64,000 nucleotides of DNA from Dehalococcoidia bacterium (GTDB lineage: Bacteria > Chloroflexota > Dehalococcoidia > Tepidiformales > Tepidiformaceae). A program made the position numbers and the translations under genes. The notes beneath the pieces were generated by a model, which saw only the letters and a program-made list of their open reading frames with translations, was not told where the DNA came from and made no database searches. The stretch is taken from the NCBI GenBank assembly GCA_022824925.1, contig JAJDYW010000018.1, forward strand, positions 35-64,034, in the 5' to 3' direction. Positions 1-64,000 of this stretch are shown here, piece after piece; the first letter of the stretch is position 1, and every line of letters starts with the position of its first letter.

Positions 1-276
1 CGCGCCCCTGGCATCGGCGCCGGCGCCGCCGTCGAGCTGGCCGTCAACGCCGCCCTGCCCGTCGCCCTGGGCGCCGGCCTCTGGCCAGAGCCGGAAACGC
101 TCGATCGCTTCCGCGCCCTGCCCGCGCCCGCTCCCTACGGCCAGCTCCGCCCCCTCGCGGGCTGGCTCCGCGGCGAGGCCGATCCACTCGCCCGCGCCGC
201 CGCCCTCCAGGGCGCCCTCCGCCTCCATGCCCGCCACTGCTCGCGTGGCGGCTGCGGCTCCTGCCCCCTCTCCTGA
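1..276 (+). CDS. partial CDS (5' end outside window); C-terminus resembles DUF2851-family proteins
   Basis: Frame 1 is open from base 1 to TGA 274-276. The tail ...LQGALRLHARHCSRGGCGSCPLS has a C-x4-C-x2-C ending. It is absent from the ORF track because there is no start codon in the window. Confidence 0.35.
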   Translation, partial: RAPGIGAGAAVELAVNAALPVALGAGLWPEPETLDRFRALPAPAPYGQLRPLAGWLRGEADPLARAAALQGALRLHARHCSRGGCGSCPLS

Positions 277-372
277 TCCCCGCGCCCCGCCCGGAAACGT
301 GCGGGATTCGTCCCGGCGGGGGAGAATAGCGCGCGCGGCCCCTCCCCACCCGTTCGCCGCCGAGGAACGCCC

Positions 373-1788
373 ATGCCGACCATCGCCGAGAAGATCTGGG
401 AAGAGCACCTCGTCCGCCGCGAGGAAGGCCTCCCGGACCTCCTCTACATCGACCTCCACCTCGTCCACGAGGTCACCTCCCCCCAGGCCTTCGAGTCCCT
501 GCGACTGGCGGGCCGGCCCGTGCGCCGCCCCGACCGCACCCTCGCCACCGTCGACCACAACGTGCCCACCGAGGGCCGCGACCGCCCCTGGGATGACCCC
601 CTCTCCATCCAGCAGGTCGAGACCCTGCGCTCCAACTGCGCCGAGTTCGAGGTGCCCTTCTACGACATCGACGACCCCCGCCAGGGCATCGTCCACGTCG
701 TCGGACCCGAGCAGGGCCTGAGCCAGCCCGGCATGACCATCGTCTGCGGCGATAGCCACACCTCCACGCACGGCGCCCTCGGCGCCCTCGCCTTCGGCAT
801 CGGCACCTCCGAGGTCGAGCACGTCCTCGCCACCCAGACCCTCCCCCAGGCCGCCCAGAACACCATGGCCATCGAGGTCGACGGCGAGCTCGCTCCCGGC
901 GTCACCGCCAAGGACGTCATCCTCACCATCATCAACACGATCGGCGTCGGCGGCGGCACCGGCCACATCGTCGAGTACCGCGGCGAGGTCATTCGCGCCC
1001 TCCCCATGGAGGGGCGCATGACCATCTGCAACATGAGCATCGAGGCGGGCGCCCGCGCCGGCCTCGTCGCCCCCGACGACACCACCTTCGCCTACCTCGA
1101 GGGACGCCCCGCCAGCCCCGCCGGGGCCGCCTGGGAGCGGGCCCTCGACCACTGGCGCGGCCTCGCCACGGACGAGGGCGCCCACTTCGACACGACCGTC
1201 GCCCTCGACGGCGCCGACATCGAGCCCTGCGTCACCTGGGGCACGAACCCCGCCCAGAGCGTGCCCGTCTCCGGGCGCGTCCCCGACCCCGCCGCCGCCG
1301 CCAGCGAGGCCGCCCGCGAGCAGACCGAGCGCGCCCTCCGCTACATGGACCTCGATGCCGGCACGGCTCTCGCCGACATCCCGCTCGATCGCGTCTTCAT
1401 CGGTTCCTGCACCAACTCCCGGCTCGAGGACCTGCGCGCCGCCGCCGCCACCGTGCGCGGCCGCACGGTCGCCTCCGGCGTGCGTGCCATGGTCGTGCCC
1501 GGCAGCGGCCTCGTGAAGGCCGCCGCCGAGGCCGAGGGCCTCGACGAGGTCTTCCGCGCCGCCGGCTTCGAGTGGCGCGACGCCGGCTGCTCCATGTGCC
1601 TCGGCATGAACCCCGACATCCTCCTCCCCGGCGAGCGCTGCGCCTCCACCTCGAACCGCAACTTCGAGGGGCGCCAGGGACCGGGGGGACGCACCCACCT
1701 CGTGAGCCCCCAGATGGCGGCGGCCGCCGCCGTCACCGGCCACTTCGTCGATGTCCGCGACTGGGAGATGCGCCATGCCTCATCCTGA
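373..1788 (+). CDS. leuC: 3-isopropylmalate dehydratase large subunit
   Basis: 471-aa ORF with aconitase-family motifs ([33 protein letters not shown]). GAGGAA lies upstream of the ATG. leuD follows. Confidence 0.95.
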
Positions 1789-1881
1789 GGAAGCCTTCCC
1801 GATGAGCAGGCTTGCAAGGCCAAAACGGGGACGCGCCTGCATGAGCACCTGCGGCAGGAGTGGCAACGAGGGGGCGCCAGC

Positions 1882-2493
1882 ATGAGAAAATTCGAGACCG
1901 TCCGCAGCAAGGCGCTTCCCCTCAACCGCGCCGACGTCGACACCGACCAGATCATCCCCGCCAAGTACCTCAAGCGGATCGAGCGCAGCGGCTTCGGCGA
2001 GTTCCTCTTCGACGACTGGCGCAAGGACCCCGCATTCGTCCTCAACGAAGGCGTCTTCGAGGGCTCGCGCATCCTCGTCGCGGGCGACAACTTCGGTTGC
2101 GGCTCCTCTCGCGAGCACGCCCCCTGGGCCCTCGAGGACTACGGCTTCCGCGCCCTCATCGCCCCCTCCTTCGCCGACATCTTCCGCAACAACTGCGCCA
2201 AGATCGGCCTCCTCACCATTACCCTCGCCCCCGAGGACGTCGAGTTCCTCATCGCCCGCGCCGAGGAGCTGCCCGAGGCCGAGACCATCGTCGATCTCGA
2301 GTCCCAGACGGTCGCCACCGCCGACGGCGCCTTCGTGCGCTCCTTCGAGATCGACCCCGCGGTGAAGCGCAACCTGCTGGAGGGGCTCGACGCCATCGGC
2401 CTCACCCTCCAGCACGAGGACGACATCGCCGCCTTCGAGGAGGCCCGCCCCGACCGCTACCCCTCCACCGCCCCCGGGGAGCCGCCGGCGTGA
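1882..2493 (+). CDS. leuD: 3-isopropylmalate dehydratase small subunit
   Basis: 203-aa ORF with the GDNFGCGSSREHAPWAL swivel-domain motif, downstream of leuC. Confidence 0.95.
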   Translation: MRKFETVRSKALPLNRADVDTDQIIPAKYLKRIERSGFGEFLFDDWRKDPAFVLNEGVFEGSRILVAGDNFGCGSSREHAPWALEDYGFRALIAPSFADIFRNNCAKIGLLTITLAPEDVEFLIARAEELPEAETIVDLESQTVATADGAFVRSFEIDPAVKRNLLEGLDAIGLTLQHEDDIAAFEEARPDRYPSTAPGEPPA

Positions 2494-2718
2494 GCCGCCG
2501 CGGCCGCCACCCCCGCCCCAGCCCCGTCGCGTACTGGCGGAACTGGTACCACTCCACCGTCGCCTTCATGGGGCGCACCCGGATCGCCGCCGGCAACCAC
2601 TGGATCAAGCTCCGGCGCCTCGACAGTTGCTGTGGGAACTACGGCCAACCGGGCTGCTGAGCGCCCGCCCCGCCGTCCGGTACGGACGGTGACGGCGCTT
2701 CCCCCTCCTGAGGCGGCC

Positions 2719-3426
2719 GTGCCCGACTTGCCGGACGTGGCCATCGAGGTCCACACCCGGCTGCCGCCGCAGCCCCTGCCCCCGAACCGCTTCCGCTTCC
2801 CCGACCCGAGGAACGCGCCTGCCGGCGGCTTCGTCGCCGCCGGCGGCGATCTTGCCCCCCAGACGATCGTGGCCGCCTACCGTGCTGGCCTCTTCCCCTG
2901 GCCCCACGACGGCGTCGACACCCTCTGGTGGTCCCCCGACCCCCGCGCCATCCTCCGCCCCGACCGCTTCCACGTCTCCCGGCGCCTCGCCCGGCGCCTG
3001 CGCCAGGCCCGCTTCCGCGTCACCTTCGATGCCGCCTTCGCGCAGGTCATCGCCGCCTGCGCCGTGCGCCCCGAGGGCACCTGGATCACCCCCGGCATGA
3101 TGCGCGCCTACCTGCGCCTCCACACCCTCGGCTGGGCCCACAGCGTCGAGGTCTGGAATCCGGAGGGCGCCCTCATGGGCGGCCTCTACGGGCTCCGCGT
3201 GGACGGCCTCTTCGGCGCCGAGTCGATGTTCCACCGCGCCACCGACGCCTCCAAGATCGCGCTCTTCGCCCTCGCCCGCCTTGCCCCCCGTGCCGGTATC
3301 TCCCTCATCGATGTGCAGCTCCCGACCCCCCACCTCGAGTCTCTCGGCTGCGAGCCGGTCCCCCGTGATCGCTACCTCGAGCTCGTGGCCGCCGTCGCGC
3401 GCGCCCCTTCACCGGGCAGCCGGTAG
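2719..3426 (+). CDS. aat: leucyl/phenylalanyl-tRNA--protein transferase
   Basis: Motifs AYRAGLFPWP, WWSPDPRAIL and GAESMFH. GTG 2719 is preceded by GAGG. The ORF track's ATG 2632 is an alternative start but adds a Pro/Arg-rich extension. Confidence 0.8.
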   Translation: MPDLPDVAIEVHTRLPPQPLPPNRFRFPDPRNAPAGGFVAAGGDLAPQTIVAAYRAGLFPWPHDGVDTLWWSPDPRAILRPDRFHVSRRLARRLRQARFRVTFDAAFAQVIAACAVRPEGTWITPGMMRAYLRLHTLGWAHSVEVWNPEGALMGGLYGLRVDGLFGAESMFHRATDASKIALFALARLAPRAGISLIDVQLPTPHLESLGCEPVPRDRYLELVAAVARAPSPGSR

Positions 3427-3435
3427 ACTCGCGGC

Positions 3436-4530
3436 ATGCCTTCCTACCCGATTCTCCTTGCACCCGGCGACGGCATCGGCCCCGAGGTCCTCGAAGAAGG
3501 GCTCAAGGTGCTCGGCGCCGTCGAGCGCCGCTTCGGCCACGAGTTCCAGTACGTGAACGCCCTGGTCGGCGGCGCCGCCATCGACGAGTACGGCATCGCC
3601 CTTCGCGATGAGACGCTCGATGCCGCCTCCCGCTCCCGCGCCGTCCTCTTCGGCGCCGTGGGCGGCCCCAAATGGGACGACCCCCAGGCTTCCGTCCGTC
3701 CCGAGCAGGCCATCCTCGGCCTGCGCAAGGGCCTCGGGCTCTTCGCCAACATCCGCCCCGTGCGCGTCAACCCCCTCCTCCTCGCCGACAGCGCCATCAA
3801 GCCCGAGGTGCTCGAGGGCGTCGACATGGTCGTCATCCGTGAGCTCACCGGCGGCATCTACTTCGGCAAGCCCCAGAAGCGCTGGACCAACACCCGCGGC
3901 CGCCAGGCGGTCGACACCATGCGCTACAGCGAACGCGAGATCGAGCGCATCCTCCGAACCGGCTTCGAGCTCGCCCGCGGGCGACGCCGCAAGCTCACCA
4001 GCGTGGACAAGGCCAACGTCCTCGATACCAGCCGCATCTGGCGCGAGATCGCCACCGAGCTCGCCGCCGACTACCCCGATGTCGAGCTCGAGCACGTCCT
4101 CGTTGACGCCTGCGCCATGCACCTCATTACCCACCCCGCCACCTTCGACGTGATCGTGACCGGCAACATGTTCGGCGACATCCTCACCGACGAGGCCTCC
4201 GTCCTCGCCGGCTCCATGGGCATGCTCCCCTCCGCCAGCCTCGGCCGCCGCCGCCGCAACGGAACCGGCATTGGTATGTACGAGCCCATCCACGGCACCG
4301 CCCCCGATATCGCCGGACGGGGCATCGCCAATCCCATCGCCATGATCCTCAGCGTCGCCCTCATGCTGCGCCTTTCCCTCGCGCTCGAGGAGGAGGCCGC
4401 CGCCATCGAGCGGGCCGTCGATGACGTCCTCGCCGAGGGCTACCGCACCGCCGATATCGAGGCCGGAGGCGCCACCACCGTCGACACCGCGCGCATGGGC
4501 GCGCTCATCGCCGAGCGCCTCGCTCCCTGA
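3436..4530 (+). CDS. leuB: 3-isopropylmalate dehydrogenase
   Basis: 364-aa ORF with [26 protein letters not shown] and the [13 protein letters not shown] signature. Confidence 0.95.
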
Positions 4531-4538
4531 ACGAACCG

Positions 4539-4566
4539 CCTACCAACGCCCTGCCGAGTTGGTAGG
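4539..4566 (+). terminator. 9-bp perfect hairpin after leuB (CCTACCAAC-N10-GTTGGTAGG), no U-tract
   Basis: Inverted repeat read directly 9 nt after the leuB stop. The lack of a T-run makes terminator function uncertain. Confidence 0.3.
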
Positions 4567-4648
4567 ATAGAGCGGCTGTTTGAGGCACTCACCGGGGCGC
4601 ACAGGCGCGCCGCATCCCGCATCCCGCCTACGAGAGCGAGGTTCCCCC

Positions 4649-5812
4649 GTGACCACTCCCGAGATCCAGCGTGGCCTTGAAGGCGTCAATGTCGCCGCCA
4701 CCAACCTCTGCACCATCGATGGCCAGAAGGGCCAGCTCATCTACGCCGGATACGACATCTACGACCTGGCCGAACACGCCTCCTTCGAGGAGGTCGCCTA
4801 CCTCCTCTGGAACCTCCAGCTCCCCACGCGCTCCGAGCTCGATGCCCTCAACGCTCTCCTCATCGAGGAGCGCCCGCTCTCCGATCTGAACCGCACCCTC
4901 ATCGAGGAGCTTGCCGGCAAGTCCCTCCCCATGCGCGCCCTCGAGATCTGCGTGACCGCCCTGGGCGCCCTCGACGCGAAGGCGGAGGACTTCTCCCCCG
5001 AGCAGCTCAGGTGGACGGCCGCCCGCCTTACCGCGCGCATGCCCACCGTCGTCGCCGCCTTCCACCGCCGGCGCCAGGGCCTCGACATCGTGCCCCCGCG
5101 CGACGACCTCGGCCACGCCGCCAACTTCCTCTGGACCCTCCTCGGCGAGGAGCCCACCCCGCTCCAGGCGCAGGTCTTCGATGTCGCCATGACCCTCCAC
5201 GCCGAGCACGAGATGAACGCCTCCACGTTCTCCGCCATCGTCACCGCCTCCACCATGAGCGACATGTACTCGGCCATCGCGTCCGCCATCGGCACCCTCA
5301 AGGGCCCCCTCCACGGCGGCGCCAACAGCGCCGTCTTCGAGATGCTCGAGGCCATCGGCGACGAGTCCAACATCGAGAGCCACATCGAGGCCATGCTCTC
5401 CCGCGGCGAGCGCGTCATGGGCATCGGCCACCGCGTCTACAAGACCACCGACCCGCGCGCCATCATCCTCGAGCGCCTCGGCGAGGAGCTTGCCGGGACC
5501 TCCCCCGACCGCCGCTACTTCGACCTCTCCCGCAAGGTGCGCGACTACCTCGGCGAGCGTCTCAGCGGCCGCCCCCTCTACCCCAACGTCGACTTCTTCA
5601 GCGCCTCCGTCTACCGCATGCTGGGCATCCCCCACGATCTCTACACGCCCATCTTCGCCGTCGCCCGGATCGCCGGCTGGAGCGCGCACCTGCTCGAGCA
5701 GTACGCGGACAACCGCCTTGTGCGGCCCAACGCCGTCTACGCCGGGGAGAAGCACCGCAGCTACGAGCCCATCGACGCTCGTGGCCAGGGCGAGCGCTCT
5801 ACGCCTCGCTGA
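4649..5812 (+). CDS. gltA: citrate synthase
   Basis: Motifs GPLHGGAN and MGIGHRVYKTTDPRA. GTG 4649 is preceded by GAGAGCGAGG. The ORF-track start at 4580 adds an implausible Arg/Pro leader. Confidence 0.9.
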   Translation: MTTPEIQRGLEGVNVAATNLCTIDGQKGQLIYAGYDIYDLAEHASFEEVAYLLWNLQLPTRSELDALNALLIEERPLSDLNRTLIEELAGKSLPMRALEICVTALGALDAKAEDFSPEQLRWTAARLTARMPTVVAAFHRRRQGLDIVPPRDDLGHAANFLWTLLGEEPTPLQAQVFDVAMTLHAEHEMNASTFSAIVTASTMSDMYSAIASAIGTLKGPLHGGANSAVFEMLEAIGDESNIESHIEAMLSRGERVMGIGHRVYKTTDPRAIILERLGEELAGTSPDRRYFDLSRKVRDYLGERLSGRPLYPNVDFFSASVYRMLGIPHDLYTPIFAVARIAGWSAHLLEQYADNRLVRPNAVYAGEKHRSYEPIDARGQGERSTPR

Positions 5813-6488
5813 CCATCTCCTCGTAGCCTTCGTCGCCCTCCTGCACGCGGAGTTCGTCTTCGCGCGCTTCCAGTTCCTCGCGCTCCTCCCGCTGCTCGGC
5901 GCTCTCCTCCAGCAGGCCGCCCTGCGCGTCCACCTCGAACACCGCCTCCCGCGCCTCGCGCACCTGCGCGTACCAGCTCCCTCCCAGGAAGGTGAGCGGG
6001 CTGAAGTTCCGCTCCTCCAGCAGCCAGCGCTCGGCGTAGGCCTCCTCCAGCGCCTGCACGGCCACCACCTCGCCCACGAAGAGCGCGTGGTCGCCCGTCG
6101 GGATCACGTCCCGCAGGCCGCACTCGATCCAGGCCAGCGCCCCGTCCAGCAGCGGCGCGTCCACGCGCAGCGCCGTGAACACGTCCAGCTTGCTGCTCTC
6201 GACCTTGTTCTCGTCGACCCCCGAGCGGCTTCCGAAGTAGGCCGTTTCCCGCAGCAGCTCCGGCCCCGGGATGTTCAGCGCGAACTCCTCGCTGAAGCGG
6301 ATCATGTCCGCCGTGTGCCGCACCGGGTGCAGCACCAGCCCCACCATCGGGGGCGACATCGAGAGGGGCGCCGCCCAGGCCACCGGCGCGGCGTTGGCGT
6401 CGCCGCGCCAGCTCGCCGTCACGATGCTGACCGGTCCCGGATTGAGCATCCTCCGGGCGTCCGTAGGGTCGTAGAGCCGGCGTCCCAC
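5799..6488 (-). CDS. flavin reductase-like FMN-binding domain protein with an acidic C-terminal tail
   Basis: LNPGPVSIVTASW...DHALFVGEVV is typical of the flavin reductase-like domain. The last ~45 aa are Glu/Asp-rich. The 3' end overlaps the gltA 3' end by 14 nt. Confidence 0.75.
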   Translation of the reverse strand: MGRRLYDPTDARRMLNPGPVSIVTASWRGDANAAPVAWAAPLSMSPPMVGLVLHPVRHTADMIRFSEEFALNIPGPELLRETAYFGSRSGVDENKVESSKLDVFTALRVDAPLLDGALAWIECGLRDVIPTGDHALFVGEVVAVQALEEAYAERWLLEERNFSPLTFLGGSWYAQVREAREAVFEVDAQGGLLEESAEQREEREELEAREDELRVQEGDEGYEEMVSEA

Positions 6489-6541
6489 CGTGCTGCTCCT
6501 GGCCTGGGCTCGGGTCTGCGCCCGTTGCGGGCGCGTCTATG

Positions 6542-6958
6542 TTAGCTGCCCCCGACCAACTCCATGACCTGGCCCTGATCCTGGGCGTTCCGGTAGCGGA
6601 TGAACTCCCAGTACTCCAGCAGCTCGTCGATGTCCTGCGGCCGGCGCTCCAGCTCGTGCACCAGGCTCGCGATGCGGCTGTCCTGCACGTACAGGACCAC
6701 GTCCACCGCGCTCAGGAAGTAGTGCAGCGGCCGGTTCAGGATGCGCGCCACGTTCAGCAGCATGTCGATGCCGACCGACCGCTGGCCGGCCTCGTAGAGG
6801 CTGATGGCGCTCTGCGTCGTATTGAGCAGCTGGGCCAGCCGCACCTGGCTCAGGCCCGCGTCCTTGCGCGCCTGCCGGATGCGGCTCCCGAGCACTGCTG
6901 ATGTGGAGTCTTTGCCGTTCTCGCTCACTATGCCCACCATCTCCCCCTGGGAAACCAC
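6542..6958 (-). CDS. XRE-family helix-turn-helix transcriptional regulator
   Basis: HTH segment IRQARKDAGLSQVRLAQLLNTTQSAISLYEAGQRS. The start is uncertain (GTG 6958, or ATG 6940). Confidence 0.8.
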   Translation of the reverse strand: MVSQGEMVGIVSENGKDSTSAVLGSRIRQARKDAGLSQVRLAQLLNTTQSAISLYEAGQRSVGIDMLLNVARILNRPLHYFLSAVDVVLYVQDSRIASLVHELERRPQDIDELLEYWEFIRYRNAQDQGQVMELVGGS

Positions 6959-7056
6959 TCGGCGGCCTCCCCGCTCATCGCGTACGGGGTTGGAAGAGAT
7001 TGTGAAAAAGAGTACAAGTAGGCCCCTCTAACGTCAATGGACCCGTGCCGGCGCCC

Positions 7057-7785
7057 TCACCGGCCCCTCGACAGCCGCTCCGCCAGCGCCTCCGGCAGGC
7101 CTGCTGCCGCCATCCGCCGCTGCGTCTCCCCGATGTCGTACCCCACCCGCCGGTGCGTCACCGTGCCCGCGGACGTGTCGAGCAGCGCGTAGGAGGCGCG
7201 CGAGTCGCCGTCCCGGGGTTGCCCCACCGACCCCGGGTTCACGCACAGCAGCCCCTCCCCCAGCGCCGCCGCCTCCCCCTCCACCGGCGGCACGCCCCGC
7301 ACCCCCTCCTCGTCTCTTCGCACCACCAGGGGCACATGTGTGTGGCCCACGGCGCTGTACGGCGTCTCCTGCTCCGCGAAGTGGCCCTCCGCCGCCTCCA
7401 CCGTGACCAGGTACTCCCGCAGCGGATCGCGCAGCGTCCCGTGCGCGAGACTCCACTCCCCCTCCCGCAACACCTCCCCCAGCCCGCCGAGCACGTCCGC
7501 CGCCTCCGGCTCCAGCACGGAGCGCGTCCACTCCGCCGCCGCTGCCGCCAGCGGGTTGAACCACGCCGTGTCCATCGCCCCCGTCGCGACCGCGTCGTGG
7601 TTGCCCAGCACCGACCGCGCACCCACCTCCGCCAGCCGCGCCACCACCCCGTTCGGGTCCGGCCCGTAGCCGACCGTGTCGCCGAGATTCCAGACCGCCT
7701 CCGCCCCCAGCCCCTCCTCCTCCGCCAGCACGGCGTCGAGCGCCACCAGGTTCGCGTGGACATCCGAGATGAGCGCGATCCGCAC
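7057..7785 (-). CDS. metallophosphoesterase (YfcE/MJ0936-like)
   Basis: Motifs ISDVHAN, LGDTVGYGP, GNHD, GHTH, NPGSVGQPRDGD. Confidence 0.85.
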   Translation of the reverse strand: MRIALISDVHANLVALDAVLAEEEGLGAEAVWNLGDTVGYGPDPNGVVARLAEVGARSVLGNHDAVATGAMDTAWFNPLAAAAAEWTRSVLEPEAADVLGGLGEVLREGEWSLAHGTLRDPLREYLVTVEAAEGHFAEQETPYSAVGHTHVPLVVRRDEEGVRGVPPVEGEAAALGEGLLCVNPGSVGQPRDGDSRASYALLDTSAGTVTHRRVGYDIGETQRRMAAAGLPEALAERLSRGR

Positions 7786-7829
7786 GAGCGCCTCCGCAGG
7801 CCGGCGTGGGGCGCAACCACGCCCCTCCC

Positions 7830-7835
7830 TATACT
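7830..7835 (+). promoter_or_regulatory. -10-like TATACT, 9 nt upstream of the tsaE ATG (leaderless-type arrangement)
   Basis: Hexamer read directly. No Shine-Dalgarno sequence lies between it and ATG 7845. Confidence 0.35.
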
Positions 7836-7844
7836 GGACCAGCC

Positions 7845-8315
7845 ATGACCGCCGCCGTCGAGGCCACCACCGTCACCACCAGTGAGGATGCGACTCGCGC
7901 CCTCGGCGCGCGCCTCGGCGCCCGCCTCCGCGCCGGCGACGTCGTCCTCCTCCAGGGTGACCTCGGCAGTGGCAAGACCCGCCTCGCCCAGGGGATCGGG
8001 CGCGGCCTCGGCTGCCCCGGACCCGTCAACAGCCCCACCTTCGTGCTCGTGAACGAGCACCCCGGACGCGTTCCCCTCTTCCACGCCGACCTCTACCGCC
8101 TCGCCGGCGCGGCCGAGATCTCCGAGCTTGGCCTGTGGGAAGAGGCCGAGCGCGGCGCCCTTGTCGTTGAGTGGCCCGAGCGTGCCGGCGGCGGCCTCCC
8201 CGGGGCCACCCTCACCGTCGAGATCGCCGTGGGCGCCGGCGATGAGCGCACGTTCCGCCTGCGCGCCGGCGATGAACGCGGTCGCGACCTCCTCGCCGCA
8301 ATGGAGCTCGCGTGA
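7845..8315 (+). CDS. tsaE: tRNA t6A37 biosynthesis ATPase TsaE
   Basis: P-loop LQGDLGSGKTRLAQG, SPTFVLV, ADLYRL. ATG 7845 is preferred over GTG 7806. Confidence 0.85.
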   Translation: MTAAVEATTVTTSEDATRALGARLGARLRAGDVVLLQGDLGSGKTRLAQGIGRGLGCPGPVNSPTFVLVNEHPGRVPLFHADLYRLAGAAEISELGLWEEAERGALVVEWPERAGGGLPGATLTVEIAVGAGDERTFRLRAGDERGRDLLAAMELA

Positions 8316-8959
8316 GCGCCGTCCTCGTCATCGATACCGCCTCCCCCGCCTTCGCCCTCGCCCTCGCGCTCGAAGGTGCGACCGGCGAGCCCCCCCGCAT
8401 CGTTGAGAGCGATGCCGACTTCAGCCACGCCGCCCTCCTCGCCGCCGTCGAGCGGGAGCTGCGGGGCGTGCCCCTCGAGGCTGTCGTCGCCGTCTGCGGT
8501 CCGGGCAGCTACTCAGGCCTGCGCGCCGGCATCGCCACCGCCCAGGGGCTCGCCCTCGCGCAGGGTTGTCGCCTCGCGGGTGTTTCAACGCTCGAAGCCG
8601 TCGCCGCCGCCTGCCTCGACCCCGCCGACCCCACCGCGCCCCTCATCGCGGTCCACCCCGCCGGCCGCGGCGCTCTCGCCGCCCAGGACTTCCGCGGCCT
8701 CCACCCAGCCGGCCCCATGCGGATCGCCGCCCCGCACGAACTTCCCGATGCCGTCCTCGCCGGGCAGGGCGCCGGCGCCCTCGGCGGACGCGAGGTGCTC
8801 CCCCGCGAGCGCGCCGCCGCCGCTCTCGACCGCTACCGGGCGGGCGCCCTCGAACCGGTCGCGGAGCTGACCGCCGTCTACCTCCGCGAGCCCAGCGTCA
8901 CCCCGCCCCGCCGACCCTTCGGCCCCGCTAGCGCGCAGGACCGTCTGCCAGCACGATAG
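8312..8959 (+). CDS. tsaB: tRNA t6A37 biosynthesis protein TsaB
   Basis: N-terminal VLVIDTASPAF and the GPGSYSGLRAGIATAQG motif. Its GTG start overlaps the tsaE stop (GTGA). Confidence 0.8.
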   Translation: MSAVLVIDTASPAFALALALEGATGEPPRIVESDADFSHAALLAAVERELRGVPLEAVVAVCGPGSYSGLRAGIATAQGLALAQGCRLAGVSTLEAVAAACLDPADPTAPLIAVHPAGRGALAAQDFRGLHPAGPMRIAAPHELPDAVLAGQGAGALGGREVLPRERAAAALDRYRAGALEPVAELTAVYLREPSVTPPRRPFGPASAQDRLPAR

Positions 8960-8963
8960 CGGC

Positions 8964-9425
8964 ATGGCAACCGAACGCACCCTCGTCCTCGTCAAGCCCG
9001 ACGCCATGCAGCGCGGCCTCGCCGGAACCATCCTCCAGCGCCTGGAGACCCGCGGCCTCCGCCTCATCGGTCTCAAGCTCATGCATGTGGATGAAGACCT
9101 CGCCCGCCGCCACTACGGCGAACACGAAGGCAAGCCCTTCTTCGCCGGCCTTGTCGAGTACATCACCAGCAGCCCCATCATCGCCGCCGTCTTCGAAGGC
9201 GACTCCGCCACCGGCGCCGTCCGCAACAGCGTCGGCGCGACGAACCCCTCGCAGGCCGCCGCCGGCACCATCCGCGGCGACTTCGGCCTCGAGGTCGGCC
9301 GCAATCTCGTCCACGCCAGCGACAGTCCCGAGAGCGGCGAGCGCGAAGTCGGGCTCTTCTTCGGCGCGGACGAGCTCCTTGCGTGGTCTCGCGATACCGA
9401 CCGCTGGATCTCGGAGAACGCCTGA
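8964..9425 (+). CDS. ndk: nucleoside-diphosphate kinase
   Basis: ERTLVLVKPDAMQRGL, GATNP, NLVHASDS. Confidence 0.95.
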   Translation: MATERTLVLVKPDAMQRGLAGTILQRLETRGLRLIGLKLMHVDEDLARRHYGEHEGKPFFAGLVEYITSSPIIAAVFEGDSATGAVRNSVGATNPSQAAAGTIRGDFGLEVGRNLVHASDSPESGEREVGLFFGADELLAWSRDTDRWISENA

Positions 9426-9484
9426 CCGCGCGCAACGCAATCGCCCCGTATGCTGACCCCCACCCCACACCGATCGGAGCACCC

Positions 9485-9988
9485 GTGAAGCAGTACGACG
9501 CGCCCCCCGCCCTCACCATCGATGCCGCCAGGAGCTACACCGCCACCATCGAGACCTCCGCCGGCTCCATGGTCGCCGAGCTCTTCCCCGATGACGCCCC
9601 CAACACCGTCAATAACTTCGTCTTCCTCGCCCGCGACGGGTTCTACGACGACGTCATCTTCCACCGCGTCATCAGCGGCTTCATGATCCAGGGCGGCGAT
9701 CCCACCGGCACCGGCCGCGGCGGTCCCGGCTACCGCTTCGACGACGAACCCGTGAACCGCCCCTACGACCGTGGCACGCTCGCTATGGCGAACGCCGGCC
9801 CAAACACGAACGGCTCCCAGTTCTTCATCATGCACGCGGATTACCCGCTGCCCCCCAACTACACCATCTTCGGGAAGCTCACCTCGGGCGAGGACGTGGT
9901 CGACGCCATTGCCGGCGCCCAGACGGGCCCCAACGACCGGCCCGCCGACCCCGTCTCCATCAGCGGCGTCACCATCGCCGAGAGCTGA
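9485..9988 (+). CDS. cyclophilin-type peptidyl-prolyl cis-trans isomerase
   Basis: FHRVISGFMIQGGDPTGTGRGGPGY and GTLAMANAGPNTNGSQFFI. GTG 9485 is preceded by GGAG. The ORF-track start at 9383 overlaps the end of ndk. Confidence 0.9.
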   Translation: MKQYDAPPALTIDAARSYTATIETSAGSMVAELFPDDAPNTVNNFVFLARDGFYDDVIFHRVISGFMIQGGDPTGTGRGGPGYRFDDEPVNRPYDRGTLAMANAGPNTNGSQFFIMHADYPLPPNYTIFGKLTSGEDVVDAIAGAQTGPNDRPADPVSISGVTIAES

Positions 9989-9991
9989 CCC

Positions 9992-11215
9992 TCAACCCTC
10001 CGTCGCCGCCTCATCCTCCGGGTGCGTCGGACGCGCGTACCCGTAGACCAGCCCGTAGCCGATCGTCAGGACCGCGGTGAACCCCGCCACCATCGCCCCG
10101 GTCTGGAACGCCGTGGGCGCGCCGTAGGCATCGACGACGCCCCCGCCCAGGGCCGGCCCGATCGCCAGGCCCAGCCCGCTCAGCGCCACCGACCACCCGA
10201 TCAGCGTGCCCCGGTACGCCTCCGGCGCGAGGTCCATCATCGAGGCGTTCAGGGCCGGCACCTGCTGCACGTGCCCGCTGAAGATCACCGCCGTGGCGAA
10301 GGCCGCAAGGAAGATGTTCGTTGTCGCCGCCGCCGTCAGCGCCCCCGCGATGATCAGGAACTGGCCCAGCAGCAGCGGCAGCGTCCGCCCGATGCGGTCG
10401 GAGAGGTGTCCGGATGGCACGTAGAGGATGCCGCCCGCCACCACCGCCGGGATCAGGAAGACCGTCAGCTGGGCGAACGAGATGTCGAGCACGTTGTCGC
10501 CGTAGGGACGGATCGCCGGCACCAGCGAGCTGATCCCGACCGTCGCCGCGAGGATCAGGGCGCTCAGGAACACGAGCCGCTTCGAAAGCACGCTGCGGAG
10601 GGGTGGCCGGTGCTCGTGCGCCGCGCCCAGCTCCCGCCGGTAGGCGGGAACGCCCACCTGACCGGTGGCCAGCGCCGCCGCCACCGCCACGATGGCGATG
10701 ATGAAGAGGGAGTCCGGGAAGGTCTCCACCAGCAGCGCCCCCACCAGCGCCCCCAGCCCGAACCCCAGCAATTGGCCCACGTTCAGGAACCCCACCACCT
10801 TGCCCCGCTCCGTCGGCGGGTAGAGGTCCGCCCCGATCGCGTACGTCGCCGGCCAGATGAACGCCGTCGAGATCCCCAGCAGGGCCGCGAACCCGAGATA
10901 CGCCCACTCAACCTGGATGGCGCCCATCAGGGCCAGCGCCGGCACCATCAGCGCGAATCCCAGCAGCAGGGCGTACTTCCGCTCGATGCGGTCGCTGATT
11001 GCCCCCGCCGGCGTCTCCGAGAGGAATCGCGCCCCGCCGTAGAGCGCCAGCAGGTAGCCGCCGAACCCGTCGCTCGCCCCCAGGTTGTTGGGTACGAACT
11101 CCTGGAAGATCGCGAAGATCACGATTCCCAGCGCGACCTGCGCAAAGAAGATGCCGAGCCCCAGCGCGTGCGGCGCCCCCGAGAGCCACGATCGCAGCGC
11201 TTGCCACACGCGCAT
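9992..11215 (-). CDS. MFS transporter
   Basis: 407 aa with about 12 hydrophobic segments and the GAISDRIERK loop between TM2 and TM3. Confidence 0.85.
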   Translation of the reverse strand: MRVWQALRSWLSGAPHALGLGIFFAQVALGIVIFAIFQEFVPNNLGASDGFGGYLLALYGGARFLSETPAGAISDRIERKYALLLGFALMVPALALMGAIQVEWAYLGFAALLGISTAFIWPATYAIGADLYPPTERGKVVGFLNVGQLLGFGLGALVGALLVETFPDSLFIIAIVAVAAALATGQVGVPAYRRELGAAHEHRPPLRSVLSKRLVFLSALILAATVGISSLVPAIRPYGDNVLDISFAQLTVFLIPAVVAGGILYVPSGHLSDRIGRTLPLLLGQFLIIAGALTAAATTNIFLAAFATAVIFSGHVQQVPALNASMMDLAPEAYRGTLIGWSVALSGLGLAIGPALGGGVVDAYGAPTAFQTGAMVAGFTAVLTIGYGLVYGYARPTHPEDEAATEG

Positions 11216-11290
11216 CCCGAGACTCTACCGGGGCGCCACCGTGTGAGCCCCTCGCCCTCCCGTCCGCTGGTCCGTTGCCCGTGCCGTGCC

Positions 11291-11296
11291 TATCCT
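11291..11296 (+). promoter_or_regulatory. -10-like TATCCT, 9 nt upstream of GTG 11306 (leaderless-type)
   Basis: Read directly in the divergent MFS / SirB1-like intergenic region. Confidence 0.3.
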
Positions 11297-11305
11297 GACG
11301 GCGCG

Positions 11306-12139
11306 GTGGAGAACACCCCCGAGAGCGACTTTGCCCGAGCGATCGCGGGCCACGACCACGAGGTCGACCTCTTCGGCGGCGCCCTGGCCATTGCCCGCCT
11401 CGGCCACGACGACATCGATGGACACGCCCTCGCCCGCGAGCTCGATCTCATCGCGGAGTCCATCCGCGAGCGAGTCCCCGGCCGTCCCGACGCCGCTTCC
11501 CTCACCGCCGCCGTGAGCGCCGAGCTCTTCGGGAACCGCGGCTTCCGCGGCAATCGCGAGAACTACACCGATCCGAAGAACAGCTACATCGACTGCGTCA
11601 TCGAGCGTCGCCTCGGCATTCCCATCACCCTCTCCCTCGTCTTCATGGAGGTCGCCCAGCGTGTCGGCCTCGAGTGCGACGGGATCGGCTTCCCCGGCCA
11701 CTTCCTTGTCCGCTGCGGCGGCGATGACGGCGTCTTCGTCGACCCCTTCAACGCCGGCGAGCAGCCTACCCGCGCGGACCTCCTCGGCCGTCTCGAGGGC
11801 CGCAGCTCCGCGTTCCCAAGCGTCGATTCGTTCCTCGCCGCCGTCACCCGCCGCCAGATCCTGCAGCGCATGCTCGTCAACCTCTGCGTGGCCTACCAGG
11901 GCGAGGGCGATCCCCAACGCTGGGTCGCGGCCCTCGGCTTCCGCCTGCGCCTCGAACCCTGGAACGCCGCGCTCTACCTGGAGCGTGGACTCCTCTCCTT
12001 CCAGCAGGGCGAAGAAGCCCTTGCCTTGGCCGATCTCGAGCGGTACGTTGGCAGTGGCGAATCGGATGTGAATTCGCGCGCCCTTCGTGTGCTCGATACA
12101 CTTCGCTCACGGCTGGAAGGCGAGAGGGGGAATCCGTGA
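11306..12139 (+). CDS. SirB1-like transglutaminase-like/TPR protein
   Basis: NSYIDCVIERRLGIPITLSLVFMEVAQRVG...GFPGHFLV core plus a TPR-like C-terminus. Only the last 834 nt of the 705-aa track ORF look like real protein. Confidence 0.7.
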   Translation: MENTPESDFARAIAGHDHEVDLFGGALAIARLGHDDIDGHALARELDLIAESIRERVPGRPDAASLTAAVSAELFGNRGFRGNRENYTDPKNSYIDCVIERRLGIPITLSLVFMEVAQRVGLECDGIGFPGHFLVRCGGDDGVFVDPFNAGEQPTRADLLGRLEGRSSAFPSVDSFLAAVTRRQILQRMLVNLCVAYQGEGDPQRWVAALGFRLRLEPWNAALYLERGLLSFQQGEEALALADLERYVGSGESDVNSRALRVLDTLRSRLEGERGNP

Positions 12140-12930
12140 CGAGCGTCCTTCCCTGCGCGCCATCGGGCAGCGAGCCTCCGCGGCGCAGGAAAATCCAACT
12201 CGAGGCCTACCTGCGCATCGCCCGCTCGCTGCGTCGCATCTCCCGCGTGATGAACGTCCTCACCGATGAGGAACTCGATCGCCTCATTCCCCTGCTCACC
12301 GAGCGACGCTTCGAGGCTCGCCAGCTCATCTTCGCCGCGGGCGAGCTTCCCGACCGCGTCTTCCTCCTCCTGAAGGGCCGCGTGAAGCTCTACCACATCT
12401 CCGACAACGGCAAGGAAGTCATCATCGATATCGCCGCCCGCGGCGACATCGTTGGCGACACGGCCATCCTCGAGGGCGAGGATCACACTATCTACGCCCG
12501 CGCGCTCGACGAGACCGTCGCCATCATGATCTGCTGGGACGATTTCTTCTACTTCGTGCAGCGCTCCCCCGCGCTCGCCTTCACCATGGCCGAAATCATG
12601 GCCCGCCGCCTCGCGGGTGTGCAGCGCACCGTCATGAGTCTCGTGTCGAAACCGGTCTCCGGGCGCCTCGCCGATGCCCTCCTTGACCGCGTCAGTGACG
12701 GCCACGTGCGACTCGGGCTTACCCACGAGGAGATCGGCCAGACCATCGGCACCAGCCGCGAGACGGTCACGGCCCTCCTCAGCCGCTTCGTCGCCCTCGG
12801 CGCGATCGAGCCTGCCGGCAACAGCTACCGCGTGGTGGATGAGGCCCTCCTCCGCGATATCGCCCGCGGCGCCGTCAGCGTCTCCCCGCGCCACCCCGCC
12901 CGAAAGCAACCGGCCACGCCGAAGTCTTGA
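12136..12930 (+). CDS. Crp/Fnr-family transcriptional regulator
   Basis: cNMP-binding fold (RQLIFAAGELPDRVFLLLKGRVKL) and HTH (THEEIGQTIGTSRETVTALLSRF). GTG 12136 overlaps the upstream stop (GTGA). ATG 12250 is an alternative start. Confidence 0.8.
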   Translation: MTSVLPCAPSGSEPPRRRKIQLEAYLRIARSLRRISRVMNVLTDEELDRLIPLLTERRFEARQLIFAAGELPDRVFLLLKGRVKLYHISDNGKEVIIDIAARGDIVGDTAILEGEDHTIYARALDETVAIMICWDDFFYFVQRSPALAFTMAEIMARRLAGVQRTVMSLVSKPVSGRLADALLDRVSDGHVRLGLTHEEIGQTIGTSRETVTALLSRFVALGAIEPAGNSYRVVDEALLRDIARGAVSVSPRHPARKQPATPKS

Positions 12931-13634
12931 GCGCCCCCCGCCGCGGTGCCCCCCTCTCCGGTCCCGGCGCCTCGTCGCGTCCCGCCCTGATAGCCCACGG
13001 CGGCGGCAACTCGGCCGCTGGTGTGCGTGAGTCGCTGGCCGGCGGCGCCGCCGTCATCGAGGTCGACCTCTGGGCCCGCCGTGGTCGCCTCGAAGCGCGT
13101 CACGATCGCCGCGTTCCCGGCCCGCTCCCCCTCCTCTACGAGTTCTGGTATCTCAAGCCCGCCCCCCGCCGGACCTATTACCTGGAGGACCTTCTCGAGG
13201 CCTGCCGCGGGCGGGCCGGCGTCTTCCTCGACCTCAAGAACGGCCTCGGCCAGACCGCCCCCATCCTCCGCCGCGTCCTCGCCGGCCACGGCCGCGGCGT
13301 CCACGCCGTCGCCTCCTCCCAGAACTGGCCGCTCCTCCGCGAGGTCGGCCTCGCCTGTCCCCACCTCGACCTCTACTACTCCATCGATACCCTCGACCAG
13401 TTCGACCTCTTCCGGTCCGTCGTGCAGCACGATGTCCGCCCCGTCGGCGTCTCGTGCCGGCACTCCCTCCTCGACCGCGACGTGATAGCCGACTTCCACG
13501 ACGCCGGGCTCGCCGTCGTGGCCTGGACCGTCGACGATGGGGATCGCGCCCGTGAGCTTGCCTCGTGGAGCGTCGACGCCATTACCTCGAATCGGGTCGG
13601 CGATGTCCGCGCTGCCCTCGACTCGGCCCCGTGA
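12927..13634 (+). CDS. glycerophosphodiester phosphodiesterase-family protein
   Basis: LIAHGGG...VIEVDLW...FLDLK...VVAWTVDD pattern of GDPD domains. Its TTG start overlaps the crp stop. Confidence 0.7.
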   Translation: MSAPRRGAPLSGPGASSRPALIAHGGGNSAAGVRESLAGGAAVIEVDLWARRGRLEARHDRRVPGPLPLLYEFWYLKPAPRRTYYLEDLLEACRGRAGVFLDLKNGLGQTAPILRRVLAGHGRGVHAVASSQNWPLLREVGLACPHLDLYYSIDTLDQFDLFRSVVQHDVRPVGVSCRHSLLDRDVIADFHDAGLAVVAWTVDDGDRARELASWSVDAITSNRVGDVRAALDSAP

Positions 13635-14809
13635 CCACGCCCCGCCCCCTGGCGGTCTACGTGCACATCCCCTTCTGCGTGCGCGTCTGCGGCTACTGTG
13701 ACTTCAACACCTACGCAGGCATGGACGCCGTGAAGGACGGCTACACGTCTGCCGCGGTCGCCGAGATCGAGGCGTGGGCGCCCCGTTTCGCCGGTCGCAC
13801 GGTGACGTCCATCGCCTTCGGCGGAGGCACCCCCGGCGAGATGGCGGCCGAGTCCATCGCCGCCATCATCGAGGCCGTACGCGCCGCCGCCCCCCTCTCC
13901 CCCGATGCCGAGATCACACTGGAGGCGAACCCCGGCACCACCTCCGGCCCCGACCTCCACGCCCTCGCCGTCGCCGGCGTGAACCGGCTCTCGCTCGGCG
14001 CCCAGAGCTTCGACCCCGGCGAGCTCGCCTTCCTCGACCGCGTCCACACCCCCGAGGCGACCGCCGCCTCCCTCCACCTCGCCCGCGAGGCCGGCATCAA
14101 CAGCGTCAACCTCGACCTCATGTACGGCCTCCCCGGCCAGACCCCCGCCCGCTGGAGCGCGACCCTCGACCACGCCCTCCGCCTCGCCCCCGACCACCTC
14201 TCCCTCTACGCCCTCACCGTCGAGCCCGGCACTCCCCTCGCCACCCGCGTCGACCGCGGCGAGGTCGTTCCCCTCGAACCGGACGCCGTCGCCGCCATGT
14301 ACGAGGCCGCCGCCGACCGCCTTGCCGCGGCCGGCTACCGTCACTACGAGCTCTCCAACTGGGCGCGGCCCGGGCACGAGAGCCGCCACAACCAGGTCTA
14401 CTGGACCGGGGGCGACTACCTCGGCATCGGCGCCGGCGCCCACGGCTTTCTCGATGGCGAGCGCTTCGAGAACGTGGCCCATCCTCGGGACTACATCGAG
14501 GCCGTCCACCGCTCCGGACGAGCCATCGCCGAGACCGTCCGCCCCGACCCCATCACCGCCATGTCCGACTGGATCACGCTCCACCTGCGCCTGGTCGAGG
14601 GCTTCGACCCCGCCGCCTTCCCGGCTGCCTTCGGCGAGCCCCTCGAAGACGCTGCCGGTCCGCCCCTCGACGCCTGCCGGACGGCCGGCCTCCTCGAAGA
14701 GGCCGGCGGGTGCCTGCGCCTCACGCCCCGCGGGCGCCTCCTCCACAGCGAGGTCGCCGTGCAGGTCCTGCTCCATCTTCGCGAGCGCGCCACCCCCGGC
14801 GTGGCATAA
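13631..14809 (+). CDS. hemW: radical SAM heme chaperone HemW (coproporphyrinogen III oxidase-like)
   Basis: LAVYVHIPFCVRVCGYCDF (CxxxCxxC) and a HemN_C-like tail. GTG 13631 overlaps the GDPD stop (GTGA). Confidence 0.9.
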   Translation: MTTPRPLAVYVHIPFCVRVCGYCDFNTYAGMDAVKDGYTSAAVAEIEAWAPRFAGRTVTSIAFGGGTPGEMAAESIAAIIEAVRAAAPLSPDAEITLEANPGTTSGPDLHALAVAGVNRLSLGAQSFDPGELAFLDRVHTPEATAASLHLAREAGINSVNLDLMYGLPGQTPARWSATLDHALRLAPDHLSLYALTVEPGTPLATRVDRGEVVPLEPDAVAAMYEAAADRLAAAGYRHYELSNWARPGHESRHNQVYWTGGDYLGIGAGAHGFLDGERFENVAHPRDYIEAVHRSGRAIAETVRPDPITAMSDWITLHLRLVEGFDPAAFPAAFGEPLEDAAGPPLDACRTAGLLEEAGGCLRLTPRGRLLHSEVAVQVLLHLRERATPGVA

Positions 14810-14822
14810 TCGCCCCACTCGC

Positions 14823-16685
14823 ATGTACGTCGTTGGCACCGCTGGTCACGTCGACCACGGCAAGAGCGCCCTTGTCCGCGCCCTCACGAACATCGACCCC
14901 GACCGCCTCCGCGAGGAGAAGGAGCGCGGCCTCACCATCGACCTTGGCTTCGCCTGGCTCGCCCTCCCCTCCGGCCGCGACATCAGCATCGTCGACGTGC
15001 CCGGCCACGAGCGCTTCATCAAGAACATGCTCGCCGGCGCCGGCGGCGTCGACCTCGCCCTCCTCGTCGTCGCCGCCGACGAGGGACCCATGCCCCAGAC
15101 CCGCGAGCACCTCGCCATTCTCGACCTGCTCGACGTGCCAGCCGGCGTCGTCGCCATCACGAAGTGCGACCTCGCCGAGGAGGAGTACGTCGACCTCGTC
15201 GAGGAGGAGGTCGCCGAGACGCTCCTTGGCTCGCGGCTCGAAGACGCCCCCATCATCCGCACCTCCGCCACCACCGGGGAGGGGCTCGGCGACCTCGTGG
15301 CCACCCTCGACGCCGCCCTCGACGCCACCCCCCCGAAGCGCGACCTCGGGCGCCCCCGCCTCCCCATCGACCGCGCCTTCACCATCCGCGGCTTCGGAGC
15401 CGTCGTCACCGGCACCCTCCTCGATGGCAGCCTCGAGGTTGGCCAGGAGGTCGAGATCCAGCCGGGAGGCCTGCGCGGACGCATCCGCGGCCTCCAGCGC
15501 CACGGCGGCAAGGTCGAGCGCCTCGCCCCCGGCACGCGCGCCGCCGTCAACGTCAGCGGCATCCGCACCGAGCAGCTCCACCGCGGCATGGTGCTCGCCG
15601 CGCGGGATGTGCTGAGCCCCGCCTACGCCCTAGACGTGCGCCTCAAGGCGACCGACCTCCTCAGCCACCCCCTCGCCCACGATGCGGGCGTCACATTCCT
15701 CTCTGCCACCGCCGAGTCCGAGGCGAAGGTGCGCTTCCTCGACCGCGACGAGCTCGCCGCTGGCGAGACCGGCTGGGCCCAGCTCGTGCTTGAGTCCCCC
15801 GTCGCCGTACTGCCCCGCGACAGCTGCATCGTGCGAACCCCCAACGAGACCGTCGCCGGCGGACCGATCGCCGCGGTCAATCCCCGCCGCCACCGCCGCA
15901 ACCTCCTTCCGACGCTCGAAGCCCTGGACCGCCAGCTCGAAGGCTCCACCGCCGAGCGCCTCGCCGACCTGCTCGCCGCGGCCCCCCTGCCCCGCGCCAC
16001 CATCGGCCCCGCGCTCGGCCTCGAGCCCGGCGATGCCGAGGCTGCTGCCACCGAGCTGCTCGAAGCCGGCCGCGCCCTCGAACACGGCCCCCTCCTCGCC
16101 GGCCGCCCCTGGCTCGACACCGCTCGCAGCCGCCTCACCGAGGCCGTGGGCGAGGACCTCGCCGGCCACCCCCTCCGCCCCTCCGTCCCCCGCGAGCAGT
16201 TGCGCAGCCGCCTCGGCCTCGAGCCGCAGCTCTTCGATCTGGTCGTCGCCGAGAGCGTCGCCGCCGGTGCTCTCGTCGAACGCCCCGGCGGTGGCCTCCA
16301 CCCGCCGGGTTACGCCGTCGCCCTCACCGCCGCCCAGCGCGAGCAGGCCGATGCCTTTGTAGAAGCGGTCAGGGCGGGCGGCGCCAGCCCCCCCACCGAG
16401 TCCCTCCCGCCTTCCGACCTGCTCGCCTACCTCGCAGGCGAGGGCCTCGTCGAGGACACCGGCTCCGGCGTCGTCTTCGAGGTGGGCGTCTACGCGGGCC
16501 TCGTCGACCGCATCCGGGAGCACATCGAGGGGAACGGCTCCGTCAGCCTCGCCGAGGTGCGCGACCTCTTTGGCACCAGCCGCAAGTACGCACAGGCCCT
16601 CCTCGAGCACCTCGACGCCACCCACGTCACCCGCCGCACCGGCGATGTGCGCGTGCTGCGCTCCCCCCTGGAGGCCCGCCGGTGA
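14823..16685 (+). CDS. selB: selenocysteine-specific translation elongation factor SelB
   Basis: GTAGHVDHGKSALV, DVPGHERF, LVVAADEGPMPQTREHL, TKCD. The C-terminal winged-helix tail reads FGTSRKYAQALLEHLDATHVTRRTGDVRVL. ATG 14823 is aa 168 of the track ORF. Confidence 0.9.
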   Translation: MYVVGTAGHVDHGKSALVRALTNIDPDRLREEKERGLTIDLGFAWLALPSGRDISIVDVPGHERFIKNMLAGAGGVDLALLVVAADEGPMPQTREHLAILDLLDVPAGVVAITKCDLAEEEYVDLVEEEVAETLLGSRLEDAPIIRTSATTGEGLGDLVATLDAALDATPPKRDLGRPRLPIDRAFTIRGFGAVVTGTLLDGSLEVGQEVEIQPGGLRGRIRGLQRHGGKVERLAPGTRAAVNVSGIRTEQLHRGMVLAARDVLSPAYALDVRLKATDLLSHPLAHDAGVTFLSATAESEAKVRFLDRDELAAGETGWAQLVLESPVAVLPRDSCIVRTPNETVAGGPIAAVNPRRHRRNLLPTLEALDRQLEGSTAERLADLLAAAPLPRATIGPALGLEPGDAEAAATELLEAGRALEHGPLLAGRPWLDTARSRLTEAVGEDLAGHPLRPSVPREQLRSRLGLEPQLFDLVVAESVAAGALVERPGGGLHPPGYAVALTAAQREQADAFVEAVRAGGASPPTESLPPSDLLAYLAGEGLVEDTGSGVVFEVGVYAGLVDRIREHIEGNGSVSLAEVRDLFGTSRKYAQALLEHLDATHVTRRTGDVRVLRSPLEARR

Positions 16686-17824
16686 CCCTCCGCATGGACA
16701 CCGTCGCCGCCGAGCTGCCCGCGCTCGTCGCCCGCCACGAGCAAACGCGCGTCGCGGCCGGCGCAGCCATCGAGGGCGCCCGCGCCGCCCTGCGCCAGTG
16801 GAGCGCCGACCCCGTTGCCGCTTCCGCCCGTATCGAGGCGGCCCTCGCCGGCCGGGCGGTCCCGTACGCGCTCGCCGAGGACGACCCCGCCGCCACCTTC
16901 CCCGCCCCGGCTCCCGCCCCCGTCACCGTGGTGGGCGTCGACGGCTCCTCCATCACCCCCGATCGCTTCTCCACCGTCCGCTGCTTCGCCGTGAACATCG
17001 GCCACGCCCTGCTCCCCTACGGTGTCCCCCTCGACCCCTCCTTCGACGCCGTAGCCGAGGTCGGCCTCGATGCCGACCTGCTCGAAGGCGCGCCCGACAT
17101 GCGCCGCGCCCCCCGCGGCCTCGCCACCCGTCTCCTTCGCGACGTGCGCGAGCTGGAACGGGGCGTCGAGCTCGTCGTGCCCGCGCTCGAAGCCGGCCCC
17201 GCCGTTCTCCTCCTTGATGGCACCCTCCTCCCCTGGGACCTCCATACGCGCCAGGCCTCCGACGAGGCCCTCGCCCCCTACCGCGACCGCACGCTCGCCG
17301 CCCTCGACCGCCTCAAGGCCTGTGGCGAACCCCTCAGCATGGGCGCCTACATCTCCGCCTCGGCCGCCCGCGAGGTCGTTGCTGCCCTCGAGGTGCTCGC
17401 CCCGCCTCCTCCCTCCGCCCCACTGCTCACCGACGGCGACATCTTCCGCGGCCTCCTCGCCCCCGGCGAACGCACGGCCACCTTCCGCTCGCGCAGCACC
17501 CGCCCCGGCACCGTCGAGTCCCTCCTGCCCGGCCACGACGTCGCCCTCTTCTACATCCGCGTGGACGATGACATCGCCCGCGTCGAGCTTCCCGCGTGGG
17601 CCGCCACGCCCTCCCGGGTTGATCGCCTCCACGCGACACTCGTCGACCAGTGCGAACGCTGCGACGGCTACCCACGCGCCCTCCAGGAGGCCCACGAGCA
17701 GGCCGTCATCTCCGCCGCCGACCGCGAGCAGTTCGAGCGCCTGCTCTCGCGTCTCGCGGGTGATGCGGGCATCCGCGAGCGCCGCAACGGCAAACAGCAC
17801 AGCAAGCGCAGGAGGTCGATCTGA
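16682..17824 (+). CDS. nurA: NurA-domain nuclease
   Basis: VVGVDGSSI, LLLDGTLLPW and C-terminal CDGYPRALQEAHEQAVIS match the NurA D...D...YP-x2-L-x2-AH pattern. Its GTG overlaps the selB stop (GTGA). Confidence 0.65.
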   Translation: MTLRMDTVAAELPALVARHEQTRVAAGAAIEGARAALRQWSADPVAASARIEAALAGRAVPYALAEDDPAATFPAPAPAPVTVVGVDGSSITPDRFSTVRCFAVNIGHALLPYGVPLDPSFDAVAEVGLDADLLEGAPDMRRAPRGLATRLLRDVRELERGVELVVPALEAGPAVLLLDGTLLPWDLHTRQASDEALAPYRDRTLAALDRLKACGEPLSMGAYISASAAREVVAALEVLAPPPPSAPLLTDGDIFRGLLAPGERTATFRSRSTRPGTVESLLPGHDVALFYIRVDDDIARVELPAWAATPSRVDRLHATLVDQCERCDGYPRALQEAHEQAVISAADREQFERLLSRLAGDAGIRERRNGKQHSKRRRSI

Positions 17825-17853
17825 GCGAGACCTGCCGCGTCGTCGAGGCCAGC

Positions 17854-18405
17854 GTGCGCGCCTTCGCGTGCGCCTATGCGCGCTACACGAGCGAGCCTTT
17901 CGCGCTCGGCCAGATGCTCGCCGTGCGCGAGGGGCGCTTCCTCACGTTCGGCGTGGTGACCGGCAGCGAGAGCGGCCCCAACGACCCCTCCCGACCCCTC
18001 GTCCCCCGCGGCGACGCCGGCCAGAGCGCCGCCGACGTCATGGCCGGCAACCCCGAGATCGAGCTGCTCCTGCGCACCACCCTGGGCGTTGCCATCTGCG
18101 GCCACGTCGATCGCGAGGTCGTCCGCCCCGCCCTTCCACCCCTGCCCCCACCCCTCCTGGCCGAGGTGCACGCCGCCACCGACGAGGAGAAGGTCCGCAT
18201 CGCCGACGAGGGACGGTTCCTCGTGCCCCTCCTCGCCAACCCTGCCGCCGATGACGCCGTCGTCGCCGCCGCCATCCGCGATGTCGCCCGCGCGGCCGGA
18301 CCCGGCGCCCGCCCCTTCCTCGTCACCGCCGGCAAGGAGCTCGCCCGCCTCCTCAAGGCCGAGCCCTCCCGCCTCACCAGTATCCTGCGGGCGGTGGAAC
18401 CATGA
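17854..18405 (+). CDS. hypothetical protein, possible stand-alone HAS-barrel-like partner of HerA
   Basis: 183 aa. GAGG lies 5 nt before GTG 17854. The N-terminus (FALGQMLAVREGRFLTFGVVTGSES) parallels the HerA N-terminus (LGQYAMTEVEGGLSLLGMVTDITL). There is no P-loop. Its stop overlaps the herA ATG. Confidence 0.5.
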   Translation: MRAFACAYARYTSEPFALGQMLAVREGRFLTFGVVTGSESGPNDPSRPLVPRGDAGQSAADVMAGNPEIELLLRTTLGVAICGHVDREVVRPALPPLPPPLLAEVHAATDEEKVRIADEGRFLVPLLANPAADDAVVAAAIRDVARAAGPGARPFLVTAGKELARLLKAEPSRLTSILRAVEP

Positions 18406-20117
18406 CCGACGCGAACTCCGCCTCCCGCCCGCTCGGCGTTGTCGTCGGGGGTTCCCTGACGAAAGGCCTCGAGGTGCGCCTCGACCCCGGCCAGGCCGCC
18501 CAGCTCGGCCAGTACGCCATGACCGAGGTCGAAGGCGGCCTCAGCCTCCTCGGGATGGTCACCGACATCACCCTCAAGTCCGTCGATGCCGGCCCCACCG
18601 TCTGGCCCCCCGGCGAAGCGGATACGCCCCTCCTGCGCGAGGTGCTGCAGGACACCGGCGTCTACACCGCCCTCTCCGTCGACCCCTACCTCGAGCTCGG
18701 CGAGAACGGCGAGGAGCCCGCCCGCGCCCGCCGCCTCCCCAGCCACTTCGCCGCCGTCCTCCCCGCCGACCAGGCCACCCTCGACCGCGCCTTCGCCACC
18801 GAGGGCCCCAGCATCCCCGTCGGCGCCCCCCTCGGCATGGACGAGCTCGAGGTCGGCGTCGACTTCGAGCGCCTTTTCGAGCGTTCCGCCGGTGTCTTCG
18901 GCAAGAGCGGCACGGGCAAGAGCGTGCTCGTCCTCCACCTTCTCGACGCCATGCTCACGCGCTCCGCGGCGGCCGCCACCAACAGCGAACGCACCGTCGC
19001 CCTCGTCTTCGATATGCACAACGACTACGGCTGGGAGATGAAGTTCCAGGGCCCGACGACCAACCGCCTGCGCTCCCTCAAGCAGCGCCACCAGACCGAC
19101 GTCGAGCTGTACACCCTCGAAGCCCGCGCCGCCCGATCCGATGGCCAGATCCTCATCGGCACGCGCGATATCCACCCCGACGACCTCGAGGTGCTGCGCG
19201 AAACGCTCGACCTGACGGACCTCGCCATCGACGCCGCCCACGCCTGTCGCCGCCGCTTCGGCCCCGGCTGGATCGACGAGATCCTCGCCGACGAGCCATC
19301 CGACGCCCTCGTGGGGAAGCTCTGGCGCCGCGAGCCGCCCGAGGGCGACGTCAACTGGTCGCAGGTCGCCGCCCAGATGGGCTACCCCGGGTCCCTCGAG
19401 AGCCTGCGCCGACGCATGGAGCGCCTCACCCGCCGCGAGTTCGTCCGCACCGAGGGGTCGCAGTTCGGCGATGTCATCGAGCACATCGTGCGCTCGCTCC
19501 AGGGCGGCAAGAGCGTCGTCGTCCAGTTCGGCCGCCATGGCAACGACCTCACCAGCTACATGCTCGTGGCGAACATGCTCTCCCGCCGCATCTGGGAACG
19601 CTACCGCGACAGCACCGAGTCCTCCCGCGAGCAGGCCGCCCCCAACCGCCTCGTCATCGTCATCGAGGAAGCGCACAAGTTCGTGGACCGCTCCCTCGCC
19701 GGCCAGAGCATCTTCGGCCAGATCGCCCGCGAGCTGCGCAAGTACAACGTCACCCTCCTCGTCATCGACCAGCGCCCCAGCCAGATCGACCCCGAGGTCC
19801 TCTCCCAGATCGGGACGAAGTTCACGCTCCAGCTCGATAGCGACAACGACGTCGAGGCCATCGTCGGCGGGGTCTCCGGGCGAAGCGGCCTGCGACAGGT
19901 CATCGCCTCCCTGGAGAGCAACCGCCAGGCCCTCGTCTTCGGCCACGCCCTCCCCATGCCCGTCGTCGTCCAGACCCCCGAGGCCACCGACGCCGAGTCC
20001 GCCCGCGCCTCCCTCCGCGCCCGCCTCGGCCTCCCCGAACGCGAGGAGACGAGCCCCGCCGCCGCCCTCTTCGGCGCCCCTTCCCCCGACTCCTCCCCAC
20101 CCGCGGACCCCTCGTGA
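18402..20117 (+). CDS. herA: HerA-like (FtsK/HerA superfamily) hexameric ATPase
   Basis: N-terminal barrel region, Walker A GVFGKSGTGKSVLV, Walker B LVIVIEEAHKFV, LLVIDQRPSQID. Confidence 0.8.
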   Translation: MTDANSASRPLGVVVGGSLTKGLEVRLDPGQAAQLGQYAMTEVEGGLSLLGMVTDITLKSVDAGPTVWPPGEADTPLLREVLQDTGVYTALSVDPYLELGENGEEPARARRLPSHFAAVLPADQATLDRAFATEGPSIPVGAPLGMDELEVGVDFERLFERSAGVFGKSGTGKSVLVLHLLDAMLTRSAAAATNSERTVALVFDMHNDYGWEMKFQGPTTNRLRSLKQRHQTDVELYTLEARAARSDGQILIGTRDIHPDDLEVLRETLDLTDLAIDAAHACRRRFGPGWIDEILADEPSDALVGKLWRREPPEGDVNWSQVAAQMGYPGSLESLRRRMERLTRREFVRTEGSQFGDVIEHIVRSLQGGKSVVVQFGRHGNDLTSYMLVANMLSRRIWERYRDSTESSREQAAPNRLVIVIEEAHKFVDRSLAGQSIFGQIARELRKYNVTLLVIDQRPSQIDPEVLSQIGTKFTLQLDSDNDVEAIVGGVSGRSGLRQVIASLESNRQALVFGHALPMPVVVQTPEATDAESARASLRARLGLPEREETSPAAALFGAPSPDSSPPADPS

Positions 20118-20350
20118 GCGAGGCTCCCCGCGCCGACGCCGAGTGGGACGCCGGCGACCTCGGCTGCGGGGAGGTACTGGTGATGCTACGCTCGCGTATG
20201 CGGGGCATCGCTCCGGGACAGGTGCTCAGGCTCACCGTGCGTGATCGTGGCGCCCCCGAAGAGATGCCCGCCTGGTGTCGCATGACCCGGCGCCGTCTGC
20301 TCCGCGCCGACCATCCTCACTACTGGATCGAGCAACGCCAGGAACCCTGA
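20114..20350 (+). CDS. TusA/SirA-like sulfur-carrier domain protein (variant C-G-E motif)
   Basis: 78 aa. WDAGDLGCGEVLVMLRSRMRGIAPGQVLRL...PAWCRMT fits the TusA fold pattern, but with CGE in place of CPxP. Its GTG overlaps the herA stop. Confidence 0.65.
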   Translation: MSEAPRADAEWDAGDLGCGEVLVMLRSRMRGIAPGQVLRLTVRDRGAPEEMPAWCRMTRRRLLRADHPHYWIEQRQEP

Positions 20351-20370
20351 ACGAAGGAGACACCCGCTCC

Positions 20371-20733
20371 GTGCCAGGCAAGTTCTGCGTCAACCTCACC
20401 TCCTCCGGCAACGATCCCGACAAGGCCACCGTCGGGTTCGTCGTCGCCAACGCGGCCCTCGGTTCCGAGAAGGAGACCCTGGTCTTCCTCAGCACCGAGG
20501 GCGTCCGCCTCGCCGAGAAGGGCTACGCCGACGCCATCCGCGAGGACGGCTTCCTCCCGCTTACCGACCTCATGAACGCCTTCACCGAGGGCGGGGGCCT
20601 CATCTACGTCTGCGCTCCCTGCTTCAAGAAGCGCGGCCTCGATGAGGACAACCTCGTCGACGGCGCCCGCATCGTCGGTGGGGCCATGCTCGTCGAGTTC
20701 CTCTCCGACGGCTCCCCCAGCGTCACCTACTAG
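20371..20733 (+). CDS. DsrE/DsrF-like (COG2210-type) sulfur-relay family protein
   Basis: FCVNLTSSGNDPDKATVGFVVANAAL...LVFLSTEGV...YVCAPCFKKRG. AAGGAG lies 11 nt upstream of GTG 20371. Confidence 0.7.
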   Translation: MPGKFCVNLTSSGNDPDKATVGFVVANAALGSEKETLVFLSTEGVRLAEKGYADAIREDGFLPLTDLMNAFTEGGGLIYVCAPCFKKRGLDEDNLVDGARIVGGAMLVEFLSDGSPSVTY

Positions 20734-20749
20734 CGGAAGCGCTCCCGCC

Positions 20750-22291
20750 GTGAGCCCCGAAGCCGCCCAGCCCGCCCCCGTCGAACGGCACCCCCTCGCG
20801 CCAGACGCCGGCTTCGACGGCGGCGACCTCGACTGTGGCGGCGGCCTCCTCCTGCTCATCCGCCGCCACATCGATCCCCTCGCCCCCGGCGGCATCCTCG
20901 AGATCCGCTCGACCGAACCGACGGTAGAGGTCGAGTTGCCCGCCTGGTGCCGCCTCACCGGCAACGAGCTCGTCTCCTGGACGAAGCACGGCGACCAGCG
21001 GAGCTACCTCGTGTCGAAGGGCCCGCTCGCGGCGCGCACGGAGACGCCCCCGCCTCCCCCGTCCGCGCCCGTCGCGGACCACCCCGTGACCGGGGTCCAC
21101 GTCCCCGACTCCCTTCCCGAGCCCGCCCCCGCCCCTGCCATCGCGCCGCTCTCCGTCATGGGCATCGGCAGCTGGCCCCGCCCCCGCTGGATGCTCCAGG
21201 CCCTGCACGACCACCTCGAAGGGCGCCTCGACGGCGCCGCCTTCGCCGAGACCGCCGACGACGCCGTCCGCCTCGCCCTCGACGCCCAGCGCCGCGCCGG
21301 CGTCGACGTCCTGACCGATGGCGAGCAGCGCCGCGACAACTACGCCAGCTTCGTTGGCGGCCTCCTCGATAACTGCCAGCTCATCCCCCTCAGCGACCTC
21401 ACCGCCATGGTCGACGACCCCGACGAGTTCCACCGCGAGCTGCGAGCCCTCGACGTGCCCGCCGAAGACGTGCGCCACCCCGTGGTCTACGGCCCCCTTG
21501 GCCGCAGCCGCCCCCTCGCCGCCCACGAGCTCGCGTTCATCCGCTCCGCCGCCGGAGCGCCCGTCAAGGTCGCGCTCCCCGGCCCCTACCTGCTGACTCG
21601 CACGATGTGGCTCGATTGCCTCCGCGAGCGGCCTTACGAGACCCGCGAAGACCTCGCCGTTGATGTCGTGCGCGTCCTCCGGGAAGAGGTGCACGCGCTC
21701 CTCGCCGGCGGCGCCGCTCTCGTGCAGTTCGACGAGCCCGTGCTCACCGAGGTCGTCTACGGCGAGGCCGGGGCGAAGCGCAGCTTCATGTGCGGCGCCC
21801 TCGGCGAGAAGCTCGCCCCCGAGCGAGAGCTCGACTTCGCCGCCGGCCTCCTCCGCGAGGTCGTCCGAGGCCTCCCCGCCGAGCGCCTCGGCCTCCACGT
21901 CTGCCGCGGGAACTGGACCCCCGACGAGTCCGCCGCCCTTTCGGGCGACTATCGCCCCCTGCTCGGCTTCCTCGGCGAGGCGCCCGTCGGGGCCGTCTTC
22001 CTGGAGCTCTGCACGCCCCGTGCCGGCGAGATGGAACACCTCCGGGAGCTCCCCGGGGAGAAGCGCATCGGCGTCGGTGTCGTGAACCCGAAGGATCCCG
22101 CGGTCGACGACCCCGTGGCCCTGCGCGAGCGCATCGCCCGCGCGGTCAATCTCTTCGGCGAGGAGCGCGTGCTCCTCACGCCCGACTGCGGTTTCGCCAC
22201 CTTCGCCGACAACCCCGTCGCCTCCGCCCGCACGGCCGAGGCGAAGCTCGCCGCAATCGTCCGGGCCCGCGACGCCCTGCGTTCCGCCTGA
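20750..22291 (+). CDS. fusion protein: N-terminal TusA-like domain + MetE-like (cobalamin-independent methionine synthase C-terminal/UROD-like) domain
   Basis: N-terminus: FDGGDLDCGGGLLLLIRRHI...PAWCRLT. A Pro-rich linker follows. The MetE-like part has TDGEQRRDNY, VQFDEPVL, LHVCRGNW (H-x-C) and LTPDCGF, which are the Zn-ligand positions. Confidence 0.75.
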   Translation: MSPEAAQPAPVERHPLAPDAGFDGGDLDCGGGLLLLIRRHIDPLAPGGILEIRSTEPTVEVELPAWCRLTGNELVSWTKHGDQRSYLVSKGPLAARTETPPPPPSAPVADHPVTGVHVPDSLPEPAPAPAIAPLSVMGIGSWPRPRWMLQALHDHLEGRLDGAAFAETADDAVRLALDAQRRAGVDVLTDGEQRRDNYASFVGGLLDNCQLIPLSDLTAMVDDPDEFHRELRALDVPAEDVRHPVVYGPLGRSRPLAAHELAFIRSAAGAPVKVALPGPYLLTRTMWLDCLRERPYETREDLAVDVVRVLREEVHALLAGGAALVQFDEPVLTEVVYGEAGAKRSFMCGALGEKLAPERELDFAAGLLREVVRGLPAERLGLHVCRGNWTPDESAALSGDYRPLLGFLGEAPVGAVFLELCTPRAGEMEHLRELPGEKRIGVGVVNPKDPAVDDPVALRERIARAVNLFGEERVLLTPDCGFATFADNPVASARTAEAKLAAIVRARDALRSA

Positions 22292-22307
22292 CCGCTCGTC
22301 CGGAGCG

Positions 22308-23114
22308 CTAGGCCCGCCCCAGCGCCGCGTACACGCGGTGCGGAACCGCCATCGGGTTCTCGGGGAATCGTTCCGCCAGCACCGCCGCCAGGCTTTCGTC
22401 GAATCGCGCCACCTCGGCCTCGCTGAGCGTGGCCGCCACGCCCGCGCTCGCCCGGATGCGTCCCCGCCACGCCTCATGTGTGTACGGCACCGCCACGTCG
22501 AACTCGAACGACGAGCATTCCCCGAACCCGGCCGCCGAGAGCTCGTCCAGCCAGTCCCGGTGCCGCCCGTCCCCGCCTCCCAGCGTCCACTCCGGGTTGG
22601 CTGCCACGATCAACGCCTCGGTGACGCCGGGGATGTTCCCCGGCAGCGGCACCCAGTCGAGCGAGCAGATGACGAGCCGCCCGCCCGCCTTCAGGAGGCG
22701 CTTCGCCTCCGCCGCGGCGCGTGGCCGGTCGAACCACCACCACGACGATGCCGAGACCACGAGGTCGGCCTCCCCCGCCGCCAGCCCCGTTTCCTCCGCC
22801 GTCGCCTGCACATACCGGGCGCTTGCGCCCGCCTGCTCGTCCAGCGCCCGCGCCTGCTCCGCCATCGCCGCCGAAGGGTCGACCCCCACGACCCTGGCCC
22901 CCCGGAGCGCCAGGTTCCGCGCGACATCCCCCGTCCCCGTGCCGAGGTCCACGGCATGGCCGCCGTCGATGCGGACGCCGTGCGCCTCAAGCTCGTCGTA
23001 GAAGCGGTCCGGGAGCCCCGCCCGGAAGGTCGCGTAGTCCGTGGCGGTCTTGCCGAAGTCCACGCCCGACATCCGCCGGGCGCGCTCGCCGAGGCTCGCC
23101 GCGTCCTCGTCCAT
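22308..23114 (-). CDS. class I SAM-dependent methyltransferase
   Basis: Motif I AVDLGTGTGDVARNLALRGARVVGVDPS. Confidence 0.8.
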   Translation of the reverse strand: MDEDAASLGERARRMSGVDFGKTATDYATFRAGLPDRFYDELEAHGVRIDGGHAVDLGTGTGDVARNLALRGARVVGVDPSAAMAEQARALDEQAGASARYVQATAEETGLAAGEADLVVSASSWWWFDRPRAAAEAKRLLKAGGRLVICSLDWVPLPGNIPGVTEALIVAANPEWTLGGGDGRHRDWLDELSAAGFGECSSFEFDVAVPYTHEAWRGRIRASAGVAATLSEAEVARFDESLAAVLAERFPENPMAVPHRVYAALGRA

Positions 23115-23119
23115 GCTGG

Positions 23120-25624
23120 TTAGCCGCCCGTGGCCGCCGCCTCCTGCGGCTCGCCCTCGCCCCCCGAGGTGAATCGCCGGAAGAACCGACCGATGTCGTG
23201 GTTATCCCAGGCGACCAGCACCTGCGCCGCTACGAAGATGCTGCTGTACGTCCCCGCGATCACGCCCACGAGCAGCACGAGCAGGAAGTTCTGGATGGTC
23301 ACGCCGCCGATCAGGAACATCGCGATGATCGTCAGCACCGTCACGAACGACGTGTTGACCGATCGCACGAGCGTCTCCGTCAGGCTCACGTTCACCGCCT
23401 CGGCGAAGGGCACGTAGGCATCCCGCGAGGTCACCTCGCGCACGCGGTCGAACACGACGATCGTGTCGTGCACGGAGAAGCCGATGACCGTCAGGATCGC
23501 GACGATAAAGGCGGCGTCCACCTCGATGTCGGCCACCTTCGCCAGCAGCGAGAAGAGCCCCAGCACGATCACCGAGTCGTGCACGAGCGCGATCACCGCG
23601 CAGAGCCCGTACCGCCAGGCCGCGCGCTGCCGCCTGAACGCGAACGCCACGTAGATGAGGATCGCCACCGCCGCCGCCACCACCGCCAGCGTTGCGTCCC
23701 GCGCGATCTCCGTCGAGACCGTCCCCGAGACGGTCGCGAAGTCCAGCCGCTGCACCGGGCCGAACTCGGCCTCCAGCCCCGCCAGGATCTCGTCGATCTC
23801 GCCCGGCGGCACCGGCCCCACCCCCGCATCGAGCGAGGGCGCTCCCTCGAGCTCGATCGTTCGCACCAGGAACGTGTTGAATCCCGCCCCCTGCACCCGT
23901 GCCTCGGGATGGCCGAGCCGCTCCAGCGCGTCCCGAAGCTCCTCCGGCTCCACCGCGCGCACCGGCTCCGGGTCCGGCGGCGCCTCGTCCGTTGCGGACG
24001 CGTCCTCCCCCTCCGCCGCCTGCCCCCCCGCCGGAACCGCTGCCTCCCCGAACTGCAGCGTGAAGGTCGAGCCCCCCGTGAACTCGATCCCCGCCTTCAG
24101 CGGGGGCGGTACCGCCAGCGTGATCGCCGCCGCCAGGAACACCACCAGCGACAGCCCCAGCGTGATCCAGCGCCGCTGCGCGAATGCGATGAACGTCGAG
24201 CGCGCAGTTGCCGGCGCCGCTTCCGCGTCCTCTGCTCCGTCTCCGGCGGCTTCGCTGCGAGGCGGCGGCGGCTCGGCGTTGAAGAGCCAGCGCGAGCGCG
24301 CGATGCGTGTCCCCACGAGCAGCCGCAGGAACGTCCGCGTCACCACGATCGCCGAGAACATGCTCACCGCCACGCCGATCGCCAGCGTGATCGCGAACCC
24401 CCGCACGAACGACGCGCCGAACTGGTCGCCGAACCAGAACAGGATCGCGCAGGTGATGAACGTCGCGATGTTGGAGTCCCGGATCGAGGGCCACGCCCGC
24501 CGGAAGCCGGTCTCGATCGCGTTCGCGAGCGGCCTTCCGCGGCGTAACTCCTCCTTCATCCGTTCGAAGATGAGGATGTTCGCATCGACCGCCATGCCCA
24601 CCGAGAGGATGAAGGCCGCGATTCCCGAGAGCGTGAGCGTCACCGGCCAGAGCTTGAACACCGTCAGCGTGATCAGCGCGTAGACGATGAGCGCGAAGGC
24701 GGCCAGCACGCCCGGCAAGCGGTAGTAGAGAATCATGAACGCCAGCACCGCCAGCAGCCCGATCTCGGCCGCGTTCACCGAGGCCTTCACCGAGTCGTCG
24801 CCCAGGGAGGCGCTCACCTCGTTCGCCTGGATCGTGCGCAGGGGCACCGGCAGGGCGCCCGCGTTGAGCTGCTTCGAGAGGTCCGTCGCCTCGGTGAAGC
24901 TGTCGAGCCCCGTGATCGTGCCCTGCTCCTCGATCACCCCCTGCACCACCGCGTCGGAGATCGGCTCGTTGTCGAGGTACACCAGGAGTCGCCGGCGGGG
25001 GTCGGTGGGGCTGTATTCGTCATTCAGCGCCCGCGTGGTGATCTGGCGCATCAACTCGGCGCCGTCGCCCGTCGTCTCGAAATTGACCGCGAAGAGCGTG
25101 CCCCGCCGCTCCGGGAACGTGTTGTTCTTGAGGTGCTGGCCCGTCATCGCGATCTCCACGCCGTCGATGATCCCCGTTGCCGGGACCAGCTCCCCGGCGT
25201 CGTTGAAGACGAAGTACTGCAGCGAGGCCGTGCGGCCGATCAGCCGTTCCGCGTCCGGCAGGCTCATCCCCGGTACCTGCACGTCGAGCCGGTTGCCGCT
25301 CGCGATCTGGATCTCCGGCTCAACCACCCCGAAGGCGTCCACGCGCCGCTCGATGACCTCCTTGGCCACCTCCAGCGATTCGGTCAGGTTCCCTTCGTAG
25401 TCGGCCGGTGGCTCCGCCTGCAGCACGAGGTGCGCCCCGCCCTGCAGGTCCAGCCCGAGGCGCATCGTTCGCCGCTCGTAGTCGCCGATGCTGATGCCCC
25501 GGCCCTCGGGCCAGAAGTCGCCGGGCAGGTAGCGGCTGGGCGCGCTCGGCCAGACCGCGTACAGGCAGAACAGCGTGCCCGCGAGGATCGCGAGAAATAT
25601 CCCGACGTTCGCGGGACTACGCAT
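23120..25624 (-). CDS. secDF: protein translocase subunit SecDF (fused)
   Basis: 834 aa. The SecD part has GLDLQGGAHLVLQ and LGDDSVKAS. The SecF part has a second 6-TM block. The halves are joined by an Ala/Glu-rich linker. Confidence 0.9.
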   Translation of the reverse strand: MRSPANVGIFLAILAGTLFCLYAVWPSAPSRYLPGDFWPEGRGISIGDYERRTMRLGLDLQGGAHLVLQAEPPADYEGNLTESLEVAKEVIERRVDAFGVVEPEIQIASGNRLDVQVPGMSLPDAERLIGRTASLQYFVFNDAGELVPATGIIDGVEIAMTGQHLKNNTFPERRGTLFAVNFETTGDGAELMRQITTRALNDEYSPTDPRRRLLVYLDNEPISDAVVQGVIEEQGTITGLDSFTEATDLSKQLNAGALPVPLRTIQANEVSASLGDDSVKASVNAAEIGLLAVLAFMILYYRLPGVLAAFALIVYALITLTVFKLWPVTLTLSGIAAFILSVGMAVDANILIFERMKEELRRGRPLANAIETGFRRAWPSIRDSNIATFITCAILFWFGDQFGASFVRGFAITLAIGVAVSMFSAIVVTRTFLRLLVGTRIARSRWLFNAEPPPPRSEAAGDGAEDAEAAPATARSTFIAFAQRRWITLGLSLVVFLAAAITLAVPPPLKAGIEFTGGSTFTLQFGEAAVPAGGQAAEGEDASATDEAPPDPEPVRAVEPEELRDALERLGHPEARVQGAGFNTFLVRTIELEGAPSLDAGVGPVPPGEIDEILAGLEAEFGPVQRLDFATVSGTVSTEIARDATLAVVAAAVAILIYVAFAFRRQRAAWRYGLCAVIALVHDSVIVLGLFSLLAKVADIEVDAAFIVAILTVIGFSVHDTIVVFDRVREVTSRDAYVPFAEAVNVSLTETLVRSVNTSFVTVLTIIAMFLIGGVTIQNFLLVLLVGVIAGTYSSIFVAAQVLVAWDNHDIGRFFRRFTSGGEGEPQEAAATGG

Positions 25625-25967
25625 GCGGGTCGCCGGCCTCGCCGGCGCCCGCCGCCACCGTCTCGAGCGCCTCCTCGGGCGCGGGCTCCAGGGTCGTCAG
25701 CCGCCGCTCGATCGCTTCCGTCAGGGCGCGCACGCGGATGCCGGGCGCGATCTCCAGGATCAGCTCCGTGGGGCCGTCGTCCGGCGCCTGCACGTCCTTC
25801 ACCTCGGCGATAAGCCCGCCCGTCGTCAGCACCTCGTCCCCGATCTGCAGCTCGCGCACGGCCTTCTTCCGCTGCCGCTGCTGCTTGAGCACCGGCTGCA
25901 GCAGGATGAAGTAGAACGCCGCCACGGCGAGCACCGTGTAGAAGATGACGCTGAACATCACGGCCAT
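25617..25967 (-). CDS. yajC: preprotein translocase subunit YajC
   Basis: Single N-terminal TM segment, then LQPVLKQQRQRKKAVRELQIGDEVLTTGGLIAEV. It overlaps the secDF start by 8 nt. Confidence 0.85.
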   Translation of the reverse strand: MAVMFSVIFYTVLAVAAFYFILLQPVLKQQRQRKKAVRELQIGDEVLTTGGLIAEVKDVQAPDDGPTELILEIAPGIRVRALTEAIERRLTTLEPAPEEALETVAAGAGEAGDPHA

Positions 25968-25988
25968 GGCAGCCCTCCGTGGCCCTGG

Positions 25989-26873
25989 CTAGCCCTCGGC
26001 GGTCAGGCGTTCGAGCGATTGGCGCGCCAGCGCGAGGGCGGTCGCGCGATCGTCCACCTCGCCGGCCAGCTGAGCCTCGCGAACCGATGTTAGGACAGCC
26101 CCCAGAAGCGGTCCACCGGGGAGCCCCAGCTCCCGCATCAGCTCCTCGCCGTCAACCAGCGCCGGTTCCTCCTCGCGAAGCGCCTCCGCCGTGCGCGTCA
26201 CGATGTGCCCCATGAACCCGATGTGCCGCTCGAAGTTCGCCCGCCCGTACGCAGGCCCCCGCGTCGCCATCCCGTCCGCGAGCTGCAACAGCAGCAACGG
26301 CAGGGTCTGACCGTCGAGGTCGCGGGCGAAGCGGCGCAGCGCGGGGTCGCTCGGCGGCCACGACCGCACGAACTCCCCCGGCCGCAGGTGGTAGCGCACC
26401 ATCGTCGTCACGAACGTGATGCTGTCCTGCTCGAACCCGAGCGCCGCCAGCCGCCCCTCCAGCAGCTCCGCCCCCACCGGTCCGTGCCGGGGAAAGCGCA
26501 GCTTCCCCTCGCGCACCGTCGCCGTCCGCGGCTTGGCGATGTCGTGCACCAGGCACGAGAGGCGCAGCAGGTGCCGCAGGGGCCGCCCGTCGACTTCGCG
26601 GCGGAGCCACTCCGCGATCCTGATCTCCGGCGAGGGGTCCGGCATCCGCAGCCCCTCCACCCCCTCGCCCAGCGCCCGGTCGAGCGCTCCCACGGCCGCC
26701 AGGTTGTGTTCCAGCACGGTGTAGGCGTGGAGCGCCGGCTGCTCGAACCCGCGCCCCTCCTCGAGCTCCGGGAACAGCGCTGCCGTCAGGGTTCCGTCCG
26801 CGTCGAGCGCGCGCAGGCGCGCCTCGGCGTCGTCGCGCGCGATGGCATCGAGCAACTCGCGGGGAGGGGACAT
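25989..26873 (-). CDS. HD-domain protein (related to the C-terminal half of CCA-adding enzymes)
   Basis: LLRLSCLVHDIAKP (HD motif), RFPRHGPVGAELL, MVRYHLRP. Confidence 0.65.
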   Translation of the reverse strand: MSPPRELLDAIARDDAEARLRALDADGTLTAALFPELEEGRGFEQPALHAYTVLEHNLAAVGALDRALGEGVEGLRMPDPSPEIRIAEWLRREVDGRPLRHLLRLSCLVHDIAKPRTATVREGKLRFPRHGPVGAELLEGRLAALGFEQDSITFVTTMVRYHLRPGEFVRSWPPSDPALRRFARDLDGQTLPLLLLQLADGMATRGPAYGRANFERHIGFMGHIVTRTAEALREEEPALVDGEELMRELGLPGGPLLGAVLTSVREAQLAGEVDDRATALALARQSLERLTAEG

Positions 26874-26901
26874 CGGGGGACAGTCTACCGGCGTCCGGCG
26901 C

Positions 26902-27801
26902 TCAGGCCCGTGGATGCGCCTGGTCGTACTGCTCCCGCTTCTGCTGGTCGGTGAGCTGCGTGTAGATCTGGGTCGTGGAGATGCTCGCGTGGCCGAGCGC
27001 CTCCTGCACGTTCCGCAGCGGCATCCCGCCCGAGAGCATGTGCGTGGCGTAGGTGTGCCGCAGAGTGTGGGGCGTGATGCCGTCGAGCCCCGCTTCCCGC
27101 GCGTAGTTCTTCAGGATCAGCCAGAAGCCCTGGCGCGTCAGCCGCCCGCCCCGCCGGTTCACGAACAGCGCGGCCTCGTTCCGGTTCCGCACCATCTTGG
27201 GTCGCACGTGGAAGATGTACTGGCGCAGCTCGTCGACGGCGCGCTGGTAGAGCGGCAGCGCCCGCTCCTGGTCGCCCTTCCCGATGCCCCGGACCGTCAC
27301 CGGGTCGCTCTCCAGCGCCACATGGGCGACATCGAGCGAGACCAGTTCGGTCACGCGCATGCCCGTCCCGTAGGCCAGCTCCAGCATCGCCTTGTCGCGC
27401 TGGGCCACGGGCGTGGTCTTGCGCGCGGGCTGCTCCAGCAGCTCATCGACCTCCTCGGGCGTGAGCGTCCTGGGCAGCGCCTTCCCCACCTGGGGTGAGC
27501 GCAGATCCTCGGTCGGGTCGCAGGTCAGGATGCCCTCAGCCGCCATGAAGCTGAAGAACGACTTCACCGCCGCCACCTTCCGGGCGACCGTCGCCGCCTT
27601 GTAGCGCCGTTCGCGCAGTTCCTCGACGAACGTCAGGAGCATCTCGTCCGTGATGGCCTCCCACGAGCACCCGCCGGCCGCCTGGCGGGCCACGCTTTTC
27701 TCGAACTGGGCGAGGTCGCTGCGGTAGGCCGAGATGGTGTTTTCTGACGCGTTCTTCTCGACGGTCAGGAACGTCAGGAAGTCAGCGATGCGGGTGTCCA
27801 T
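26902..27801 (-). CDS. xerD: tyrosine recombinase XerD-like
   Basis: FLTVEKNASENTISAYRSDL, RDKAMLELAYGTGMRVTELVSL, HTLRHTYATHML, LGHASISTTQIYT. ATG 27801 is preceded by GGAGGGGGG. Confidence 0.8.
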   Translation of the reverse strand: MDTRIADFLTFLTVEKNASENTISAYRSDLAQFEKSVARQAAGGCSWEAITDEMLLTFVEELRERRYKAATVARKVAAVKSFFSFMAAEGILTCDPTEDLRSPQVGKALPRTLTPEEVDELLEQPARKTTPVAQRDKAMLELAYGTGMRVTELVSLDVAHVALESDPVTVRGIGKGDQERALPLYQRAVDELRQYIFHVRPKMVRNRNEAALFVNRRGGRLTRQGFWLILKNYAREAGLDGITPHTLRHTYATHMLSGGMPLRNVQEALGHASISTTQIYTQLTDQQKREQYDQAHPRA

Positions 27802-28027
27802 CCAGAGCCCCCCTCCAGGACAAGGTTGGAACGCACGGCGGGTGTGGGGGGCCAATCGTACGGGGATGCCCTTCCCTTGCGCCACAGGAATTGACCACGT
27901 TCGGATAAAGATTTGACCGTTCGGCCGATGCCGCGTGCGCGCGCGGACAGGTGTCGGGCGGTTGTAACAACCTCGTCATCTTCGCGGCCCTGCAACGGGT
28001 TGACACATGCCCGGAACAGGCTCGGCG

Positions 28028-29245
28028 TTACGCCTTTGCAATGCGCAACCAGCGCCGCTTCCCCACCCGCACGCGCGACCCCACCCGCGCCGGCGCGCGA
28101 CCGTCCCCCACGACCTCCCCATCGACCGACACCGCCCCCTGCTCGAACAGCCGCCGCGCCTCTCGCCGCGAGGGCGCCGCCCCCGCCTCCACGATCACGT
28201 CGATGAGTGCCTGCCCCTCGTGCGCCGGCGCCTCGGGCATCTCCTCCGGCTCCTCGCGCCGCTGCACCGTCCGCTCGAAGTGCGCCTCCGCTGCGGCCGC
28301 GGCCGCTTCGCCGTGCAGCTCCGTCACGATCGTCCGCGCCAGCCGTTTCTTCTCGACCATCGGGTCGCGCTCCCCCGCCGCCAGCCCTTCGATCGTCGCC
28401 GCCACCTCCCCCCGCTCGAGGCTCGTCGCCAGCTCGAAGTAGTTGGCCAGCACGCCGTCCGGGATCGACATCGCCTTGCCGTACTGCTCCTCGGGCGCCT
28501 CGTCCAGCCCGATGAAGTTCCCCGTCGACTTCGACATCCGCATGACGCCGTCGACCCCAACGAGGATCGGCATCGTCACGGGCACGTGCTTCCGTTGCCC
28601 GGCATCCTCCTGCAGCTTCCTGCCGGCCATCAGGTTGAAGAGCTGTTCCGTGCCGCCCACCTGCACGTCGCACTCCAGGGCCAGCGCGTCGTACCCCTGC
28701 ATGAGCGCGTAGAGGAACTCGTGCAGGTACACGGCGTCCCCCCGCCGGTGCCGCTCCCGGAAGTTATCTCGGGTCAACATCTCCGCCACCGTGAACTTCG
28801 AGGTCAACGCGATCAGATCGTTCAGGTCGAGCTTCCCGAGCCACTCCGAGTTGTGCCGCACCACCGTCTTCGATTCGTCGAGGATCTTCGAGGCCTGCGT
28901 GAAGTACGCCGCCTCGTTCGCGCGAATCGTCTCGCTGTCGATCTGCGGCCGGAGCTTGTTCTTGTCGGAGGGATCCCCGATGAGGGCCGTGATGTCCCCG
29001 ATCAGGAACACCGTCTCGTGCCCGAAGTCCTGGAACTGCCGCAGCTTTCGCAGCGGAACGGCGTGCCCCAGCGTCAGCGAGGTCGCCGTGGGGTCGATGC
29101 CCAGGTAGACGCGCAGGGGCCGGTCTTGCTCGAGAAGCTCCCGCAACTCCCCTTCGAACGCTCGCCGCAGCCCCTCGTCCCCGTACTCCACCCCGCTCAT
29201 GAGCACGAAGAGCTGCTCCTCCACCGGGGCCATGCGGCGGCTCAC
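28028..29245 (-). CDS. tyrS: tyrosine--tRNA ligase
   Basis: HIGH-type TLGHAVPL, KMSKS (RMSKSTGNF) and a C-terminal S4-like domain. The start overlaps the ribF stop. Confidence 0.95.
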   Translation of the reverse strand: MSRRMAPVEEQLFVLMSGVEYGDEGLRRAFEGELRELLEQDRPLRVYLGIDPTATSLTLGHAVPLRKLRQFQDFGHETVFLIGDITALIGDPSDKNKLRPQIDSETIRANEAAYFTQASKILDESKTVVRHNSEWLGKLDLNDLIALTSKFTVAEMLTRDNFRERHRRGDAVYLHEFLYALMQGYDALALECDVQVGGTEQLFNLMAGRKLQEDAGQRKHVPVTMPILVGVDGVMRMSKSTGNFIGLDEAPEEQYGKAMSIPDGVLANYFELATSLERGEVAATIEGLAAGERDPMVEKKRLARTIVTELHGEAAAAAAEAHFERTVQRREEPEEMPEAPAHEGQALIDVIVEAGAAPSRREARRLFEQGAVSVDGEVVGDGRAPARVGSRVRVGKRRWLRIAKA

Positions 29246-30180
29246 GAGAGCAACTCCCGCACATGCCGCACATCCCTGGCGATCTGCGCGCGCAGTTCCT
29301 CCGGCCCCGAGAACGCCTGCTCCGGCCGCACCCGGTCCACGATCGCGATCTCCATCCGTTCGTCGTACAGGTCGCCCTCGAAGTCGAGCACATGGGTCTC
29401 GATCGAGATGTGCCCCTCGTCGAAGGTCGGCCGCCGCCCGATGTTCGTCGCCCCCGGGAGCTCCCGCCCCGCCACCCTCGCCCGCGTGGCGTAGACCCCC
29501 AGCGCCGGCAGCGCGCGGTCGGCCGCCACCGAGAGGTTGGCCGTCGGGAACCCGATCGTGCGCCCCCGCTCGAAGCCGCGGACGACCGGCCCCGAGAGCG
29601 TGTAGTGGCGCCCCAGCAGCTCCGTCACCCGCCGCATGTCGCCCTCTCCCAGCGCCCGCCGCACCAACGTCGAGCTGTAGCGCTCATCGCCCGCCAGCAG
29701 CGGCTCGACCCGGACGACGTCGAATCCAAGCTCCTCGCCCGTGCGGAGCATCCGCTCGGGCGTGTCCGCCGGCGCGCCCCGCCCGAAGGCGGCGTCCGGG
29801 CCGAGCACCATCAGCTGCATGTTCAGCACCCGGTGGAACGCCTCCGCAAGCTCCTCCGCGGTCACCTCCGAGAGCTCCGACGTGAACGTCAGCGGCAGCA
29901 CCCAGGACACGCCCGCCTCCCGGATCAGCTGCAGCCGCTCCTCCAGCGAGGTCAGGTAGCTCGGCGTGATGTCGGGTCGCAGGACCGTGATCGGGTGCGG
30001 GTGCAGCGTGACCACCCCCGGCGCGAGCCCGCGCGCCTCCGCCTCCTCCCGCAACCGCGCAAGGAGGCCCTGGTGCCCGCGGTGGACCCCGTCGAACACG
30101 CCCATCACGAGCGCACTCCCCCCCGCGGGGGCGGCCGCCTCGAGCTGGGCCAGCGTCAGCGATGGCAGCGAGATGGTCAT
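29242..30180 (-). CDS. ribF: bifunctional riboflavin kinase / FMN adenylyltransferase
   Basis: VMGVFDGVHRGHQ, GFPTANL, and the riboflavin kinase C-terminus (HVLDFEGDLY). ATG 30180 is preferred. GTG 30222 is an alternative start. Confidence 0.9.
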   Translation of the reverse strand: MTISLPSLTLAQLEAAAPAGGSALVMGVFDGVHRGHQGLLARLREEAEARGLAPGVVTLHPHPITVLRPDITPSYLTSLEERLQLIREAGVSWVLPLTFTSELSEVTAEELAEAFHRVLNMQLMVLGPDAAFGRGAPADTPERMLRTGEELGFDVVRVEPLLAGDERYSSTLVRRALGEGDMRRVTELLGRHYTLSGPVVRGFERGRTIGFPTANLSVAADRALPALGVYATRARVAGRELPGATNIGRRPTFDEGHISIETHVLDFEGDLYDERMEIAIVDRVRPEQAFSGPEELRAQIARDVRHVRELLS

Positions 30181-30242
30181 GACGTTCGGGCGGGCGGTGC
30201 GGTCGCTCCCCCCTCTCCCCACTCTCGCACGATGCCGCCAGC

Positions 30243-30248
30243 TACACT
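30243..30248 (+). promoter_or_regulatory. -10-like TACACT, 6 nt upstream of ATG 30255 (leaderless-type)
   Basis: Read directly in the ribF / vanZ-like divergent spacer. Confidence 0.3.
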
Positions 30249-30254
30249 AGCCAC

Positions 30255-30641
30255 ATGCGCCTCCGGCTGCTGCTGGCGCTCCTCTGGCTCGCGGTCATGG
30301 TCGCGCTCGCGAGCACGCCCAGCCCCGAAGATCCCTCAAGCGGGCCCCTGGCGAACGCCGTCCATGCGATCCAGCACTGCGTCTTCGTGATCATCCTGCT
30401 CAGTGTCGCCCGAGCCGCCCTTCCGCGCCTTCCCGCGACCGTCCTGCTCGCTGTCTCCGCCTCCGTTGCCATCCTCGTGGGCGCCGGCCAGGAGTGGTAC
30501 CAGTCCCTGCTGCCCCACCGCACCTCCGACCCCACCGACCTCCTCTACGACGCTGCCGGGGTCGCGGGCGGACTGCTGCTCTGGATCGTCGCCGCGGCCC
30601 TCCGCGGTCGCCGCTTTCAGCGCCTGCTGGCGGCGGGCTGA
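30255..30641 (+). CDS. VanZ-like membrane protein
   Basis: 128 aa with 4 hydrophobic helices and the conserved-looking Q-E-W-Y-Q...D..D..YD segment (GQEWYQSLLPHRTSDPTDLLYDAAG). Confidence 0.55.
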   Translation: MRLRLLLALLWLAVMVALASTPSPEDPSSGPLANAVHAIQHCVFVIILLSVARAALPRLPATVLLAVSASVAILVGAGQEWYQSLLPHRTSDPTDLLYDAAGVAGGLLLWIVAAALRGRRFQRLLAAG

Positions 30642-31345
30642 GCCCGCGCCCGCACGCGGATGTCGCCCCACGCTTCCTCCTGCTCCACCTCGCAGGCCCC
30701 GTCCTTGATCAGTTCCAGCAAGGCGATGAACGTCACCACCACCTCGACCCGCGTCGTGCACTCCGCGATGGCCCGCCGGAACGAGAACGATCGTCCCCGC
30801 CCCCGCAGCCGCGCCTGCAACGCCTCGACCCGGTCCGCCAGGCTCACCGTGCTCCGCGTGACCGCTCCCGTCGGCTCCTCCGGCAGCCGTTCCAGCACCT
30901 CGATCATGATCGCGTAGAGCGCGTCCAGCGTGAGGCCCGCGAGCGCGTTGCCGGGGGGCGGGTCGGGGGGCGTGCCCCCGCGGGGATAGGTGCGCCACCC
31001 CGATGCCGCCCGCTCCCCCAGGGCATCCGCCGCTTCCCGGTAGCGCCGGTACTCGAGCAGCAGCGCCACCAGCTCCTCGCCGGGATCCTCTTCCTCCGCC
31101 TCCTCTTCGTCCTCCTCCTGCGGGGGAAGCAGCGCGCGCGACTTGAGCTGCAGCAGCTTCGCCCCGATCGACACGAACTCGGCCAGGGCGGCAGCGTCCA
31201 GGGAGTCGTCCGCGTGCACGGCTTCCAGGTACTGGTCGGCGACGGCGACCAGCGAGACCGTCGTGATGTCGAGGTCCTCGCGCTGGATAAGGGTCAGCAG
31301 AAGGTCGAGGGGGCCCTCGAAGGTGGGGAGCCGGATCTCGGGCAT
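30617..31345 (-). CDS. scpA: segregation and condensation protein A
   Basis: LPTFEGPLDLLLTLIQREDLDITTVSLVAVADQYL. ATG 31345 is preceded by GAGAGG. ATG 31465 is an alternative start. Confidence 0.85.
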   Translation of the reverse strand: MPEIRLPTFEGPLDLLLTLIQREDLDITTVSLVAVADQYLEAVHADDSLDAAALAEFVSIGAKLLQLKSRALLPPQEEDEEEAEEEDPGEELVALLLEYRRYREAADALGERAASGWRTYPRGGTPPDPPPGNALAGLTLDALYAIMIEVLERLPEEPTGAVTRSTVSLADRVEALQARLRGRGRSFSFRRAIAECTTRVEVVVTFIALLELIKDGACEVEQEEAWGDIRVRARAQPAASRR

Positions 31346-31506
31346 GGCCTCTCGCTGGCCGTCCCCCGCCGGGGCGCTTCCGCCGGCCTCGTCCCCCTGC
31401 CCCGGCTCCCCTGGTGTGGGGTCCGTCTGCTCGACGGCAGTGGTTCGACGACCGACAGGTGGCATGTTCTCGCGCTTCGCGCCTTCTGGCAACGCGTGGC
31501 GGCGCC

Positions 31507-31893
31507 TCACGCTTCCGCCGGCGAGGCCTCGTCCGCCAGGTCGGTGCGGAGCCGCCTGGCGTCTCGCAGGTAGATGTGCTTGATGTCCCGGGGCGCCGCA
31601 TCCGTATTCACATGCAGCAGGATGCGCACGCACTTCTCCATTGAGCCGGGCACGTTCATCTCGTGCCCGCAGAGGAGCGGCACGTACTTCCAGCCCTCCA
31701 GCCGCCGTGTCGCCTCCGCCGGGAACTCCGCGTTCAGGTCGGGCGAGGTCGTGAAGTGGCAGGAGGCGATGTCGTCCGCCGCCACGCCGTTCTCCTCGAC
31801 CATCGCCTGCAGCAGCTCGCGCGTCCCCTCCAGGATCGCCTCGCGCTCGTTCTCGTCGACCGTGATCGCTCCGCGGATACCGCGAACCGCCAT
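31507..31893 (-). CDS. aroH: chorismate mutase, AroH class
   Basis: MAVRGIRGAITVDENEREAILEGTRELL...HFTTSPDLNAEFPA...RILLHVNTD. Confidence 0.85.
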   Translation of the reverse strand: MAVRGIRGAITVDENEREAILEGTRELLQAMVEENGVAADDIASCHFTTSPDLNAEFPAEATRRLEGWKYVPLLCGHEMNVPGSMEKCVRILLHVNTDAAPRDIKHIYLRDARRLRTDLADEASPAEA

Positions 31894-31922
31894 GGACAGC
31901 CACTCCCCCGGGGACGTTCGGT

Positions 31923-32726
31923 CTACACGCCGTTCCCGCTGCGCCCCGTCACTCGCTCGACGTACGAGCGCACGCGATCCACGCAGCCTTCGACGCTCCC
32001 CCCCTCGATGGCCGCGATGATAGCAGAGCCCACCACCACGCCCTCCGCCACGCGCCCCACCATCGCGACCTGCTCCTCCGTCGAAACCCCGAACCCGACG
32101 GCGATCGGCAGTTCCGTATGCCGCCGGATGGTCGCGACCAGGTCGCCGACTTCCGGCGGCACCGCCGCCCCGCCCGTCGTCCCCGTGACGCTCACGCAAT
32201 AGATGAACGAGTCCGCGGCGGCGGCGACCTCCCCCATCCGCTCCGCAGCGGTCGTCGGCGCGATCAACGGCACGAAGCTCACGCCGTGCTCGGCGCACGC
32301 CCTGCGGAACGTCCCCGCCTCGTCGGCCGGCAGGTCGACCACGATGAACCCGTCCGCCCCCGCCGCCGCTGCGTCCGCCGCCGCCCGCTCCTCGCCGTAC
32401 GCCAGCAACGGGTTGTCGTACCCCATCAGGACGAGTGGAACCGTCAGGCCCCGCGCCCGCGCCTCCCGCACCATCCCGAGGCAATCCGCGAAGGTCACGC
32501 CCGCCGCCACCGCCACCTCGTTCGCGCGCTGGATCGTGGCCCCGTCCGCCAGCGGGTCGGTGAACGGCACGCCGAGCTCGATCACGTCCGCTCCCCCTGC
32601 TTCCAGCTCCAGCAGCATTGGCGCCGTCAGCGAAGGCTCAGGGTAGCCGGCCATGACGTACGCCACGAAGGCCGCCCGCCCTTCCCCTTTCGCCTGCGCG
32701 AATCGCGCCCGCAACCGTTCCGACAT
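31923..32726 (-). CDS. trpA: tryptophan synthase alpha chain
   Basis: AGADVIELGVPFTDPLADGATIQ, GFGVSTEEQ. Confidence 0.95.
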   Translation of the reverse strand: MSERLRARFAQAKGEGRAAFVAYVMAGYPEPSLTAPMLLELEAGGADVIELGVPFTDPLADGATIQRANEVAVAAGVTFADCLGMVREARARGLTVPLVLMGYDNPLLAYGEERAAADAAAAGADGFIVVDLPADEAGTFRRACAEHGVSFVPLIAPTTAAERMGEVAAAADSFIYCVSVTGTTGGAAVPPEVGDLVATIRRHTELPIAVGFGVSTEEQVAMVGRVAEGVVVGSAIIAAIEGGSVEGCVDRVRSYVERVTGRSGNGV

Positions 32727-32729
32727 TCC

Positions 32730-33512
32730 CTACGCCTCCGTCGCCACCAGGAGGGAGAAGCTGATCGCGTTGAACAGCACGTGGAAGGCCACGCTCTCCC
32801 AGAGATTGCCGCGCCGCCAGAACAGCCACGCGAGCGTTACGCCGATGATAAAGAACGGAATGAGGCTCCCCGGATCCAGGTGCACCCCGCTGAAGGTCAA
32901 CCCCGAGATCACCGCTGCCGGCCAGAACCCCCACCGCTGCAGCCCCCCGAAGACGAGCCCCCGGTAGAACACCTCCTCCGCTACCGGCGCCACCGCCACC
33001 ACCGCCACCCCCGTCAGGATCAGCGACAGCCGTTCGCGCACGATCTCCGTTGGCACGGTGCTCTCGGGCTGCAGCGCCTCGATGTCGAGCGCCGTCACGA
33101 TCGCCGCGTAGGCGATCACCATCAGGTAGGCGCCCAGCACTGCCAGCGCCGGTCGCCACAGCCCCCGCGCGCTGAACCCCGTCAGGCCCAGCCGCCGCCG
33201 GAGCGCCCCGGTGTCGTGCCGCGTGACCACCGCCACCACCCCGACAAGCAGGACGTTGAGCGCGATCGTCGTCGCCAGCCCCAGCGCGATCGTCGTCTGG
33301 TCCGCCCGGATCGTGGGTGGGTCGGGGAGCTCCTCGCCGGTGACCGCGGCCGCCAACCGCTCCCTCGCGAACTCCGCGATCGCTCCCGCCTGCTCGAATG
33401 CGTCCCCCGCGTCCCGTGACTGGAACTCCGCCCCCGAGACCTCCACCAGCCCCACCAGGAGCAGGTTCATCAGGAGGACGACCACCGCCCCCGCCAGCAG
33501 CCCGAACAGCAC
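32730..33512 (-). CDS. CPBP-family intramembrane glutamic endopeptidase
   Basis: Polytopic protein with APVAEEVFYRGLVF and ESVAFHVLFN motifs. Confidence 0.75.
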   Translation of the reverse strand: MLFGLLAGAVVVLLMNLLLVGLVEVSGAEFQSRDAGDAFEQAGAIAEFARERLAAAVTGEELPDPPTIRADQTTIALGLATTIALNVLLVGVVAVVTRHDTGALRRRLGLTGFSARGLWRPALAVLGAYLMVIAYAAIVTALDIEALQPESTVPTEIVRERLSLILTGVAVVAVAPVAEEVFYRGLVFGGLQRWGFWPAAVISGLTFSGVHLDPGSLIPFFIIGVTLAWLFWRRGNLWESVAFHVLFNAISFSLLVATEA

Positions 33513-33577
33513 ATGCCTCGGGCCCCAGGGGAGAGCCCCGCGCCGCCCCCCGAGGGGCTCCGGCGGCGCCTGCGCGC

Positions 33578-34777
33578 TCAGAGCGTGACGCCCAGCGCCC
33601 CGGCGACCGTATGCATGTCCTTGTCGCCGCGGCCGCTCAGACCGATCAGCACGTCGCCGCCCTCGCCCAGCTCCCCCGCCAGGCGGATCGCCGGCAGGAT
33701 CGCGTGCGAGGGCTCCAGCGCGGGGATGATCCCCTCGCTCCGCGTGAGCCGCTGGAACCCCTCCAGCGCCTCCGCGTCGTCGGCCGCTATGTATTCCGCC
33801 CGCTCAGTCGTCTTCAGCCACGAGTGCTCCGGACCCACGCCCGGGTAGTCGAGCCCCGCCGAGATGCTGTGCGTCTCGAGGATCTGGCCCGCCTCGTCCT
33901 GCAGCAGGTAGGTCCGCGTCCCGTGCAGGACCCCCGGGCTGCCCGCGACGAGGGTGGCTGCGTTCCGGCCCGGCGCGGCCAGCCCCTCGCCCGCCGCCTC
34001 CACGCCCACCAGCCGCACGGGGTCGTCGATAAAGGGGTGGAACAGCCCGATGGCGTTGCTCCCCCCGCCCACGCAGGCGACCGCCACGTCGGGCAGGCGG
34101 CCCGCCTGCTCCAGCATCTGCGCGCGCGCCTCCTGCCCGATGACCGCCTGGAAGTCGCGCACCATCGTCGGGAACGGGTGCGGCCCGATGGCCGAGCCGA
34201 TCAGGTAGTGCGTCGTGCGCACGTTCGTCACCCAGTCCCGCATCGCCTCGTTGATGGCGTCCTTGAGCGTGCGGCTGCCCGAGTCCACCGGCACGACCTC
34301 CGCCCCCAGCATCTTCATGCGGAACACGTTCAGCGACTGGCGCTGGATGTCCTCCGTCCCCATGTAGACGACGCACTCGAGGTTCAGCTTCGCGCACACC
34401 GTCGCCGTCGCCACGCCGTGCTGCCCCGCGCCCGTCTCCGCGATGATGCGGGGCTTCCCCAGCCGCTTCGCCAGCAGCGCCTGCCCGAGCGCGTTATTGA
34501 TCTTGTGGGCGCCCGTGTGCGCCAGGTCTTCCCGCTTCAGCCAGATTCGAGCCCCGCCCACCTCCGACGTCAGCCGCTCGGCCAGGTACAGCGGCGTGGG
34601 CCGCCCCGCGTAGTGCCGCTGCAGGTCGGCCAGCTCCAGCTGGAAGGCGGGATCGCGCCGTGCCGTCTCGTATGCCTCCTCGAGCTCCTCGTGCGCCGCC
34701 ACCAGCACCTCGGGGATGTAGCGCCCGCCGAACTCGCCGAACCGCGGGGAGAGGTCGCTCCCTGTCTCCGTGCTCAT
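33578..34777 (-). CDS. trpB: tryptophan synthase beta chain
   Basis: [38 protein letters not shown] 34777 is aa 205 of the track ORF. Confidence 0.95.
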
Positions 34778-35511
34778 CGTCCTGTTCCCTTCGCGGCGCG
34801 GATGAACGCGCGCACCTTCTCGATGTCCTTGACGCCGTCCGTCTCGACCCCGCTGGAGACATCGACCGCCCACGGGTCGACCGCCTCCACCGCGTCCGCC
34901 ACGTTCCCGGGCGAGAGCCCCCCCGCCAGCATCAACGGCAGCCGCCCCGCGACCTCCGTCGCCACGGCCCAGTCGAACGTCTCGCCCGTGCCGCCACGCG
35001 CCGACGCCGACCCCGTGTCCAGCATGATCCCCGCCGCCGCGCCCGGCCTCGCCGCGTCGATCACGTCGTCGGCCGTCGTGTCGGGGTGAACATGGATCGC
35101 CTTCAGCACGGGCGGCCGCACCTGCCGCACGAACTCCTCGTCCTCGCCGCCCGAGAGCTGGATCAGCTCCAGCCCCGCGGCCTCCGCGATCTCGTTCGCG
35201 TCTTCGACCTCCTGGTCGGCGAACACGCCCACGAGCAGGGGGCGCCAGCGCGCCAGCGCGTCGTCGATCGCCTCGTTCCAGGCCCCGAACCAGCTCGCGC
35301 CCCGCACCTCGCCCCGCCCCGGCCCCTCGATGCGCGCCACGTCCGGGCTGCGCCGCTCCTCCCGCACTGCCTCGATGATGTCGTAGCACTGCTGCGGCGT
35401 GACCTGCCGCCGCGACTCCGCGAACATCAGCCCGATGAAGTCCGCGCCCGCCTTCATCGCCTCGCGCGCCGTCTCCGCGTCGCGCACCCCGCAGATCTTG
35501 ACCCGCGTCAT
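34774..35511 (-). CDS. trpF: phosphoribosylanthranilate isomerase
   Basis: [14 protein letters not shown]...ADFIGLMF...[12 protein letters not shown]. Its stop overlaps the trpB ATG (ATGA). Confidence 0.9.
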
Positions 35512-36311
35512 CGTCCCCGAAGCTCCGCGATCATGGCCGCCGGGTCCGCCGCCCGCATGAGCGCCTCCCCCACGAGCACCGCCGTCGCCCCCACTCCCTC
35601 GAAGCGCGCCACGTCCTCGCGCGTGTTGATGCCGCTCAGCGCCGCCAGCATTGCCTCCGCGGGCGCGCCCCCCGCCAGCCGGTCGGTCGTCCCCAGGTCG
35701 ACCTCGAAGCTGCGCAGGTCACGGTTGTTGATCCCAACCAGCCTCGCCCCCTCCGCCCCCGCTCGCTCCATCTCCTCCGCGCTGTTCACCTCCACCATCG
35801 CCTCCATCCCCAGCTCCCGCGAGCACCCCAGCAGGCGCGCCAGCGTCTCGTCGTCGAGGCAGGCCACGATCAGGAGGACCGCATCGGCGCCGTGGGCGCG
35901 CGCCTCCAGCAGCTGGTACTCGTCGATGAGGAAGTCCTTGCGCAACAGCCCCGGACGCGCCTCGCCCAGCGCCCCGACCGCCTCCCGCGCCGCCCGCAGG
36001 TCATCCAGCGTCCCCTTGAACCACGTCGGTTCCGTCAGCACGGAGATGCCCGCCGCTCCGCCCTGCGCGTAGCGCAACGCCTGCTCGCCCGCGTCCATCC
36101 CCGGCGCGATGTCGCCCTTGCTCGGCGAAGCCCGCTTGATCTCCGCGATCACCGCCGTCGGCGACTCCGCCAGGCGCGCCACGAAGTCGATCGGCGGTGC
36201 GGCCGCGGTCGCGGCGCGCTGCAGCTCGCCGGCCGTGACCGCGGCCTTCGCCTCGGCCACGTCCTCGCGGCGCTTCGCCACGATCGTCTCGAGGATGCTC
36301 GGCGAGCTCAC
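35508..36311 (-). CDS. trpC: indole-3-glycerol phosphate synthase
   Basis: [42 protein letters not shown] 36311 overlaps the trpD stop. Confidence 0.9.
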
Positions 36312-37324
36312 GCGACCTCCTGTGTCAGCCTCACGTACGACTCCGCCACCTCCCGCGCCCGCCCCGACGCGATCGACTCCCGCGCGAGCGCCGCCCCCTC
36401 CGCGAAACCGTCCGCCAGCCCCGCCGCCCAGCACCCCGCCCCCGCGTTCAGCACGACGAAGTCCGCGACCGGGCCACCCTCCCCCGCCAGCACCGCCCGC
36501 AGCGTCTCCGCGTTCTCCTCCGCCGATCCCCCCGCCACCGCGTCGAGCGTCCCCGCCTCGACCCCGAACGTGTCCGGCGTCAGCTCCTCCTCGCGCAGCT
36601 CGCCCCCTTCGAGGATCCAGGCGTGCGTGGGCGCCTCGGGACTGATCTCGTCGAGCCCGTCCGCCGAGTGCACGACCACCGCCCGTTCGAGCCCGCGGAT
36701 GCGGAAGGCCTCCGCGATCAGCGGCCCCAGCCGCGGCGACCCCACGCCCGTGAGCTGCGCCCGCGGCCCCGCCGGGTTCGAGATCGGCCCCAGCACGTTG
36801 AACATCGTGCGCGTGCCCAGCTCCCGCCGCGGGCCGCCCACGTGCCGCATCGCCGGGTGGAAGCGCTGCGCGAACAGGAACCCGAAGCTGCACCCCTCGA
36901 TCACCTTCGCCACCGCTTCGCCCCCGATGTCGATGCGCGCCCCCAGCGCCTCCAGCAGGTCCGCCGACCCGCACTTCGAGGAGGCCGCGCGATTCCCGTG
37001 CTTGGCCACGCGCGCTCCCGCCCCCGCCACCACGAACCCCGCTGCCGTCGACACGTTGAACGTATCCGCCCCATCCCCGCCGGTGCCACACAGGTCGACC
37101 ACGTTCCCCGCCGCGATCGGCTCCGCGTGCTGTTCCATCACCGCCCAGCAGGCGGCCACGACCGCAGGCGTCTCGCCGTACTGCCGCATCCCCGCCAGGA
37201 ACGCCCCGATCTGCGCCGGGGTCGCCTCCCCCGACATGATCGTCTCGAGCGCCGCCGCTGCCGCCGCCGGCTCGATGCCGCCCCGGTCGAGCAGCGCCCC
37301 GATCGCCTCCTGGATTGCCGTCAT
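36308..37324 (-). CDS. trpD: anthranilate phosphoribosyltransferase
   Basis: DLCGTGGDGADTFNVSTAA, KHGNRAASSKCGSADLLEALG. ATG 37324 overlaps the trpG stop (ATGA). Confidence 0.95.
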   Translation of the reverse strand: MTAIQEAIGALLDRGGIEPAAAAAALETIMSGEATPAQIGAFLAGMRQYGETPAVVAACWAVMEQHAEPIAAGNVVDLCGTGGDGADTFNVSTAAGFVVAGAGARVAKHGNRAASSKCGSADLLEALGARIDIGGEAVAKVIEGCSFGFLFAQRFHPAMRHVGGPRRELGTRTMFNVLGPISNPAGPRAQLTGVGSPRLGPLIAEAFRIRGLERAVVVHSADGLDEISPEAPTHAWILEGGELREEELTPDTFGVEAGTLDAVAGGSAEENAETLRAVLAGEGGPVADFVVLNAGAGCWAAGLADGFAEGAALARESIASGRAREVAESYVRLTQEVA

Positions 37325-37908
37325 CGCGTCCACGTCCCTCCCCTCAGGTCGAGGAAGTTCTGCAGCAGGTCCTTCCCGTGCTCCGTCGCGATCGATTCCG
37401 GGTGGAACTGCACGCCCTCGACCGTGAAGCGTTCGTGCCGTACGCCCATGATGACACCGCTCTCCGAGCGCGCCGTCACCGTGAGCGACTCCGGCAGGCT
37501 CGGCGGGTCGGCCGCCAGCGAGTGGTAGCGCACCGCCGTGAACGGGTCGGGCAGCCCCGCGAAGACGCCCTGTCCGTCGTGGCTGATGGACGAGGTTTTG
37601 CCGTGCTTGATCTCCCCCGCCCCCACGATCTCCCCGCCGAACGCCTCCGAGATGCACTGGTGTCCGAGACAGACCCCCAGCACCGGCGTCCGCCCCGCGA
37701 AACGCCGCACGATCTCCGTGGAGATCCCCGCTCCCGCCGGCCGCCCCGGCCCCGGCGAGATCACCACGCGCTCCGGGTCCAGCGCCTCGCACTCACCGAC
37801 CGTGACCTTGTCGTTCCGGTGCACCACGATCTCCGCGCCCAGCTCCGAGAGGTACTGGTAGAGGTTGTAGGTGAAGCTGTCGTAGTTGTCGATCAGGAGC
37901 GTCGTCAT
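37321..37908 (-). CDS. trpG: anthranilate synthase component II (glutamine amidotransferase)
   Basis: LLIDNYDSFTYNL, ISPGPGRP, GVCLGHQ, GVQFHPES. Confidence 0.9.
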   Translation of the reverse strand: MTTLLIDNYDSFTYNLYQYLSELGAEIVVHRNDKVTVGECEALDPERVVISPGPGRPAGAGISTEIVRRFAGRTPVLGVCLGHQCISEAFGGEIVGAGEIKHGKTSSISHDGQGVFAGLPDPFTAVRYHSLAADPPSLPESLTVTARSESGVIMGVRHERFTVEGVQFHPESIATEHGKDLLQNFLDLRGGTWTR

Positions 37909-38237
37909 CGGTCCAGCCCCCCTTCCGCCGCCAGGTCCGCCGCCACCTCCCGCAGCGCCACCGCGAGCTCCTCGGGCGTGTAGCCGAAGCCACGCCGGTC
38001 CAGGTGGAACTTCTCCGCCAGGTAGGCCGTGTCGACCGCCCCCGGCGAGCCCAGGTCGAGCGGGTAGGCCGTCCCCGGCTCCCCCAGCAGCACGACCAGG
38101 AAGTAGCCGTCCCCGGCCCCGCGCGCGTAGGGCGCCGTCTCTTCCAGCAGCGGCACGAGCGCCAGGTCGATCGCGTTCGCGCGGTAGAAGCGCGCCGCCA
38201 CGTGCGTGACCGCCTTCGCGGGCGCCGTCCCCGTCAC
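37905..38237 (-). CDS. hypothetical protein (110 aa) embedded in the trp operon
   Basis: Protein-like composition. Its GTG start overlaps the HAD stop and its stop overlaps the trpG ATG. I recognise no family. Confidence 0.5.
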   Translation of the reverse strand: MTGTAPAKAVTHVAARFYRANAIDLALVPLLEETAPYARGAGDGYFLVVLLGEPGTAYPLDLGSPGAVDTAYLAEKFHLDRRGFGYTPEELAVALREVAADLAAEGGLDR

Positions 38238-38890
38238 GATGTCGCCCCCGCGGCCACGCGGCGCACGTATGCCAGCACCTCCGAGGGGTGCGCCGCCAGC
38301 AGGTCCGGCGCCTCCGCCTCCAGCCGCTCCGGGGCCAGCGACCCCCAGGTCGCCCCGATCGCGTGGCAGCCCGCCGCCCGCGCCGCCTTCACGTCCGCGG
38401 GCGTGTCCCCCACGTACGCGATCTGCGAGGGCTCATCGAGCACCATCCGCTCCATCGCCACGAACAGCGGGTCCGGCTCCGGCTTGTGGCGCTCGCAGTC
38501 GTCGTGTCCCACCACCGTCGCGAAGCGGTCCAGCAGACCCATGCGCGTCAGCTCGCCCGTCGCTCCCCACGAGATCTTCGAGGTCACCACCGCCAGGTCG
38601 AGTCCATCCGCACGCATCGCGTCCAGCGTCTCGACGATGCCCGCGAACGGCTCCGGGTCGAAGTCGATCGCGTAGTAGATCTCCCGGTAGCGCTCGGCGA
38701 AGCGCAGCCAGTCGTCGCCCATCAGCTCCCGTGAGAGCGCCTCCAGCGTGCGACCGTTGTGCTCCCGCCAGACCCGCTCCGGGTCGGGCCTCGTGCCGAG
38801 GCAGTCCTCGTACGTCCCCGCCAGCGCTTCCATGCGCCCCGGAAGCGTGTTCAGCACCGTGTCGTCCAGGTCCCAGAAGACGGCCCTCAT
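38234..38890 (-). CDS. HAD-IA family phosphatase
   Basis: Motif I FWDLDDTVLNT, motif II VVTSK, motif IV VGDTPADVKAARAAG. ATG 38890 is aa 202 of the track ORF. Confidence 0.8.
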   Translation of the reverse strand: MRAVFWDLDDTVLNTLPGRMEALAGTYEDCLGTRPDPERVWREHNGRTLEALSRELMGDDWLRFAERYREIYYAIDFDPEPFAGIVETLDAMRADGLDLAVVTSKISWGATGELTRMGLLDRFATVVGHDDCERHKPEPDPLFVAMERMVLDEPSQIAYVGDTPADVKAARAAGCHAIGATWGSLAPERLEAEAPDLLAAHPSEVLAYVRRVAAGATS

Positions 38891-39750
38891 GGCGAAGCCT
38901 CCGGCCGCGGGATGCCCCGCTCCGCGAACACGTCCTCCATCACCGGCCACGCCGAGAGCGCCGCCGGGAAGCCCGCGTAGACGGCCACCATCCGCAGCGT
39001 CTCGACTACCTCCTCCGGTGTCGCCCCGTGGTTCAGCGCCCCGTTCAGGTGCGACCGCAGCTGCGCCGTCCGCCCCGTGAGCGCCGCCAGCATCGCCACC
39101 ACCTCCAGGCTGCGCGTGCGCCGGTCGAGGCGGTCCGTGCCCCAGACCTCCCCCAGTGCGAAGTCGACCACATCGTCGGCGAGCTCCGGGGCCCGCGCCC
39201 GCAGGCCCGCGTGGCGCTCGTCCGGGTCGCCCCCGCCCGAGAGCGTGCGCAGGACGTCCCGCCCCGCCTCCCGCCTCGACGCGAACGGCCCAGCCGCATC
39301 GGTGTCGGTTTCGGCCCCCATCTCGCGTTGGAGCGCGCTCAGGATGGCGGCGCTGTCGTCGCGTGGCCGGGCCAGCCCGAAGGCGGCGAGGATGCCCGCC
39401 CGGACGTGGTCGTCCATGGCCACGTCCGCGAGGGCCTCGGGCGCGCTCCACAGGGCCTCGGTTCCGTCCCCCGGCGCCGGCTCTCCCTCCCACTCGCTCG
39501 TCGCGAACAGGTTGAAGATCATGTGCCCGTCACCGTCCGGGATGAACAGCGTCTCGTAGAACGCCTCCTCGATCGCCTCCACCGTCACCCCCATGCCCCC
39601 GAGGATCGCCGCCATCCCCTGGTCGACATCCTCGTGCTCCGGCAGGAGGTCGCCGCCCGGGAGGCCCCACGCCTCCTCCCCGCTCCCGCGCAGGAGGAGC
39701 AGCTCCCCCTCCCGCTCGAGGATCGCCGCCAGGTGGATTCGCTGCGCCAT
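38887..39750 (-). CDS. fusion: degenerate Nudix-fold domain + carboxymuconolactone decarboxylase (AhpD/PcaC-like) domain
   Basis: N-terminus: WGLPGGDLLPEHEDVDQGMAAILGGMG, a Nudix-box scaffold lacking REx2EE. C-terminus: LDRRTRSLEVVAMLAALTG...HLNGALNHGATPEEVVETLRMVAVYAGFPAA. ATG 39750 is preceded by GGAGGG. Confidence 0.7.
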   Translation of the reverse strand: MAQRIHLAAILEREGELLLLRGSGEEAWGLPGGDLLPEHEDVDQGMAAILGGMGVTVEAIEEAFYETLFIPDGDGHMIFNLFATSEWEGEPAPGDGTEALWSAPEALADVAMDDHVRAGILAAFGLARPRDDSAAILSALQREMGAETDTDAAGPFASRREAGRDVLRTLSGGGDPDERHAGLRARAPELADDVVDFALGEVWGTDRLDRRTRSLEVVAMLAALTGRTAQLRSHLNGALNHGATPEEVVETLRMVAVYAGFPAALSAWPVMEDVFAERGIPRPEASP

Positions 39751-39754
39751 GTCC

Positions 39755-41236
39755 CTACCCTCCAACCCGCTCGGGCGCCTGCTGGGCCGCCGCCAGCTCG
39801 GCCTGGTCGATGGCTCGTTCGAGCGCCAGCGTCTTGTTGATGCTCTCCTCGTATTCCGCTGCCGGTTCCGAGTCGTACACGATGCCCCCGCCGGCCTGCA
39901 GGTAGGCGTTCCCGTCCTTCACCACCATCGTGCGGATGGCGATGCAGGTGTCCAGGCTCCCGGCGAAGCTCGCGTACCCCACCGCCCCCGCGTAGATGCC
40001 CCGCTTCTCCTCCTCCAGGTCCGCGATGATCTCCATCGCCCGCACCTTCGGCGCCCCCGACACCGTGCCCGCCGGGAACACCGAGCGGAACGCGTCGTAC
40101 GGCGTGCGGTCCTCCCGCAGCCGGCCGGAGACGCGCGAGACGATGTGCATCACGTGCGAGTACCGCTCGATCTCCATCAGCTGGTCGACCCGCACCGTGC
40201 CCGGCTCCGCCACCCGCCCCACGTCGTTCCGTCCCAGGTCCACCAGCATGATGTGTTCGGCCCGCTCCTTCTCGTCTCCCAGCAGCTCCTCCGCGAGCGC
40301 GTCGTCCTCCTCGGGCGTCGCCCCCCGCGGCCGCGTCCCCGCGATCGGGTGCGTCGTCACGACCCCGTCCTCCACCCGCACGAGCATCTCCGGGGATGCG
40401 CCCACGATCTGGAAGTCGTCCAGGTCCAGGTAGAACATGTAGGGCGAGGGGTTCACCGTCCGCAGCTGCCGGTAGATCGTGAACGGATGCACCGAGGTCG
40501 GGCGCCGGATGCGCTGCGACGGCACCGCCTGGATGACCTCCCCCCCGACCACGTCCTCGCGGATGCGCTCCACCATCAGCTCGTAGCCCTCCCGCCCCAC
40601 GTTCGAGACGCCCTGCGCGCTCGCCAGGGCCACCTCCTCCACCTCCTCGACCGGCAGCGCCAGCGGCCGGCTCAGCCGCCCCACGATCCCGTCGATGGTC
40701 GCCGCCGCCGCCGCGTACGACGCCTCGATGTCGCCGTCGAGGCGGCAGTGTGCGACCGCCCGGATCGTGTGGCGCACGTGGTCGAACACGACCATCGAGT
40801 CGCACAGCAGGAACATCGCCTCCGGGATCCCGACGGGGTCCGCCTCGTTCGAGGGCACGCGCGGCTCGAAGTGGCGGATGGCCTCGTAGCTCACGTATCC
40901 CACCGCCCCGCCGGTCAGGCGCGGCAGCCCCGGCAGCTCGACCGCCTGCAGTCCCGCCAGCGCCTCCTGCAGCGGAACGAGCGGGTCGCCGTCGTAGGCC
41001 TCCCCCGGACCCGTGCGGATGACCTGGTACGGGTTCGCCCCGATGAACGAGTAGCGCGCCAGCCGCTCGCCCCCCTCCACCGACTCCAGCAGGAACGAGT
41101 GCCGCCCCTCGCGCACCTTCAGGTACGCCGAGACGGGCGTCTCGAGGTCGGCCGCCACCTCGCGGTAGACCGGCACGAGGTTCCCCCCGCCCGTCTCCGC
41201 GAGCACCTTCACCTCGTCGAGCGCTGGGTGCAGCAC
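39755..41236 (-). CDS. trpE: anthranilate synthase component I
   Basis: LLESVEGGERLARYSF, SPYMFYLDL, GTVSGAPKVRAMEII, GGGIVYDS. Confidence 0.95.
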   Translation of the reverse strand: MLHPALDEVKVLAETGGGNLVPVYREVAADLETPVSAYLKVREGRHSFLLESVEGGERLARYSFIGANPYQVIRTGPGEAYDGDPLVPLQEALAGLQAVELPGLPRLTGGAVGYVSYEAIRHFEPRVPSNEADPVGIPEAMFLLCDSMVVFDHVRHTIRAVAHCRLDGDIEASYAAAAATIDGIVGRLSRPLALPVEEVEEVALASAQGVSNVGREGYELMVERIREDVVGGEVIQAVPSQRIRRPTSVHPFTIYRQLRTVNPSPYMFYLDLDDFQIVGASPEMLVRVEDGVVTTHPIAGTRPRGATPEEDDALAEELLGDEKERAEHIMLVDLGRNDVGRVAEPGTVRVDQLMEIERYSHVMHIVSRVSGRLREDRTPYDAFRSVFPAGTVSGAPKVRAMEIIADLEEEKRGIYAGAVGYASFAGSLDTCIAIRTMVVKDGNAYLQAGGGIVYDSEPAAEYEESINKTLALERAIDQAELAAAQQAPERVGG

Positions 41237-41238
41237 GG

Positions 41239-42255
41239 TCAGCGGCTCCCCGGCGGATTGGCCAGGTAGTCGATCGCCATCGCGTCCCGCACCATCGCGA
41301 TCGTCTCCTGCGCCACCGCCCGCGCTCGCGAGGTCCCCGACTCGAGCGCGTCCCGCACCTCGCCCATGTGCGCCTCGTAGTACGCGCGCCGCTCCCGGAA
41401 CGGGTCGAGCAGGTTGTTCAGGGCGATCGTCAGCTTCTGCTTCACCTCCACGTCGCCCACGCGCCCCGCGACATAACGTTCTTTCAGGTCGTTCACCTCG
41501 TCCACGTCCGGGTTGAAGGCGTCGTGGTACATGAAGACCGGGTTCCCTTCCACGTGCCCCGGGTCCGTCGCCCGCAGCCGCGTCGGGTCGGTGAACATGC
41601 TTCGCACCTTCTTCGTGACCGTGTCGGCGTCGTCGCGAAGCTCGATCGTGTTGTTCAGCGACTTGCTCATCTTCGCCTGGCCGTCGAGCCCCACCAGCCG
41701 CGGCACGCGCCCCACCAGCCCCTCGGGCTCAGGGAACACCTCGCGGAACTGGCGGTTGAAGCGCCGCGCCAGCTCGCGCGTCATCTCGATGTGCGGCAAC
41801 TGGTCCTCGCCGACCGGCACCAGGTGCGCCCGCGGCATGAGAATGTTCGCCACCTGCATCACCGGGTAGGTGAAGAACGCCACCGGCACCGATTTCTTCC
41901 CGAAGTCCGCCATCTCCGCCTTCAGCGTGGGGTTGCGCTGCAGCATCCCCAGGGGCAGGTACCAGCTCAGCCACGTCGTCAGCTCGGCGTGCTCCGGCAC
42001 GAGGCTCTCGATTACGAAGCAGCTCTCCTCCGGGTCCAGCCCCACCGCCAGCCAGTCCAGCGCCACCTGCCAGACCGACTCGCGCACGCGCTCGAAGTCG
42101 TCCGCGTAGTCCGAGACCTGGTAGTCCGCGATCAGGAAGTGGCAGTCGTACTCCCGTTGCAGGCGGACCCAGTTCTCGAGCGCCCCGGCATAGTGGCCCA
42201 GGTGCAGCGCCCCGGTCGGACGAATGCCGGTCAGGATTCGCTTCCGCTCGCTCAT
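41239..42255 (-). CDS. trpS: tryptophan--tRNA ligase
   Basis: TGIRPTGALHLGHY (HIGH), KMSKSL, 338 aa. Confidence 0.95.
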   Translation of the reverse strand: MSERKRILTGIRPTGALHLGHYAGALENWVRLQREYDCHFLIADYQVSDYADDFERVRESVWQVALDWLAVGLDPEESCFVIESLVPEHAELTTWLSWYLPLGMLQRNPTLKAEMADFGKKSVPVAFFTYPVMQVANILMPRAHLVPVGEDQLPHIEMTRELARRFNRQFREVFPEPEGLVGRVPRLVGLDGQAKMSKSLNNTIELRDDADTVTKKVRSMFTDPTRLRATDPGHVEGNPVFMYHDAFNPDVDEVNDLKERYVAGRVGDVEVKQKLTIALNNLLDPFRERRAYYEAHMGEVRDALESGTSRARAVAQETIAMVRDAMAIDYLANPPGSR

Positions 42256-42292
42256 CGGTTCCCCCTGTCTCGTGCGGTGGCTGTGGGCGCCC

Positions 42293-42967
42293 TCAGGCGG
42301 CCGCCGTCTCGTAGCAGCCGTCGAGGAACCCCAGCAGCCGCTCGCTCGCCCGCTCCGCCGCCGCGACGACGGCCTCGCCGTCCTCGCACAGCTCCTCGAT
42401 CGCCGCCAGCTCCGAGCCCGAGTGGGCCACGTCGGAGACGAGGTGCACGGAGAAGAACTCGAACTGCCCGGGCAGCAGGTCGTAGTGCTCCGTGAGCCCC
42501 TTGATCTTCTCCCAGGCCACGCCCGGCACCTGCGACTCGTAGGCGTAGAGCGCCGCCAGCGCTTCCGCCACCGGTGCGTTCGCCGAGACGTCCGCGAAGT
42601 GCGCGATCAGCGCCGCCGTCTGCGGGTGCGGCTCCGCCCCCTCGACTTCCTCGCGGGAGACGCCCAGCGCCGCCGCGAACTCCAGCCAGAGCGCGGGATG
42701 GTTCCGCTCGCCGTGCTCCTCGTCCCAGAGGTTTTCCAGCAGGAGCTGCCGGACTCCCGGCGACTCCGTGCGCGCGTGGATCGCGCTCAGGAAGCGCGGA
42801 AACGCCCGCTCGAAGTGGTAGTACTGGCGCGCATAGTCCTGCAGGCGCTCCTTCTCCAGCGTGCCTGCGCTCCACGCCTGGTAGAAGGGGTGCGCCAGCA
42901 GCGACCGCTCCGCGATCGCCTCCCGCAGCCGCGCCCCCAGCGCCGTGCCCGTGTCCGTCATCGTCAT
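42293..42967 (-). CDS. CADD/CT610-like heme-oxygenase-like di-metal oxygenase (TenA/PqqC superfamily; candidate pABA synthase)
   Basis: HPFYQAWSAGTLEKERLQDYARQYYHFERAFPRFLSAIHAR, LLLENLWDEEHGERNHPALW, ALYAYESQVPGVAWEKIKGLTEHY, LLGFLDGCY. From memory, these run colinear with Chlamydia CT610. ATG 42967 is preceded by GAGGAGGG. Confidence 0.75.
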   Translation of the reverse strand: MTMTDTGTALGARLREAIAERSLLAHPFYQAWSAGTLEKERLQDYARQYYHFERAFPRFLSAIHARTESPGVRQLLLENLWDEEHGERNHPALWLEFAAALGVSREEVEGAEPHPQTAALIAHFADVSANAPVAEALAALYAYESQVPGVAWEKIKGLTEHYDLLPGQFEFFSVHLVSDVAHSGSELAAIEELCEDGEAVVAAAERASERLLGFLDGCYETAAA

Positions 42968-43073
42968 CTCCGACCCTCCTCGGTCTGTTTGCACAAGTCC
43001 TGGGTCTTCCCGGGGCCGCCACGTTCCCCCTTCGCGGCGGTGGACGCGCCGCGCGGGACGAGGCCGGCGGCCC

Positions 43074-43108
43074 AGAAAAAAAACCCGCCGTCCCAAAGGA
43101 CGGGGGTT
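43074..43108 (-). terminator. intrinsic terminator of the T-box leader (CCCCGUCC-UUUG-GGACGGCGGG + U8)
   Basis: The minus-strand hairpin is followed by eight U (A-run 43076-43083 on the plus strand), immediately 3' of the T-box motif. Confidence 0.8.
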
Positions 43109-43365
43109 CCCGCGGTGCCACCTTCATTCCCCGGCGCGACACGCCGGAGCGCTCAGCGGGCGCCTCTCCGTTGCCGGACGCAGCGCCCGGGGCCGCTAAC
43201 GGGGCCCATTCCGCCCCCGCCTACCCACCGTTTCCGGCTTCGGCGAGGGAGCTCCCGGGTCCATTCGCCGCTCGCGTGCCTGCCGGGCTTCCACCGTTCC
43301 CGGTTCGCTGCAAGGCCGCCTGAGCGGGTACTCCTCCCGATCGACGCTTCTTCGATTCGATTGTC
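43074..43365 (-). ncRNA. T-box riboswitch leader, predicted tryptophan (UGG) specificity
   Basis: The minus strand reads AAUGAAGGUGGCACCGCGG (43109-43127), against the consensus AAUUAGGGUGGUACCGCG. A candidate specifier GAA-UGG-A lies at 43260-43266. A GGUGGAA distal-loop-like element lies near 43290. The terminator follows. Confidence 0.8.
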
Positions 43366-43370
43366 CTTCG

Positions 43371-43399
43371 AGCCTAGGTGCGCGCGCCGAAGCGGTCAA
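43371..43399 (-). promoter_or_regulatory. sigma-70-like promoter for the T-box leader: -35 TTGACC, 17-nt spacer, -10 TAGGCT
   Basis: Read on the minus strand: TTGACC (43399-43394) and TAGGCT (43376-43371). Confidence 0.55.
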
Positions 43400-43415
43400 T
43401 ACGCGAAGCGCCCCG

Positions 43416-44261
43416 CTACTCCCCCGGCAGGAACTGAGTGAGCGCCGCCATCGCGTCCGGCTCGGTCAGCAGCGGCGGGTGGGCCGCTCCCGAAACCTCC
43501 ACGACGCGCGCGTCCGCGTGCTCGCGACCCATCTTCGCCGCCGTCTCCCGGCTCAGGATGTCGCTGTGCTCCCCGCGCAGCACGAGGATGGGGCACTTGA
43601 TCGACGTGTACCGCCGCCAGAGCTCCTCCTGCTCGGGCACGCCCATGCCCACATGGCGCGCCGCCGGGTCCATCTTCCAGACGTAGAGCCCGCTGTCGCT
43701 CAGGCGCACGTTCCAGCGGGCGTAGTCGGCCACGCGGTCGTCCGAGAGCCGCGCCGCCGCCGGGAAATGCTCCTTGTAGTAGTCCACCACCGCCTTCAGG
43801 TTGGGGAAGGCCGTGGGTGTCGTATCCGTCCGGTCGCTGATGCGGCCGACGCCGCCGGTGTCCAGGTCCGGACCGATGTCGTTCATCACGAGCGCCGTCA
43901 CGCGCTCGGGGTACGCCGCCGCGTAGGCCATCGCCACGCCGCCCCCCATCGCCGTCCCTACCACGGCGAACCGCTGCAGCCCCAGCGCCTCCCGCACCGC
44001 TTCCACGTCGGCCACGTACACATCCTGCGTGTACTCGTCGTGCGGCCCCCAGGCTGATTCGCCCCGGCCCCGGAAATCGAGCGCGAACACCTGGAAACGC
44101 TCCGCCAGGTCCGTCGCCACGCGGTCGAACATGCGCGCCTGCCCCACCAGGTTGTGCAGCAGGAGGACGCTCGGCGCCGTCGCTGCCCCACGGGCAATCA
44201 GGTGCTGCCGCAGCCCGTTTGCCTCGACGAAGATGTCCCGGACCCCGAACGCGCTCGTCAT
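43416..44261 (-). CDS. alpha/beta hydrolase
   Basis: VLLLHNLVG, nucleophile elbow VGTAMGGGVA, C-terminal GAAHPP. AGGAGG lies upstream, and TACAAT at 44294-44289. Confidence 0.8.
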   Translation of the reverse strand: MTSAFGVRDIFVEANGLRQHLIARGAATAPSVLLLHNLVGQARMFDRVATDLAERFQVFALDFRGRGESAWGPHDEYTQDVYVADVEAVREALGLQRFAVVGTAMGGGVAMAYAAAYPERVTALVMNDIGPDLDTGGVGRISDRTDTTPTAFPNLKAVVDYYKEHFPAAARLSDDRVADYARWNVRLSDSGLYVWKMDPAARHVGMGVPEQEELWRRYTSIKCPILVLRGEHSDILSRETAAKMGREHADARVVEVSGAAHPPLLTEPDAMAALTQFLPGE

Positions 44262-44337
44262 GGCTCGCCTCCTGTTGTCGCTCCTGCGATTGTACGGAAT
44301 CCGGGAGCGCCGATATGGAAGCGGGCTTCCCGGCGTC

Positions 44338-44721
44338 TCAGAGCGGCTGCCGCCCCGCGTACCCCGTCTCCATCGGGTGCCAGTAGGCCAGTTCCGTCTC
44401 GCTCAGCTCGTAACAGAGCAGCACTACCACGCCGTCCCGCTCGTGCGGGAAGTCGATCAACCCGCGCGCCGGGTCCTTCAGCTGGATACCCCACTCGTCC
44501 AGCTGTGCCATGCACTCCCGCAGGGCCGCCTCGTGCCGCTCGCGGTCCTCCGCGCGCGCCGGGGCCGCCAGCGGATGGCCGTCCGCCATCGCCGCCCGCC
44601 GCTCCGCCTCCTCCTGGGCGCGCGCCCCCCGCGGCGTCGCGAATGCCTCGCGCAGCCGCTCCAGCACCGGCCGCACCCGTGGCAGCAGGGCCCGCGCTTC
44701 CTCCACGCTGAACAGCCGCAC
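44338..44721 (-). CDS. DUF2203-like protein
   Basis: 127 aa. MRLFSVEEARALLPRVRPVLERL... resembles the DUF2203 N-terminus as I remember it. Its start lies 1 nt after the glgC stop codon. Confidence 0.45.
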   Translation of the reverse strand: MRLFSVEEARALLPRVRPVLERLREAFATPRGARAQEEAERRAAMADGHPLAAPARAEDRERHEAALRECMAQLDEWGIQLKDPARGLIDFPHERDGVVVLLCYELSETELAYWHPMETGYAGRQPL

Positions 44722-44722
44722 G

Positions 44723-46021
44723 TCAGACGAACAGGTGGAGCGGCATCTGCTCGGGAAGGACCGTCTCCCCCGACTCCACGGCCGTCAGCCCCGCCAGCTC
44801 CTCCTCCACCCCCGGCCCGATGATGACGTTCCGGCCCACGCTCATCCCGCCCGGAACGACCGCCCGCTTCCCCACGATCGAGATGCCGCAGTTCACGATG
44901 TCCGGCCGCGCCCGGTTCACCACCGACTCGTCCCCCGCTCCCACCGTCGCTCCTCGCCCCACCTCCACGTCCTTGTCCAGGATGGCGCGGTCGACCACCG
45001 CCCCGGAGCGGATCACGGCGTCGTGGCAGACGATCGAGTTCCGCACGACCGCCCCTTCTTCCACCACCACGCCCGGCGAGATGACCGAGCGTTCCACCAC
45101 CCCGTCGATCTGCGCCCCCGGGCAGATGAGCGAGTCGCTCGGCGCCGCGTCCGCTCCGAACCGCGCCGGCACAACCGGCGGCATCGCCGACCGCAAGGGC
45201 GCCTCCTTGTGGGAGAGGTCCAGCGGCGGCCGCTTCTCGATCAGGTCCATGTTCGCTTGCCAGTACGCCTCGATCGTGCCCACGTCGCGCCAGTAGTCGA
45301 GGTACTGGTACCCGAACACCCGCAGCCGCTCGAAGGTGCGCGGCACGATGTCCCTGCCGAAGTCGTGCGAGCTCCTGTCCCCGAGGCTCGCGTCCTCCTG
45401 CAGCGCCTCGATGAGCACGTCCCGGTTAAAGCAGTAGATCCCCATCGAGACCCACGGCGACGCCGGATTCGCGGGTTTCTCCTGGAAGTCGACCACGCGT
45501 CCGCTCCCGTCCAGCTCCAGCACGCCGAACCGGTGCGCCTCCTCCAGCGGCACCGAGTACACCCCGATGGTCACGTCTGCCTGCCGCTGCCGGTGATAGG
45601 CCACCAGGTTCCGGTACGACATCAGGTAGACGTGGTCCGCCGACAGGATCAGGACCTCCTCCGCCTGCGACTGCGCGATCAGGTAGAGGTTCTGGTAGAC
45701 CGCATCGGCCGTGCCCTGGTACCAGTCCATGTCCGCCCGCCCCAGGTACGGCTGCAGGATCTCCATGTGCCGGTCGGGCGTGTCGTAGCCCCAGGCCCGG
45801 CCCGACCCGATGTGGTTCACCAGCGACCGCGGCCGGTACTGGGTCAGCACCGCCACCTGCGCGATGTCGCTCGCCGCGCAGTTGCTCAGGGCGAAGTCCA
45901 CGATCCGGTACTGCCCCCCGAAGACCACCGCCGGCTTCGCCCGCTGCTCCGAGAGCACCGAGAGCCGGTCGCCCTGGCCGCCCGCCAGGATCAGCGCCAT
46001 CACGTCCTGCATGGCCGGCAT
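44723..46021 (-). CDS. glgC: glucose-1-phosphate adenylyltransferase
   Basis: [40 protein letters not shown], plus a left-handed beta-helix C-terminus. Confidence 0.9.
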
Positions 46022-46061
46022 TCTAAGCGCGCCCGCGAACGGACCTTGAGCGCCGAGCGGC

Positions 46062-46067
46062 TATGCT
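46062..46067 (+). promoter_or_regulatory. -10-like TATGCT, 6 nt upstream of GTG 46074 (leaderless-type)
   Basis: Read directly in the glgC / nadE divergent spacer. Confidence 0.3.
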
Positions 46068-46073
46068 GGGGCG

Positions 46074-47789
46074 GTGAGGTCCTGCAGGGTCGCCCTCGCA
46101 CAGGTCAACACCACCGTCGGCGATATCGATGGCAACTGCGCACGCATCCGCGAGGGCATCGCCGCCGCCCGCGAGGCCGGGGCGGTCATCGTCGCCTTCC
46201 CCGAGCTCGCCGTCACCGGCTACCCCCCCGAGGACCTCGTCCTCCGCCGCTCCTTCTGCGAAGCCTCCCGTGCCGCCGCCGCCGCCCTCGCCCCCGCGAC
46301 CGCCGGCATCATCGCCGTCGTCGGCTTTGTCGATACCGCCGGCGGCGAGCCCTTTAACGCCGCCGCGGTCTTTGTCGACGGCCGGCGGGCCGACACCTAC
46401 TACAAGCGCCTGTTGCCCAACTACGGCGTCTTCGACGAGGAACGCTACTTCGGGCGCGGGCTCACGACGCCCGTCTACCGCGCCGGCGACCTCGCCTTCG
46501 GGGTCAGCGTCTGCGAGGACATCTGGGATCCCGACGGGCCCGTTTCCGGCATGGCCCTCGGCGGCGCCGAGCTGTGCATCAACATCAACGCCTCCCCCTA
46601 CCACCGCGGACGCGGCGCTGAGCGGGCCGCCATGCTCGCCACTCGCGCCGGCGACAACCGCATCGCGATCGCCTACGTCAACGCCGTCGGGGGGCAGGAC
46701 GAGCTCGTCTTCGACGGTCACTCCATGGTGCTCGACCCTCGGGGCGAGGTCGTCGCCACCGGGCCCCAGTTCCGGGAGGAGCTCCTCGTCGTCGACCTCG
46801 AGCTCGACCGGGCCGCGGGTGTCGCCCGGCGCCCGGCGCCCAGTCCCGGCCCCGGCGACATCCGCGAGGTGGAGCTGGACTTCGCGCCCGACCTGACCGC
46901 GCCCGCCGACCCCGTCCGCCCCCACTCCCCTCCCCTGCCCGACGAGGCCGAGGTCTGGGAGGCGCTCGTCCTGGGCACCCGCGACTATCTCGCCAAGACG
47001 GGCTTCACGAAGGCCTACATCGGCCTCTCCGGCGGCATCGACTCGAGCGTTGTCGCCGCGGTCGCCGCCGACGCCCTCGGCCCCGGGAACGTGACCGGCG
47101 TCTCCATGCCCAGCCGCTACTCCAGCGATCACAGCGAGAGCGACGCCCACGCACTGGCCCGTAACCTCGGCATCGAGATCCTGACGATCCCCATCGAGCC
47201 CGCTCACGCGGCCATGCTCGAAATGCTCGCGGAACCCTTCGCCGGTACCGACCCCGGCCTCGCCGAGGAGAACCTCCAGTCGCGCCAGCGCGGCAACATC
47301 CTTATGACCCTCGCGAACAAGTTCGGCGCGCTCGTCCTCACCACCGGCAACAAGAGCGAGATGGCCACCGGCTACGCCACCCTCTACGGCGACATGGCCG
47401 GCGGCTTCGCCGTCCTCAAGGACGTGCCCAAGACGCTCACTTACGACATCGCCCGCTGGCGCAACACCGCCGCCGGCCACGACCTCATCCCCCGCAGTGT
47501 CCTCGAGAAGCCCCCCAGCGCCGAGCTCCGCCCGGACCAGCTCGACGCCGACTCCCTGCCCCCCTACGAGGTCCTGGACCCCATCCTCGGGGCCTACGTC
47601 GAGGACGACCGGAGCGGCCCCGAGATCGTCGCCATGGGCTTCGACGAAGGCACGGTTCGCCACGTCCTCGCCCTCGTCGACCGCAACGAATACAAGCGCC
47701 GCCAGTCCCCGCCGGGCGTCAAGATCACCCCCCGCGCCTTCGGCCGCGACCGCCGCCTCCCCATCGCCAACCGCTACCGCGACTGGTAG
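46074..47789 (+). CDS. nadE: glutamine-dependent NAD+ synthetase
   Basis: N-terminal CN-hydrolase domain (VAFPELAVTGY, VCEDIW) plus the synthetase domain (GLSGGIDSSVVA, LTTGNKSEMATGY). Confidence 0.95.
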   Translation: MRSCRVALAQVNTTVGDIDGNCARIREGIAAAREAGAVIVAFPELAVTGYPPEDLVLRRSFCEASRAAAAALAPATAGIIAVVGFVDTAGGEPFNAAAVFVDGRRADTYYKRLLPNYGVFDEERYFGRGLTTPVYRAGDLAFGVSVCEDIWDPDGPVSGMALGGAELCININASPYHRGRGAERAAMLATRAGDNRIAIAYVNAVGGQDELVFDGHSMVLDPRGEVVATGPQFREELLVVDLELDRAAGVARRPAPSPGPGDIREVELDFAPDLTAPADPVRPHSPPLPDEAEVWEALVLGTRDYLAKTGFTKAYIGLSGGIDSSVVAAVAADALGPGNVTGVSMPSRYSSDHSESDAHALARNLGIEILTIPIEPAHAAMLEMLAEPFAGTDPGLAEENLQSRQRGNILMTLANKFGALVLTTGNKSEMATGYATLYGDMAGGFAVLKDVPKTLTYDIARWRNTAAGHDLIPRSVLEKPPSAELRPDQLDADSLPPYEVLDPILGAYVEDDRSGPEIVAMGFDEGTVRHVLALVDRNEYKRRQSPPGVKITPRAFGRDRRLPIANRYRDW

Positions 47790-47792
47790 CGG

Positions 47793-49865
47793 TTACGACT
47801 CGTCCGCACACGGGATTCTGCTGCACAGGTCAGTCCAGAAGGCCGTGTGGGCCGCATCTCGGGCGCGTTGTTCCAGCTCTACGGCATCCCAGGTCACTCG
47901 GTTGAGTGCGTACTGCTCAAGCCGATCACGCAGGGTGACTTCGGCAGCCCATCTGGCAATGGCAGCCTCGAGGTAACGCGCCAGACGGGGGTCTTGTGTG
48001 GCAGGGTGGGAGCGCAAGGGGGTGAGTCGGTCGACCAGTGCTTGCGCGAGGTCGCGCTGTTCCCGGGCGATGGTGGCGAGAGCCTGCGAGGGCGGGGACT
48101 CGCTGCTGGCATTCCACTCGTCAGTCAGGGTGCTGATTGCGTTGGTCGTCGGACGCCAGTCTCCAATGAGGTCGATGAACTCCCACTCCGATGCCTCCGC
48201 CGCTGAGTCTTCTGCTGCTGCCTTTGCCTGTGCCGCTTCCGTGCAGCGGTCCTGCGTGTTCGTGTATCCCTGCAGCAGCCAGAGGTCGCACCGGGCCTGG
48301 GTGTAGGACGCCCATGCGGCGGCGCGTTCGGCTTGACTGCGCGCGACGGCCCCCCAGGTCGCGGTGTCGAGAGCGTAGGACTCGAGAGTGGAGTTCACAG
48401 CCGTGCTGGAGGACCAGTAGTCGATCGCGCCTTCCAGGTATTGATTCGCGGCTTCGTTGACGGTGGCGGGGTCGTCACGGAGCCCCGTGAGCGTGGTCAC
48501 CATCGCCTGGGACAGGTCGCGCCGCTTCCTTGCGTTCTCGGCGAGCCTCTCCGACGGAGGGCTCTCGTAGTCGTTGATGATGTCCCACTGCTCGGTGAGG
48601 CTATTGAGGGCGGTGATGGTTGATCCCCAGTCCTGGGAGATGCTGTTGACGAGCTCGTTGATGTCCCAGAACGTCGGCTCGCCGGACTCCGTCGAAGGGG
48701 AACTCTCGGCTGGCGGTGGGGACTGTCCTGTACGGATGCGCTGTAGCAGTCGGGCAAGGGAAGGCTCGGCCACGGCGAAGTGCAGCCCTTCCGAGCCGCG
48801 CTCGCCTACAACGCTATAGCTCATGACCCCCGCCACCCGGCCACACGCGTCCACCAGCGGACCGCCGCTGTTCCCGGGGCTCACGGCCGAGTCCGTCTGA
48901 ATGAACGAGACTCCTTGCTGGGTGAACATCCGTGAAACGATGCCACGAGTAATCGAGGCCTCCTCGCCCCCGCCAAGACCCTCGGGGTATCCGATTACGG
49001 CGACCGCAGCGCCGGGGGCAAGTGGTTCGGCCCACTCAAGTGCGGCGAGGCCCGGCGCAGACGCCGAGAGGATTGCCACGTCGCCGCTTTCGAAGGGGTA
49101 GTACCCCACGATCCGTGCCGACACGTCGACGTGTGCATTGCGCAGAGTGATCCAGGAGGGGTCGTGGTCAATGACGTGCCCGGCCGTCACGAACTCCGAG
49201 TCTCCGATGTAGAAGGCGCTGCCAATGTTGAAGGTGTTGGCCTCGTCGCCCGGTGTCACCACCTGCACCGTGCTGGCGATGACTCGTGCCGCCATGGCTT
49301 CGTCGATCACGCACGACGTGCGGTCCGGTGGGGCCACGGAGTCGGGCAGGTCCGGCAGCGGCACGTCGACGAGCACGGCGTTGCTCTGGTGGAATCTCCC
49401 CGAACTGCTGAGCGCCAACAGGTCGAGGGCCGTGTTCTCGGTGCGCCACGTCCCGCCCTCGGGGCGCGTGCTCAAGTAGAGCAAGGAAGGATTCGAGACG
49501 CGGCGCCAGACGGTCACCTCGACCGTCGCCGTCTCACCGCCGCCGAGCGGAACCGCGACGAGCACTGCGTTGCTCTGGCGGAATCTCCCGGAACTGCTGA
49601 GCGCCGACATGTCGAGGGCCGTGTTCTCGGTGCGCCAGGTCCCGCCCTCGGGGCGCGTGCTCAGGTAGAGCAAGGACGGATTCGACACCCGGCGCCAGAC
49701 CGTCACCTCGACGCCCGCGGTTCTGGGTTCGGATGGTCCCTGTGCGGCAGCGCTTCCCAGGGTGCTCAGTGCGAACACCGCCGAGACAAGGACGATGCCG
49801 AACAGTTGCGCGCGCCTCAACGCGGTGTTCCTGACGGTATAGGTGTAGTGTGATTTACCGAGCAA
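47793..49865 (-). CDS. secreted trypsin-like (S1C/DegP-type) serine protease with duplicated N-terminal and C-terminal modules
   Basis: Signal peptide RRAQLFGIVLVSAVFALSTLGSAAA. Triad contexts: TAGHV, GDVAIL, GNSGGPL. There are two 56-aa near-identical repeats and two ~125-aa helical repeats. TTG 49820 is an alternative start. Confidence 0.8.
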   Translation of the reverse strand: MLGKSHYTYTVRNTALRRAQLFGIVLVSAVFALSTLGSAAAQGPSEPRTAGVEVTVWRRVSNPSLLYLSTRPEGGTWRTENTALDMSALSSSGRFRQSNAVLVAVPLGGGETATVEVTVWRRVSNPSLLYLSTRPEGGTWRTENTALDLLALSSSGRFHQSNAVLVDVPLPDLPDSVAPPDRTSCVIDEAMAARVIASTVQVVTPGDEANTFNIGSAFYIGDSEFVTAGHVIDHDPSWITLRNAHVDVSARIVGYYPFESGDVAILSASAPGLAALEWAEPLAPGAAVAVIGYPEGLGGGEEASITRGIVSRMFTQQGVSFIQTDSAVSPGNSGGPLVDACGRVAGVMSYSVVGERGSEGLHFAVAEPSLARLLQRIRTGQSPPPAESSPSTESGEPTFWDINELVNSISQDWGSTITALNSLTEQWDIINDYESPPSERLAENARKRRDLSQAMVTTLTGLRDDPATVNEAANQYLEGAIDYWSSSTAVNSTLESYALDTATWGAVARSQAERAAAWASYTQARCDLWLLQGYTNTQDRCTEAAQAKAAAEDSAAEASEWEFIDLIGDWRPTTNAISTLTDEWNASSESPPSQALATIAREQRDLAQALVDRLTPLRSHPATQDPRLARYLEAAIARWAAEVTLRDRLEQYALNRVTWDAVELEQRARDAAHTAFWTDLCSRIPCADES
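49356..49712 (-). repeat. intragenic tandem duplication, two copies, 189-bp period, about 93% identical
   Basis: Copies at 49356-49523 and 49545-49712 encode VEVTVWRRVSNPSLLYLSTRPEGGTWRTENTALD...SSSGRF.QSNAVLV.VPL. I counted about 11 mismatches by eye. Confidence 0.9.
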
Positions 49866-49903
49866 AAGTCTAGTCCCTACGAACAGTCAGGAGCGAACAG
49901 CCT

Positions 49904-50314
49904 CTAGCCCTCGAGCTTCGCCGCCAGCGCCTCGCTCGCCACCCCCAGCGCCTCGTAGAACGCCGGGTTCACCTCCCCCGACGCGATCATCCCCCGCGCG
50001 ATGACCAGGGCGTCGATCGTCGTGCCTCCCTCCCGCCGCAGCGCGCCCGCGGTCATGTTCAGCGCCTGGCGCAGGTTCGGGGCCGGCATCACCCGGTCCG
50101 AGAGCGGCGTGCTCCCCTCTCCGTGGACCTCCCGCAGCGCGTTCTCCAGCACGTGCGGCGCCGGCAGACCCGCCCGCCCCTCCTCCCGCAGCACGCTCAG
50201 CGCCCCCGCCAGCAGGAACTCCACCCCCTCGATCGCCACGTTCAGCGTCGCCGCCAGGCGCTCGCCCTCCGCCAGCGCCCGCTCCCCGTCCGCCGAGAGC
50301 CGTACGTCCGCCAT
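49904..50314 (-). CDS. Clp N-terminal (Clp_R) domain-like protein
   Basis: 136 aa with two helical half-repeats (GVEFLLAGAL..., IDALVIARGMI...), reminiscent of ClpA/B/C N-domains. Confidence 0.5.
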   Translation of the reverse strand: MADVRLSADGERALAEGERLAATLNVAIEGVEFLLAGALSVLREEGRAGLPAPHVLENALREVHGEGSTPLSDRVMPAPNLRQALNMTAGALRREGGTTIDALVIARGMIASGEVNPAFYEALGVASEALAAKLEG

Positions 50315-50388
50315 CAGCCCGAGTTTACGACACCCCCGAAGGCTGAGGCCTTACCGCTCCCTGACCACCGGTCACTCGCCGCCGGCTG

Positions 50389-52080
50389 CTAGTCACCCAC
50401 GGCCAGTCCCCGCCGCTCCGCGCTCGGGGCGAAGTCCAGCACCTCGAGCTCCATCCGCTCCCCCCGCCACTCACGGCTGAGCGAGTAGACGATGTCCAGC
50501 TCGTCGGCCGGCTCCATCTCCCCCTGGCGGAACGCGATCCCGGGCCACGTCGAGGCGCCCTCCCGCACCTTCAGCTTCAGGTGGCTCCCGTCCGCTCCCA
50601 CGCGGCGCGCGTCGCGAAGCTCGACGTTGCGGCTCAGCAGCACCGGCCGGCGGTTCCCGTGGCCGCACGGCTCGAACTGCGTCAGCCCCCGGATCTCGAC
50701 CCCCGAGAGGTCGCCCAGCGACGCCTCCGCGTCGATCGTGAGCGTCGGGCGCAGGTCTTCGGGCGATAGCTGCTCCGCCGCCGTGTTCACGATTCGCTCC
50801 CGGAAGAGGTCGAGGTGCTCGTTGCGAATCGTGAAGCCCGCCGCCGCCCGGTGGCCGCCGTGGCGCACCAGCAGCTCCGACTCCCTCCGGATCGCCCTGA
50901 CGATGTCGAAGTCGCCGAAGGTGCGGGCGCTGGCACGGCTCGTCTCCGGTCCCTGCTCGTACACGATCGCCGGGCGGCTGCGCGACTCCACCAGCCGGCC
51001 CGCCACGATCCCGATGATGCCCGCGTGCATCCGCTCGCTGCCCACCATCGTCAGCGGGTCGTCGCTCGCCCCCAGCAGCTCCTCTGCCTCCAGCAGGCCC
51101 TGCTCGCACTCCTGCTGACGCTGGCGGTTGAGCGCGTCCAGCTCCTCCGCGATCGTCCGCGCCCGCAGCGCCGAGTCCGCGAGCAGCAGGTCGAGCGCCG
51201 TGCGGGCGTGCCGCATCCGGCCCGCCGCGTTCAGCCGCGGACCCAGCCCGAACCCGAGCGTCTCCGCCCGGATGCGGTCCGCGCTCGTGCCCGCGATCCC
51301 CGCCAGCGCCTCCACTCCCGGCCGCGGCGACGTCCGCATGTGTTTCAGCCCCGCCGCCACGATCGCGCGGTTCTCGTCCTCCAGCGGCGCCACGTCCACC
51401 ACCGTCCCCAGCGCCACCAGGTCGAGGAAGTCGCCTTCCGGCAGCTCCCGCCCCAGCGATTCGTACAGCGCCTGCAGGAAGCGGTACGCGACGCCCACCG
51501 CCGCCAGCTCCGTGAACGGATAGGGCGACTCCTCCCGCTTCGGGTTGATGACGGCCAGGGCCTGGGGCATCTCCGGCGGCACCGTGTGGTGGTCGAGCAC
51601 GATGGCGTCCAGCCCGAGGCTGTTCGCGTGCGCGATCTCCGCCACCGAGCTCGTCCCGCAGTCCGCGCTGATGAGCAGCGACGCTCCCTGCTCCCGCAGC
51701 AGGTCGACTGCTCCCACGTTCAGCCCGTACCCCTCGCTGAACCGGTCCGGCAGGTACGGGATCGTCGTCGCCCCCAGCCGCTCCAGGGCCAGCTTCAGCA
51801 GCGCGATCGAGGTTACCCCGTCGACGTCGAAGTCCCCGAACAGCGCGATCGTCTCGTGCGCCTCGATCGCCTCCCGCGTCCGGCGCATGGCGGGCTCGAT
51901 GCCCGGCAGCAGGAGCGGGTCGTGCCTGGCTTCCAGGTATGGCTTGTAGAAGCGCTCCGCTGCCCCGCGCGTGGTGATGCCGCGGGCCGCCAGCACCGTG
52001 CCCACGACCGGTGGGAGGTTGGGGAGCCGTTCCTGGTGCGCGAACGCGCGGCGCAGCTTCCAGCGCGCCGCCGTCGTCAT
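50389..52080 (-). CDS. recJ: single-stranded-DNA-specific exonuclease RecJ
   Basis: DHH motifs (LFGDFDVDGVTS, ISADCG, IVLDHH) and DHHA1 (GGHRAAAGF). Confidence 0.9.
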   Translation of the reverse strand: MTTAARWKLRRAFAHQERLPNLPPVVGTVLAARGITTRGAAERFYKPYLEARHDPLLLPGIEPAMRRTREAIEAHETIALFGDFDVDGVTSIALLKLALERLGATTIPYLPDRFSEGYGLNVGAVDLLREQGASLLISADCGTSSVAEIAHANSLGLDAIVLDHHTVPPEMPQALAVINPKREESPYPFTELAAVGVAYRFLQALYESLGRELPEGDFLDLVALGTVVDVAPLEDENRAIVAAGLKHMRTSPRPGVEALAGIAGTSADRIRAETLGFGLGPRLNAAGRMRHARTALDLLLADSALRARTIAEELDALNRQRQQECEQGLLEAEELLGASDDPLTMVGSERMHAGIIGIVAGRLVESRSRPAIVYEQGPETSRASARTFGDFDIVRAIRRESELLVRHGGHRAAAGFTIRNEHLDLFRERIVNTAAEQLSPEDLRPTLTIDAEASLGDLSGVEIRGLTQFEPCGHGNRRPVLLSRNVELRDARRVGADGSHLKLKVREGASTWPGIAFRQGEMEPADELDIVYSLSREWRGERMELEVLDFAPSAERRGLAVGD

Positions 52081-53321
52081 GCCGGGCGCGCTGGCTGCCG
52101 GAAGACGAGCGAGCTGTTGTGTCCCCCGAACCCGAACGCGTTCGTCATGACCGCGCGCAGCGGCGCCGAGCGCGCCGTGTTCGGGACGTAGTCGAGGTCG
52201 CAGTCCGGGTCGGGCGTCTCGTAGTTGATCGTCGGCGGGATGGCGCTGTGCTGGAGTGCGAGGATCGAGATCCCCGCCTCCACCGCGCCCGCCGCCCCCA
52301 GCAGGTGCCCGATCGCCGACTTCGTCGAGCTCATCGGCAGCGTGTAGGCGTACTCCCCGAAGACGCGCTTCGCCGCCAGCGTTTCGAACTTGTCGTTCAG
52401 CGGCGTCGAGGTGCCGTGCGCGTTCAGGTAGTCGATGTCGTCCGGCGAGGCGCCCGCGTCCTCGAGCGCTGCCTGCATCGCCAGCACCGCTCCCTCCGCG
52501 TCCTCGGCCGGCTGCGTCACGTGGAAGGCATCGCTCGTGGCTCCGTAGCCCGCCAGCTCGGCGAGCACCGGGGCGCCCCGCGCGAGCGCGTGTTCCTCCG
52601 CCTCCAGCAGCAGCACGCCCGCCCCCTCCCCGATGACGAAGCCGTCCCGGTTCAGGTCGAACGGCCGCGAGGCGGTCTCCGGATCCCTCGATTCCGTCAG
52701 CGCCTTGGCCGCGGCGAAGCCCGCGACGATCAGCGGCGAGATGGCCGCTTCCGAGCCGCCCGCCACCGCCACGTCCACGTCTCCCCGCCGGATCATCGCC
52801 GCCCCGACCCCGATCGCGTCCGCCCCGCTCGCGCAGGCGCTCGTCACCGAGAAATTGGCGGCCTTCGCCCCCAGCCGGATGCTGAGCTGGCCCGAGGCCA
52901 TGTCCGGCAGCACCTGCGTCATCACGAATGGGCTCACCCGTCCCGGACCGCGCTCGCGCAGGACTTCCGCCTCGCGCGCCAGCGACAGCACGCCCCCGAC
53001 GGCCGTGCCGATGATGGTCGCCACCCGGTGGCCGTCGTCGCCGGGGACCTCATACTGCGCGTGCCGCAGCGCTTCGTCCGCGGCCACGAAGGCGAACTGC
53101 ATGAAGCGGTCGGCGCGGCGCGCTTCCTTCCGGTCGAGGAACGCCGTCGGGTCGAAGTCGCTGACCTCCGCCCCCACCACGTCCCCGAAGCGCTCGTCGG
53201 AAAAGGCTTCGATTAACCCGATGCCCGAGCGCCCGGCGAGCAGCCCCTCCCACGTTGCCTGCGCATCAAGCCCGAGGGGTGTGACCATGCCCAGACCGGT
53301 AACAACAACGCGCCTGCTCAT
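52077..53321 (-). CDS. fabF: beta-ketoacyl-ACP synthase II
   Basis: RRVVVTGLGMVTPLG, active-site SVTSACASG, NAHGTSTPLND, NAFGFGGHN. Its stop overlaps the recJ ATG (ATGA). Confidence 0.95.
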   Translation of the reverse strand: MSRRVVVTGLGMVTPLGLDAQATWEGLLAGRSGIGLIEAFSDERFGDVVGAEVSDFDPTAFLDRKEARRADRFMQFAFVAADEALRHAQYEVPGDDGHRVATIIGTAVGGVLSLAREAEVLRERGPGRVSPFVMTQVLPDMASGQLSIRLGAKAANFSVTSACASGADAIGVGAAMIRRGDVDVAVAGGSEAAISPLIVAGFAAAKALTESRDPETASRPFDLNRDGFVIGEGAGVLLLEAEEHALARGAPVLAELAGYGATSDAFHVTQPAEDAEGAVLAMQAALEDAGASPDDIDYLNAHGTSTPLNDKFETLAAKRVFGEYAYTLPMSSTKSAIGHLLGAAGAVEAGISILALQHSAIPPTINYETPDPDCDLDYVPNTARSAPLRAVMTNAFGFGGHNSSLVFRQPARPA

Positions 53322-53349
53322 GCCTGCCCCGTCGAGGCGCGAGTATACA

Positions 53350-54903
53350 TCAGGGTGTAGCGACCTCCCGGACAACGCCTGGCAGGCGAGCCGCGATCTC
53401 CCCCGCCAGCAGACCGCTGTCGCCGTACTCGGCGCGGAGCGCCTCGCCCACCGCCGCGTGCAGGTAGACCCCCAGGCTGGCCGCGTCGAAGGAGTCCAGC
53501 CCCTGCCCCAGGTAGGCGCCGATCATCCCCGCCAGCACGTCCCCGCTCCCCGCCGTTGCCAGCAGCGGGTTCGCGAAGGGCGAGATGCGCGCGCGCCCAG
53601 CCGCATCCGCCACCACCGTGTGCGCCCCCTTCAGCACGACCACGCAGCCGTACCGCCCCGCCGCCTCCCGCGCCGCCCCCACGCGGTTGTTCTGGACCTC
53701 CGCCACGCCCGACCCCAGCAGCCGCGCCATCTCCCCCGGATGGGGCGTCAGCACGGCGCTCGCGGGCGTGCGCTCCGCCCCGTCCTCCAGCGCCGCCAGC
53801 GCGTTCAGGGCGTCCGCGTCGACCACGACCCGCCCCCCGATGTCTTCCGCCGCGTCCGGCAGCAACGCCCAGACGAGCGCGCGTGTCTCACCGGTGTGTC
53901 CCAGCCCCGGCCCCACCACCCCGGCGTCGAAGGCGGGCCACTCCCGCCGCAGCGCCACCGCCGCCTCCCCCGTGAGTCCCCCGTCATCGGCCGCCTCCTG
54001 CGGGAGCCACGTCGCCTCCGCCGCCCCCGCCCCGATGGAGGCGATGATTGGCTCCGGGCACGCGATCGTCACGAGCCCCGCCCCCGCCCGGTAGGCGGCC
54101 GTCGCGGCCAGCGCCGGCGCCCCCCGGTAGCGCGAGCACCCCCCTGCCACCAGCACCCTGCCGAAGGTCCCCTTGTTCGCGTCCTCGGGCCGCGCCGGCA
54201 GCGCCTCGCGCACCCACCGAGAGGTGATCAGCTCCAGCGAAGCCGCCTCCATCGCTTCCGGCGGAATGCCGATGTCGACGACCTGCACGCGGCCCACCAC
54301 CCCGCTCCCCATCGCCTGGTACATCCCCACCTTCGGCAGCCCGAACGTCACCGTCACGTCCGCCGGCACGGTCAGCGCATCGACCCCGCCCCCGTCGGCG
54401 TCCAGCCCGGTGGGCAGGTCGATCGCCAGGACCTTCGGCGCGGGCGAGGCCCGGAGCGCCCCGGCCAGCGCCGCCAGCGCCACCCCGATTGGCTCGCCCG
54501 TCTCCAGCGGTCGCGCCTTCCCCACCCCCAGCAGCGCGTCCATCACGAGGTCGGCGTCCGCCATCCGCGCCAGCGCCGCGGGCACATCGTCCCCCTCGAC
54601 CACGACCAGCTCCCGCGCCGTCAGCTCCGCCAGGTTCGAATCCTCGACCCGGCCCCGGGGTGCCACCACCGTCACTTCCGCTCCCCAGTCGTACAGGTGC
54701 CGGGCCGCCACGAGCCCGTCCCCGCCGTTGTTCCCGGGCCCCGCCAGCACCACGATCTGCCGTCCCTCGAGCGTCCCCAGCAGCATCCACGCTTCCTGCG
54801 CCGAGGCGAGCCCCGCCTCCTCCATCAACTGCGCCTCGGTCGCGCCCGCCTCGATGGCGGCGCGTTCCATCGCGCGCATCTCCTCGACCGTTACCAGCTT
54901 CAC
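53350..54903 (-). CDS. nnr: bifunctional NAD(P)H-hydrate repair enzyme (epimerase + ADP-dependent dehydratase)
   Basis: The YjeF_N part has VLAGPGNNGGDG. The carbohydrate-kinase-like part has KGTFGRVLVAGG and TAGSGDVLAG. Confidence 0.9.
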   Translation of the reverse strand: MKLVTVEEMRAMERAAIEAGATEAQLMEEAGLASAQEAWMLLGTLEGRQIVVLAGPGNNGGDGLVAARHLYDWGAEVTVVAPRGRVEDSNLAELTARELVVVEGDDVPAALARMADADLVMDALLGVGKARPLETGEPIGVALAALAGALRASPAPKVLAIDLPTGLDADGGGVDALTVPADVTVTFGLPKVGMYQAMGSGVVGRVQVVDIGIPPEAMEAASLELITSRWVREALPARPEDANKGTFGRVLVAGGCSRYRGAPALAATAAYRAGAGLVTIACPEPIIASIGAGAAEATWLPQEAADDGGLTGEAAVALRREWPAFDAGVVGPGLGHTGETRALVWALLPDAAEDIGGRVVVDADALNALAALEDGAERTPASAVLTPHPGEMARLLGSGVAEVQNNRVGAAREAAGRYGCVVVLKGAHTVVADAAGRARISPFANPLLATAGSGDVLAGMIGAYLGQGLDSFDAASLGVYLHAAVGEALRAEYGDSGLLAGEIAARLPGVVREVATP

Positions 54904-54922
54904 GTGGACTCCTCCTGTCCCC

Positions 54923-55369
54923 TCATCGCAGCCCCTCCTCGCGGACGAGGCGCTGCGCCGCCTCGCCCATGCGTGGCGTGTCCTCCGCCTCGGTCAGCGC
55001 CCGTTCCCCCACGACCGAGGCCATGGCGAACTCCTTGGAGTGCGTCAGGCTGATGTCGAGGCCGCGCAGCTCGATGCGCTCCGCCCGCCCCGCCCCCCGG
55101 CGGTAGAGGAACACGAGCGGCTTCCCCCGCCGGTTGGGCAGCACCTCGATGTCGCGCCACCCGACCCCGCGCACGCCCGTGCCCAGCGCCTTCATCACCG
55201 CTTCCTTGGCGGCGAAGCGGGCCGCCAGCTCGGGCACGCGACCGCGGCAGTGGCGCACCTCGTCCTCGGTGAACACGCGCCGCAGGAAGCGCTCCCCGTG
55301 CCGGTCGAGCACCTTCCGCACCCGTGCGATCTCGATGATGTCGATGCCGTGGGCGAACTTCCGCGCCAT
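54923..55369 (-). CDS. acpS: holo-[acyl-carrier-protein] synthase
   Basis: GIDIIEIARV, FAAKEAVMKALG, ISLTHSKEFA. ATG 55369 lies 6 nt after the -10-like TAGGAT (55381-55376). Confidence 0.85.
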   Translation of the reverse strand: MARKFAHGIDIIEIARVRKVLDRHGERFLRRVFTEDEVRHCRGRVPELAARFAAKEAVMKALGTGVRGVGWRDIEVLPNRRGKPLVFLYRRGAGRAERIELRGLDISLTHSKEFAMASVVGERALTEAEDTPRMGEAAQRLVREEGLR

Positions 55370-55375
55370 CACGCG

Positions 55376-55416
55376 ATCCTAGCCCCTCGCCTTCCCCCAC
55401 GCCCGGAACGTACCCT
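55376..55416. promoter_or_regulatory. back-to-back leaderless-type promoters: TAGGAT (minus, acpS) and TACCCT (plus, folD)
   Basis: TAGGAT is the reverse complement of 55376-55381 and lies 6 nt from the acpS ATG. TACCCT at 55411-55416 lies 6 nt from folD GTG 55423. Confidence 0.35.
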
Positions 55417-55422
55417 TGCCCC

Positions 55423-56310
55423 GTGACCGCCGCCATCATCGACGGACGCGCCATCGCCGCCGACCTCCGCGCCGACCTCGCCGGCGAGGTCGGCGAGCTG
55501 AGCGCCCGTGGTGTCACGCCCGGCCTCGCCGCCGTCCTCGTCGGCGACGACCCCGGCTCGGTCAGCTACGTCACCGCCAAGGCCGAGGCCTGCGCCGAGA
55601 TCGGCATCTTCTCCGAGACCTTCCGCCTTCCCGCCGACATCCCCCGGGAAGCCCTGCTCGAGCGCATCGCCGCCCTCAACGCCGACGACCGCTTCCACGC
55701 CATCCTCCAGCAGCTCCCCCTGCCCCCGCACATCGATGAGCGCGTCATCCTCGACTCCATCGCCCCCGCGAAGGACGTCGACGGCCTCCACCCGGCCAAC
55801 CTCGGCCGCCTCCTGCGCGGCGAGAGCGACGGCCCCATCCCCTGCACGCCTCACGGCGTTATGCACCTCCTCGCCACCTCCGGCGTCGACCCCGCCGGGA
55901 AACACGCCGTCGTCGTCGGGCGCTCGTCGCTGGTGGGCAGGCCGCTGGCAGTCCTCCTTTCCAACAAGGCCGCCGGGGCGAACGCGACCGTCACCCTCTG
56001 CCACACCGGCACCGCCGACCTCGCCGCCCACACCCGCACCGCCGACATCCTCGTCGTCGCCGCCGGCCGCCCCGGGACCGTCACCGCGGAGATGGTGAAG
56101 CCCGGCGCCACCGTCATCGATGTCGGCACGAACCGCATCGACGACGCCTCCCGCAAGCGCGGCTGGCGCCTGGTCGGCGATGTCGACTACGCGGGCGTCT
56201 CCGAGGTCGCCGGGCGCATCACCCGTGTCCCCGGCGGCGTCGGCCCCATGACCATCGCCATGCTCCTCGCCAACACCGTCCGCGCTGCCCGCGTCGCCGC
56301 CGCCGGATAG
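55423..56310 (+). CDS. folD: bifunctional methylenetetrahydrofolate dehydrogenase/cyclohydrolase
   Basis: PGLAAVLVGDDPGS, LQLPLP, VVVGRSSLVGRPL, VPGGVGPMTIAML. Confidence 0.95.
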   Translation: MTAAIIDGRAIAADLRADLAGEVGELSARGVTPGLAAVLVGDDPGSVSYVTAKAEACAEIGIFSETFRLPADIPREALLERIAALNADDRFHAILQQLPLPPHIDERVILDSIAPAKDVDGLHPANLGRLLRGESDGPIPCTPHGVMHLLATSGVDPAGKHAVVVGRSSLVGRPLAVLLSNKAAGANATVTLCHTGTADLAAHTRTADILVVAAGRPGTVTAEMVKPGATVIDVGTNRIDDASRKRGWRLVGDVDYAGVSEVAGRITRVPGGVGPMTIAMLLANTVRAARVAAAG

Positions 56311-56354
56311 CTCCCCGCTGGCCCCTCACCCCGTTCCTTGGGACACTGAGACCC

Positions 56355-57459
56355 ATGCACCAGCTCCTGACCCAGGCCCGAGAACTCCTCCTGCGCGTCT
56401 CCGACACGCTGGTGCGTCTTTGACCTCCCCCTGACGGAAGACCGACTCGCCGACCTCGAGGCCCGCTCCGCCGAGGCCTCCTTCTGGGACGACGCCGACA
56501 ACGCCCGCGCCGTCATGCAGGAGATCGCCTCCCTGCGTGAGCGCGTCGAGACCTGGCGCGGAATCGAGCAGCGCGCCCGCGACCAGGCCGAGCTCATCGA
56601 GCTGGCCATCGAGGAGGAGGACGACTCCTTCGCCGGGCAGGCCGCCGCCGATCTGGCCGCCCTCGAGACCGAGCTGGAACGGCTCGAGTTCGAGCTCCAA
56701 CTCTCGGGCGAGTACGACCACCGCGACGCCATCCTCGCGATCCACGCCGGCGCCGGCGGCACCGACGCCTCCGACTGGACCGAGACACTCCTGCGCATGT
56801 ACCTGCGCTGGGCCGAGGCGCGCGGCTACACCACCGAGATCCTCGACACGGCTGAGGGCGAGGAGGCCGGGCTCAAGAGCGCCACCATCGAGGTGCGCGG
56901 TCCTCTCGCCTACGGCTACCTGGCCAGCGAGCGCGGCGTCCACCGCCTCGTCCGCCTCTCCCCCTTCGACGCCGCCCACGCGCGCCACACCAGCTTCGCC
57001 AAGGTCGAGGTCATGCCCGAGGTTGCCTCCACCAGCGAGGTCGAGGTCAACCCCGACGAGATCCGCGTCGATGTCTTCCGCGCGAGCGGCCACGGCGGCC
57101 AGAACGTCCAGAAGAACTCGACCGCCATCCGCATCACCCACCTCCCCACCGGCATCGTCGTGACCTGCCAGAACGAGCGCTCCCAGCACCGCAACCGCGC
57201 CAGCGCCATGAAGGTGCTCGAAGCCCGCCTGCTCGAGCGCGAGCTGCTCGCCCAGGAGGAGGAACGCGCCCGCCTCAAAGGTAAACATGTGGATATGGGC
57301 TGGGGAAACCAGATCCGAAGCTACGTCCTCCACCCCTATAAGATGGTCAAGGACCACCGCACCGAGTTCGAGACGAGCAACACCACCGCCGTGCTCGATG
57401 GAGACCTGGACGACTTGATGGAAGCCTACCTGCGCGCCGGCATGGGAGAAGAGGCGTGA
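56355..57459 (+). CDS. prfB: peptide chain release factor 2 (requires programmed +1 frameshift at 56418-56424)
   Basis: Frame 0 runs ATG 56355 to CTT-TGA (56418-56423). The +1 frame from 56422 reads DLPLTEDRLADLEARSAEASFWDD and joins the 314-aa ORF, which carries SPF and GGQ (SGHGGQNVQK). Confidence 0.9.
56418..56424 (+). promoter_or_regulatory. RF2 programmed +1 ribosomal frameshift site CTT TGA C
   Basis: The exact CUU-UGA-C heptamer is present, with a weak SD-like CUGGUG 3 nt upstream. Confidence 0.85.
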
Positions 57460-59036
57460 GAGCTGCCCTCCTCCTGCCCGCGCTGGCCCTGCTCGCCGGC
57501 CTTGTCTTCGGCCTGCGCGCCCCGGCGCCGGCCCCCGCCCAGTCGCCCGAGTTCACCACCACCATCGTGAATGCGTTCCCCCAGTTCCTCCACTTCCGCC
57601 TTACCGGCGCCGCCCCCGCCGAGGTCACCGACGTCAGCCTGCGTTACCGCGTCGTCGGCTCCCCCTCCCTCGCCCGCGCCAAGCCCGAGGCCTTCCTCCC
57701 CGCCACCGACCTCGACGTCGAGACTCGTGTGTCCACCGGCACCCTCGGCTTCGTCCCCGTCGGCAGCGAGTTCGTCTACCACTGGGAACTCGTCCTCGAA
57801 GACGGCGCGGTGCTCGAGACCGGGGAGGAGCGCTACGTCTACCTCCCGCCCGAAGAGGACTGGCAGAGCGTCCACAACGACTTCATGCGCGTCTACTTCC
57901 ACGGCGGCCGCGAGTCCATCGCGCTCCGCTACCTGGAGGCGGCCGAGCGCACCTACGAGCGTATGGGAAGGATGCTCCAGACGGAGCTCAGGGTCGTACC
58001 CGTGGTCACGGTCCTCTTCGCCTCCGAGGCCGACCTCGAGGAGGCCCAGCCCTTCCGCAGCGAGGCCTACGACGCCGCGACCTTCCTCTGCGGCAGCCAG
58101 GTCGCGATCAACATCATCTTCGTTATCGATCGCAGTTGCGGAACCCGCGACCGCAGCGACACCCTCCGCCACGAGTTCACCCACATCCTTGTCGAGGAGG
58201 CTGGCGAGAGCGCCCTCGGCAAGGTGCCGTCGTGGCTCAACGAAGGAACCGCCGTCTACTCCCAGACCGAGCCCGGGCGGGGCTTCACCGACCCCTTCGA
58301 GGTCGCCCTCGCCGTCGACCGCCTCATCCCCTTCAGCGTCATGATCTCGGGGAATAACGACCCCAGCGACGTCGGTCTCTTCTACGGCCAGTCCTACCAG
58401 ATGGTGCGCTTCCTCATCGACCAGGGCAGCCGGGACGACTTCGCCCGCCTCTTCGCCACCATCAAGGCGGGGAACCGTTTCGATCGCGCCATCGAGATCG
58501 TCTACGGCTGGACGATCCAGGAGTTCGAGGCCGAGTTCCGCGCCTTCCACGACCTCCCGCCCCGCGATCCCACCCCCGTTCGCGAGCAGCCCGCCTCCAC
58601 GCCCGAGCCCACCCCCGCCCCGGAGCAGGCCGAGCCCGAACGCACTCCTGCCCCCACCGAGGCCCCCGAGCAGGTTGAGCCCGAGCCGACCGCCGCCGCG
58701 CCCGCCCCCCGCCAGTCCGCCGGCGACGGTGGCGGCCGCGACCTCAGCAACGTCGCCCTCGGCGCGATCGCCGGCGCGGCCGTCATCGCGCTCCTCGCCA
58801 TCTTCGTCTTCCTGTTCTCGATCATGGTGGGGAACCGCGGTCAATCAGCTGCCCCCGCGACCGCAGCCGAGCCTCCGCCCGACGCGGAACCCTCCGGGCC
58901 GCTTGCCAGTTCCTCTCGCGAGCCGACGTTCGACGCGAGCTCGCGCTCCGAAGAACCGCCTCCTCCCGAGCCCGTGCCGGAACCCGAACCCGAGGAAGAG
59001 CCCGAGTTCGACGAGTGGGGCCCCCGCTCCGGCTAG
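57456..59036 (+). CDS. membrane-anchored MA-clan (HExxH) peptidase-like protein with a Pro-rich tail
   Basis: Signal/TM N-terminus, HEFTHILVEE...WLNEGTAVY (Peptidase_MA_2-like), a late TM segment (VALGAIAGAAVIALLAIFVFLF) and a Pro/Glu-rich C-terminus. Its GTG overlaps the prfB TGA. Confidence 0.7.
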   Translation: MRAALLLPALALLAGLVFGLRAPAPAPAQSPEFTTTIVNAFPQFLHFRLTGAAPAEVTDVSLRYRVVGSPSLARAKPEAFLPATDLDVETRVSTGTLGFVPVGSEFVYHWELVLEDGAVLETGEERYVYLPPEEDWQSVHNDFMRVYFHGGRESIALRYLEAAERTYERMGRMLQTELRVVPVVTVLFASEADLEEAQPFRSEAYDAATFLCGSQVAINIIFVIDRSCGTRDRSDTLRHEFTHILVEEAGESALGKVPSWLNEGTAVYSQTEPGRGFTDPFEVALAVDRLIPFSVMISGNNDPSDVGLFYGQSYQMVRFLIDQGSRDDFARLFATIKAGNRFDRAIEIVYGWTIQEFEAEFRAFHDLPPRDPTPVREQPASTPEPTPAPEQAEPERTPAPTEAPEQVEPEPTAAAPAPRQSAGDGGGRDLSNVALGAIAGAAVIALLAIFVFLFSIMVGNRGQSAAPATAAEPPPDAEPSGPLASSSREPTFDASSRSEEPPPPEPVPEPEPEEEPEFDEWGPRSG

Positions 59037-59039
59037 CGG

Positions 59040-59363
59040 CTAGTCCTGTCCGACTTCGGAGAAGTTCGTAATGGCCACTTCACCCTCGGGGAATTCGGCC
59101 ACGATCCGGAGTCGCCCACCAACGGCCTCGACATACGAGCGGAGGCTGGACACATAGATATCGGCCCGCTGCTCAAGCTTGGCAATGGCGGGCTGGGTGA
59201 CGTGAAGCGTGTCCGCGAGGTCCTTCTGCGTTAGTGCTCTGGCACGTCGCAGTTCGTGCAGCGGCATCTCGGCCAGGAGACCGCGCTTGATGTCGTCAAC
59301 CTGCTGCCGCCGCTCGGCGGTGAAGTCTCTCGTTAGTTCGCGGAAGGGATGGCGTCCACTCAT
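59040..59363 (-). CDS. HTH (XRE-type) antitoxin, HigA-like
   Basis: LHELRRARALTQKDLADTLHVTQPAIAKLEQR. Its start overlaps the toxin stop (ATGA). Confidence 0.8.
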   Translation of the reverse strand: MSGRHPFRELTRDFTAERRQQVDDIKRGLLAEMPLHELRRARALTQKDLADTLHVTQPAIAKLEQRADIYVSSLRSYVEAVGGRLRIVAEFPEGEVAITNFSEVGQD

Positions 59364-59677
59364 TCGATAAGGCCCTCTTGCCGTAGTTCACGCAGATGCT
59401 CGTCGTAGAAGCCGTCTGCAACTGGAATGTACTGTCGATAGAAGCGGTCGTTTCCGGTCTTGTCTCCTCCGATGAGAAGGATGGCCATGCGCCTCGGGTC
59501 GAAGGCATAGAGAACTCGCAGGGGTCTGCCACTGCTCTGGGCTCGTAGTTCCCTCATGGAGCCATGGCGTGAACCCCGGACGTCGCTGGAGTACGGAAAC
59601 GGGAGGCTTGGACCATGTTCCATCAGTAACTCAACCCTCGCTGTCAGCGCGTTCTGTTGACTCGCAGCGAGGGTCAT
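59360..59677 (-). CDS. Gp49/HigB (RelE/ParE superfamily) toxin, apparently N-terminally disrupted
   Basis: GSRHGSMRELRAQSSGRPLRVLYAFDPRRMAILLIGGDKTG is typical of Gp49-like toxins. The expected first strand (VPWEVEYTDQ) sits in another frame at 59718-59674. Confidence 0.7.
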   Translation of the reverse strand: MTLAASQQNALTARVELLMEHGPSLPFPYSSDVRGSRHGSMRELRAQSSGRPLRVLYAFDPRRMAILLIGGDKTGNDRFYRQYIPVADGFYDEHLRELRQEGLIE

Positions 59678-59728
59678 CCACCACGCGCCTGGTCTGTGTA
59701 CTCCACCTCCCAGGGCACGGCATCCAAT

Positions 59729-59753
59729 ATATGACTATTGAGGCATATGACTA
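59729..59753 (-). promoter_or_regulatory. two direct ATATGACTA repeats (16-bp register) in an AT-rich stretch; candidate TA operator/promoter
   Basis: Repeats at 59729-59737 and 59745-59753 lie just upstream of the ancestral toxin start. On the minus strand each reads TAGTCATAT. Confidence 0.45.
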
Positions 59754-60368
59754 GCCCTGCTCCGCCGCCTCCCGGTCCTGCTCGCGAAGGCCCTTCCCCA
59801 CGATGAACCAGCGCTGGAGCGCGGTCGCGTTCGCCAGTACCGCCAGGATGATGATGACCACGGTGAGCCCGTTCGCCAGCAACCCGATGCCCAGCAGCAC
59901 GACCCGCTCCTGGCGCCGGAAGAGCCCCTCGCGCGTGGTCACCCCCAGCGCCTCCCCCCGCGCCCGCACGTAGCTCACCGCGATGCTCCCGAAGAGGGCC
60001 GCGTACCCGAACCCCGCCTGCAGGTCCTCCCCGCGCTCCGCGAAGTACCAGATGCACGCCGCCAGCACGAGCGCCTCGCCGATGCGGTCCATCACGGCGT
60101 CCAGCAGCGCCCCGTACGGGGTCGCCTGCCCGGTCGCCCGCGCCACCGCCCCGTCGACGAAGTCCATGGCGCTGAAGCCGAGGAACACCGCCCCCGCGAC
60201 CAGCAGCCGCTCCTCCGTAATCAGCCAGGCCGCCACCCCGCTCCCGCCCACCCCGGCGAGCGTGATCATGTTGGGCGTGATGCCGAGCCTGCCGATCCCC
60301 CGCCCGATGGCCTCGCTCGCCGCCGCCGGAATGCGCTCGGGCAGCAGCTTCGGCCCGCGCCCGCTCAC
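59751..60368 (-). CDS. pgsA: CDP-alcohol phosphatidyltransferase (phosphatidylinositol-phosphate synthase-like)
   Basis: Exact D-x2-D-G-x2-A-R-x8-G-x3-D-x3-D motif (MDFVDGAVARATGQATPYGALLDAVMD). GTG 60368 overlaps the upstream stop. Confidence 0.8.
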   Translation of the reverse strand: MSGRGPKLLPERIPAAASEAIGRGIGRLGITPNMITLAGVGGSGVAAWLITEERLLVAGAVFLGFSAMDFVDGAVARATGQATPYGALLDAVMDRIGEALVLAACIWYFAERGEDLQAGFGYAALFGSIAVSYVRARGEALGVTTREGLFRRQERVVLLGIGLLANGLTVVIIILAVLANATALQRWFIVGKGLREQDREAAEQG

Positions 60369-61513
60369 GCCCCCGTCGGCTCCCGCTGCGTCGCCTGCGA
60401 GGCCTCGACCTGCCCCCGCTCGTACAGCAGCCGCTCGTAGTAGGCCATCACCCGGCGCGCCACGTTCTCCCAGCTGTAGTGCGCCGCCTGCGCCTGTCCC
60501 TGCTCCGCCAGCGCCTCCCGCAGGTCGCGGTCGCGACGCAGCCGCAGCACCGCCTCCGCCAGGGCGCGGTCGTCCTTGGGCGGCACGAGCAGCCCGTCGA
60601 TCTCGTTCGTGATCACCCCCGCGAATCCCTCGATGTTGCTGGCCACGACGGGTACGCGCGCCGCCATCGCCTCCAGCAGCGCGATCCCCTGGCTCTCGTT
60701 GCCCGTCGCCGGCGAGCAGAAGGCGTGCGCGCTGTGATGGTAGCGCGGCAGCTCGCCGTAGGGCACGTTCGAGCGGAACACGACGTTCTCGTCCGCCCCC
60801 ACGATCCGCTCGTACCGCCGGAAGCTCCCCGCTCCCACCACGATCAGGCGGCTCCGCGGTTCCGCCTCGCGGATGTGGCGGAACGCCCGCAGTGCGTACT
60901 TCAGGCCCTTGCGCTTCTCCGGGCGACCCACGAACAGCAGGTTGAAGCAGTCGTCGTCGAACTCCGGCAAGGGCGCGTGCTCGCCCGCGAAGTGCCCGAA
61001 GTCGATGCCGTTCGGGATCAGGTTGAAGTACCCGGGGAAGTACCGCCCCACGAGCCGAGCCGCCGCCGGCGAGACCGCGATCTTGCCGTCCAGCCTCCGG
61101 AACCAGCGTCGGATCAGCGGGCGCGTGTATCCGTAGAAGCGGTTGCCGCCCTCTTTCGCCGCGTGGAACGTGCCCACGTTCGCCGCCTGCGAGTGGCGCA
61201 GCACCTGGTACGGCAGCAGCGGCATCAGGGGCTCGTGCAGGTGCACGACCTCGAACGCCCCGTCCTCCAGCAGGCTCTCGATCGCGCGCCCCTTCCAGGT
61301 GAAGCTGATGCGCGCCATCGATCCGCTCGCCGGCACCGCCCGCGGACGGCCCATCACCACGCAATCCTCCTCCGCACCCTCCGGGTCCGAGGCCGGCGCC
61401 AGGATCGTGACCTCGTGCCCCCACTGCCGGAACTTCGTCCCCAGCTGGCCGATGTGGCGGTTCACGCCGCTCGGAACGGACCAGTCGTACGGCGATACCA
61501 GCGCGATTCTCAT
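60365..61513 (-). CDS. pimA: GT4 glycosyltransferase, PimA-like (phosphatidylinositol mannosyltransferase candidate)
   Basis: MRIALVSPYDWSVPSGVNRHI, EGFAGVITNEIDGLLVP (E-x7-E region). ATG 61513 overlaps the PHP stop (ATGA). Confidence 0.7.
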   Translation of the reverse strand: MRIALVSPYDWSVPSGVNRHIGQLGTKFRQWGHEVTILAPASDPEGAEEDCVVMGRPRAVPASGSMARISFTWKGRAIESLLEDGAFEVVHLHEPLMPLLPYQVLRHSQAANVGTFHAAKEGGNRFYGYTRPLIRRWFRRLDGKIAVSPAAARLVGRYFPGYFNLIPNGIDFGHFAGEHAPLPEFDDDCFNLLFVGRPEKRKGLKYALRAFRHIREAEPRSRLIVVGAGSFRRYERIVGADENVVFRSNVPYGELPRYHHSAHAFCSPATGNESQGIALLEAMAARVPVVASNIEGFAGVITNEIDGLLVPPKDDRALAEAVLRLRRDRDLREALAEQGQAQAAHYSWENVARRVMAYYERLLYERGQVEASQATQREPTGA

Positions 61514-62244
61514 CGTCCGCTCACCCACGTGCCTCGACGCACCATCTTACGGGGCGTTGCCGAGAACCCCCATGCCAGCCCCAGCAGCGACTGGCCCAGC
61601 CCGATCTCTCGCAGCGACGGCGGCCGCGAGTGCCCCTCCCGCACCGCCCCCGCCGCCAGCGCCGCGTGCAGTTCCTCCGCCGTGCTTCCCTCGAACTCGG
61701 TCCAGCCCGTTCCCAGCTGGGGAAGGTGGTGGCAGTCGCTCCCCCCGCAGACCGGCAGCTTCCAGCGTGCGTTGTTGCGCTCCGCCGTCTGGCGTGCCGT
61801 CACCCGCCCCGCCGGGCTCAGGTTGGCCTCGATCGCGTCGAACGTGACCCCCTCTTCCCCCCGGGCCACCACCCGATCGATCGTGCGGCGGCTCAGCGAG
61901 CGTGTCAGCCAGCTCATCGGGTGGGCCGCAATCGCGATTCCCCCCTGCGCGTGGATCGCCTCGATCGTCGCCTCCACCGACCGGAAGATGGGAGGGGTGC
62001 GCTCGATGAAGAGCGCCAGCAGGTGCCCGTGCCGCGTGGTGATCTCCGCGCCGGGCACAACCTGGACGCGCAGCCCCCGCTTCGCCGCCAGCTCCCGCGC
62101 CTCCAGACCGCCCCGTACGTCTTCGTGGTCCGTAATCGCGATCACGTCCAGTTCGCCCAGCCGCTCGGCCCGCTCCAGCACCGTCTCGACGGACGCCATC
62201 CCGTCGGAGATGCGGGTGTGGATGTGCAGGTCGGCCCTACCCAC
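61510..62244 (-). CDS. PHP-domain metal-dependent phosphoesterase
   Basis: ADLHIHTRISDG, IAITDHED, GGSDCHH. Confidence 0.8.
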   Translation of the reverse strand: MGRADLHIHTRISDGMASVETVLERAERLGELDVIAITDHEDVRGGLEARELAAKRGLRVQVVPGAEITTRHGHLLALFIERTPPIFRSVEATIEAIHAQGGIAIAAHPMSWLTRSLSRRTIDRVVARGEEGVTFDAIEANLSPAGRVTARQTAERNNARWKLPVCGGSDCHHLPQLGTGWTEFEGSTAEELHAALAAGAVREGHSRPPSLREIGLGQSLLGLAWGFSATPRKMVRRGTWVSGR

Positions 62245-63073
62245 AGGCGTGTACCTCCCAGAAGTCCTCCAGGACCGTCCATTGTCCGGGGTCGCGCCGC
62301 AGGTGTGCGCCGAACAGGTCCGCCCAGCGCTGCGCCGCTGCCGCGATCGCCTCCTCCCGGTCCCCCTCCGACGGCACCGTGAACGGTTCCTCGATCCACA
62401 CCGTCTGGTCGTACGTACCCCGCCGCGAGAAGAACAGCGGCACCACGGTTGCCCCCGATCGGCGCGCCAGCTCCCAGGGCCCCCGCGGGAGCCGCACCCG
62501 CCGCCCCAGGAGTGTCGTGCAGATGCCCCCGCCGCCCAGGTCGCGATCCGCCAGCAGCGTCACCATCCCACCCGCCCGCAGCTCGCGCAGAGCTTCCCGC
62601 GTGCCGGCCAGGTCGACCTCCACCACGCGCCCCCCGGCGATCTCCCGCAGCCGCGCCATCTCCCGCCCCAGCGCGGGCGGCTGCAGCGCCTCCACCAGCT
62701 CCACCCACCTCCGCCCTCGCTGGGCGACGGCTATGAGCGCCAGCTCCGGGTTCCCCGTGTGCGCGCTCGCCACGATCAGGGGTCCCGGTTCGAACAGCGC
62801 GGGCACGTGCTCCTCCCCCACGACCTGCAGGTGGTCGCGCTCGTAGCGAGCGTGGTCGCGGTAGCCCAGTGTCGCGAGGTCGACGTGGTACTTCGCGGCG
62901 TTCTGGAACGCCCGGCGGGCGGCCTCCCGCGCCCGCTCCCGGTCCCCGTCGCAGGCCGGCAGCAGGTTCTCCTCGAGCCGCACCCGCGCGTTCACCCGCA
63001 GCGTCCACATCACCCACGCGGCGGCTCGCGCCAGCGCATACGCCGGCCGCGGGAAACGGCCGGCGACCGGCAC
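62237..63073 (-). CDS. lysophospholipid (HtrB/PatA-like) acyltransferase, copy 1
   Basis: IVASAHTGNPEL (H-x4-[DE]-like), TLLADRD, PRGPWELARRSGATVVP, QWTVLEDFW. GTG 63073 was chosen. The upstream part of the 577-aa track ORF is a shadow. Confidence 0.7.
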   Translation of the reverse strand: MPVAGRFPRPAYALARAAAWVMWTLRVNARVRLEENLLPACDGDRERAREAARRAFQNAAKYHVDLATLGYRDHARYERDHLQVVGEEHVPALFEPGPLIVASAHTGNPELALIAVAQRGRRWVELVEALQPPALGREMARLREIAGGRVVEVDLAGTREALRELRAGGMVTLLADRDLGGGGICTTLLGRRVRLPRGPWELARRSGATVVPLFFSRRGTYDQTVWIEEPFTVPSEGDREEAIAAAAQRWADLFGAHLRRDPGQWTVLEDFWEVHACG

Positions 63074-63096
63074 GCCCGCCCTGAGAGCGGTCAGGG

Positions 63097-63942
63097 TCAG
63101 GGTCCCTTCAGAGGTTCGTCCGAGGCGTGTGCTTCCCAAAACTCGCGGAACATATACCACTGATCGGGGTACCGGCGGACGAAGGCCTCGTGCGCCGTCA
63201 TGATCGCCTGCGTCAGCGCCTGCACGTCGTGGGCGTTGTTTCCGCTTGGTTCGAAGTCCAGGTCGAAGTTCGAAAGCACGTCGATGCGCCCTGCCCCTCG
63301 CCGCGGGAACGCCACCGCCCCGACGGCCGCCCCCGTGTGCAGCGCCAGCCGCGCCGGCCCCGCCGGCACCTCCACCACCTCGCCGAAGAAGCGCACGCGC
63401 ACGCCCCCCTCGCTCAGCGGCCGGTCGATCAGTGTGGCCACCATCTCGTTCCGTCGCAGGGATCGCACCAGCGAGGGCCCCACCTTCTCCATCTTCACGA
63501 GCCGCACCCCGAGTGCCTCCCGCCCCCCCACGACGAGTTCGTCCAGCCTCGGATTCCCGAACGTCTCCCCCACCACCGTGAGCGAATACCCGCGCGCCGC
63601 CGCGATCGTCGCTCCGAGGTCCCAGTTGCCGAAGTGCATCGGCGCGACCACCGCCCCCCGTCCCCGTGCCAGCCCCCGGTCGAGCCCCTCGAATCCCGGT
63701 GTCTCCACCCCGACCGCCAGTCGCTCCGCCGGCGAGAGGTTCCCGCTCGCCGCGAACTCGACCATGTAGCGCAGGTAGTTCGCCAGCGACGCCCGCGCGA
63801 CCCGCCGGCGCTCCCGCGCCGGCGCATCGGGAAGGACGCGCTCGTAGTTCCGCGCCATCGTCTGCCGGGCCTGCGGCCAGCAGTAGTACATGACGCTGCC
63901 CACGAGCCCCGCGATCGCGCAGAGCACCGGCAGGGGAATCAC
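63097..63942 (-). CDS. lysophospholipid (HtrB/PatA-like) acyltransferase, copy 2
   Basis: VVAPMHFGNWDL, TLIDRP, PAGPARLALHTGAAV, DQWYMFREFW. It is a paralog of the adjacent gene. Confidence 0.7.
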   Translation of the reverse strand: MIPLPVLCAIAGLVGSVMYYCWPQARQTMARNYERVLPDAPARERRRVARASLANYLRYMVEFAASGNLSPAERLAVGVETPGFEGLDRGLARGRGAVVAPMHFGNWDLGATIAAARGYSLTVVGETFGNPRLDELVVGGREALGVRLVKMEKVGPSLVRSLRRNEMVATLIDRPLSEGGVRVRFFGEVVEVPAGPARLALHTGAAVGAVAFPRRGAGRIDVLSNFDLDFEPSGNNAHDVQALTQAIMTAHEAFVRRYPDQWYMFREFWEAHASDEPLKGP

Positions 63943-64000
63943 GCGCGTCGCCGCCAGGAGCGCTCGCCACCCCGCGTACGCGAGGGTTCCCGCTCCCCCG

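Follow-up and report, generated by a model that had tools for sequence, protein, structure and literature searches.

A three-gene cassette of TusA-like and DsrE-like proteins and a TusA::core-MetE fusion, with a tentative role in the scavenging of methylated sulfur or selenium

The three genes and their upstream neighbours

The window considered here, i.e., the whole 64-kb stretch of Dehalococcoidia DNA that was analysed, encodes on its forward strand (20114-22291) three consecutive genes: a stand-alone tusA-like gene (20114-20350; 78 aa; Pfam TusA), a dsrE-like gene (20371-20733; 120 aa; Pfam DsrE) and a gene for a TusA::core-MetE fusion protein (20750-22291; 513 aa; Pfam Meth_synt_2 and TusA). 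The first two have GTG start codons, and that of the tusA-like gene overlaps, as GTGA, the stop codon of a gene for a HerA-like ATPase (18402-20117; Pfam DUF87 and HAS-barrel). A mechanically called ORF beginning at 20275 was rejected as the dsrE-like gene; it is too long, homologues all being exactly 120 aa. The start was placed at 20371 because the Shine-Dalgarno-like GAAGGAGA, read off the sequence at 20353-20360 on the same strand, lies 10 nt before that GTG and gives the length common to all homologues. The closest homologues of the fusion are likewise 513 aa, with 100% query coverage. A search for regulatory RNAs returned no SAM or cobalamin riboswitch, nor any other regulatory RNA.

Directly upstream, and syntenic with the three genes only in Dehalococcoidia, is a block on the forward strand that consists of NurA (16682-17824; Pfam NurA), a conserved 183-aa ORF (17854-18405) and the HerA-like gene. 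A selB gene (about 14823-16685; Pfam GTP_EFTU, SelB-wing_2, SelB-wing_3 and Beta-barrel_SelB) precedes this block on the same strand, 3.4 kb upstream of the cassette and in one co-directional string with it. The original prediction had the three genes translationally coupled to the end of the selB-containing string; the GTGA overlap stands, the partner is herA and not selB, and the string is a mixed housekeeping one that, besides NurA, includes TsaE, TsaB, NDK, PPIase, a Crp-type regulator and HemW. Because selB stands among housekeeping genes here, its local adjacency is weak evidence, and no selA, selD or tRNA-Sec was found within the 64-kb window.

Cysteine proteins and the active site of the fusion

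The TusA, DsrE and MetE-like assignments that were first made from the letters alone hold in Pfam, and the motifs quoted at the time, the Pro-rich linker included, are all present. The 78-aa protein scores 30.5 bits against Pfam TusA (gathering score 28.6) and 28.4 bits against the NCBIfam TusA model, for which the cut-off is 78. Its putative active cysteine, C18 (20165-20167), lies in the motif GDLGCGE, a C-G-E context that differs from the CPxP of canonical TusA, and a second conserved cysteine, C55 (20276-20278), lies in PAWC; both motifs are kept in stand-alone TusA-like copies from other phyla. The 120-aa protein, at 48.5 bits against Pfam DsrE (gathering score 22.7), has an invariant C81-x-P83-C84 (VCAPCFKKR; 20611-20622) and a near-invariant C6, and its AF2 model (pLDDT 92) finds as its top PDB match 3mc3, a DsrE/DsrF-like protein (TM 0.85). 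It matches no NCBIfam family, YedF and SaoD included, even at E <= 10.

The N-terminal TusA-like domain of the fusion (20750-21022; residues ~1-91) scores 27.8 bits against Pfam TusA, slightly below the gathering score, and carries an invariant C29 (20834-20836; GDLDCGGG) and a near-invariant C67 (20948-20950; PAWC); residues 20-89 have the AF2 secondary structure beta-alpha-beta-alpha-beta-beta. A Pro/Ala-rich linker (21023-21139; residues ~92-130), with pLDDT below 50 at residues 96-116 and differing in length and sequence between homologues, leads to the core MetE-like barrel (21140-22291; Pfam PF01717, Meth_synt_2, 83 bits against a gathering score of 21). The AF2 model of the whole fusion is of moderate quality (pLDDT 68), and Pfam detected no folate-binding N-terminal barrel in the window's fusion. 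With the functional residues of the core MetE fold assigned from PMC7857596, the Zn site of the original prediction survives proper alignment: H383 (21896) and C385 (21902) in LHVCRGNW and C480 (22187) in LTPDCGF, together with a fourth ligand, E419 (22004) in FLELC, correspond to the ligands of MesD and MetE and are invariant among 48 fused homologues. The homocysteine-binding residues S141 (21170), E192 (21323) and D328 (21731) are also all invariant, and since these hold the amino-acid part of the ligand, the fusion very probably has homocysteine or methionine among its ligands. A loop cysteine, C348 (21791; RSFMCGAL), is conserved and specific to the fusion family.

Distribution and genomic contexts

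The fusion is common, not rare, occurring in at least 237 species genomes from at least nine phyla, with hundreds of full-length fused proteins of ~500 aa in independent assemblies, complete isolate genomes among them. Its cultured hosts include Paracoccus, Xanthobacter, Pseudomonas stutzeri and Bordetella hinzii. The same three-gene order is found in Chloroflexota, Latescibacterota, Binatia, Verrucomicrobia, Acidobacteriota, Planctomycetota, Actinomycetota and Alpha-, Beta- and Gammaproteobacteria, so that the predicted module is a real one. Co-occurrence is wide: of 80 loci with the fusion, 74 also have the dsrE-like gene (59-98% identity), nearly always directly upstream of the fusion, and the stand-alone tusA-like gene was found in most clades. 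The order within the cassette is constant and the flanks vary, with roughly 25-30 context classes. The idea that the three genes are mere neighbours and the fusion an artefact of annotation or assembly is refuted by this shared order from Chloroflexota to Gammaproteobacteria and by the independent full-length fusions, and is given virtually no credence here. We take the three genes to be one functional cassette, which is widespread yet apparently unstudied. NCBIfam holds no curated model for the fusion or the cassette, and the architecture, as originally supposed, is described neither in PMC7857596 (Price et al. 2021) nor in the other literature searched.

The genes inserted between dsrE and the fusion vary by lineage and belong to different uptake systems. 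The insert in Paracoccus, P. stutzeri, B. hinzii and Xanthobacter encodes a small membrane protein, X, with CxxC in a membrane segment, and a periplasmic protein of ~515 aa, Y, with an invariant CPTGH; that in Burkholderiales and Nitrospirillum encodes a PhnD/E/C-like ABC importer. The metW-metX-metY genes are neighbours of the cassette at 14 loci in Binatia, a context that suggests methionine synthesis, and other loci have sulfatases, or a luciferase-like monooxygenase with flavin reductase, which suggest sulfur scavenging. Downstream of the cassette in Paracoccus and in one further locus (L095) is trxB. Neither a corrinoid protein nor DUF1852 (MesX) was found among the neighbours scanned; as the window's fusion shows no folate-binding barrel either, no module known to supply a methyl donor was identified.

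Selenocysteine genes lie within 10 kb of the cassette in four independent contexts of the about 25-30. At a Verrucomicrobia locus (L038), selB-selA and the cassette are transcribed convergently, and a Pyr_redox::SelD fusion and tRNA-Sec come after selB-selA; the fusion and selB are still adjacent in two related contigs (L081 and L090), although SelB there is only 51-55% identical to that of L038. The order in Paracoccus ferrooxidans and P. versutus is sufS, then tusA-dsrE-X-Y-fusion-selA-trxB, with a bona fide selA (TIGR00474, 565 bits; cut-off 268) directly after the fusion, and the island further contains selB, tRNA-Sec and a gene for a UGSC selenoprotein, in which a TGA is in frame. A tRNA-Sec is 3.4 kb off the cassette at a Binataceae locus (L057), and in Dehalococcoidia, the window included, selB is within the block adjoining the cassette. 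Sec genes are absent near most cassettes, e.g., those of P. stutzeri, B. hinzii, Burkholderiales, Latescibacterota and most Binatia. A rough estimate, which assumes 2-3% per context, puts the chance probability P(>=4 contexts) at ~0.002-0.007. The selenium role that had been suggested draws support from the Verrucomicrobia-type contigs, Paracoccus and the Binataceae genome, and none from the window itself.

Possible function and relation to known systems

Tentatively, and with somewhat less than even confidence, we propose that the cassette links a homocysteine methyltransferase that needs no folate to a relay of cysteines handling sulfur or selenium, and that it probably serves to scavenge a methylated chalcogen. 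Three components would make up the relay: the free TusA-like protein, the DsrE-like protein with its C-x-P-C motif and the enzyme's own tethered TusA-like domain. They would carry sulfur and/or selenium in a thiophilic form and would work with a "core", MesD-like enzyme, a Zn-dependent methyltransferase that does without folate and whose ligand is homocysteine or methionine. Conservation of the cysteine pairs C18/C55, C81/C84 and C29/C67 and of C348 is what such a relay would be expected to show. A chalcogen compound would be imported by lineage-specific systems, in Proteobacteria either the CxxC membrane protein with the ~515-aa periplasmic protein or the PhnD/E/C-type ABC importer, and C29 of the tethered domain would be loaded with methylated sulfur or selenium (Cys-S-Se-CH3 or Cys-S-S-CH3). 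A swing of the flexible linker would carry the domain to the Zn site, where the methyl group would pass to Zn-activated homocysteine to give methionine, and the carrier would retain perselenide or persulfide, which the DsrE-like and TusA-like proteins would relay to SelD for selenocysteine synthesis or to sulfur assimilation. What we infer is that the carriers hand chalcogen to or from the Zn site, which chalcogen this is, what donates the methyl group and in which direction the reaction runs. The donor is speculative, because a thiolate normally attacks Cys-S-Se-CH3 or Cys-S-S-CH3 at the chalcogen and not at the methyl carbon.

A strong rival, which we regard as possible if rather doubtful, is that the fusion is simply a core (folate-independent) methionine synthase of a fifth family, which converts homocysteine to methionine. 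The TusA-like and DsrE-like proteins would then be accessory factors, as MesX is for MesD, making or presenting the methyl donor or keeping the oxidation-sensitive Zn-thiolate reduced (CxxC with thioredoxin reductase); no chalcogen would reach the active site, and selenium genes would lie nearby by coincidence. Such a synthase is consistent with the invariant Zn and homocysteine residues, the accessory-protein dependence of MesD, the metW-metX-metY and trxB neighbours and the majority of loci that are without Sec genes. It leaves the uptake systems inside the cassette unexplained, however, and has to treat four independent Sec contexts as chance; the SAM or B12 riboswitches that often control metE were not found, and Paracoccus, Pseudomonas and other cultured hosts presumably have MetH and/or MetE already. 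The original prediction preferred methylation of persulfide or selenium species to classic methionine synthesis; set against homocysteine methylation this is not favoured, given the invariance of S141, E192 and D328 and the Binatia met genes. On that account the Zn site would receive from the carriers a persulfide or perselenide, to be methylated there, the donor being a sulfonium (S-methylmethionine or SAM) in the homocysteine pocket and the product methanethiol or methylselenol, bound for detoxification, volatilisation or, via MetY, methionine.

We consider this methylation unlikely, even with a carrier domain tethered to a Zn-dependent thiol/selenol-alkylating fold, selenium neighbours, a pocket that could accommodate the amino-acid part of a sulfonium donor and, in Binatia, an adjacent MetY, for which methanethiol is a usable substrate. 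The uptake systems, with TonB-dependent receptors near the cassette in some loci, suggest that a scarce nutrient is being acquired, not disposed of, and with selA, selB and selD next to the cassette, selenium is more likely to be supplied for selenocysteine synthesis than removed; moreover, no MetE-family enzyme is known to use the pocket ligand as donor. The small cysteine proteins might alternatively be Zn chaperones or insertases in a zinc-limitation back-up for methionine synthesis, with the membrane and periplasmic partners importing or handing over metal like MerP and MerT of the mer system, which seems very unlikely. The membrane CxxC of X and the CPTGH of Y would suit a metal, as would one locus (L103) where Fur-family regulator-ZnuA-SodC-ZnuCB genes run divergently from the cassette, another (L113) with a MerR-type regulator and a TonB receptor upstream, and the metal ABC importers and AztD chaperone that adjoin relatives of the DsrE-like SaoD (Haft). 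Zinc-regulon adjacency occurs once in about 25-30 contexts, however, a frequency consistent with chance, and the selenium neighbours are left unexplained. The TusA and DsrE folds, furthermore, are known as carriers of sulfur, not of zinc.

Both by sequence and by fold, the top PDB match to the fusion barrel is MesD (PDB 3RPD), whose structure has selenomethionine bound and with which the Ser/Glu/Asp triad of the fusion aligns. Identification of the fusion as MesD was rejected, although MesD is its nearest solved enzyme; MesD requires an unrelated accessory protein (MesX, DUF1852). Among chalcogen proteins, YedF is a fusion of TusA and DsrE(CGxC) that co-occurs with SelD (PMC5322559), and a known DsrE-like selenoprotein has UxxC (PMC13188914). 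A precedent for the proposed scavenging comes from Methanococcus, where a TusA/TusD pair is induced when selenium is scarce. So are the SdmABC methyltransferases, whose annotation is uroporphyrinogen decarboxylase and which make dimethylselenide usable as a selenium source by demethylating it (PMC11097638).

The cassette and its surroundings in the Tepidiformaceae contig

The window has a G+C content of ~72%, and its closest relatives are Tepidiformaceae genomes (Chloroflexota, Dehalococcoidia), with protein identities of 85-93%. The cassette is a tightly packed trio on the forward strand, consisting of a TusA-like gene at 20114-20350 (78 aa), a DsrE-like gene at 20371-20733 (120 aa), whose GTG start lies 10 nt after GAAGGAGA, and a gene at 20750-22291 for a 513-aa fusion in which a TusA-like domain is joined by a Pro-rich linker to a MetE-like barrel. 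The cassette itself is real, and the original prediction described its anatomy accurately except in one detail. The GTGA overlap that was thought to couple the module to the end of the selB string involves a HerA-like ATPase gene rather than selB; it is the stop codon of this gene that overlaps the GTG start of the TusA-like gene. The selB gene lies 3.4 kb upstream of the cassette; the long run of co-directional genes to which it belongs also encodes TsaE, TsaB, NDK, a PPIase, a transglutaminase/TPR protein, a Crp-type regulator, HemW and NurA. On the 3' side are a convergent SAM methyltransferase gene, then secDF and yajC.

Two groups of these neighbors were considered as partners of the cassette and set aside. 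The convergent methyltransferase (22308-23114), a candidate fourth member, is conserved only within the Tepidiformaceae, and the cassette-proximal methyltransferases of other lineages are not its orthologues. The linkage with NurA, HerA and HemW is limited to Dehalococcoidia and is taken as lineage synteny. Within the operon at 16682-20117, which encodes a bacterial NurA, a 183-aa ORF and the HerA-like ATPase, the 183-aa ORF matches nothing in Pfam or NCBIfam and is kept between nurA and herA across Dehalococcoidia, at 27-93% identity.

In the 64-kb window no tRNA genes and no Rfam families at the gathering threshold were found, nor were selA, selD or a tRNA-Sec, though selB is present. A scan of 19800-23300 for promoters and terminators returned no sites, and searching the whole window for ORFs split by a TGA gave no candidates. 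Elsewhere in the window, G+C falls locally to 0.66 around a 690-aa ORF of lower GC3 (47793-49865, reverse strand), and the GC skew, otherwise uniformly negative, is lost there; this stretch may be foreign DNA.

The fusion enzyme and its cysteine carriers

The domain assignments first made from sequence alone, TusA, DsrE and TusA plus Meth_synt_2, are upheld by Pfam, and in NCBIfam all three cassette proteins stay below every model's cut-off. Among NCBIfam models the fusion scores highest with PRK04326, 138 bits where 406 are required, with all others lower; the MetE model TIGR01371 gives 58.8 bits against a cut-off of 930. MetE is built of two barrels, the N-terminal one being Meth_synt_1, and the window's fusion carries PF01717 and TusA only, with no folate-binding domain detected. 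By sequence and by predicted fold, the closest solved protein is 3RPD (22% identity, 80 bits), which has been identified as MesD, one of four folate-independent families of core methionine synthase, i.e., MetE-type barrels that do without the folate-binding N-terminal barrel (Price et al. 2021, PMC7857596). The AF2 model of the fusion is of moderate quality (pLDDT 68), and its barrel also resembles, less closely, the folds of UROD and the Methanosarcina mazei methyltransferase 4ay7.

By the residue definitions of PMC7857596, the Zn ligands of the fusion are H383, C385, E419 and C480, which align with the His-Cys-Glu-Cys set of 3RPD and MetE and show no variation across 48 fused homologues. Equally invariant in these 48 are the homocysteine-binding residues S141, E192 and D328 (E. 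coli S433, E484 and D599), which align with S22, E73 and D188 of 3RPD and are also present in unfused relatives. A further cysteine, C348, is invariant in a loop (RSFMCGAL) that is nearly specific to the fused family. One fused homologue of 503 aa, 45% identical (P0130), has lost H383 and C480 and still carries both its TusA-like domain and the residues for homocysteine; this paralogue probably either lacks catalytic activity or has taken on another role.

With its 80 bits to the MesD structure 3RPD, the fusion falls outside MesD, which is recognized by >= 560 bits to ACIAD3523 and an adjacent MesX; DUF1852 (MesX) was absent from all neighborhoods scanned. It also stays below the cut-offs for MesA, MesB, MesC and other curated short methionine synthases. 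No corrinoid protein adjoins the cassette, and the sole B12-binding gene seen, at one locus (L104), is part of a methylmalonyl-CoA mutase cluster. The enzyme domain is thus predicted, from sequence, to be core-methionine-synthase-like, with MesD as its nearest relative and outside the definitions of MesD, MesA-C and MetE. In the databases the fusion (P0437 of Pigmentiphaga humi and most homologues) is mostly named '5-methyltetrahydropteroyltriglutamate--homocysteine methyltransferase', and once '2-hydroxypropyl-CoM lyase'. Such names are probably wrong, a case of over-annotation, because no folate-binding domain was detected in the window's protein; the MetE-type annotation of the homologues is unsupported, since TIGR01371 scores far below cut-off and no folate barrel was detected. 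A precomputed PF08267 (Meth_synt_1) match is recorded on some proteobacterial homologues of the fusion.

The carriers are likewise recognizable members of their superfamilies with motifs of their own. The 78-aa protein matches Pfam TusA (PF01206) at 30.5 bits (gathering score 28.6) and the TusA domain of the fusion falls just under this threshold at 27.8 bits, many fusion homologues having a precomputed PF01206 match. The Cys-Pro-x-Pro motif that canonical TusA carries at the N-terminus of helix 1 is missing and its Cys is kept, the motif at this position being C-G-E/D in all stand-alone homologues and C-G-G/N/S/T in all fusions; stand-alone and tethered carriers each keep two cysteines, in GxxxCG and PAWC motifs. 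Against the E. coli TusA equivalog NF001423, the scores are 28.4 and 26.2 bits, well short of the curated cut-off of 78. The DsrE-like protein matches DsrE/DsrF (PF02635) at 48.5 bits (threshold 22.7), and its AF2 model (pLDDT 92) is a confident DsrE fold, with Foldseek matches to 3mc3 (TM 0.85), YchN and DsrEFH. Its C-x-P-C motif is invariant, and a search of NCBIfam at E <= 10 gave nothing meaningful, with neither YedF (TIGR03527) nor SaoD matched. The original prediction pointed to selenoprotein members of the DsrE-like family, and the known DsrE-like selenoprotein carries UxxC, with an in-frame TGA for the first residue of the motif; here a cysteine stands in all 74 copies, and the lack of any in-frame TGA or other stop among them argues against selenocysteine.

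Distribution and genomic neighborhoods

Relatives of the fusion occur in at least 237 species-representative genomes in one scan, among Chloroflexota, Latescibacterota, Binatia, Burkholderiales, Gallionellaceae, Verrucomicrobia, Acidobacteriota, Planctomycetota and Actinomycetota. Starting the search from the Paracoccus protein brings in many cultured Proteobacteria, namely Paracoccus versutus, P. thiocyanatus, Xanthobacter, Bosea, Ancylobacter, Azorhizobium, Nitrospirillum, Pigmentiphaga, Pseudomonas stutzeri and Bordetella hinzii. Full-length fused proteins fall into only a handful of clusters at 50% clustering, and the nearest unfused relatives are 32-42% identical, a pattern of sequence distances that points to one compact clade. 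The DsrE-like gene stands alongside the fusion in 74 of 80 loci (59-98% identity), and a stand-alone TusA-like gene is found in most lineages and is missing from most Binatia. The flanks vary widely, making up ~25-30 context classes, which marks the trio as a unit independent of its surroundings. The family is common yet apparently uncharacterized, and it is mis-named in databases.

The selenium link draws its support from independent genomes rather than from the window. In a Verrucomicrobia locus (L038), the cassette is convergent with selB-selA, followed by a Pyr_redox::SelD fusion and tRNA-Sec; two related metagenome contigs retain the adjacency of the fusion and selB, and their SelB proteins share only 51-55% identity with the one of L038. 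In Paracoccus ferrooxidans and P. versutus the gene order is sufS / tusA-dsrE-X-Y-fusion-selA-trxB, the selA being bona fide (565 bits, cut-off 268), and the same island holds selB, tRNA-Sec and a gene for a UGSC-family selenoprotein (…GLAN-TGA-GSC…). In a Binataceae genome (L057) tRNA-Sec lies 3.4 kb from the cassette, and in Dehalococcoidia selB is in the block adjoining it. Sec genes thus occur in four of the 25-30 contexts, which, with an assumed chance of ~2-3% per context, has a probability below ~1% by a rough estimate that is not a formal test.

Several details of these Sec regions may be recorded. The UGSC gene (2529-3098, reverse strand, of locus L099 in P. ferrooxidans CP038202.1; 5529-6095 of L100 in P. 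versutus) is annotated as two 'hypothetical proteins', whose halves are in frame, joined by TGA (…VVGLAN*GSCTSW…), and both match PF24696. In P. ferrooxidans, copies of an IS5-family element (ISPme2) appear to have split selB (L099 16663-17694 and a second locus, L101, 2379-4943): the main part adjoins one IS copy, and a 67-aa SelB wing-3 fragment lies at another, beside a Pyr_redox gene and tRNA-Sec. In the Binataceae locus (15542-18433) a phage-type integrase gene follows tRNA-Sec, which may therefore serve as an integration site.

Uptake genes are embedded in the cassette itself in some lineages. In Alpha-, Beta- and Gammaproteobacteria two genes, X and Y, are inserted between dsrE and the fusion (L099 6886-8970; L108 7878-9985; L111 7919-9980; L112 7710-9883). 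Protein X is a ~170-aa membrane protein with invariant C38, C109-x-x-C112 and C159; protein Y (~515 aa) is secreted and anchored C-terminally, with an invariant CPTGH. Neither matches Pfam, NCBIfam or PDB profiles, and 164-aa and 466-aa ORFs of the Verrucomicrobia type have no match in Pfam. In Burkholderiales and Nitrospirillum, the insert between dsrE and the fusion is an ABC importer of the PhnD/E/C type.

Outside the cassette, 14 Binatia loci have metW-metX-metY next to it in divergent orientation, sulfatases lie upstream of it in Latescibacterota, and the Xanthobacter copy has a sulfatase and a luciferase-like monooxygenase with flavin reductase nearby; many loci are without any uptake, selenium or sulfur/methionine theme. 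Transglutaminase-like genes are found upstream in Verrucomicrobia-type contigs and Paracoccus. They include Transglut_core genes immediately upstream at 2220-3248 and 4986-6065 of a Verrucomicrobia-type locus (L095) and a gene annotated transglutaminase at 3502-4608 of the P. ferrooxidans locus L099, 26% identical to the L095 protein; in the window, a Transglut_core2 plus TPR gene (10022-12139) lies ~8 kb upstream. A shared regulator was considered and rejected, the LysR proteins of Paracoccus and Paraburkholderia being only 25% identical over 127 residues and the neighbors in other lineages being of TetR, GntR or AraC type. In seven diverse loci, Rfam at the gathering threshold detected only a tRNA-Sec, with no riboswitch or other RNA element. 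In one genome (L103 5125-9432), the cassette is divergent from genes for a Fur-family regulator, ZnuA, a Cu/Zn superoxide dismutase and ZnuCB-like proteins, a layout that hints at zinc-limitation control of a Zn enzyme.

Possible chemistry and known systems

From the intact homocysteine and Zn sites, we argue that homocysteine or methionine would be one ligand of the fusion; as no folate-binding domain was detected and neither a corrinoid protein nor MesX is nearby, we infer that the other substrate is unusual. The tethering of a carrier on a flexible Pro-rich linker, the two additional Cys carriers and the embedded uptake genes lead us to argue that cysteines carry a thiophilic species into or out of the active site. 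Taken with the homocysteine site, this argument leads us to favor a chalcogen relay that is linked to the methylation of homocysteine. The main rival reads the same barrel as a plain fifth family of core methionine synthase and the same small proteins as redox or activation helpers. Less likely are a zinc-chaperone role for the small Cys proteins and the direction of the original prediction, in which the enzyme would methylate sulfur or selenium bound to the carrier.

In a more speculative version of the favored relay, a methylated selenium or sulfur species held on the TusA domain would give its methyl group to homocysteine, and the left-over perselenide or persulfide would go to SelD or to sulfur assimilation. 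Its selenium form is a salvage route that we regard as rather improbable: the Cys of the tethered TusA domain would capture methylated selenium (candidates being methylselenol, dimethyl(di)selenide or methylseleninate), transfer of the methyl group to homocysteine by the MesD-like Zn enzyme would yield methionine, and the perselenide would travel via the DsrE-like and TusA-like proteins to SelD. The same chemistry may operate on methylated sulfur in lineages without Sec genes nearby. If true, selenium salvage would supply a missing route by which selenium is delivered for making selenocysteine, and would add a methyl donor of a new kind for an enzyme of the methionine synthase type.

The cassette joins two questions, how selenium is handed over to selenophosphate synthetase and what the methyl donors and partners of the core methionine synthases are. 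Both become directly testable, since sulfur/selenium carriers are here physically tied to a methionine-synthase-type active site, with uptake genes, and Sec genes surround them in four contexts. Among the hundreds of species that have the cassette, Paracoccus versutus, Pseudomonas stutzeri, Bordetella hinzii and Xanthobacter are culturable and likely tractable hosts. Metabolic reconstructions that count the fusion as MetE may be misled by the database names.

Small carriers of the TusA/DsrE3 type relay sulfur species by way of conserved cysteines; in the YeeE/YeeD thiosulfate uptake pair, YeeD is TusA-like and acts with a membrane importer. These systems supply sulfur oxidation, tRNA thiolation or cysteine synthesis, and we know of no case in which a MetE-like enzyme is fused to them or encoded alongside. 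A literature search of incomplete coverage found no description of a TusA::MetE-like fusion; the Phaeocystis 'MetE-fusion' (PMC10861871) is instead PP-binding + MetE + Pyr_redox. With MetE (TIGR01371) the fusion shares the PF01717 catalytic C-terminal barrel, the Zn-thiolate site and the homocysteine pocket, whereas the N-terminal folate-binding barrel of MetE was not detected in it. It is like MesD (PMC7857596; 3RPD), an oxygen-dependent core methionine synthase, in having a single MetE-type barrel with the same Zn ligands (H, C, E, C) and homocysteine residues (S, E, D) and no folate-binding domain. MesD depends on an unrelated protein that serves as its dedicated partner, and no methyl donor is known for it (PMC7857596). 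The cassette differs in its N-terminal TusA-like domain, C348 and TusA-like and DsrE-like partners, none of them described for MesD, in having no DUF1852 neighbor in view, and in a score of 80 bits to 3RPD where MesD membership is set at 560 bits to ACIAD3523.

On the carrier side, the nearest parallel is YedE/YedF, in which YedE is a candidate selenium transporter and YedF, a TusA-DsrE(CGxC) protein, is statistically linked to SelD (Lin et al. 2015, PMC5322559). Both systems have a TusA-like plus DsrE-like module with CxxC, are tied to a Cys-containing membrane protein and show genomic linkage with selD, selA and selB. The pairing in the cassette parallels YedF, yet it is not YedF: its two components are separate genes rather than one fused protein, its motifs are CG(E/G/N) and CxPC in place of CPxP and CGxC, and YedF systems are without a MetE-like enzyme. 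The closest functional precedent, by analogy, would be that of Methanococcus, where, according to PMC11097638 (which cites Niess and Klein 2004), selenium starvation induces a TusA/TusD pair together with the SdmABC methyltransferases, and dimethylselenide is demethylated as a selenium source. As described there, SdmABC is a methyltransferase system, annotated as uroporphyrinogen decarboxylases, that recovers selenium from a methylated form. It differs in using a corrinoid protein and coenzyme M as acceptor, whereas the cassette has a pocket for homocysteine and no corrinoid protein, and the resemblance is one of a possible way of working, not of family membership.

Follow-up and report, generated by a model that had tools for sequence, protein, structure and literature searches.

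The window analysed here, a stretch of 64,000 nucleotides from a Dehalococcoidia bacterium, carries a trp operon on its minus strand (to which all coordinates below refer) in the order probable Trp T-box, CADD, trpS, trpE, Nudix-like/CMD fusion, HAD-IA phosphatase, 110-aa ORF, trpG-D-C-F-B, CPBP and trpA. Few pathways are understood as well as tryptophan biosynthesis, and its genes trpE and trpG are classic neighbours. Here, three non-trp genes lie between them (ORFs at 39750..37905), as the initial annotation had reported: a 287-aa fusion of a degenerate Nudix-fold domain with a CMD domain (38887..39750; assigned from domain matches, an AlphaFold model and Foldseek), a HAD-IA phosphatase of 218 aa (38234..38890) and a 110-aa orphan ORF without a family match (37905..38237). 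In the following, we refer to this insert as the cassette.

The operon starts with a gene for a CADD-family heme-oxygenase-like enzyme (42293..42967; TIGR04305 234.5 bits, above the cut-off of 200, with matches to PF14518 and PF03070), which by its family assignment is a probable self-sacrificing pABA synthase. It is followed by trpS, the tryptophan--tRNA ligase gene (41239..42255; TIGR00233 281.7 bits) and the only copy in the genome (a single tblastn match), and by trpE for anthranilate synthase component I (39755..41236; TIGR00564 575.2 bits, cut-off 517.7), the only TrpE-family gene of the genome. On the other side of the cassette, the anthranilate synthase glutamine amidotransferase gene trpG (37321..37908; TIGR00566 245.7 bits) is likewise the only TrpG/PabA-type gene. 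Both anthranilate synthase subunits appear ordinary, scoring above or near their family cut-offs, and the LLES feedback motif is kept in TrpE. Downstream lie trpD, trpC, trpF and trpB (33578..37324), a CPBP (Rce1-like) intramembrane protease gene in the trpB/trpA interval (32730..33512; PF02517 71.4 bits), whose position is repeated in relatives and in other families, and trpA (31923..32726; PF00290 289.3 bits). Besides the cassette, the trp operon contains further foreign genes outside the trpE–trpG junction, namely CADD, a 155-aa ORF and CPBP. The co-directional gene string runs beyond trpA into scpA, ribF and tyrS, and membership in the string alone is therefore no proof of a common function.

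The junctions of the cassette are tight. The 3' end of trpE reads GGA GGG TAG and is followed by four nucleotides (GGAC) and the ATG of the 287-aa ORF. The stop codon of this ORF overlaps the ATG of the 218-aa ORF (ATGA), whose stop in turn overlaps the GTG of the 110-aa ORF (GTGA); the 110-aa ORF and trpG again share an ATGA, as do trpG and trpD. Upstream of the operon, a probable Trp T-box leader lies at 43093..43353 (RF00230, E 1.9e-14). The match is full-length (model positions 1-219) with GAA-UGG-A at the specifier position, and its 69.7 bits fall below the Rfam gathering score of 93; the orthologous leaders of four relatives reach 98-116 bits. A terminator-like stem with a T-run follows at 43103..43088. 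Within the insert, no promoter-like or terminator-like sites were found. A search for a further T-box or another RNA element was also negative, both there and 5' of the cassette in G151, a sister species. The initial annotation is borne out on the junctions and on translational coupling, and the three inserted genes form one co-directional, translationally coupled string behind a probable tRNA-Trp-sensing T-box. From this arrangement, we infer co-transcription of the insert with the trp genes. The window sequence is present in sponge metagenomes and its source organism is sponge-associated; three metatranscriptomes from a related study contained only short pieces of at most 90% identity derived from conserved genes of other organisms, and no reads of the source organism.

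In the fusion protein, the Nudix-fold domain comprises residues 1-130 (39361..39750). An alpha/beta/alpha Nudix fold is confirmed by the AlphaFold model (pLDDT 86-96 for the N-domain) and by Foldseek, which retrieved MutT-type Nudix hydrolases (3r03 at E 6e-8; also 3ees/3ef5 and 3a6t) at TM 0.75-0.83. At the sequence level, the N-terminal half gave a weak Nudix match (NF006530, E 2e-4) and the Pfam search no PF00293 match at E <= 0.01 for the window fusion, while a few fusion homologues and the versions of sister families reach the Pfam Nudix cut-off. The Nudix box reads GGDLLPEHEDVDQGMAAILGGMG: compared with the consensus GX5EX7REUXEEXGU, G-x5-E is partly kept, but the REUXEEXG site reads MAAILGG, so that M-A and L-G stand in for R-E and E-E and the metal ligands of the MutT-type enzymes are lost. 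The REx2EE glutamates are absent from the window fusion and from 49/49 aligned homologues. NrtR regulators carry a non-catalytic Nudix sensor domain, and by analogy the domain described here would bind rather than hydrolyse its ligand; unlike NrtR, however, the fusion has no DNA-binding domain, and its partner is an enzyme domain that varies between families.

This partner, the CMD domain (gamma-carboxymuconolactone decarboxylase / AhpD-like; residues 188-273, 38932..39189), is a full-length match to PF02627 (68.5 bits, cut-off 23; all 84 model positions) with clear relatives in the PDB (2af7, E 1e-17; 4g9q, E 8e-24). Its ALNHGAT...YAGFPAA motif is strongly conserved and retains the ...HG.T...YAG.P.A core of the CMD family. 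The homologue alignment contains many invariant residues in this domain, which is consistent with a working active site. In contrast to PcaC itself, the domain is joined to a degenerate Nudix, stays below the PcaC equivalog TIGR02425 (67.4 bits, cut-off 155.7) and is surrounded by trp genes without protocatechuate-pathway context. It also differs from the AhpD branch, as residues 150-287 contain zero cysteines and hence no catalytic CxxC. The fusion of a Nudix fold having a degenerate box with a CMD domain, as initially proposed from the letters of the sequence, is thereby supported.

The second gene is a canonical HAD-IA phosphatase, as had been recognised before (HAD_2 109.6 bits), with all four motifs I-IV (DLDDT / TSK / HKPEP / GDTPAD). 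It scores above the cut-offs of the generic subfamily IA models (TIGR01509, 36.8 vs 29.4; TIGR01549, 30.3 vs 23.3) but below those of all specific equivalogs (PGP 93.9/180, PpaX 89.8/218, AHBA-associated 110.2/246.65). Its nearest solved structures are phosphoglycolate phosphatases. The gene shares motifs and subfamily with the phosphoglycolate phosphatase / PpaX / AlnB group (2yy6, 2nyv, 4ex6), yet falls under every function-specific threshold and is dispensable in two genera. In these two of the eight genera of the family (G015 and G134), it is cleanly missing and no orthologue is found elsewhere in the genome; the HAD phosphatase is an optional member of the cassette.

The 110-aa ORF, to which the initial annotation could give no family name, has no Pfam or NCBIfam match, and a Pfam search at E <= 10 across 48 members returned nothing consistent. 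A profile of the family searched against 1.84 billion representative sequences yielded 17 matches only, all of them own family members or spurious repeat proteins, the latter being three long weak matches to Ig/Kelch/FG-GAP repeat proteins. The predicted structure is alpha/beta (pLDDT 76) and has no fold match in the PDB (best Foldseek E 0.53). On these searches, the protein forms a new family confined to this bacterial family, without detectable relatives. At the same time, it is well conserved. The alignment has 30 invariant columns and a mean column identity of 70%, and the identity to relatives of 58-80% is on par with TrpD (60-79%) and TrpC (65-80%) and above the HAD phosphatase (44-68%) and the Nudix-CMD fusion (42-74%). 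Invariant residues include E33 and A41-G42-D43-G44-Y45, and the monomer model drops below pLDDT 50 at positions 6-10 and 33-41. The overlap of its stop codon with the trpG start (ATGA/GTGA) is kept in 8/8 relatives in which the start was located.

The initial annotation had named absence from all relatives as the mark of a recent random insertion; the comparison of trp operons instead revealed the cassette throughout the Tepidiformaceae-like family of the window, in 11/11 genomes sampled from 8 genera. Most of the other genera carry a fourth inserted gene, a stand-alone degenerate Nudix that was lost in the window's genus. This loss, together with the loss of the HAD gene in two genera, indicates that parts of the cassette are dispensable. 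In G151, about 12 kb were inserted after trpE, and the cassette remained with trpG. These comparisons show that the insert has been inherited vertically and is this family's own version of the accessory cassette found between trpE and trpG in many Dehalococcoidia, not a recent accident. An assembly artefact was ruled out by the identical gene order in the single-contig genomes G151 and G056. Likewise, the GC content of 0.70-0.76 in insert and flanks alike argues against a recent transfer, and with the synteny common to the family this rules out recent horizontal acquisition.

Across the class, the trpE–trpG junction turned out to be a variable cargo slot, which had escaped the initial annotation, and the window's three genes are one variant of it. 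At least 450 nt separate trpE and trpG in 64/124 Dehalococcoidia genomes, whereas the two genes are adjacent, without such cargo, in about 40%. In nine families, the cargo begins with a Nudix-fold domain that is missing two or all three of the REx2EE glutamates. Besides the window's family, these are eight others represented by 20 further genomes, in which such a Nudix lies directly upstream of trpG and is accompanied by a P-loop/CPT kinase, a SAM methyltransferase, DinB_2, a separate tandem-CMD protein or no partner at all. The Nudix gene is always immediately 3' of trpE, and every trpE–trpG-linked copy in the nine families has a degenerate box. The sole canonical Nudix was found in G190, after TrpB2 and beside CPBP, chorismate mutase and DAHP synthase, that is, likewise in an aromatic-pathway context. 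In other families, the slot holds Nudix-free cargo, for example SDR arrays, MacB-type ABC pairs or Band-7 pairs, which fits a merely permissive insertion site. Our literature search found no paper on the layout of the Dehalococcoidia trp operon or on a Nudix gene in the trpE–trpG interval.

Taken together, we favour the reading, at a probability of roughly 0.4 and on the basis of domain logic, that the cassette is co-expressed under tryptophan limitation and processes a small molecule, being built around a ligand-binding, catalytically dead Nudix. At low levels of charged tRNA-Trp, the cassette would be made together with anthranilate synthase. Its constant element would be the MutT-like Nudix fold stripped of its metal-binding glutamates; since these are lost, the domain may bind a nucleotide-like or aromatic ligand instead of working as a pyrophosphatase. 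The module is fused here to an apparently intact CMD-family catalytic domain and in sister families to a kinase, methyltransferase or DinB-type domain, so that recognition or sensing of the ligand could fall to the Nudix part and modification of the ligand to the attached enzyme. A dispensable extra step would come from the HAD phosphatase, and the 110-aa orphan, always in step with TrpG, may act as a family-specific partner of either TrpG or the cassette. The least certain step concerns the target. Most likely, this would be a small molecule derived from, or aimed at, the section from chorismate via anthranilate to phosphoribosyl-anthranilate, such as a side product, an antimetabolite or a labile intermediate. 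In that case, the cassette would do housekeeping for the pathway or protect it, rather than carry out a step of tryptophan synthesis proper. Should the cassette indeed act on the pathway, be it by damage control, antimetabolite protection or control of anthranilate synthase, a well-known biosynthetic route would gain an additional layer, and the dead Nudix would be a clear case from nature of a pseudoenzyme serving as an exchangeable recognition module.

With a wide trpE–trpG spacing in so many genomes of the class and cargo as diverse as SDR arrays, ABC exporter pairs, Band-7 pairs and methyltransferases, the junction may simply tolerate insertions. In this case, the inserted genes would be hitch-hikers with functions unrelated to tryptophan, kept since their excision breaks the operon or since T-box-driven expression suffices for them. 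The other foreign genes of the operon (CADD, the 155-aa ORF and CPBP), the extension of the gene string into scpA, ribF and tyrS and the dispensability of the HAD and stand-alone Nudix genes in some genera agree with this explanation. However, hitch-hiking would hardly predict an orphan protein that is found nowhere outside the cassette context and yet is conserved like the pathway enzymes, or a dead Nudix that recurs at the exact junction in nine families despite swapped partners. Furthermore, the cassette was kept with trpG after the disruption of the operon in G151, and the canonical Nudix of G190 again lies beside aromatic-pathway genes. We consider this explanation possible, if somewhat doubtful. 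If it holds, the junction would be an unusually stable insertion hot spot within an essential operon, which is useful for annotation.

A further alternative places the cassette proteins at anthranilate synthase itself. Here, the 110-aa orphan and/or the dead Nudix would bind TrpE/TrpG as regulatory or stabilising subunits with the fused enzymes recruited to them, and there would be no separate small-molecule pathway. The orphan/trpG overlap in the window and in all eight relatives implies near-equimolar synthesis, the invariant residues of the orphan fall within segments that the monomer model cannot place, as expected of an interface, and the Nudix gene invariably comes directly after trpE. 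Nevertheless, the class genomes with adjacent trpE and trpG manage without any such partner, and both subunits look ordinary, including the retained feedback motif, and we therefore regard this alternative as unlikely. Even less probable is a combined form, in which the dead Nudix is a dedicated adaptor of the anthranilate synthase step. It would attach to TrpE/TrpG, or bind there a ligand that is nucleotide-like or derived from chorismate/anthranilate, and pass this ligand on to interchangeable enzymes (CMD in the window's family; a kinase, methyltransferase or DinB in others), with the orphan as a new subunit specific to the family and stoichiometric with TrpG. If true, this would reveal an undescribed modular protein component, spread over a whole bacterial class, in a pathway held to be fully known.

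The initial annotation had suggested, as a speculation that drew on the CADD gene at the operon head and was tempered by the degenerate Nudix box, a folate/pABA- or chorismate-derived side branch with phosphatase steps. Spelled out for folate, the Nudix and HAD proteins would strip phosphates from dihydroneopterin triphosphate, or contribute with CADD to folate synthesis in some other way; in the canonical folate pathway, a Nudix enzyme (FolQ/NudB) acts first and is followed by a phosphatase. We searched for FolK, FolP, FolB, PTPS, FolE and FolE2. FolK and FolP were found in the window's own genome, and FolE and a PTPS-family gene in 7/7 family genomes (with the motif GECEPLHGH in G151), but FolB, the user of the dephosphorylated product, is absent in 7/7. 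FolE and a PTPS-family gene without FolB are probably the pattern of the PTPS-III bypass, for which no dephosphorylation is needed; with FolK and FolP present as well, the need for a dihydroneopterin-triphosphate pyrophosphatase and phosphatase probably does not arise. CADD is a plausible source of pABA, since the single TrpE-family gene leaves the genome without PabB, but this does not implicate the three inserted genes. Chlamydia offers a precedent, a patchwork of Trp and folate enzymes with a TrpF + RibA bypass and CT610/CADD, in which TrpF and CT610/CADD have both been drawn into making folate (PMC4161248, PMC9522330). It resembles the window in linking a CADD-family gene to trp genes in an organism without PabB; here, however, FolE is present, FolB is absent and the inserted genes have no apparent tie to folate. 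Moreover, the catalytic glutamates of the Nudix are gone in every family member, the HAD gene is missing in two genera that retain CADD, and sister families without CADD in the operon have dead-Nudix cassettes as well. The suggested side branch is thus highly improbable. Similarly, RNA-end repair by a PNK-like kinase, HAD and Nudix was set aside, as it has no supporting context and leaves the CMD and DinB partners unexplained.

Comparative studies of trp operons catalogue inserted genes. One described case is trpX/TrpM of Streptomyces, a small gene embedded in the trp operon (PMC5036795). The cassette has in common with such inserts that non-pathway ORFs are conserved within the operon and presumably co-expressed, but it consists of other proteins, is sited between the genes of the two anthranilate synthase subunits and occupies a slot that varies class-wide around a recurring dead Nudix. 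In current annotation, the ORFs of the cassette appear as 'carboxymuconolactone decarboxylase family' or 'hypothetical'.

The three genes described in the initial annotation as wedged between trpE and trpG were confirmed from the ORF coordinates. On the minus strand, trpE (41236..39755; TIGR00564, 575 bits) ends in GGA GGG TAG, and an ORF of 287 aa (39750..38887) starts with ATG four bases past this stop. The following genes are joined by overlapping stop and start codons: the 218-aa ORF (38890..38234) starts in an ATGA overlap, the 110-aa ORF (38237..37905) with GTG in a GTGA overlap, and trpG (37908..37321; TIGR00566, 246 bits) again in an ATGA overlap, which is also found at the trpG/trpD junction. 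By their profile matches, the genes flanking this cassette are canonical, including trpS (minus strand; TIGR00233, 282 bits) and the CADD-family gene at the operon head (42293-42967, minus strand; TIGR04305, 234.5 bits versus a cut-off of 200). The latter opens the operon behind a probable Trp T-box leader (43353..43093, minus strand), which gave a full-length match (69.7 bits, E 1.9e-14) below the Rfam gathering score of 93 and shows GAA-UGG-A at the specifier position; orthologous leaders of four relatives reach 98-116 bits. In simple scans, the T-box ends in the sole convincing terminator-like stem and T-run of the 11.7-kb stretch, and neither promoter-like nor terminator-like sites were found inside the insert. 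The GC content is uniform (0.70-0.76). Past trpA, the gene string runs on in the same direction into scpA, ribF (riboflavin kinase/FAD synthetase) and tyrS (28028-31903, minus strand), again with no obvious terminator in the scans.

The N-terminal half of the 287-aa protein is barely visible to sequence searches (NF006530, E 2e-4). Its AlphaFold model, based on 49 homologues, reaches a pLDDT of 86-96 and resembles MutT-type Nudix hydrolases in Foldseek (TM 0.75-0.83; E 6e-8 for 3r03), and the fold is therefore that of a Nudix domain. Its Nudix box reads GGDLLPEHEDVDQGMAAILGGMG, with R-E replaced by M-A and E-E by L-G, and the glutamates are missing in 49/49 aligned homologues; thus, the domain has a Nudix fold without the catalytic glutamates. 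The C-terminal CMD domain (residues 188-273; PF02627, 68.5 bits) is complete and looks intact, with 2af7 and 4g9q as the nearest solved structures. It falls under the PcaC equivalog cut-off (67 versus 156 bits) and, being cysteine-free, is no AhpD-type peroxidase. The 218-aa protein is a complete HAD-IA phosphatase with the motifs DLDDT, TSK, K and GDTPAD (HAD_2, 110 bits; TIGR01509 and TIGR01549 over cut-off), and phosphoglycolate phosphatases and AlnB are closest to it among solved structures; it scores far under the cut-off of every function-specific model (PGP, PpaX, AHBA-associated phosphatase).

The 110-aa protein is an orphan without Pfam or NCBIfam match. A profile of 48 homologues searched against 1.84 billion representative proteins returned just 17 matches, consisting of the window's family itself, its fragments and three spurious repeat proteins; those homologues that are named belong to Tepidiformaceae and Dehalococcoidia. 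The structural model (pLDDT 76) shows four strands followed by helices and has no PDB match in Foldseek (best E 0.53). The protein is highly conserved: 30 alignment columns are invariant, and column identity averages 70%. Several invariant residues (E33, AGDGY 41-45) fall in loops not placed by the monomer model. All three assignments of the initial annotation, a Nudix-CMD fusion with degenerate box, a canonical HAD-IA phosphatase and a protein of no nameable family, were thus upheld.

Comparison of the trp operons of relatives, proposed earlier as a check, recovered the insert in 11/11 sampled genomes of the Tepidiformaceae-like family (8 genera), in the same gene order throughout the compared 18-kb neighbourhoods; the window sequence itself is also present in sponge metagenomes. 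The orphan occurs in all 11 genomes, and its stop codon forms an ATGA or GTGA overlap with the start codon of trpG in 8/8 relatives in which this start was located, while the remaining 190 genomes sampled from the class yielded no credible homologue. Across genera, identity to the window copy is 58-80% for the orphan, similar to TrpD (60-79%) and TrpC (65-80%), and amounts to 44-68% for the HAD protein and 42-74% for the fusion. The HAD gene is cleanly gone from two genera, with no orthologue elsewhere in those genomes, and is an optional cassette member. Most other genera carry a fourth inserted gene directly 3' of trpE, a stand-alone degenerate Nudix-like ORF of 129-130 aa, based on an ORF or domain match in four genera and on a gap of matching size in the remaining ones. 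In a sister species of the same genus (G151), about 12 kb are inserted between trpE and the cassette, which is still attached to trpG. From the family-wide variation and the identities, the cassette core therefore consists of the fusion and the orphan. The insert itself is ancient and maintained by selection. Altogether, these comparisons show a genuine, vertically inherited and translationally coupled cassette within a T-box-led trp gene string, with the orphan tied to trpG.

Several further differences were observed in the family. The insertion in G151 (L013 10573-17781; L028) includes a gene for a 2402-aa LRR surface-type protein; upstream of the cassette-trpGDCFBA block that it displaced, neither a T-box nor any other Rfam element was recovered. 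In other genera, a TrpB2 paralogue (451 aa) starts the operon directly behind the T-box (L017 16364-15009; L015-L020), and a 155-aa ORF without family match lies between CADD and trpS (L017 14307-13840; L015-L020); the window's genome has neither of these nor the stand-alone Nudix ORF. A gene for a CPBP (Rce1-like) intramembrane protease is located between trpB and trpA (32730-33512, minus strand), with one or two tandem copies at this position in all family relatives checked (L013-L020) and further copies in trp or aromatic-pathway contexts of other class families (L037, L039, L041). In one genome (G199; L020), frame changes seem to interrupt four genes, namely trpE, trpC, trpF and that of the orphan; an assembly error is more likely here than decay.

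Searching the class with the Nudix-like domain alone yielded weaker matches in other families, 19 of which lie directly upstream of trpG according to the coordinates of the TrpG matches; a twentieth came from the fetched junction of one further family. At the trpE/trpG junction, the Nudix domain occurs alone (families f7, f19), with a P-loop kinase (AAA_33/chloramphenicol-phosphotransferase-like; f11, f26, f30), with a SAM methyltransferase (f19, f53), with DinB_2 (f38), or followed by a separate tandem-CMD protein (f22). No junction copy keeps more than one of the three REx2EE glutamates in the box-region alignment. The sole canonical copy recovered, whose box is intact, comes from G190 and lies away from this junction (L041 4249-10287). 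It follows TrpB2, and further genes separate it from CPBP, an AroH-type chorismate mutase and DAHP synthase, in this order. Our literature search found no published description of this trpE-cassette-trpG arrangement. Foreign genes inside trp operons are already known, for example trpX/TrpM in Streptomyces (PMC5036795). New are the orphan protein family and the recurring pseudo-Nudix with swappable partners, splitting the anthranilate synthase genes.

One possible explanation, to which we assign a probability of roughly 0.4, is that the dead Nudix domain would serve as a module for binding, with the enzyme joined to it as its effector, because the Nudix is constant while the effector differs between families. 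The ligand might be linked to the part of the pathway around anthranilate synthase, since the Nudix directly follows trpE, is kept with trpG and has its canonical copy in an aromatic-pathway context. As the main rival, the junction may merely be a tolerated insertion site, which we regard as possible but rather doubtful. This would fit the further foreign genes within the operon, the onward extension of the string to scpA, ribF and tyrS, and the existence of cargo types without Nudix in other families, namely one to five tandem SDR genes, MacB-type ABC transporter pairs, Band-7 pairs, or a methyltransferase plus SDR. Among 124 class genomes with both genes on one contig and strand, trpE and trpG are adjacent in 51 and spaced by at least 450 nt in 64 (18/39 measurable families). 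That the cassette proteins could be protein-level accessories of anthranilate synthase appears unlikely.

Other junctions hold further genes: five tandem paralogous SDR genes (about 4.2 kb) in G020 (L057), with one or two in related families, a MacB-type ABC pair (FtsX/MacB_PCD permease and ATPase) in two families (G062, L056; G123, L062) and a Band-7/SPFH pair in another (L063).

The folate/pABA side branch suggested initially is weak and very improbable, as FolB is missing from and FolE plus a PTPS-family gene present in 7/7 family genomes, the Nudix domain has lost its catalytic glutamates and the HAD is dispensable; with FolB absent and FolE, PTPS, FolK and FolP present (the latter two detected solely in the genome of the window), dihydroneopterin dephosphorylation is not obviously needed. 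The PTPS-family motif in G151 reads GECEPLHGH. CADD as a pABA source (PMC9522330, PMC4161248) is plausible, because just one TrpE-family gene, with no PabB, and one TrpG are present in the window's genome.
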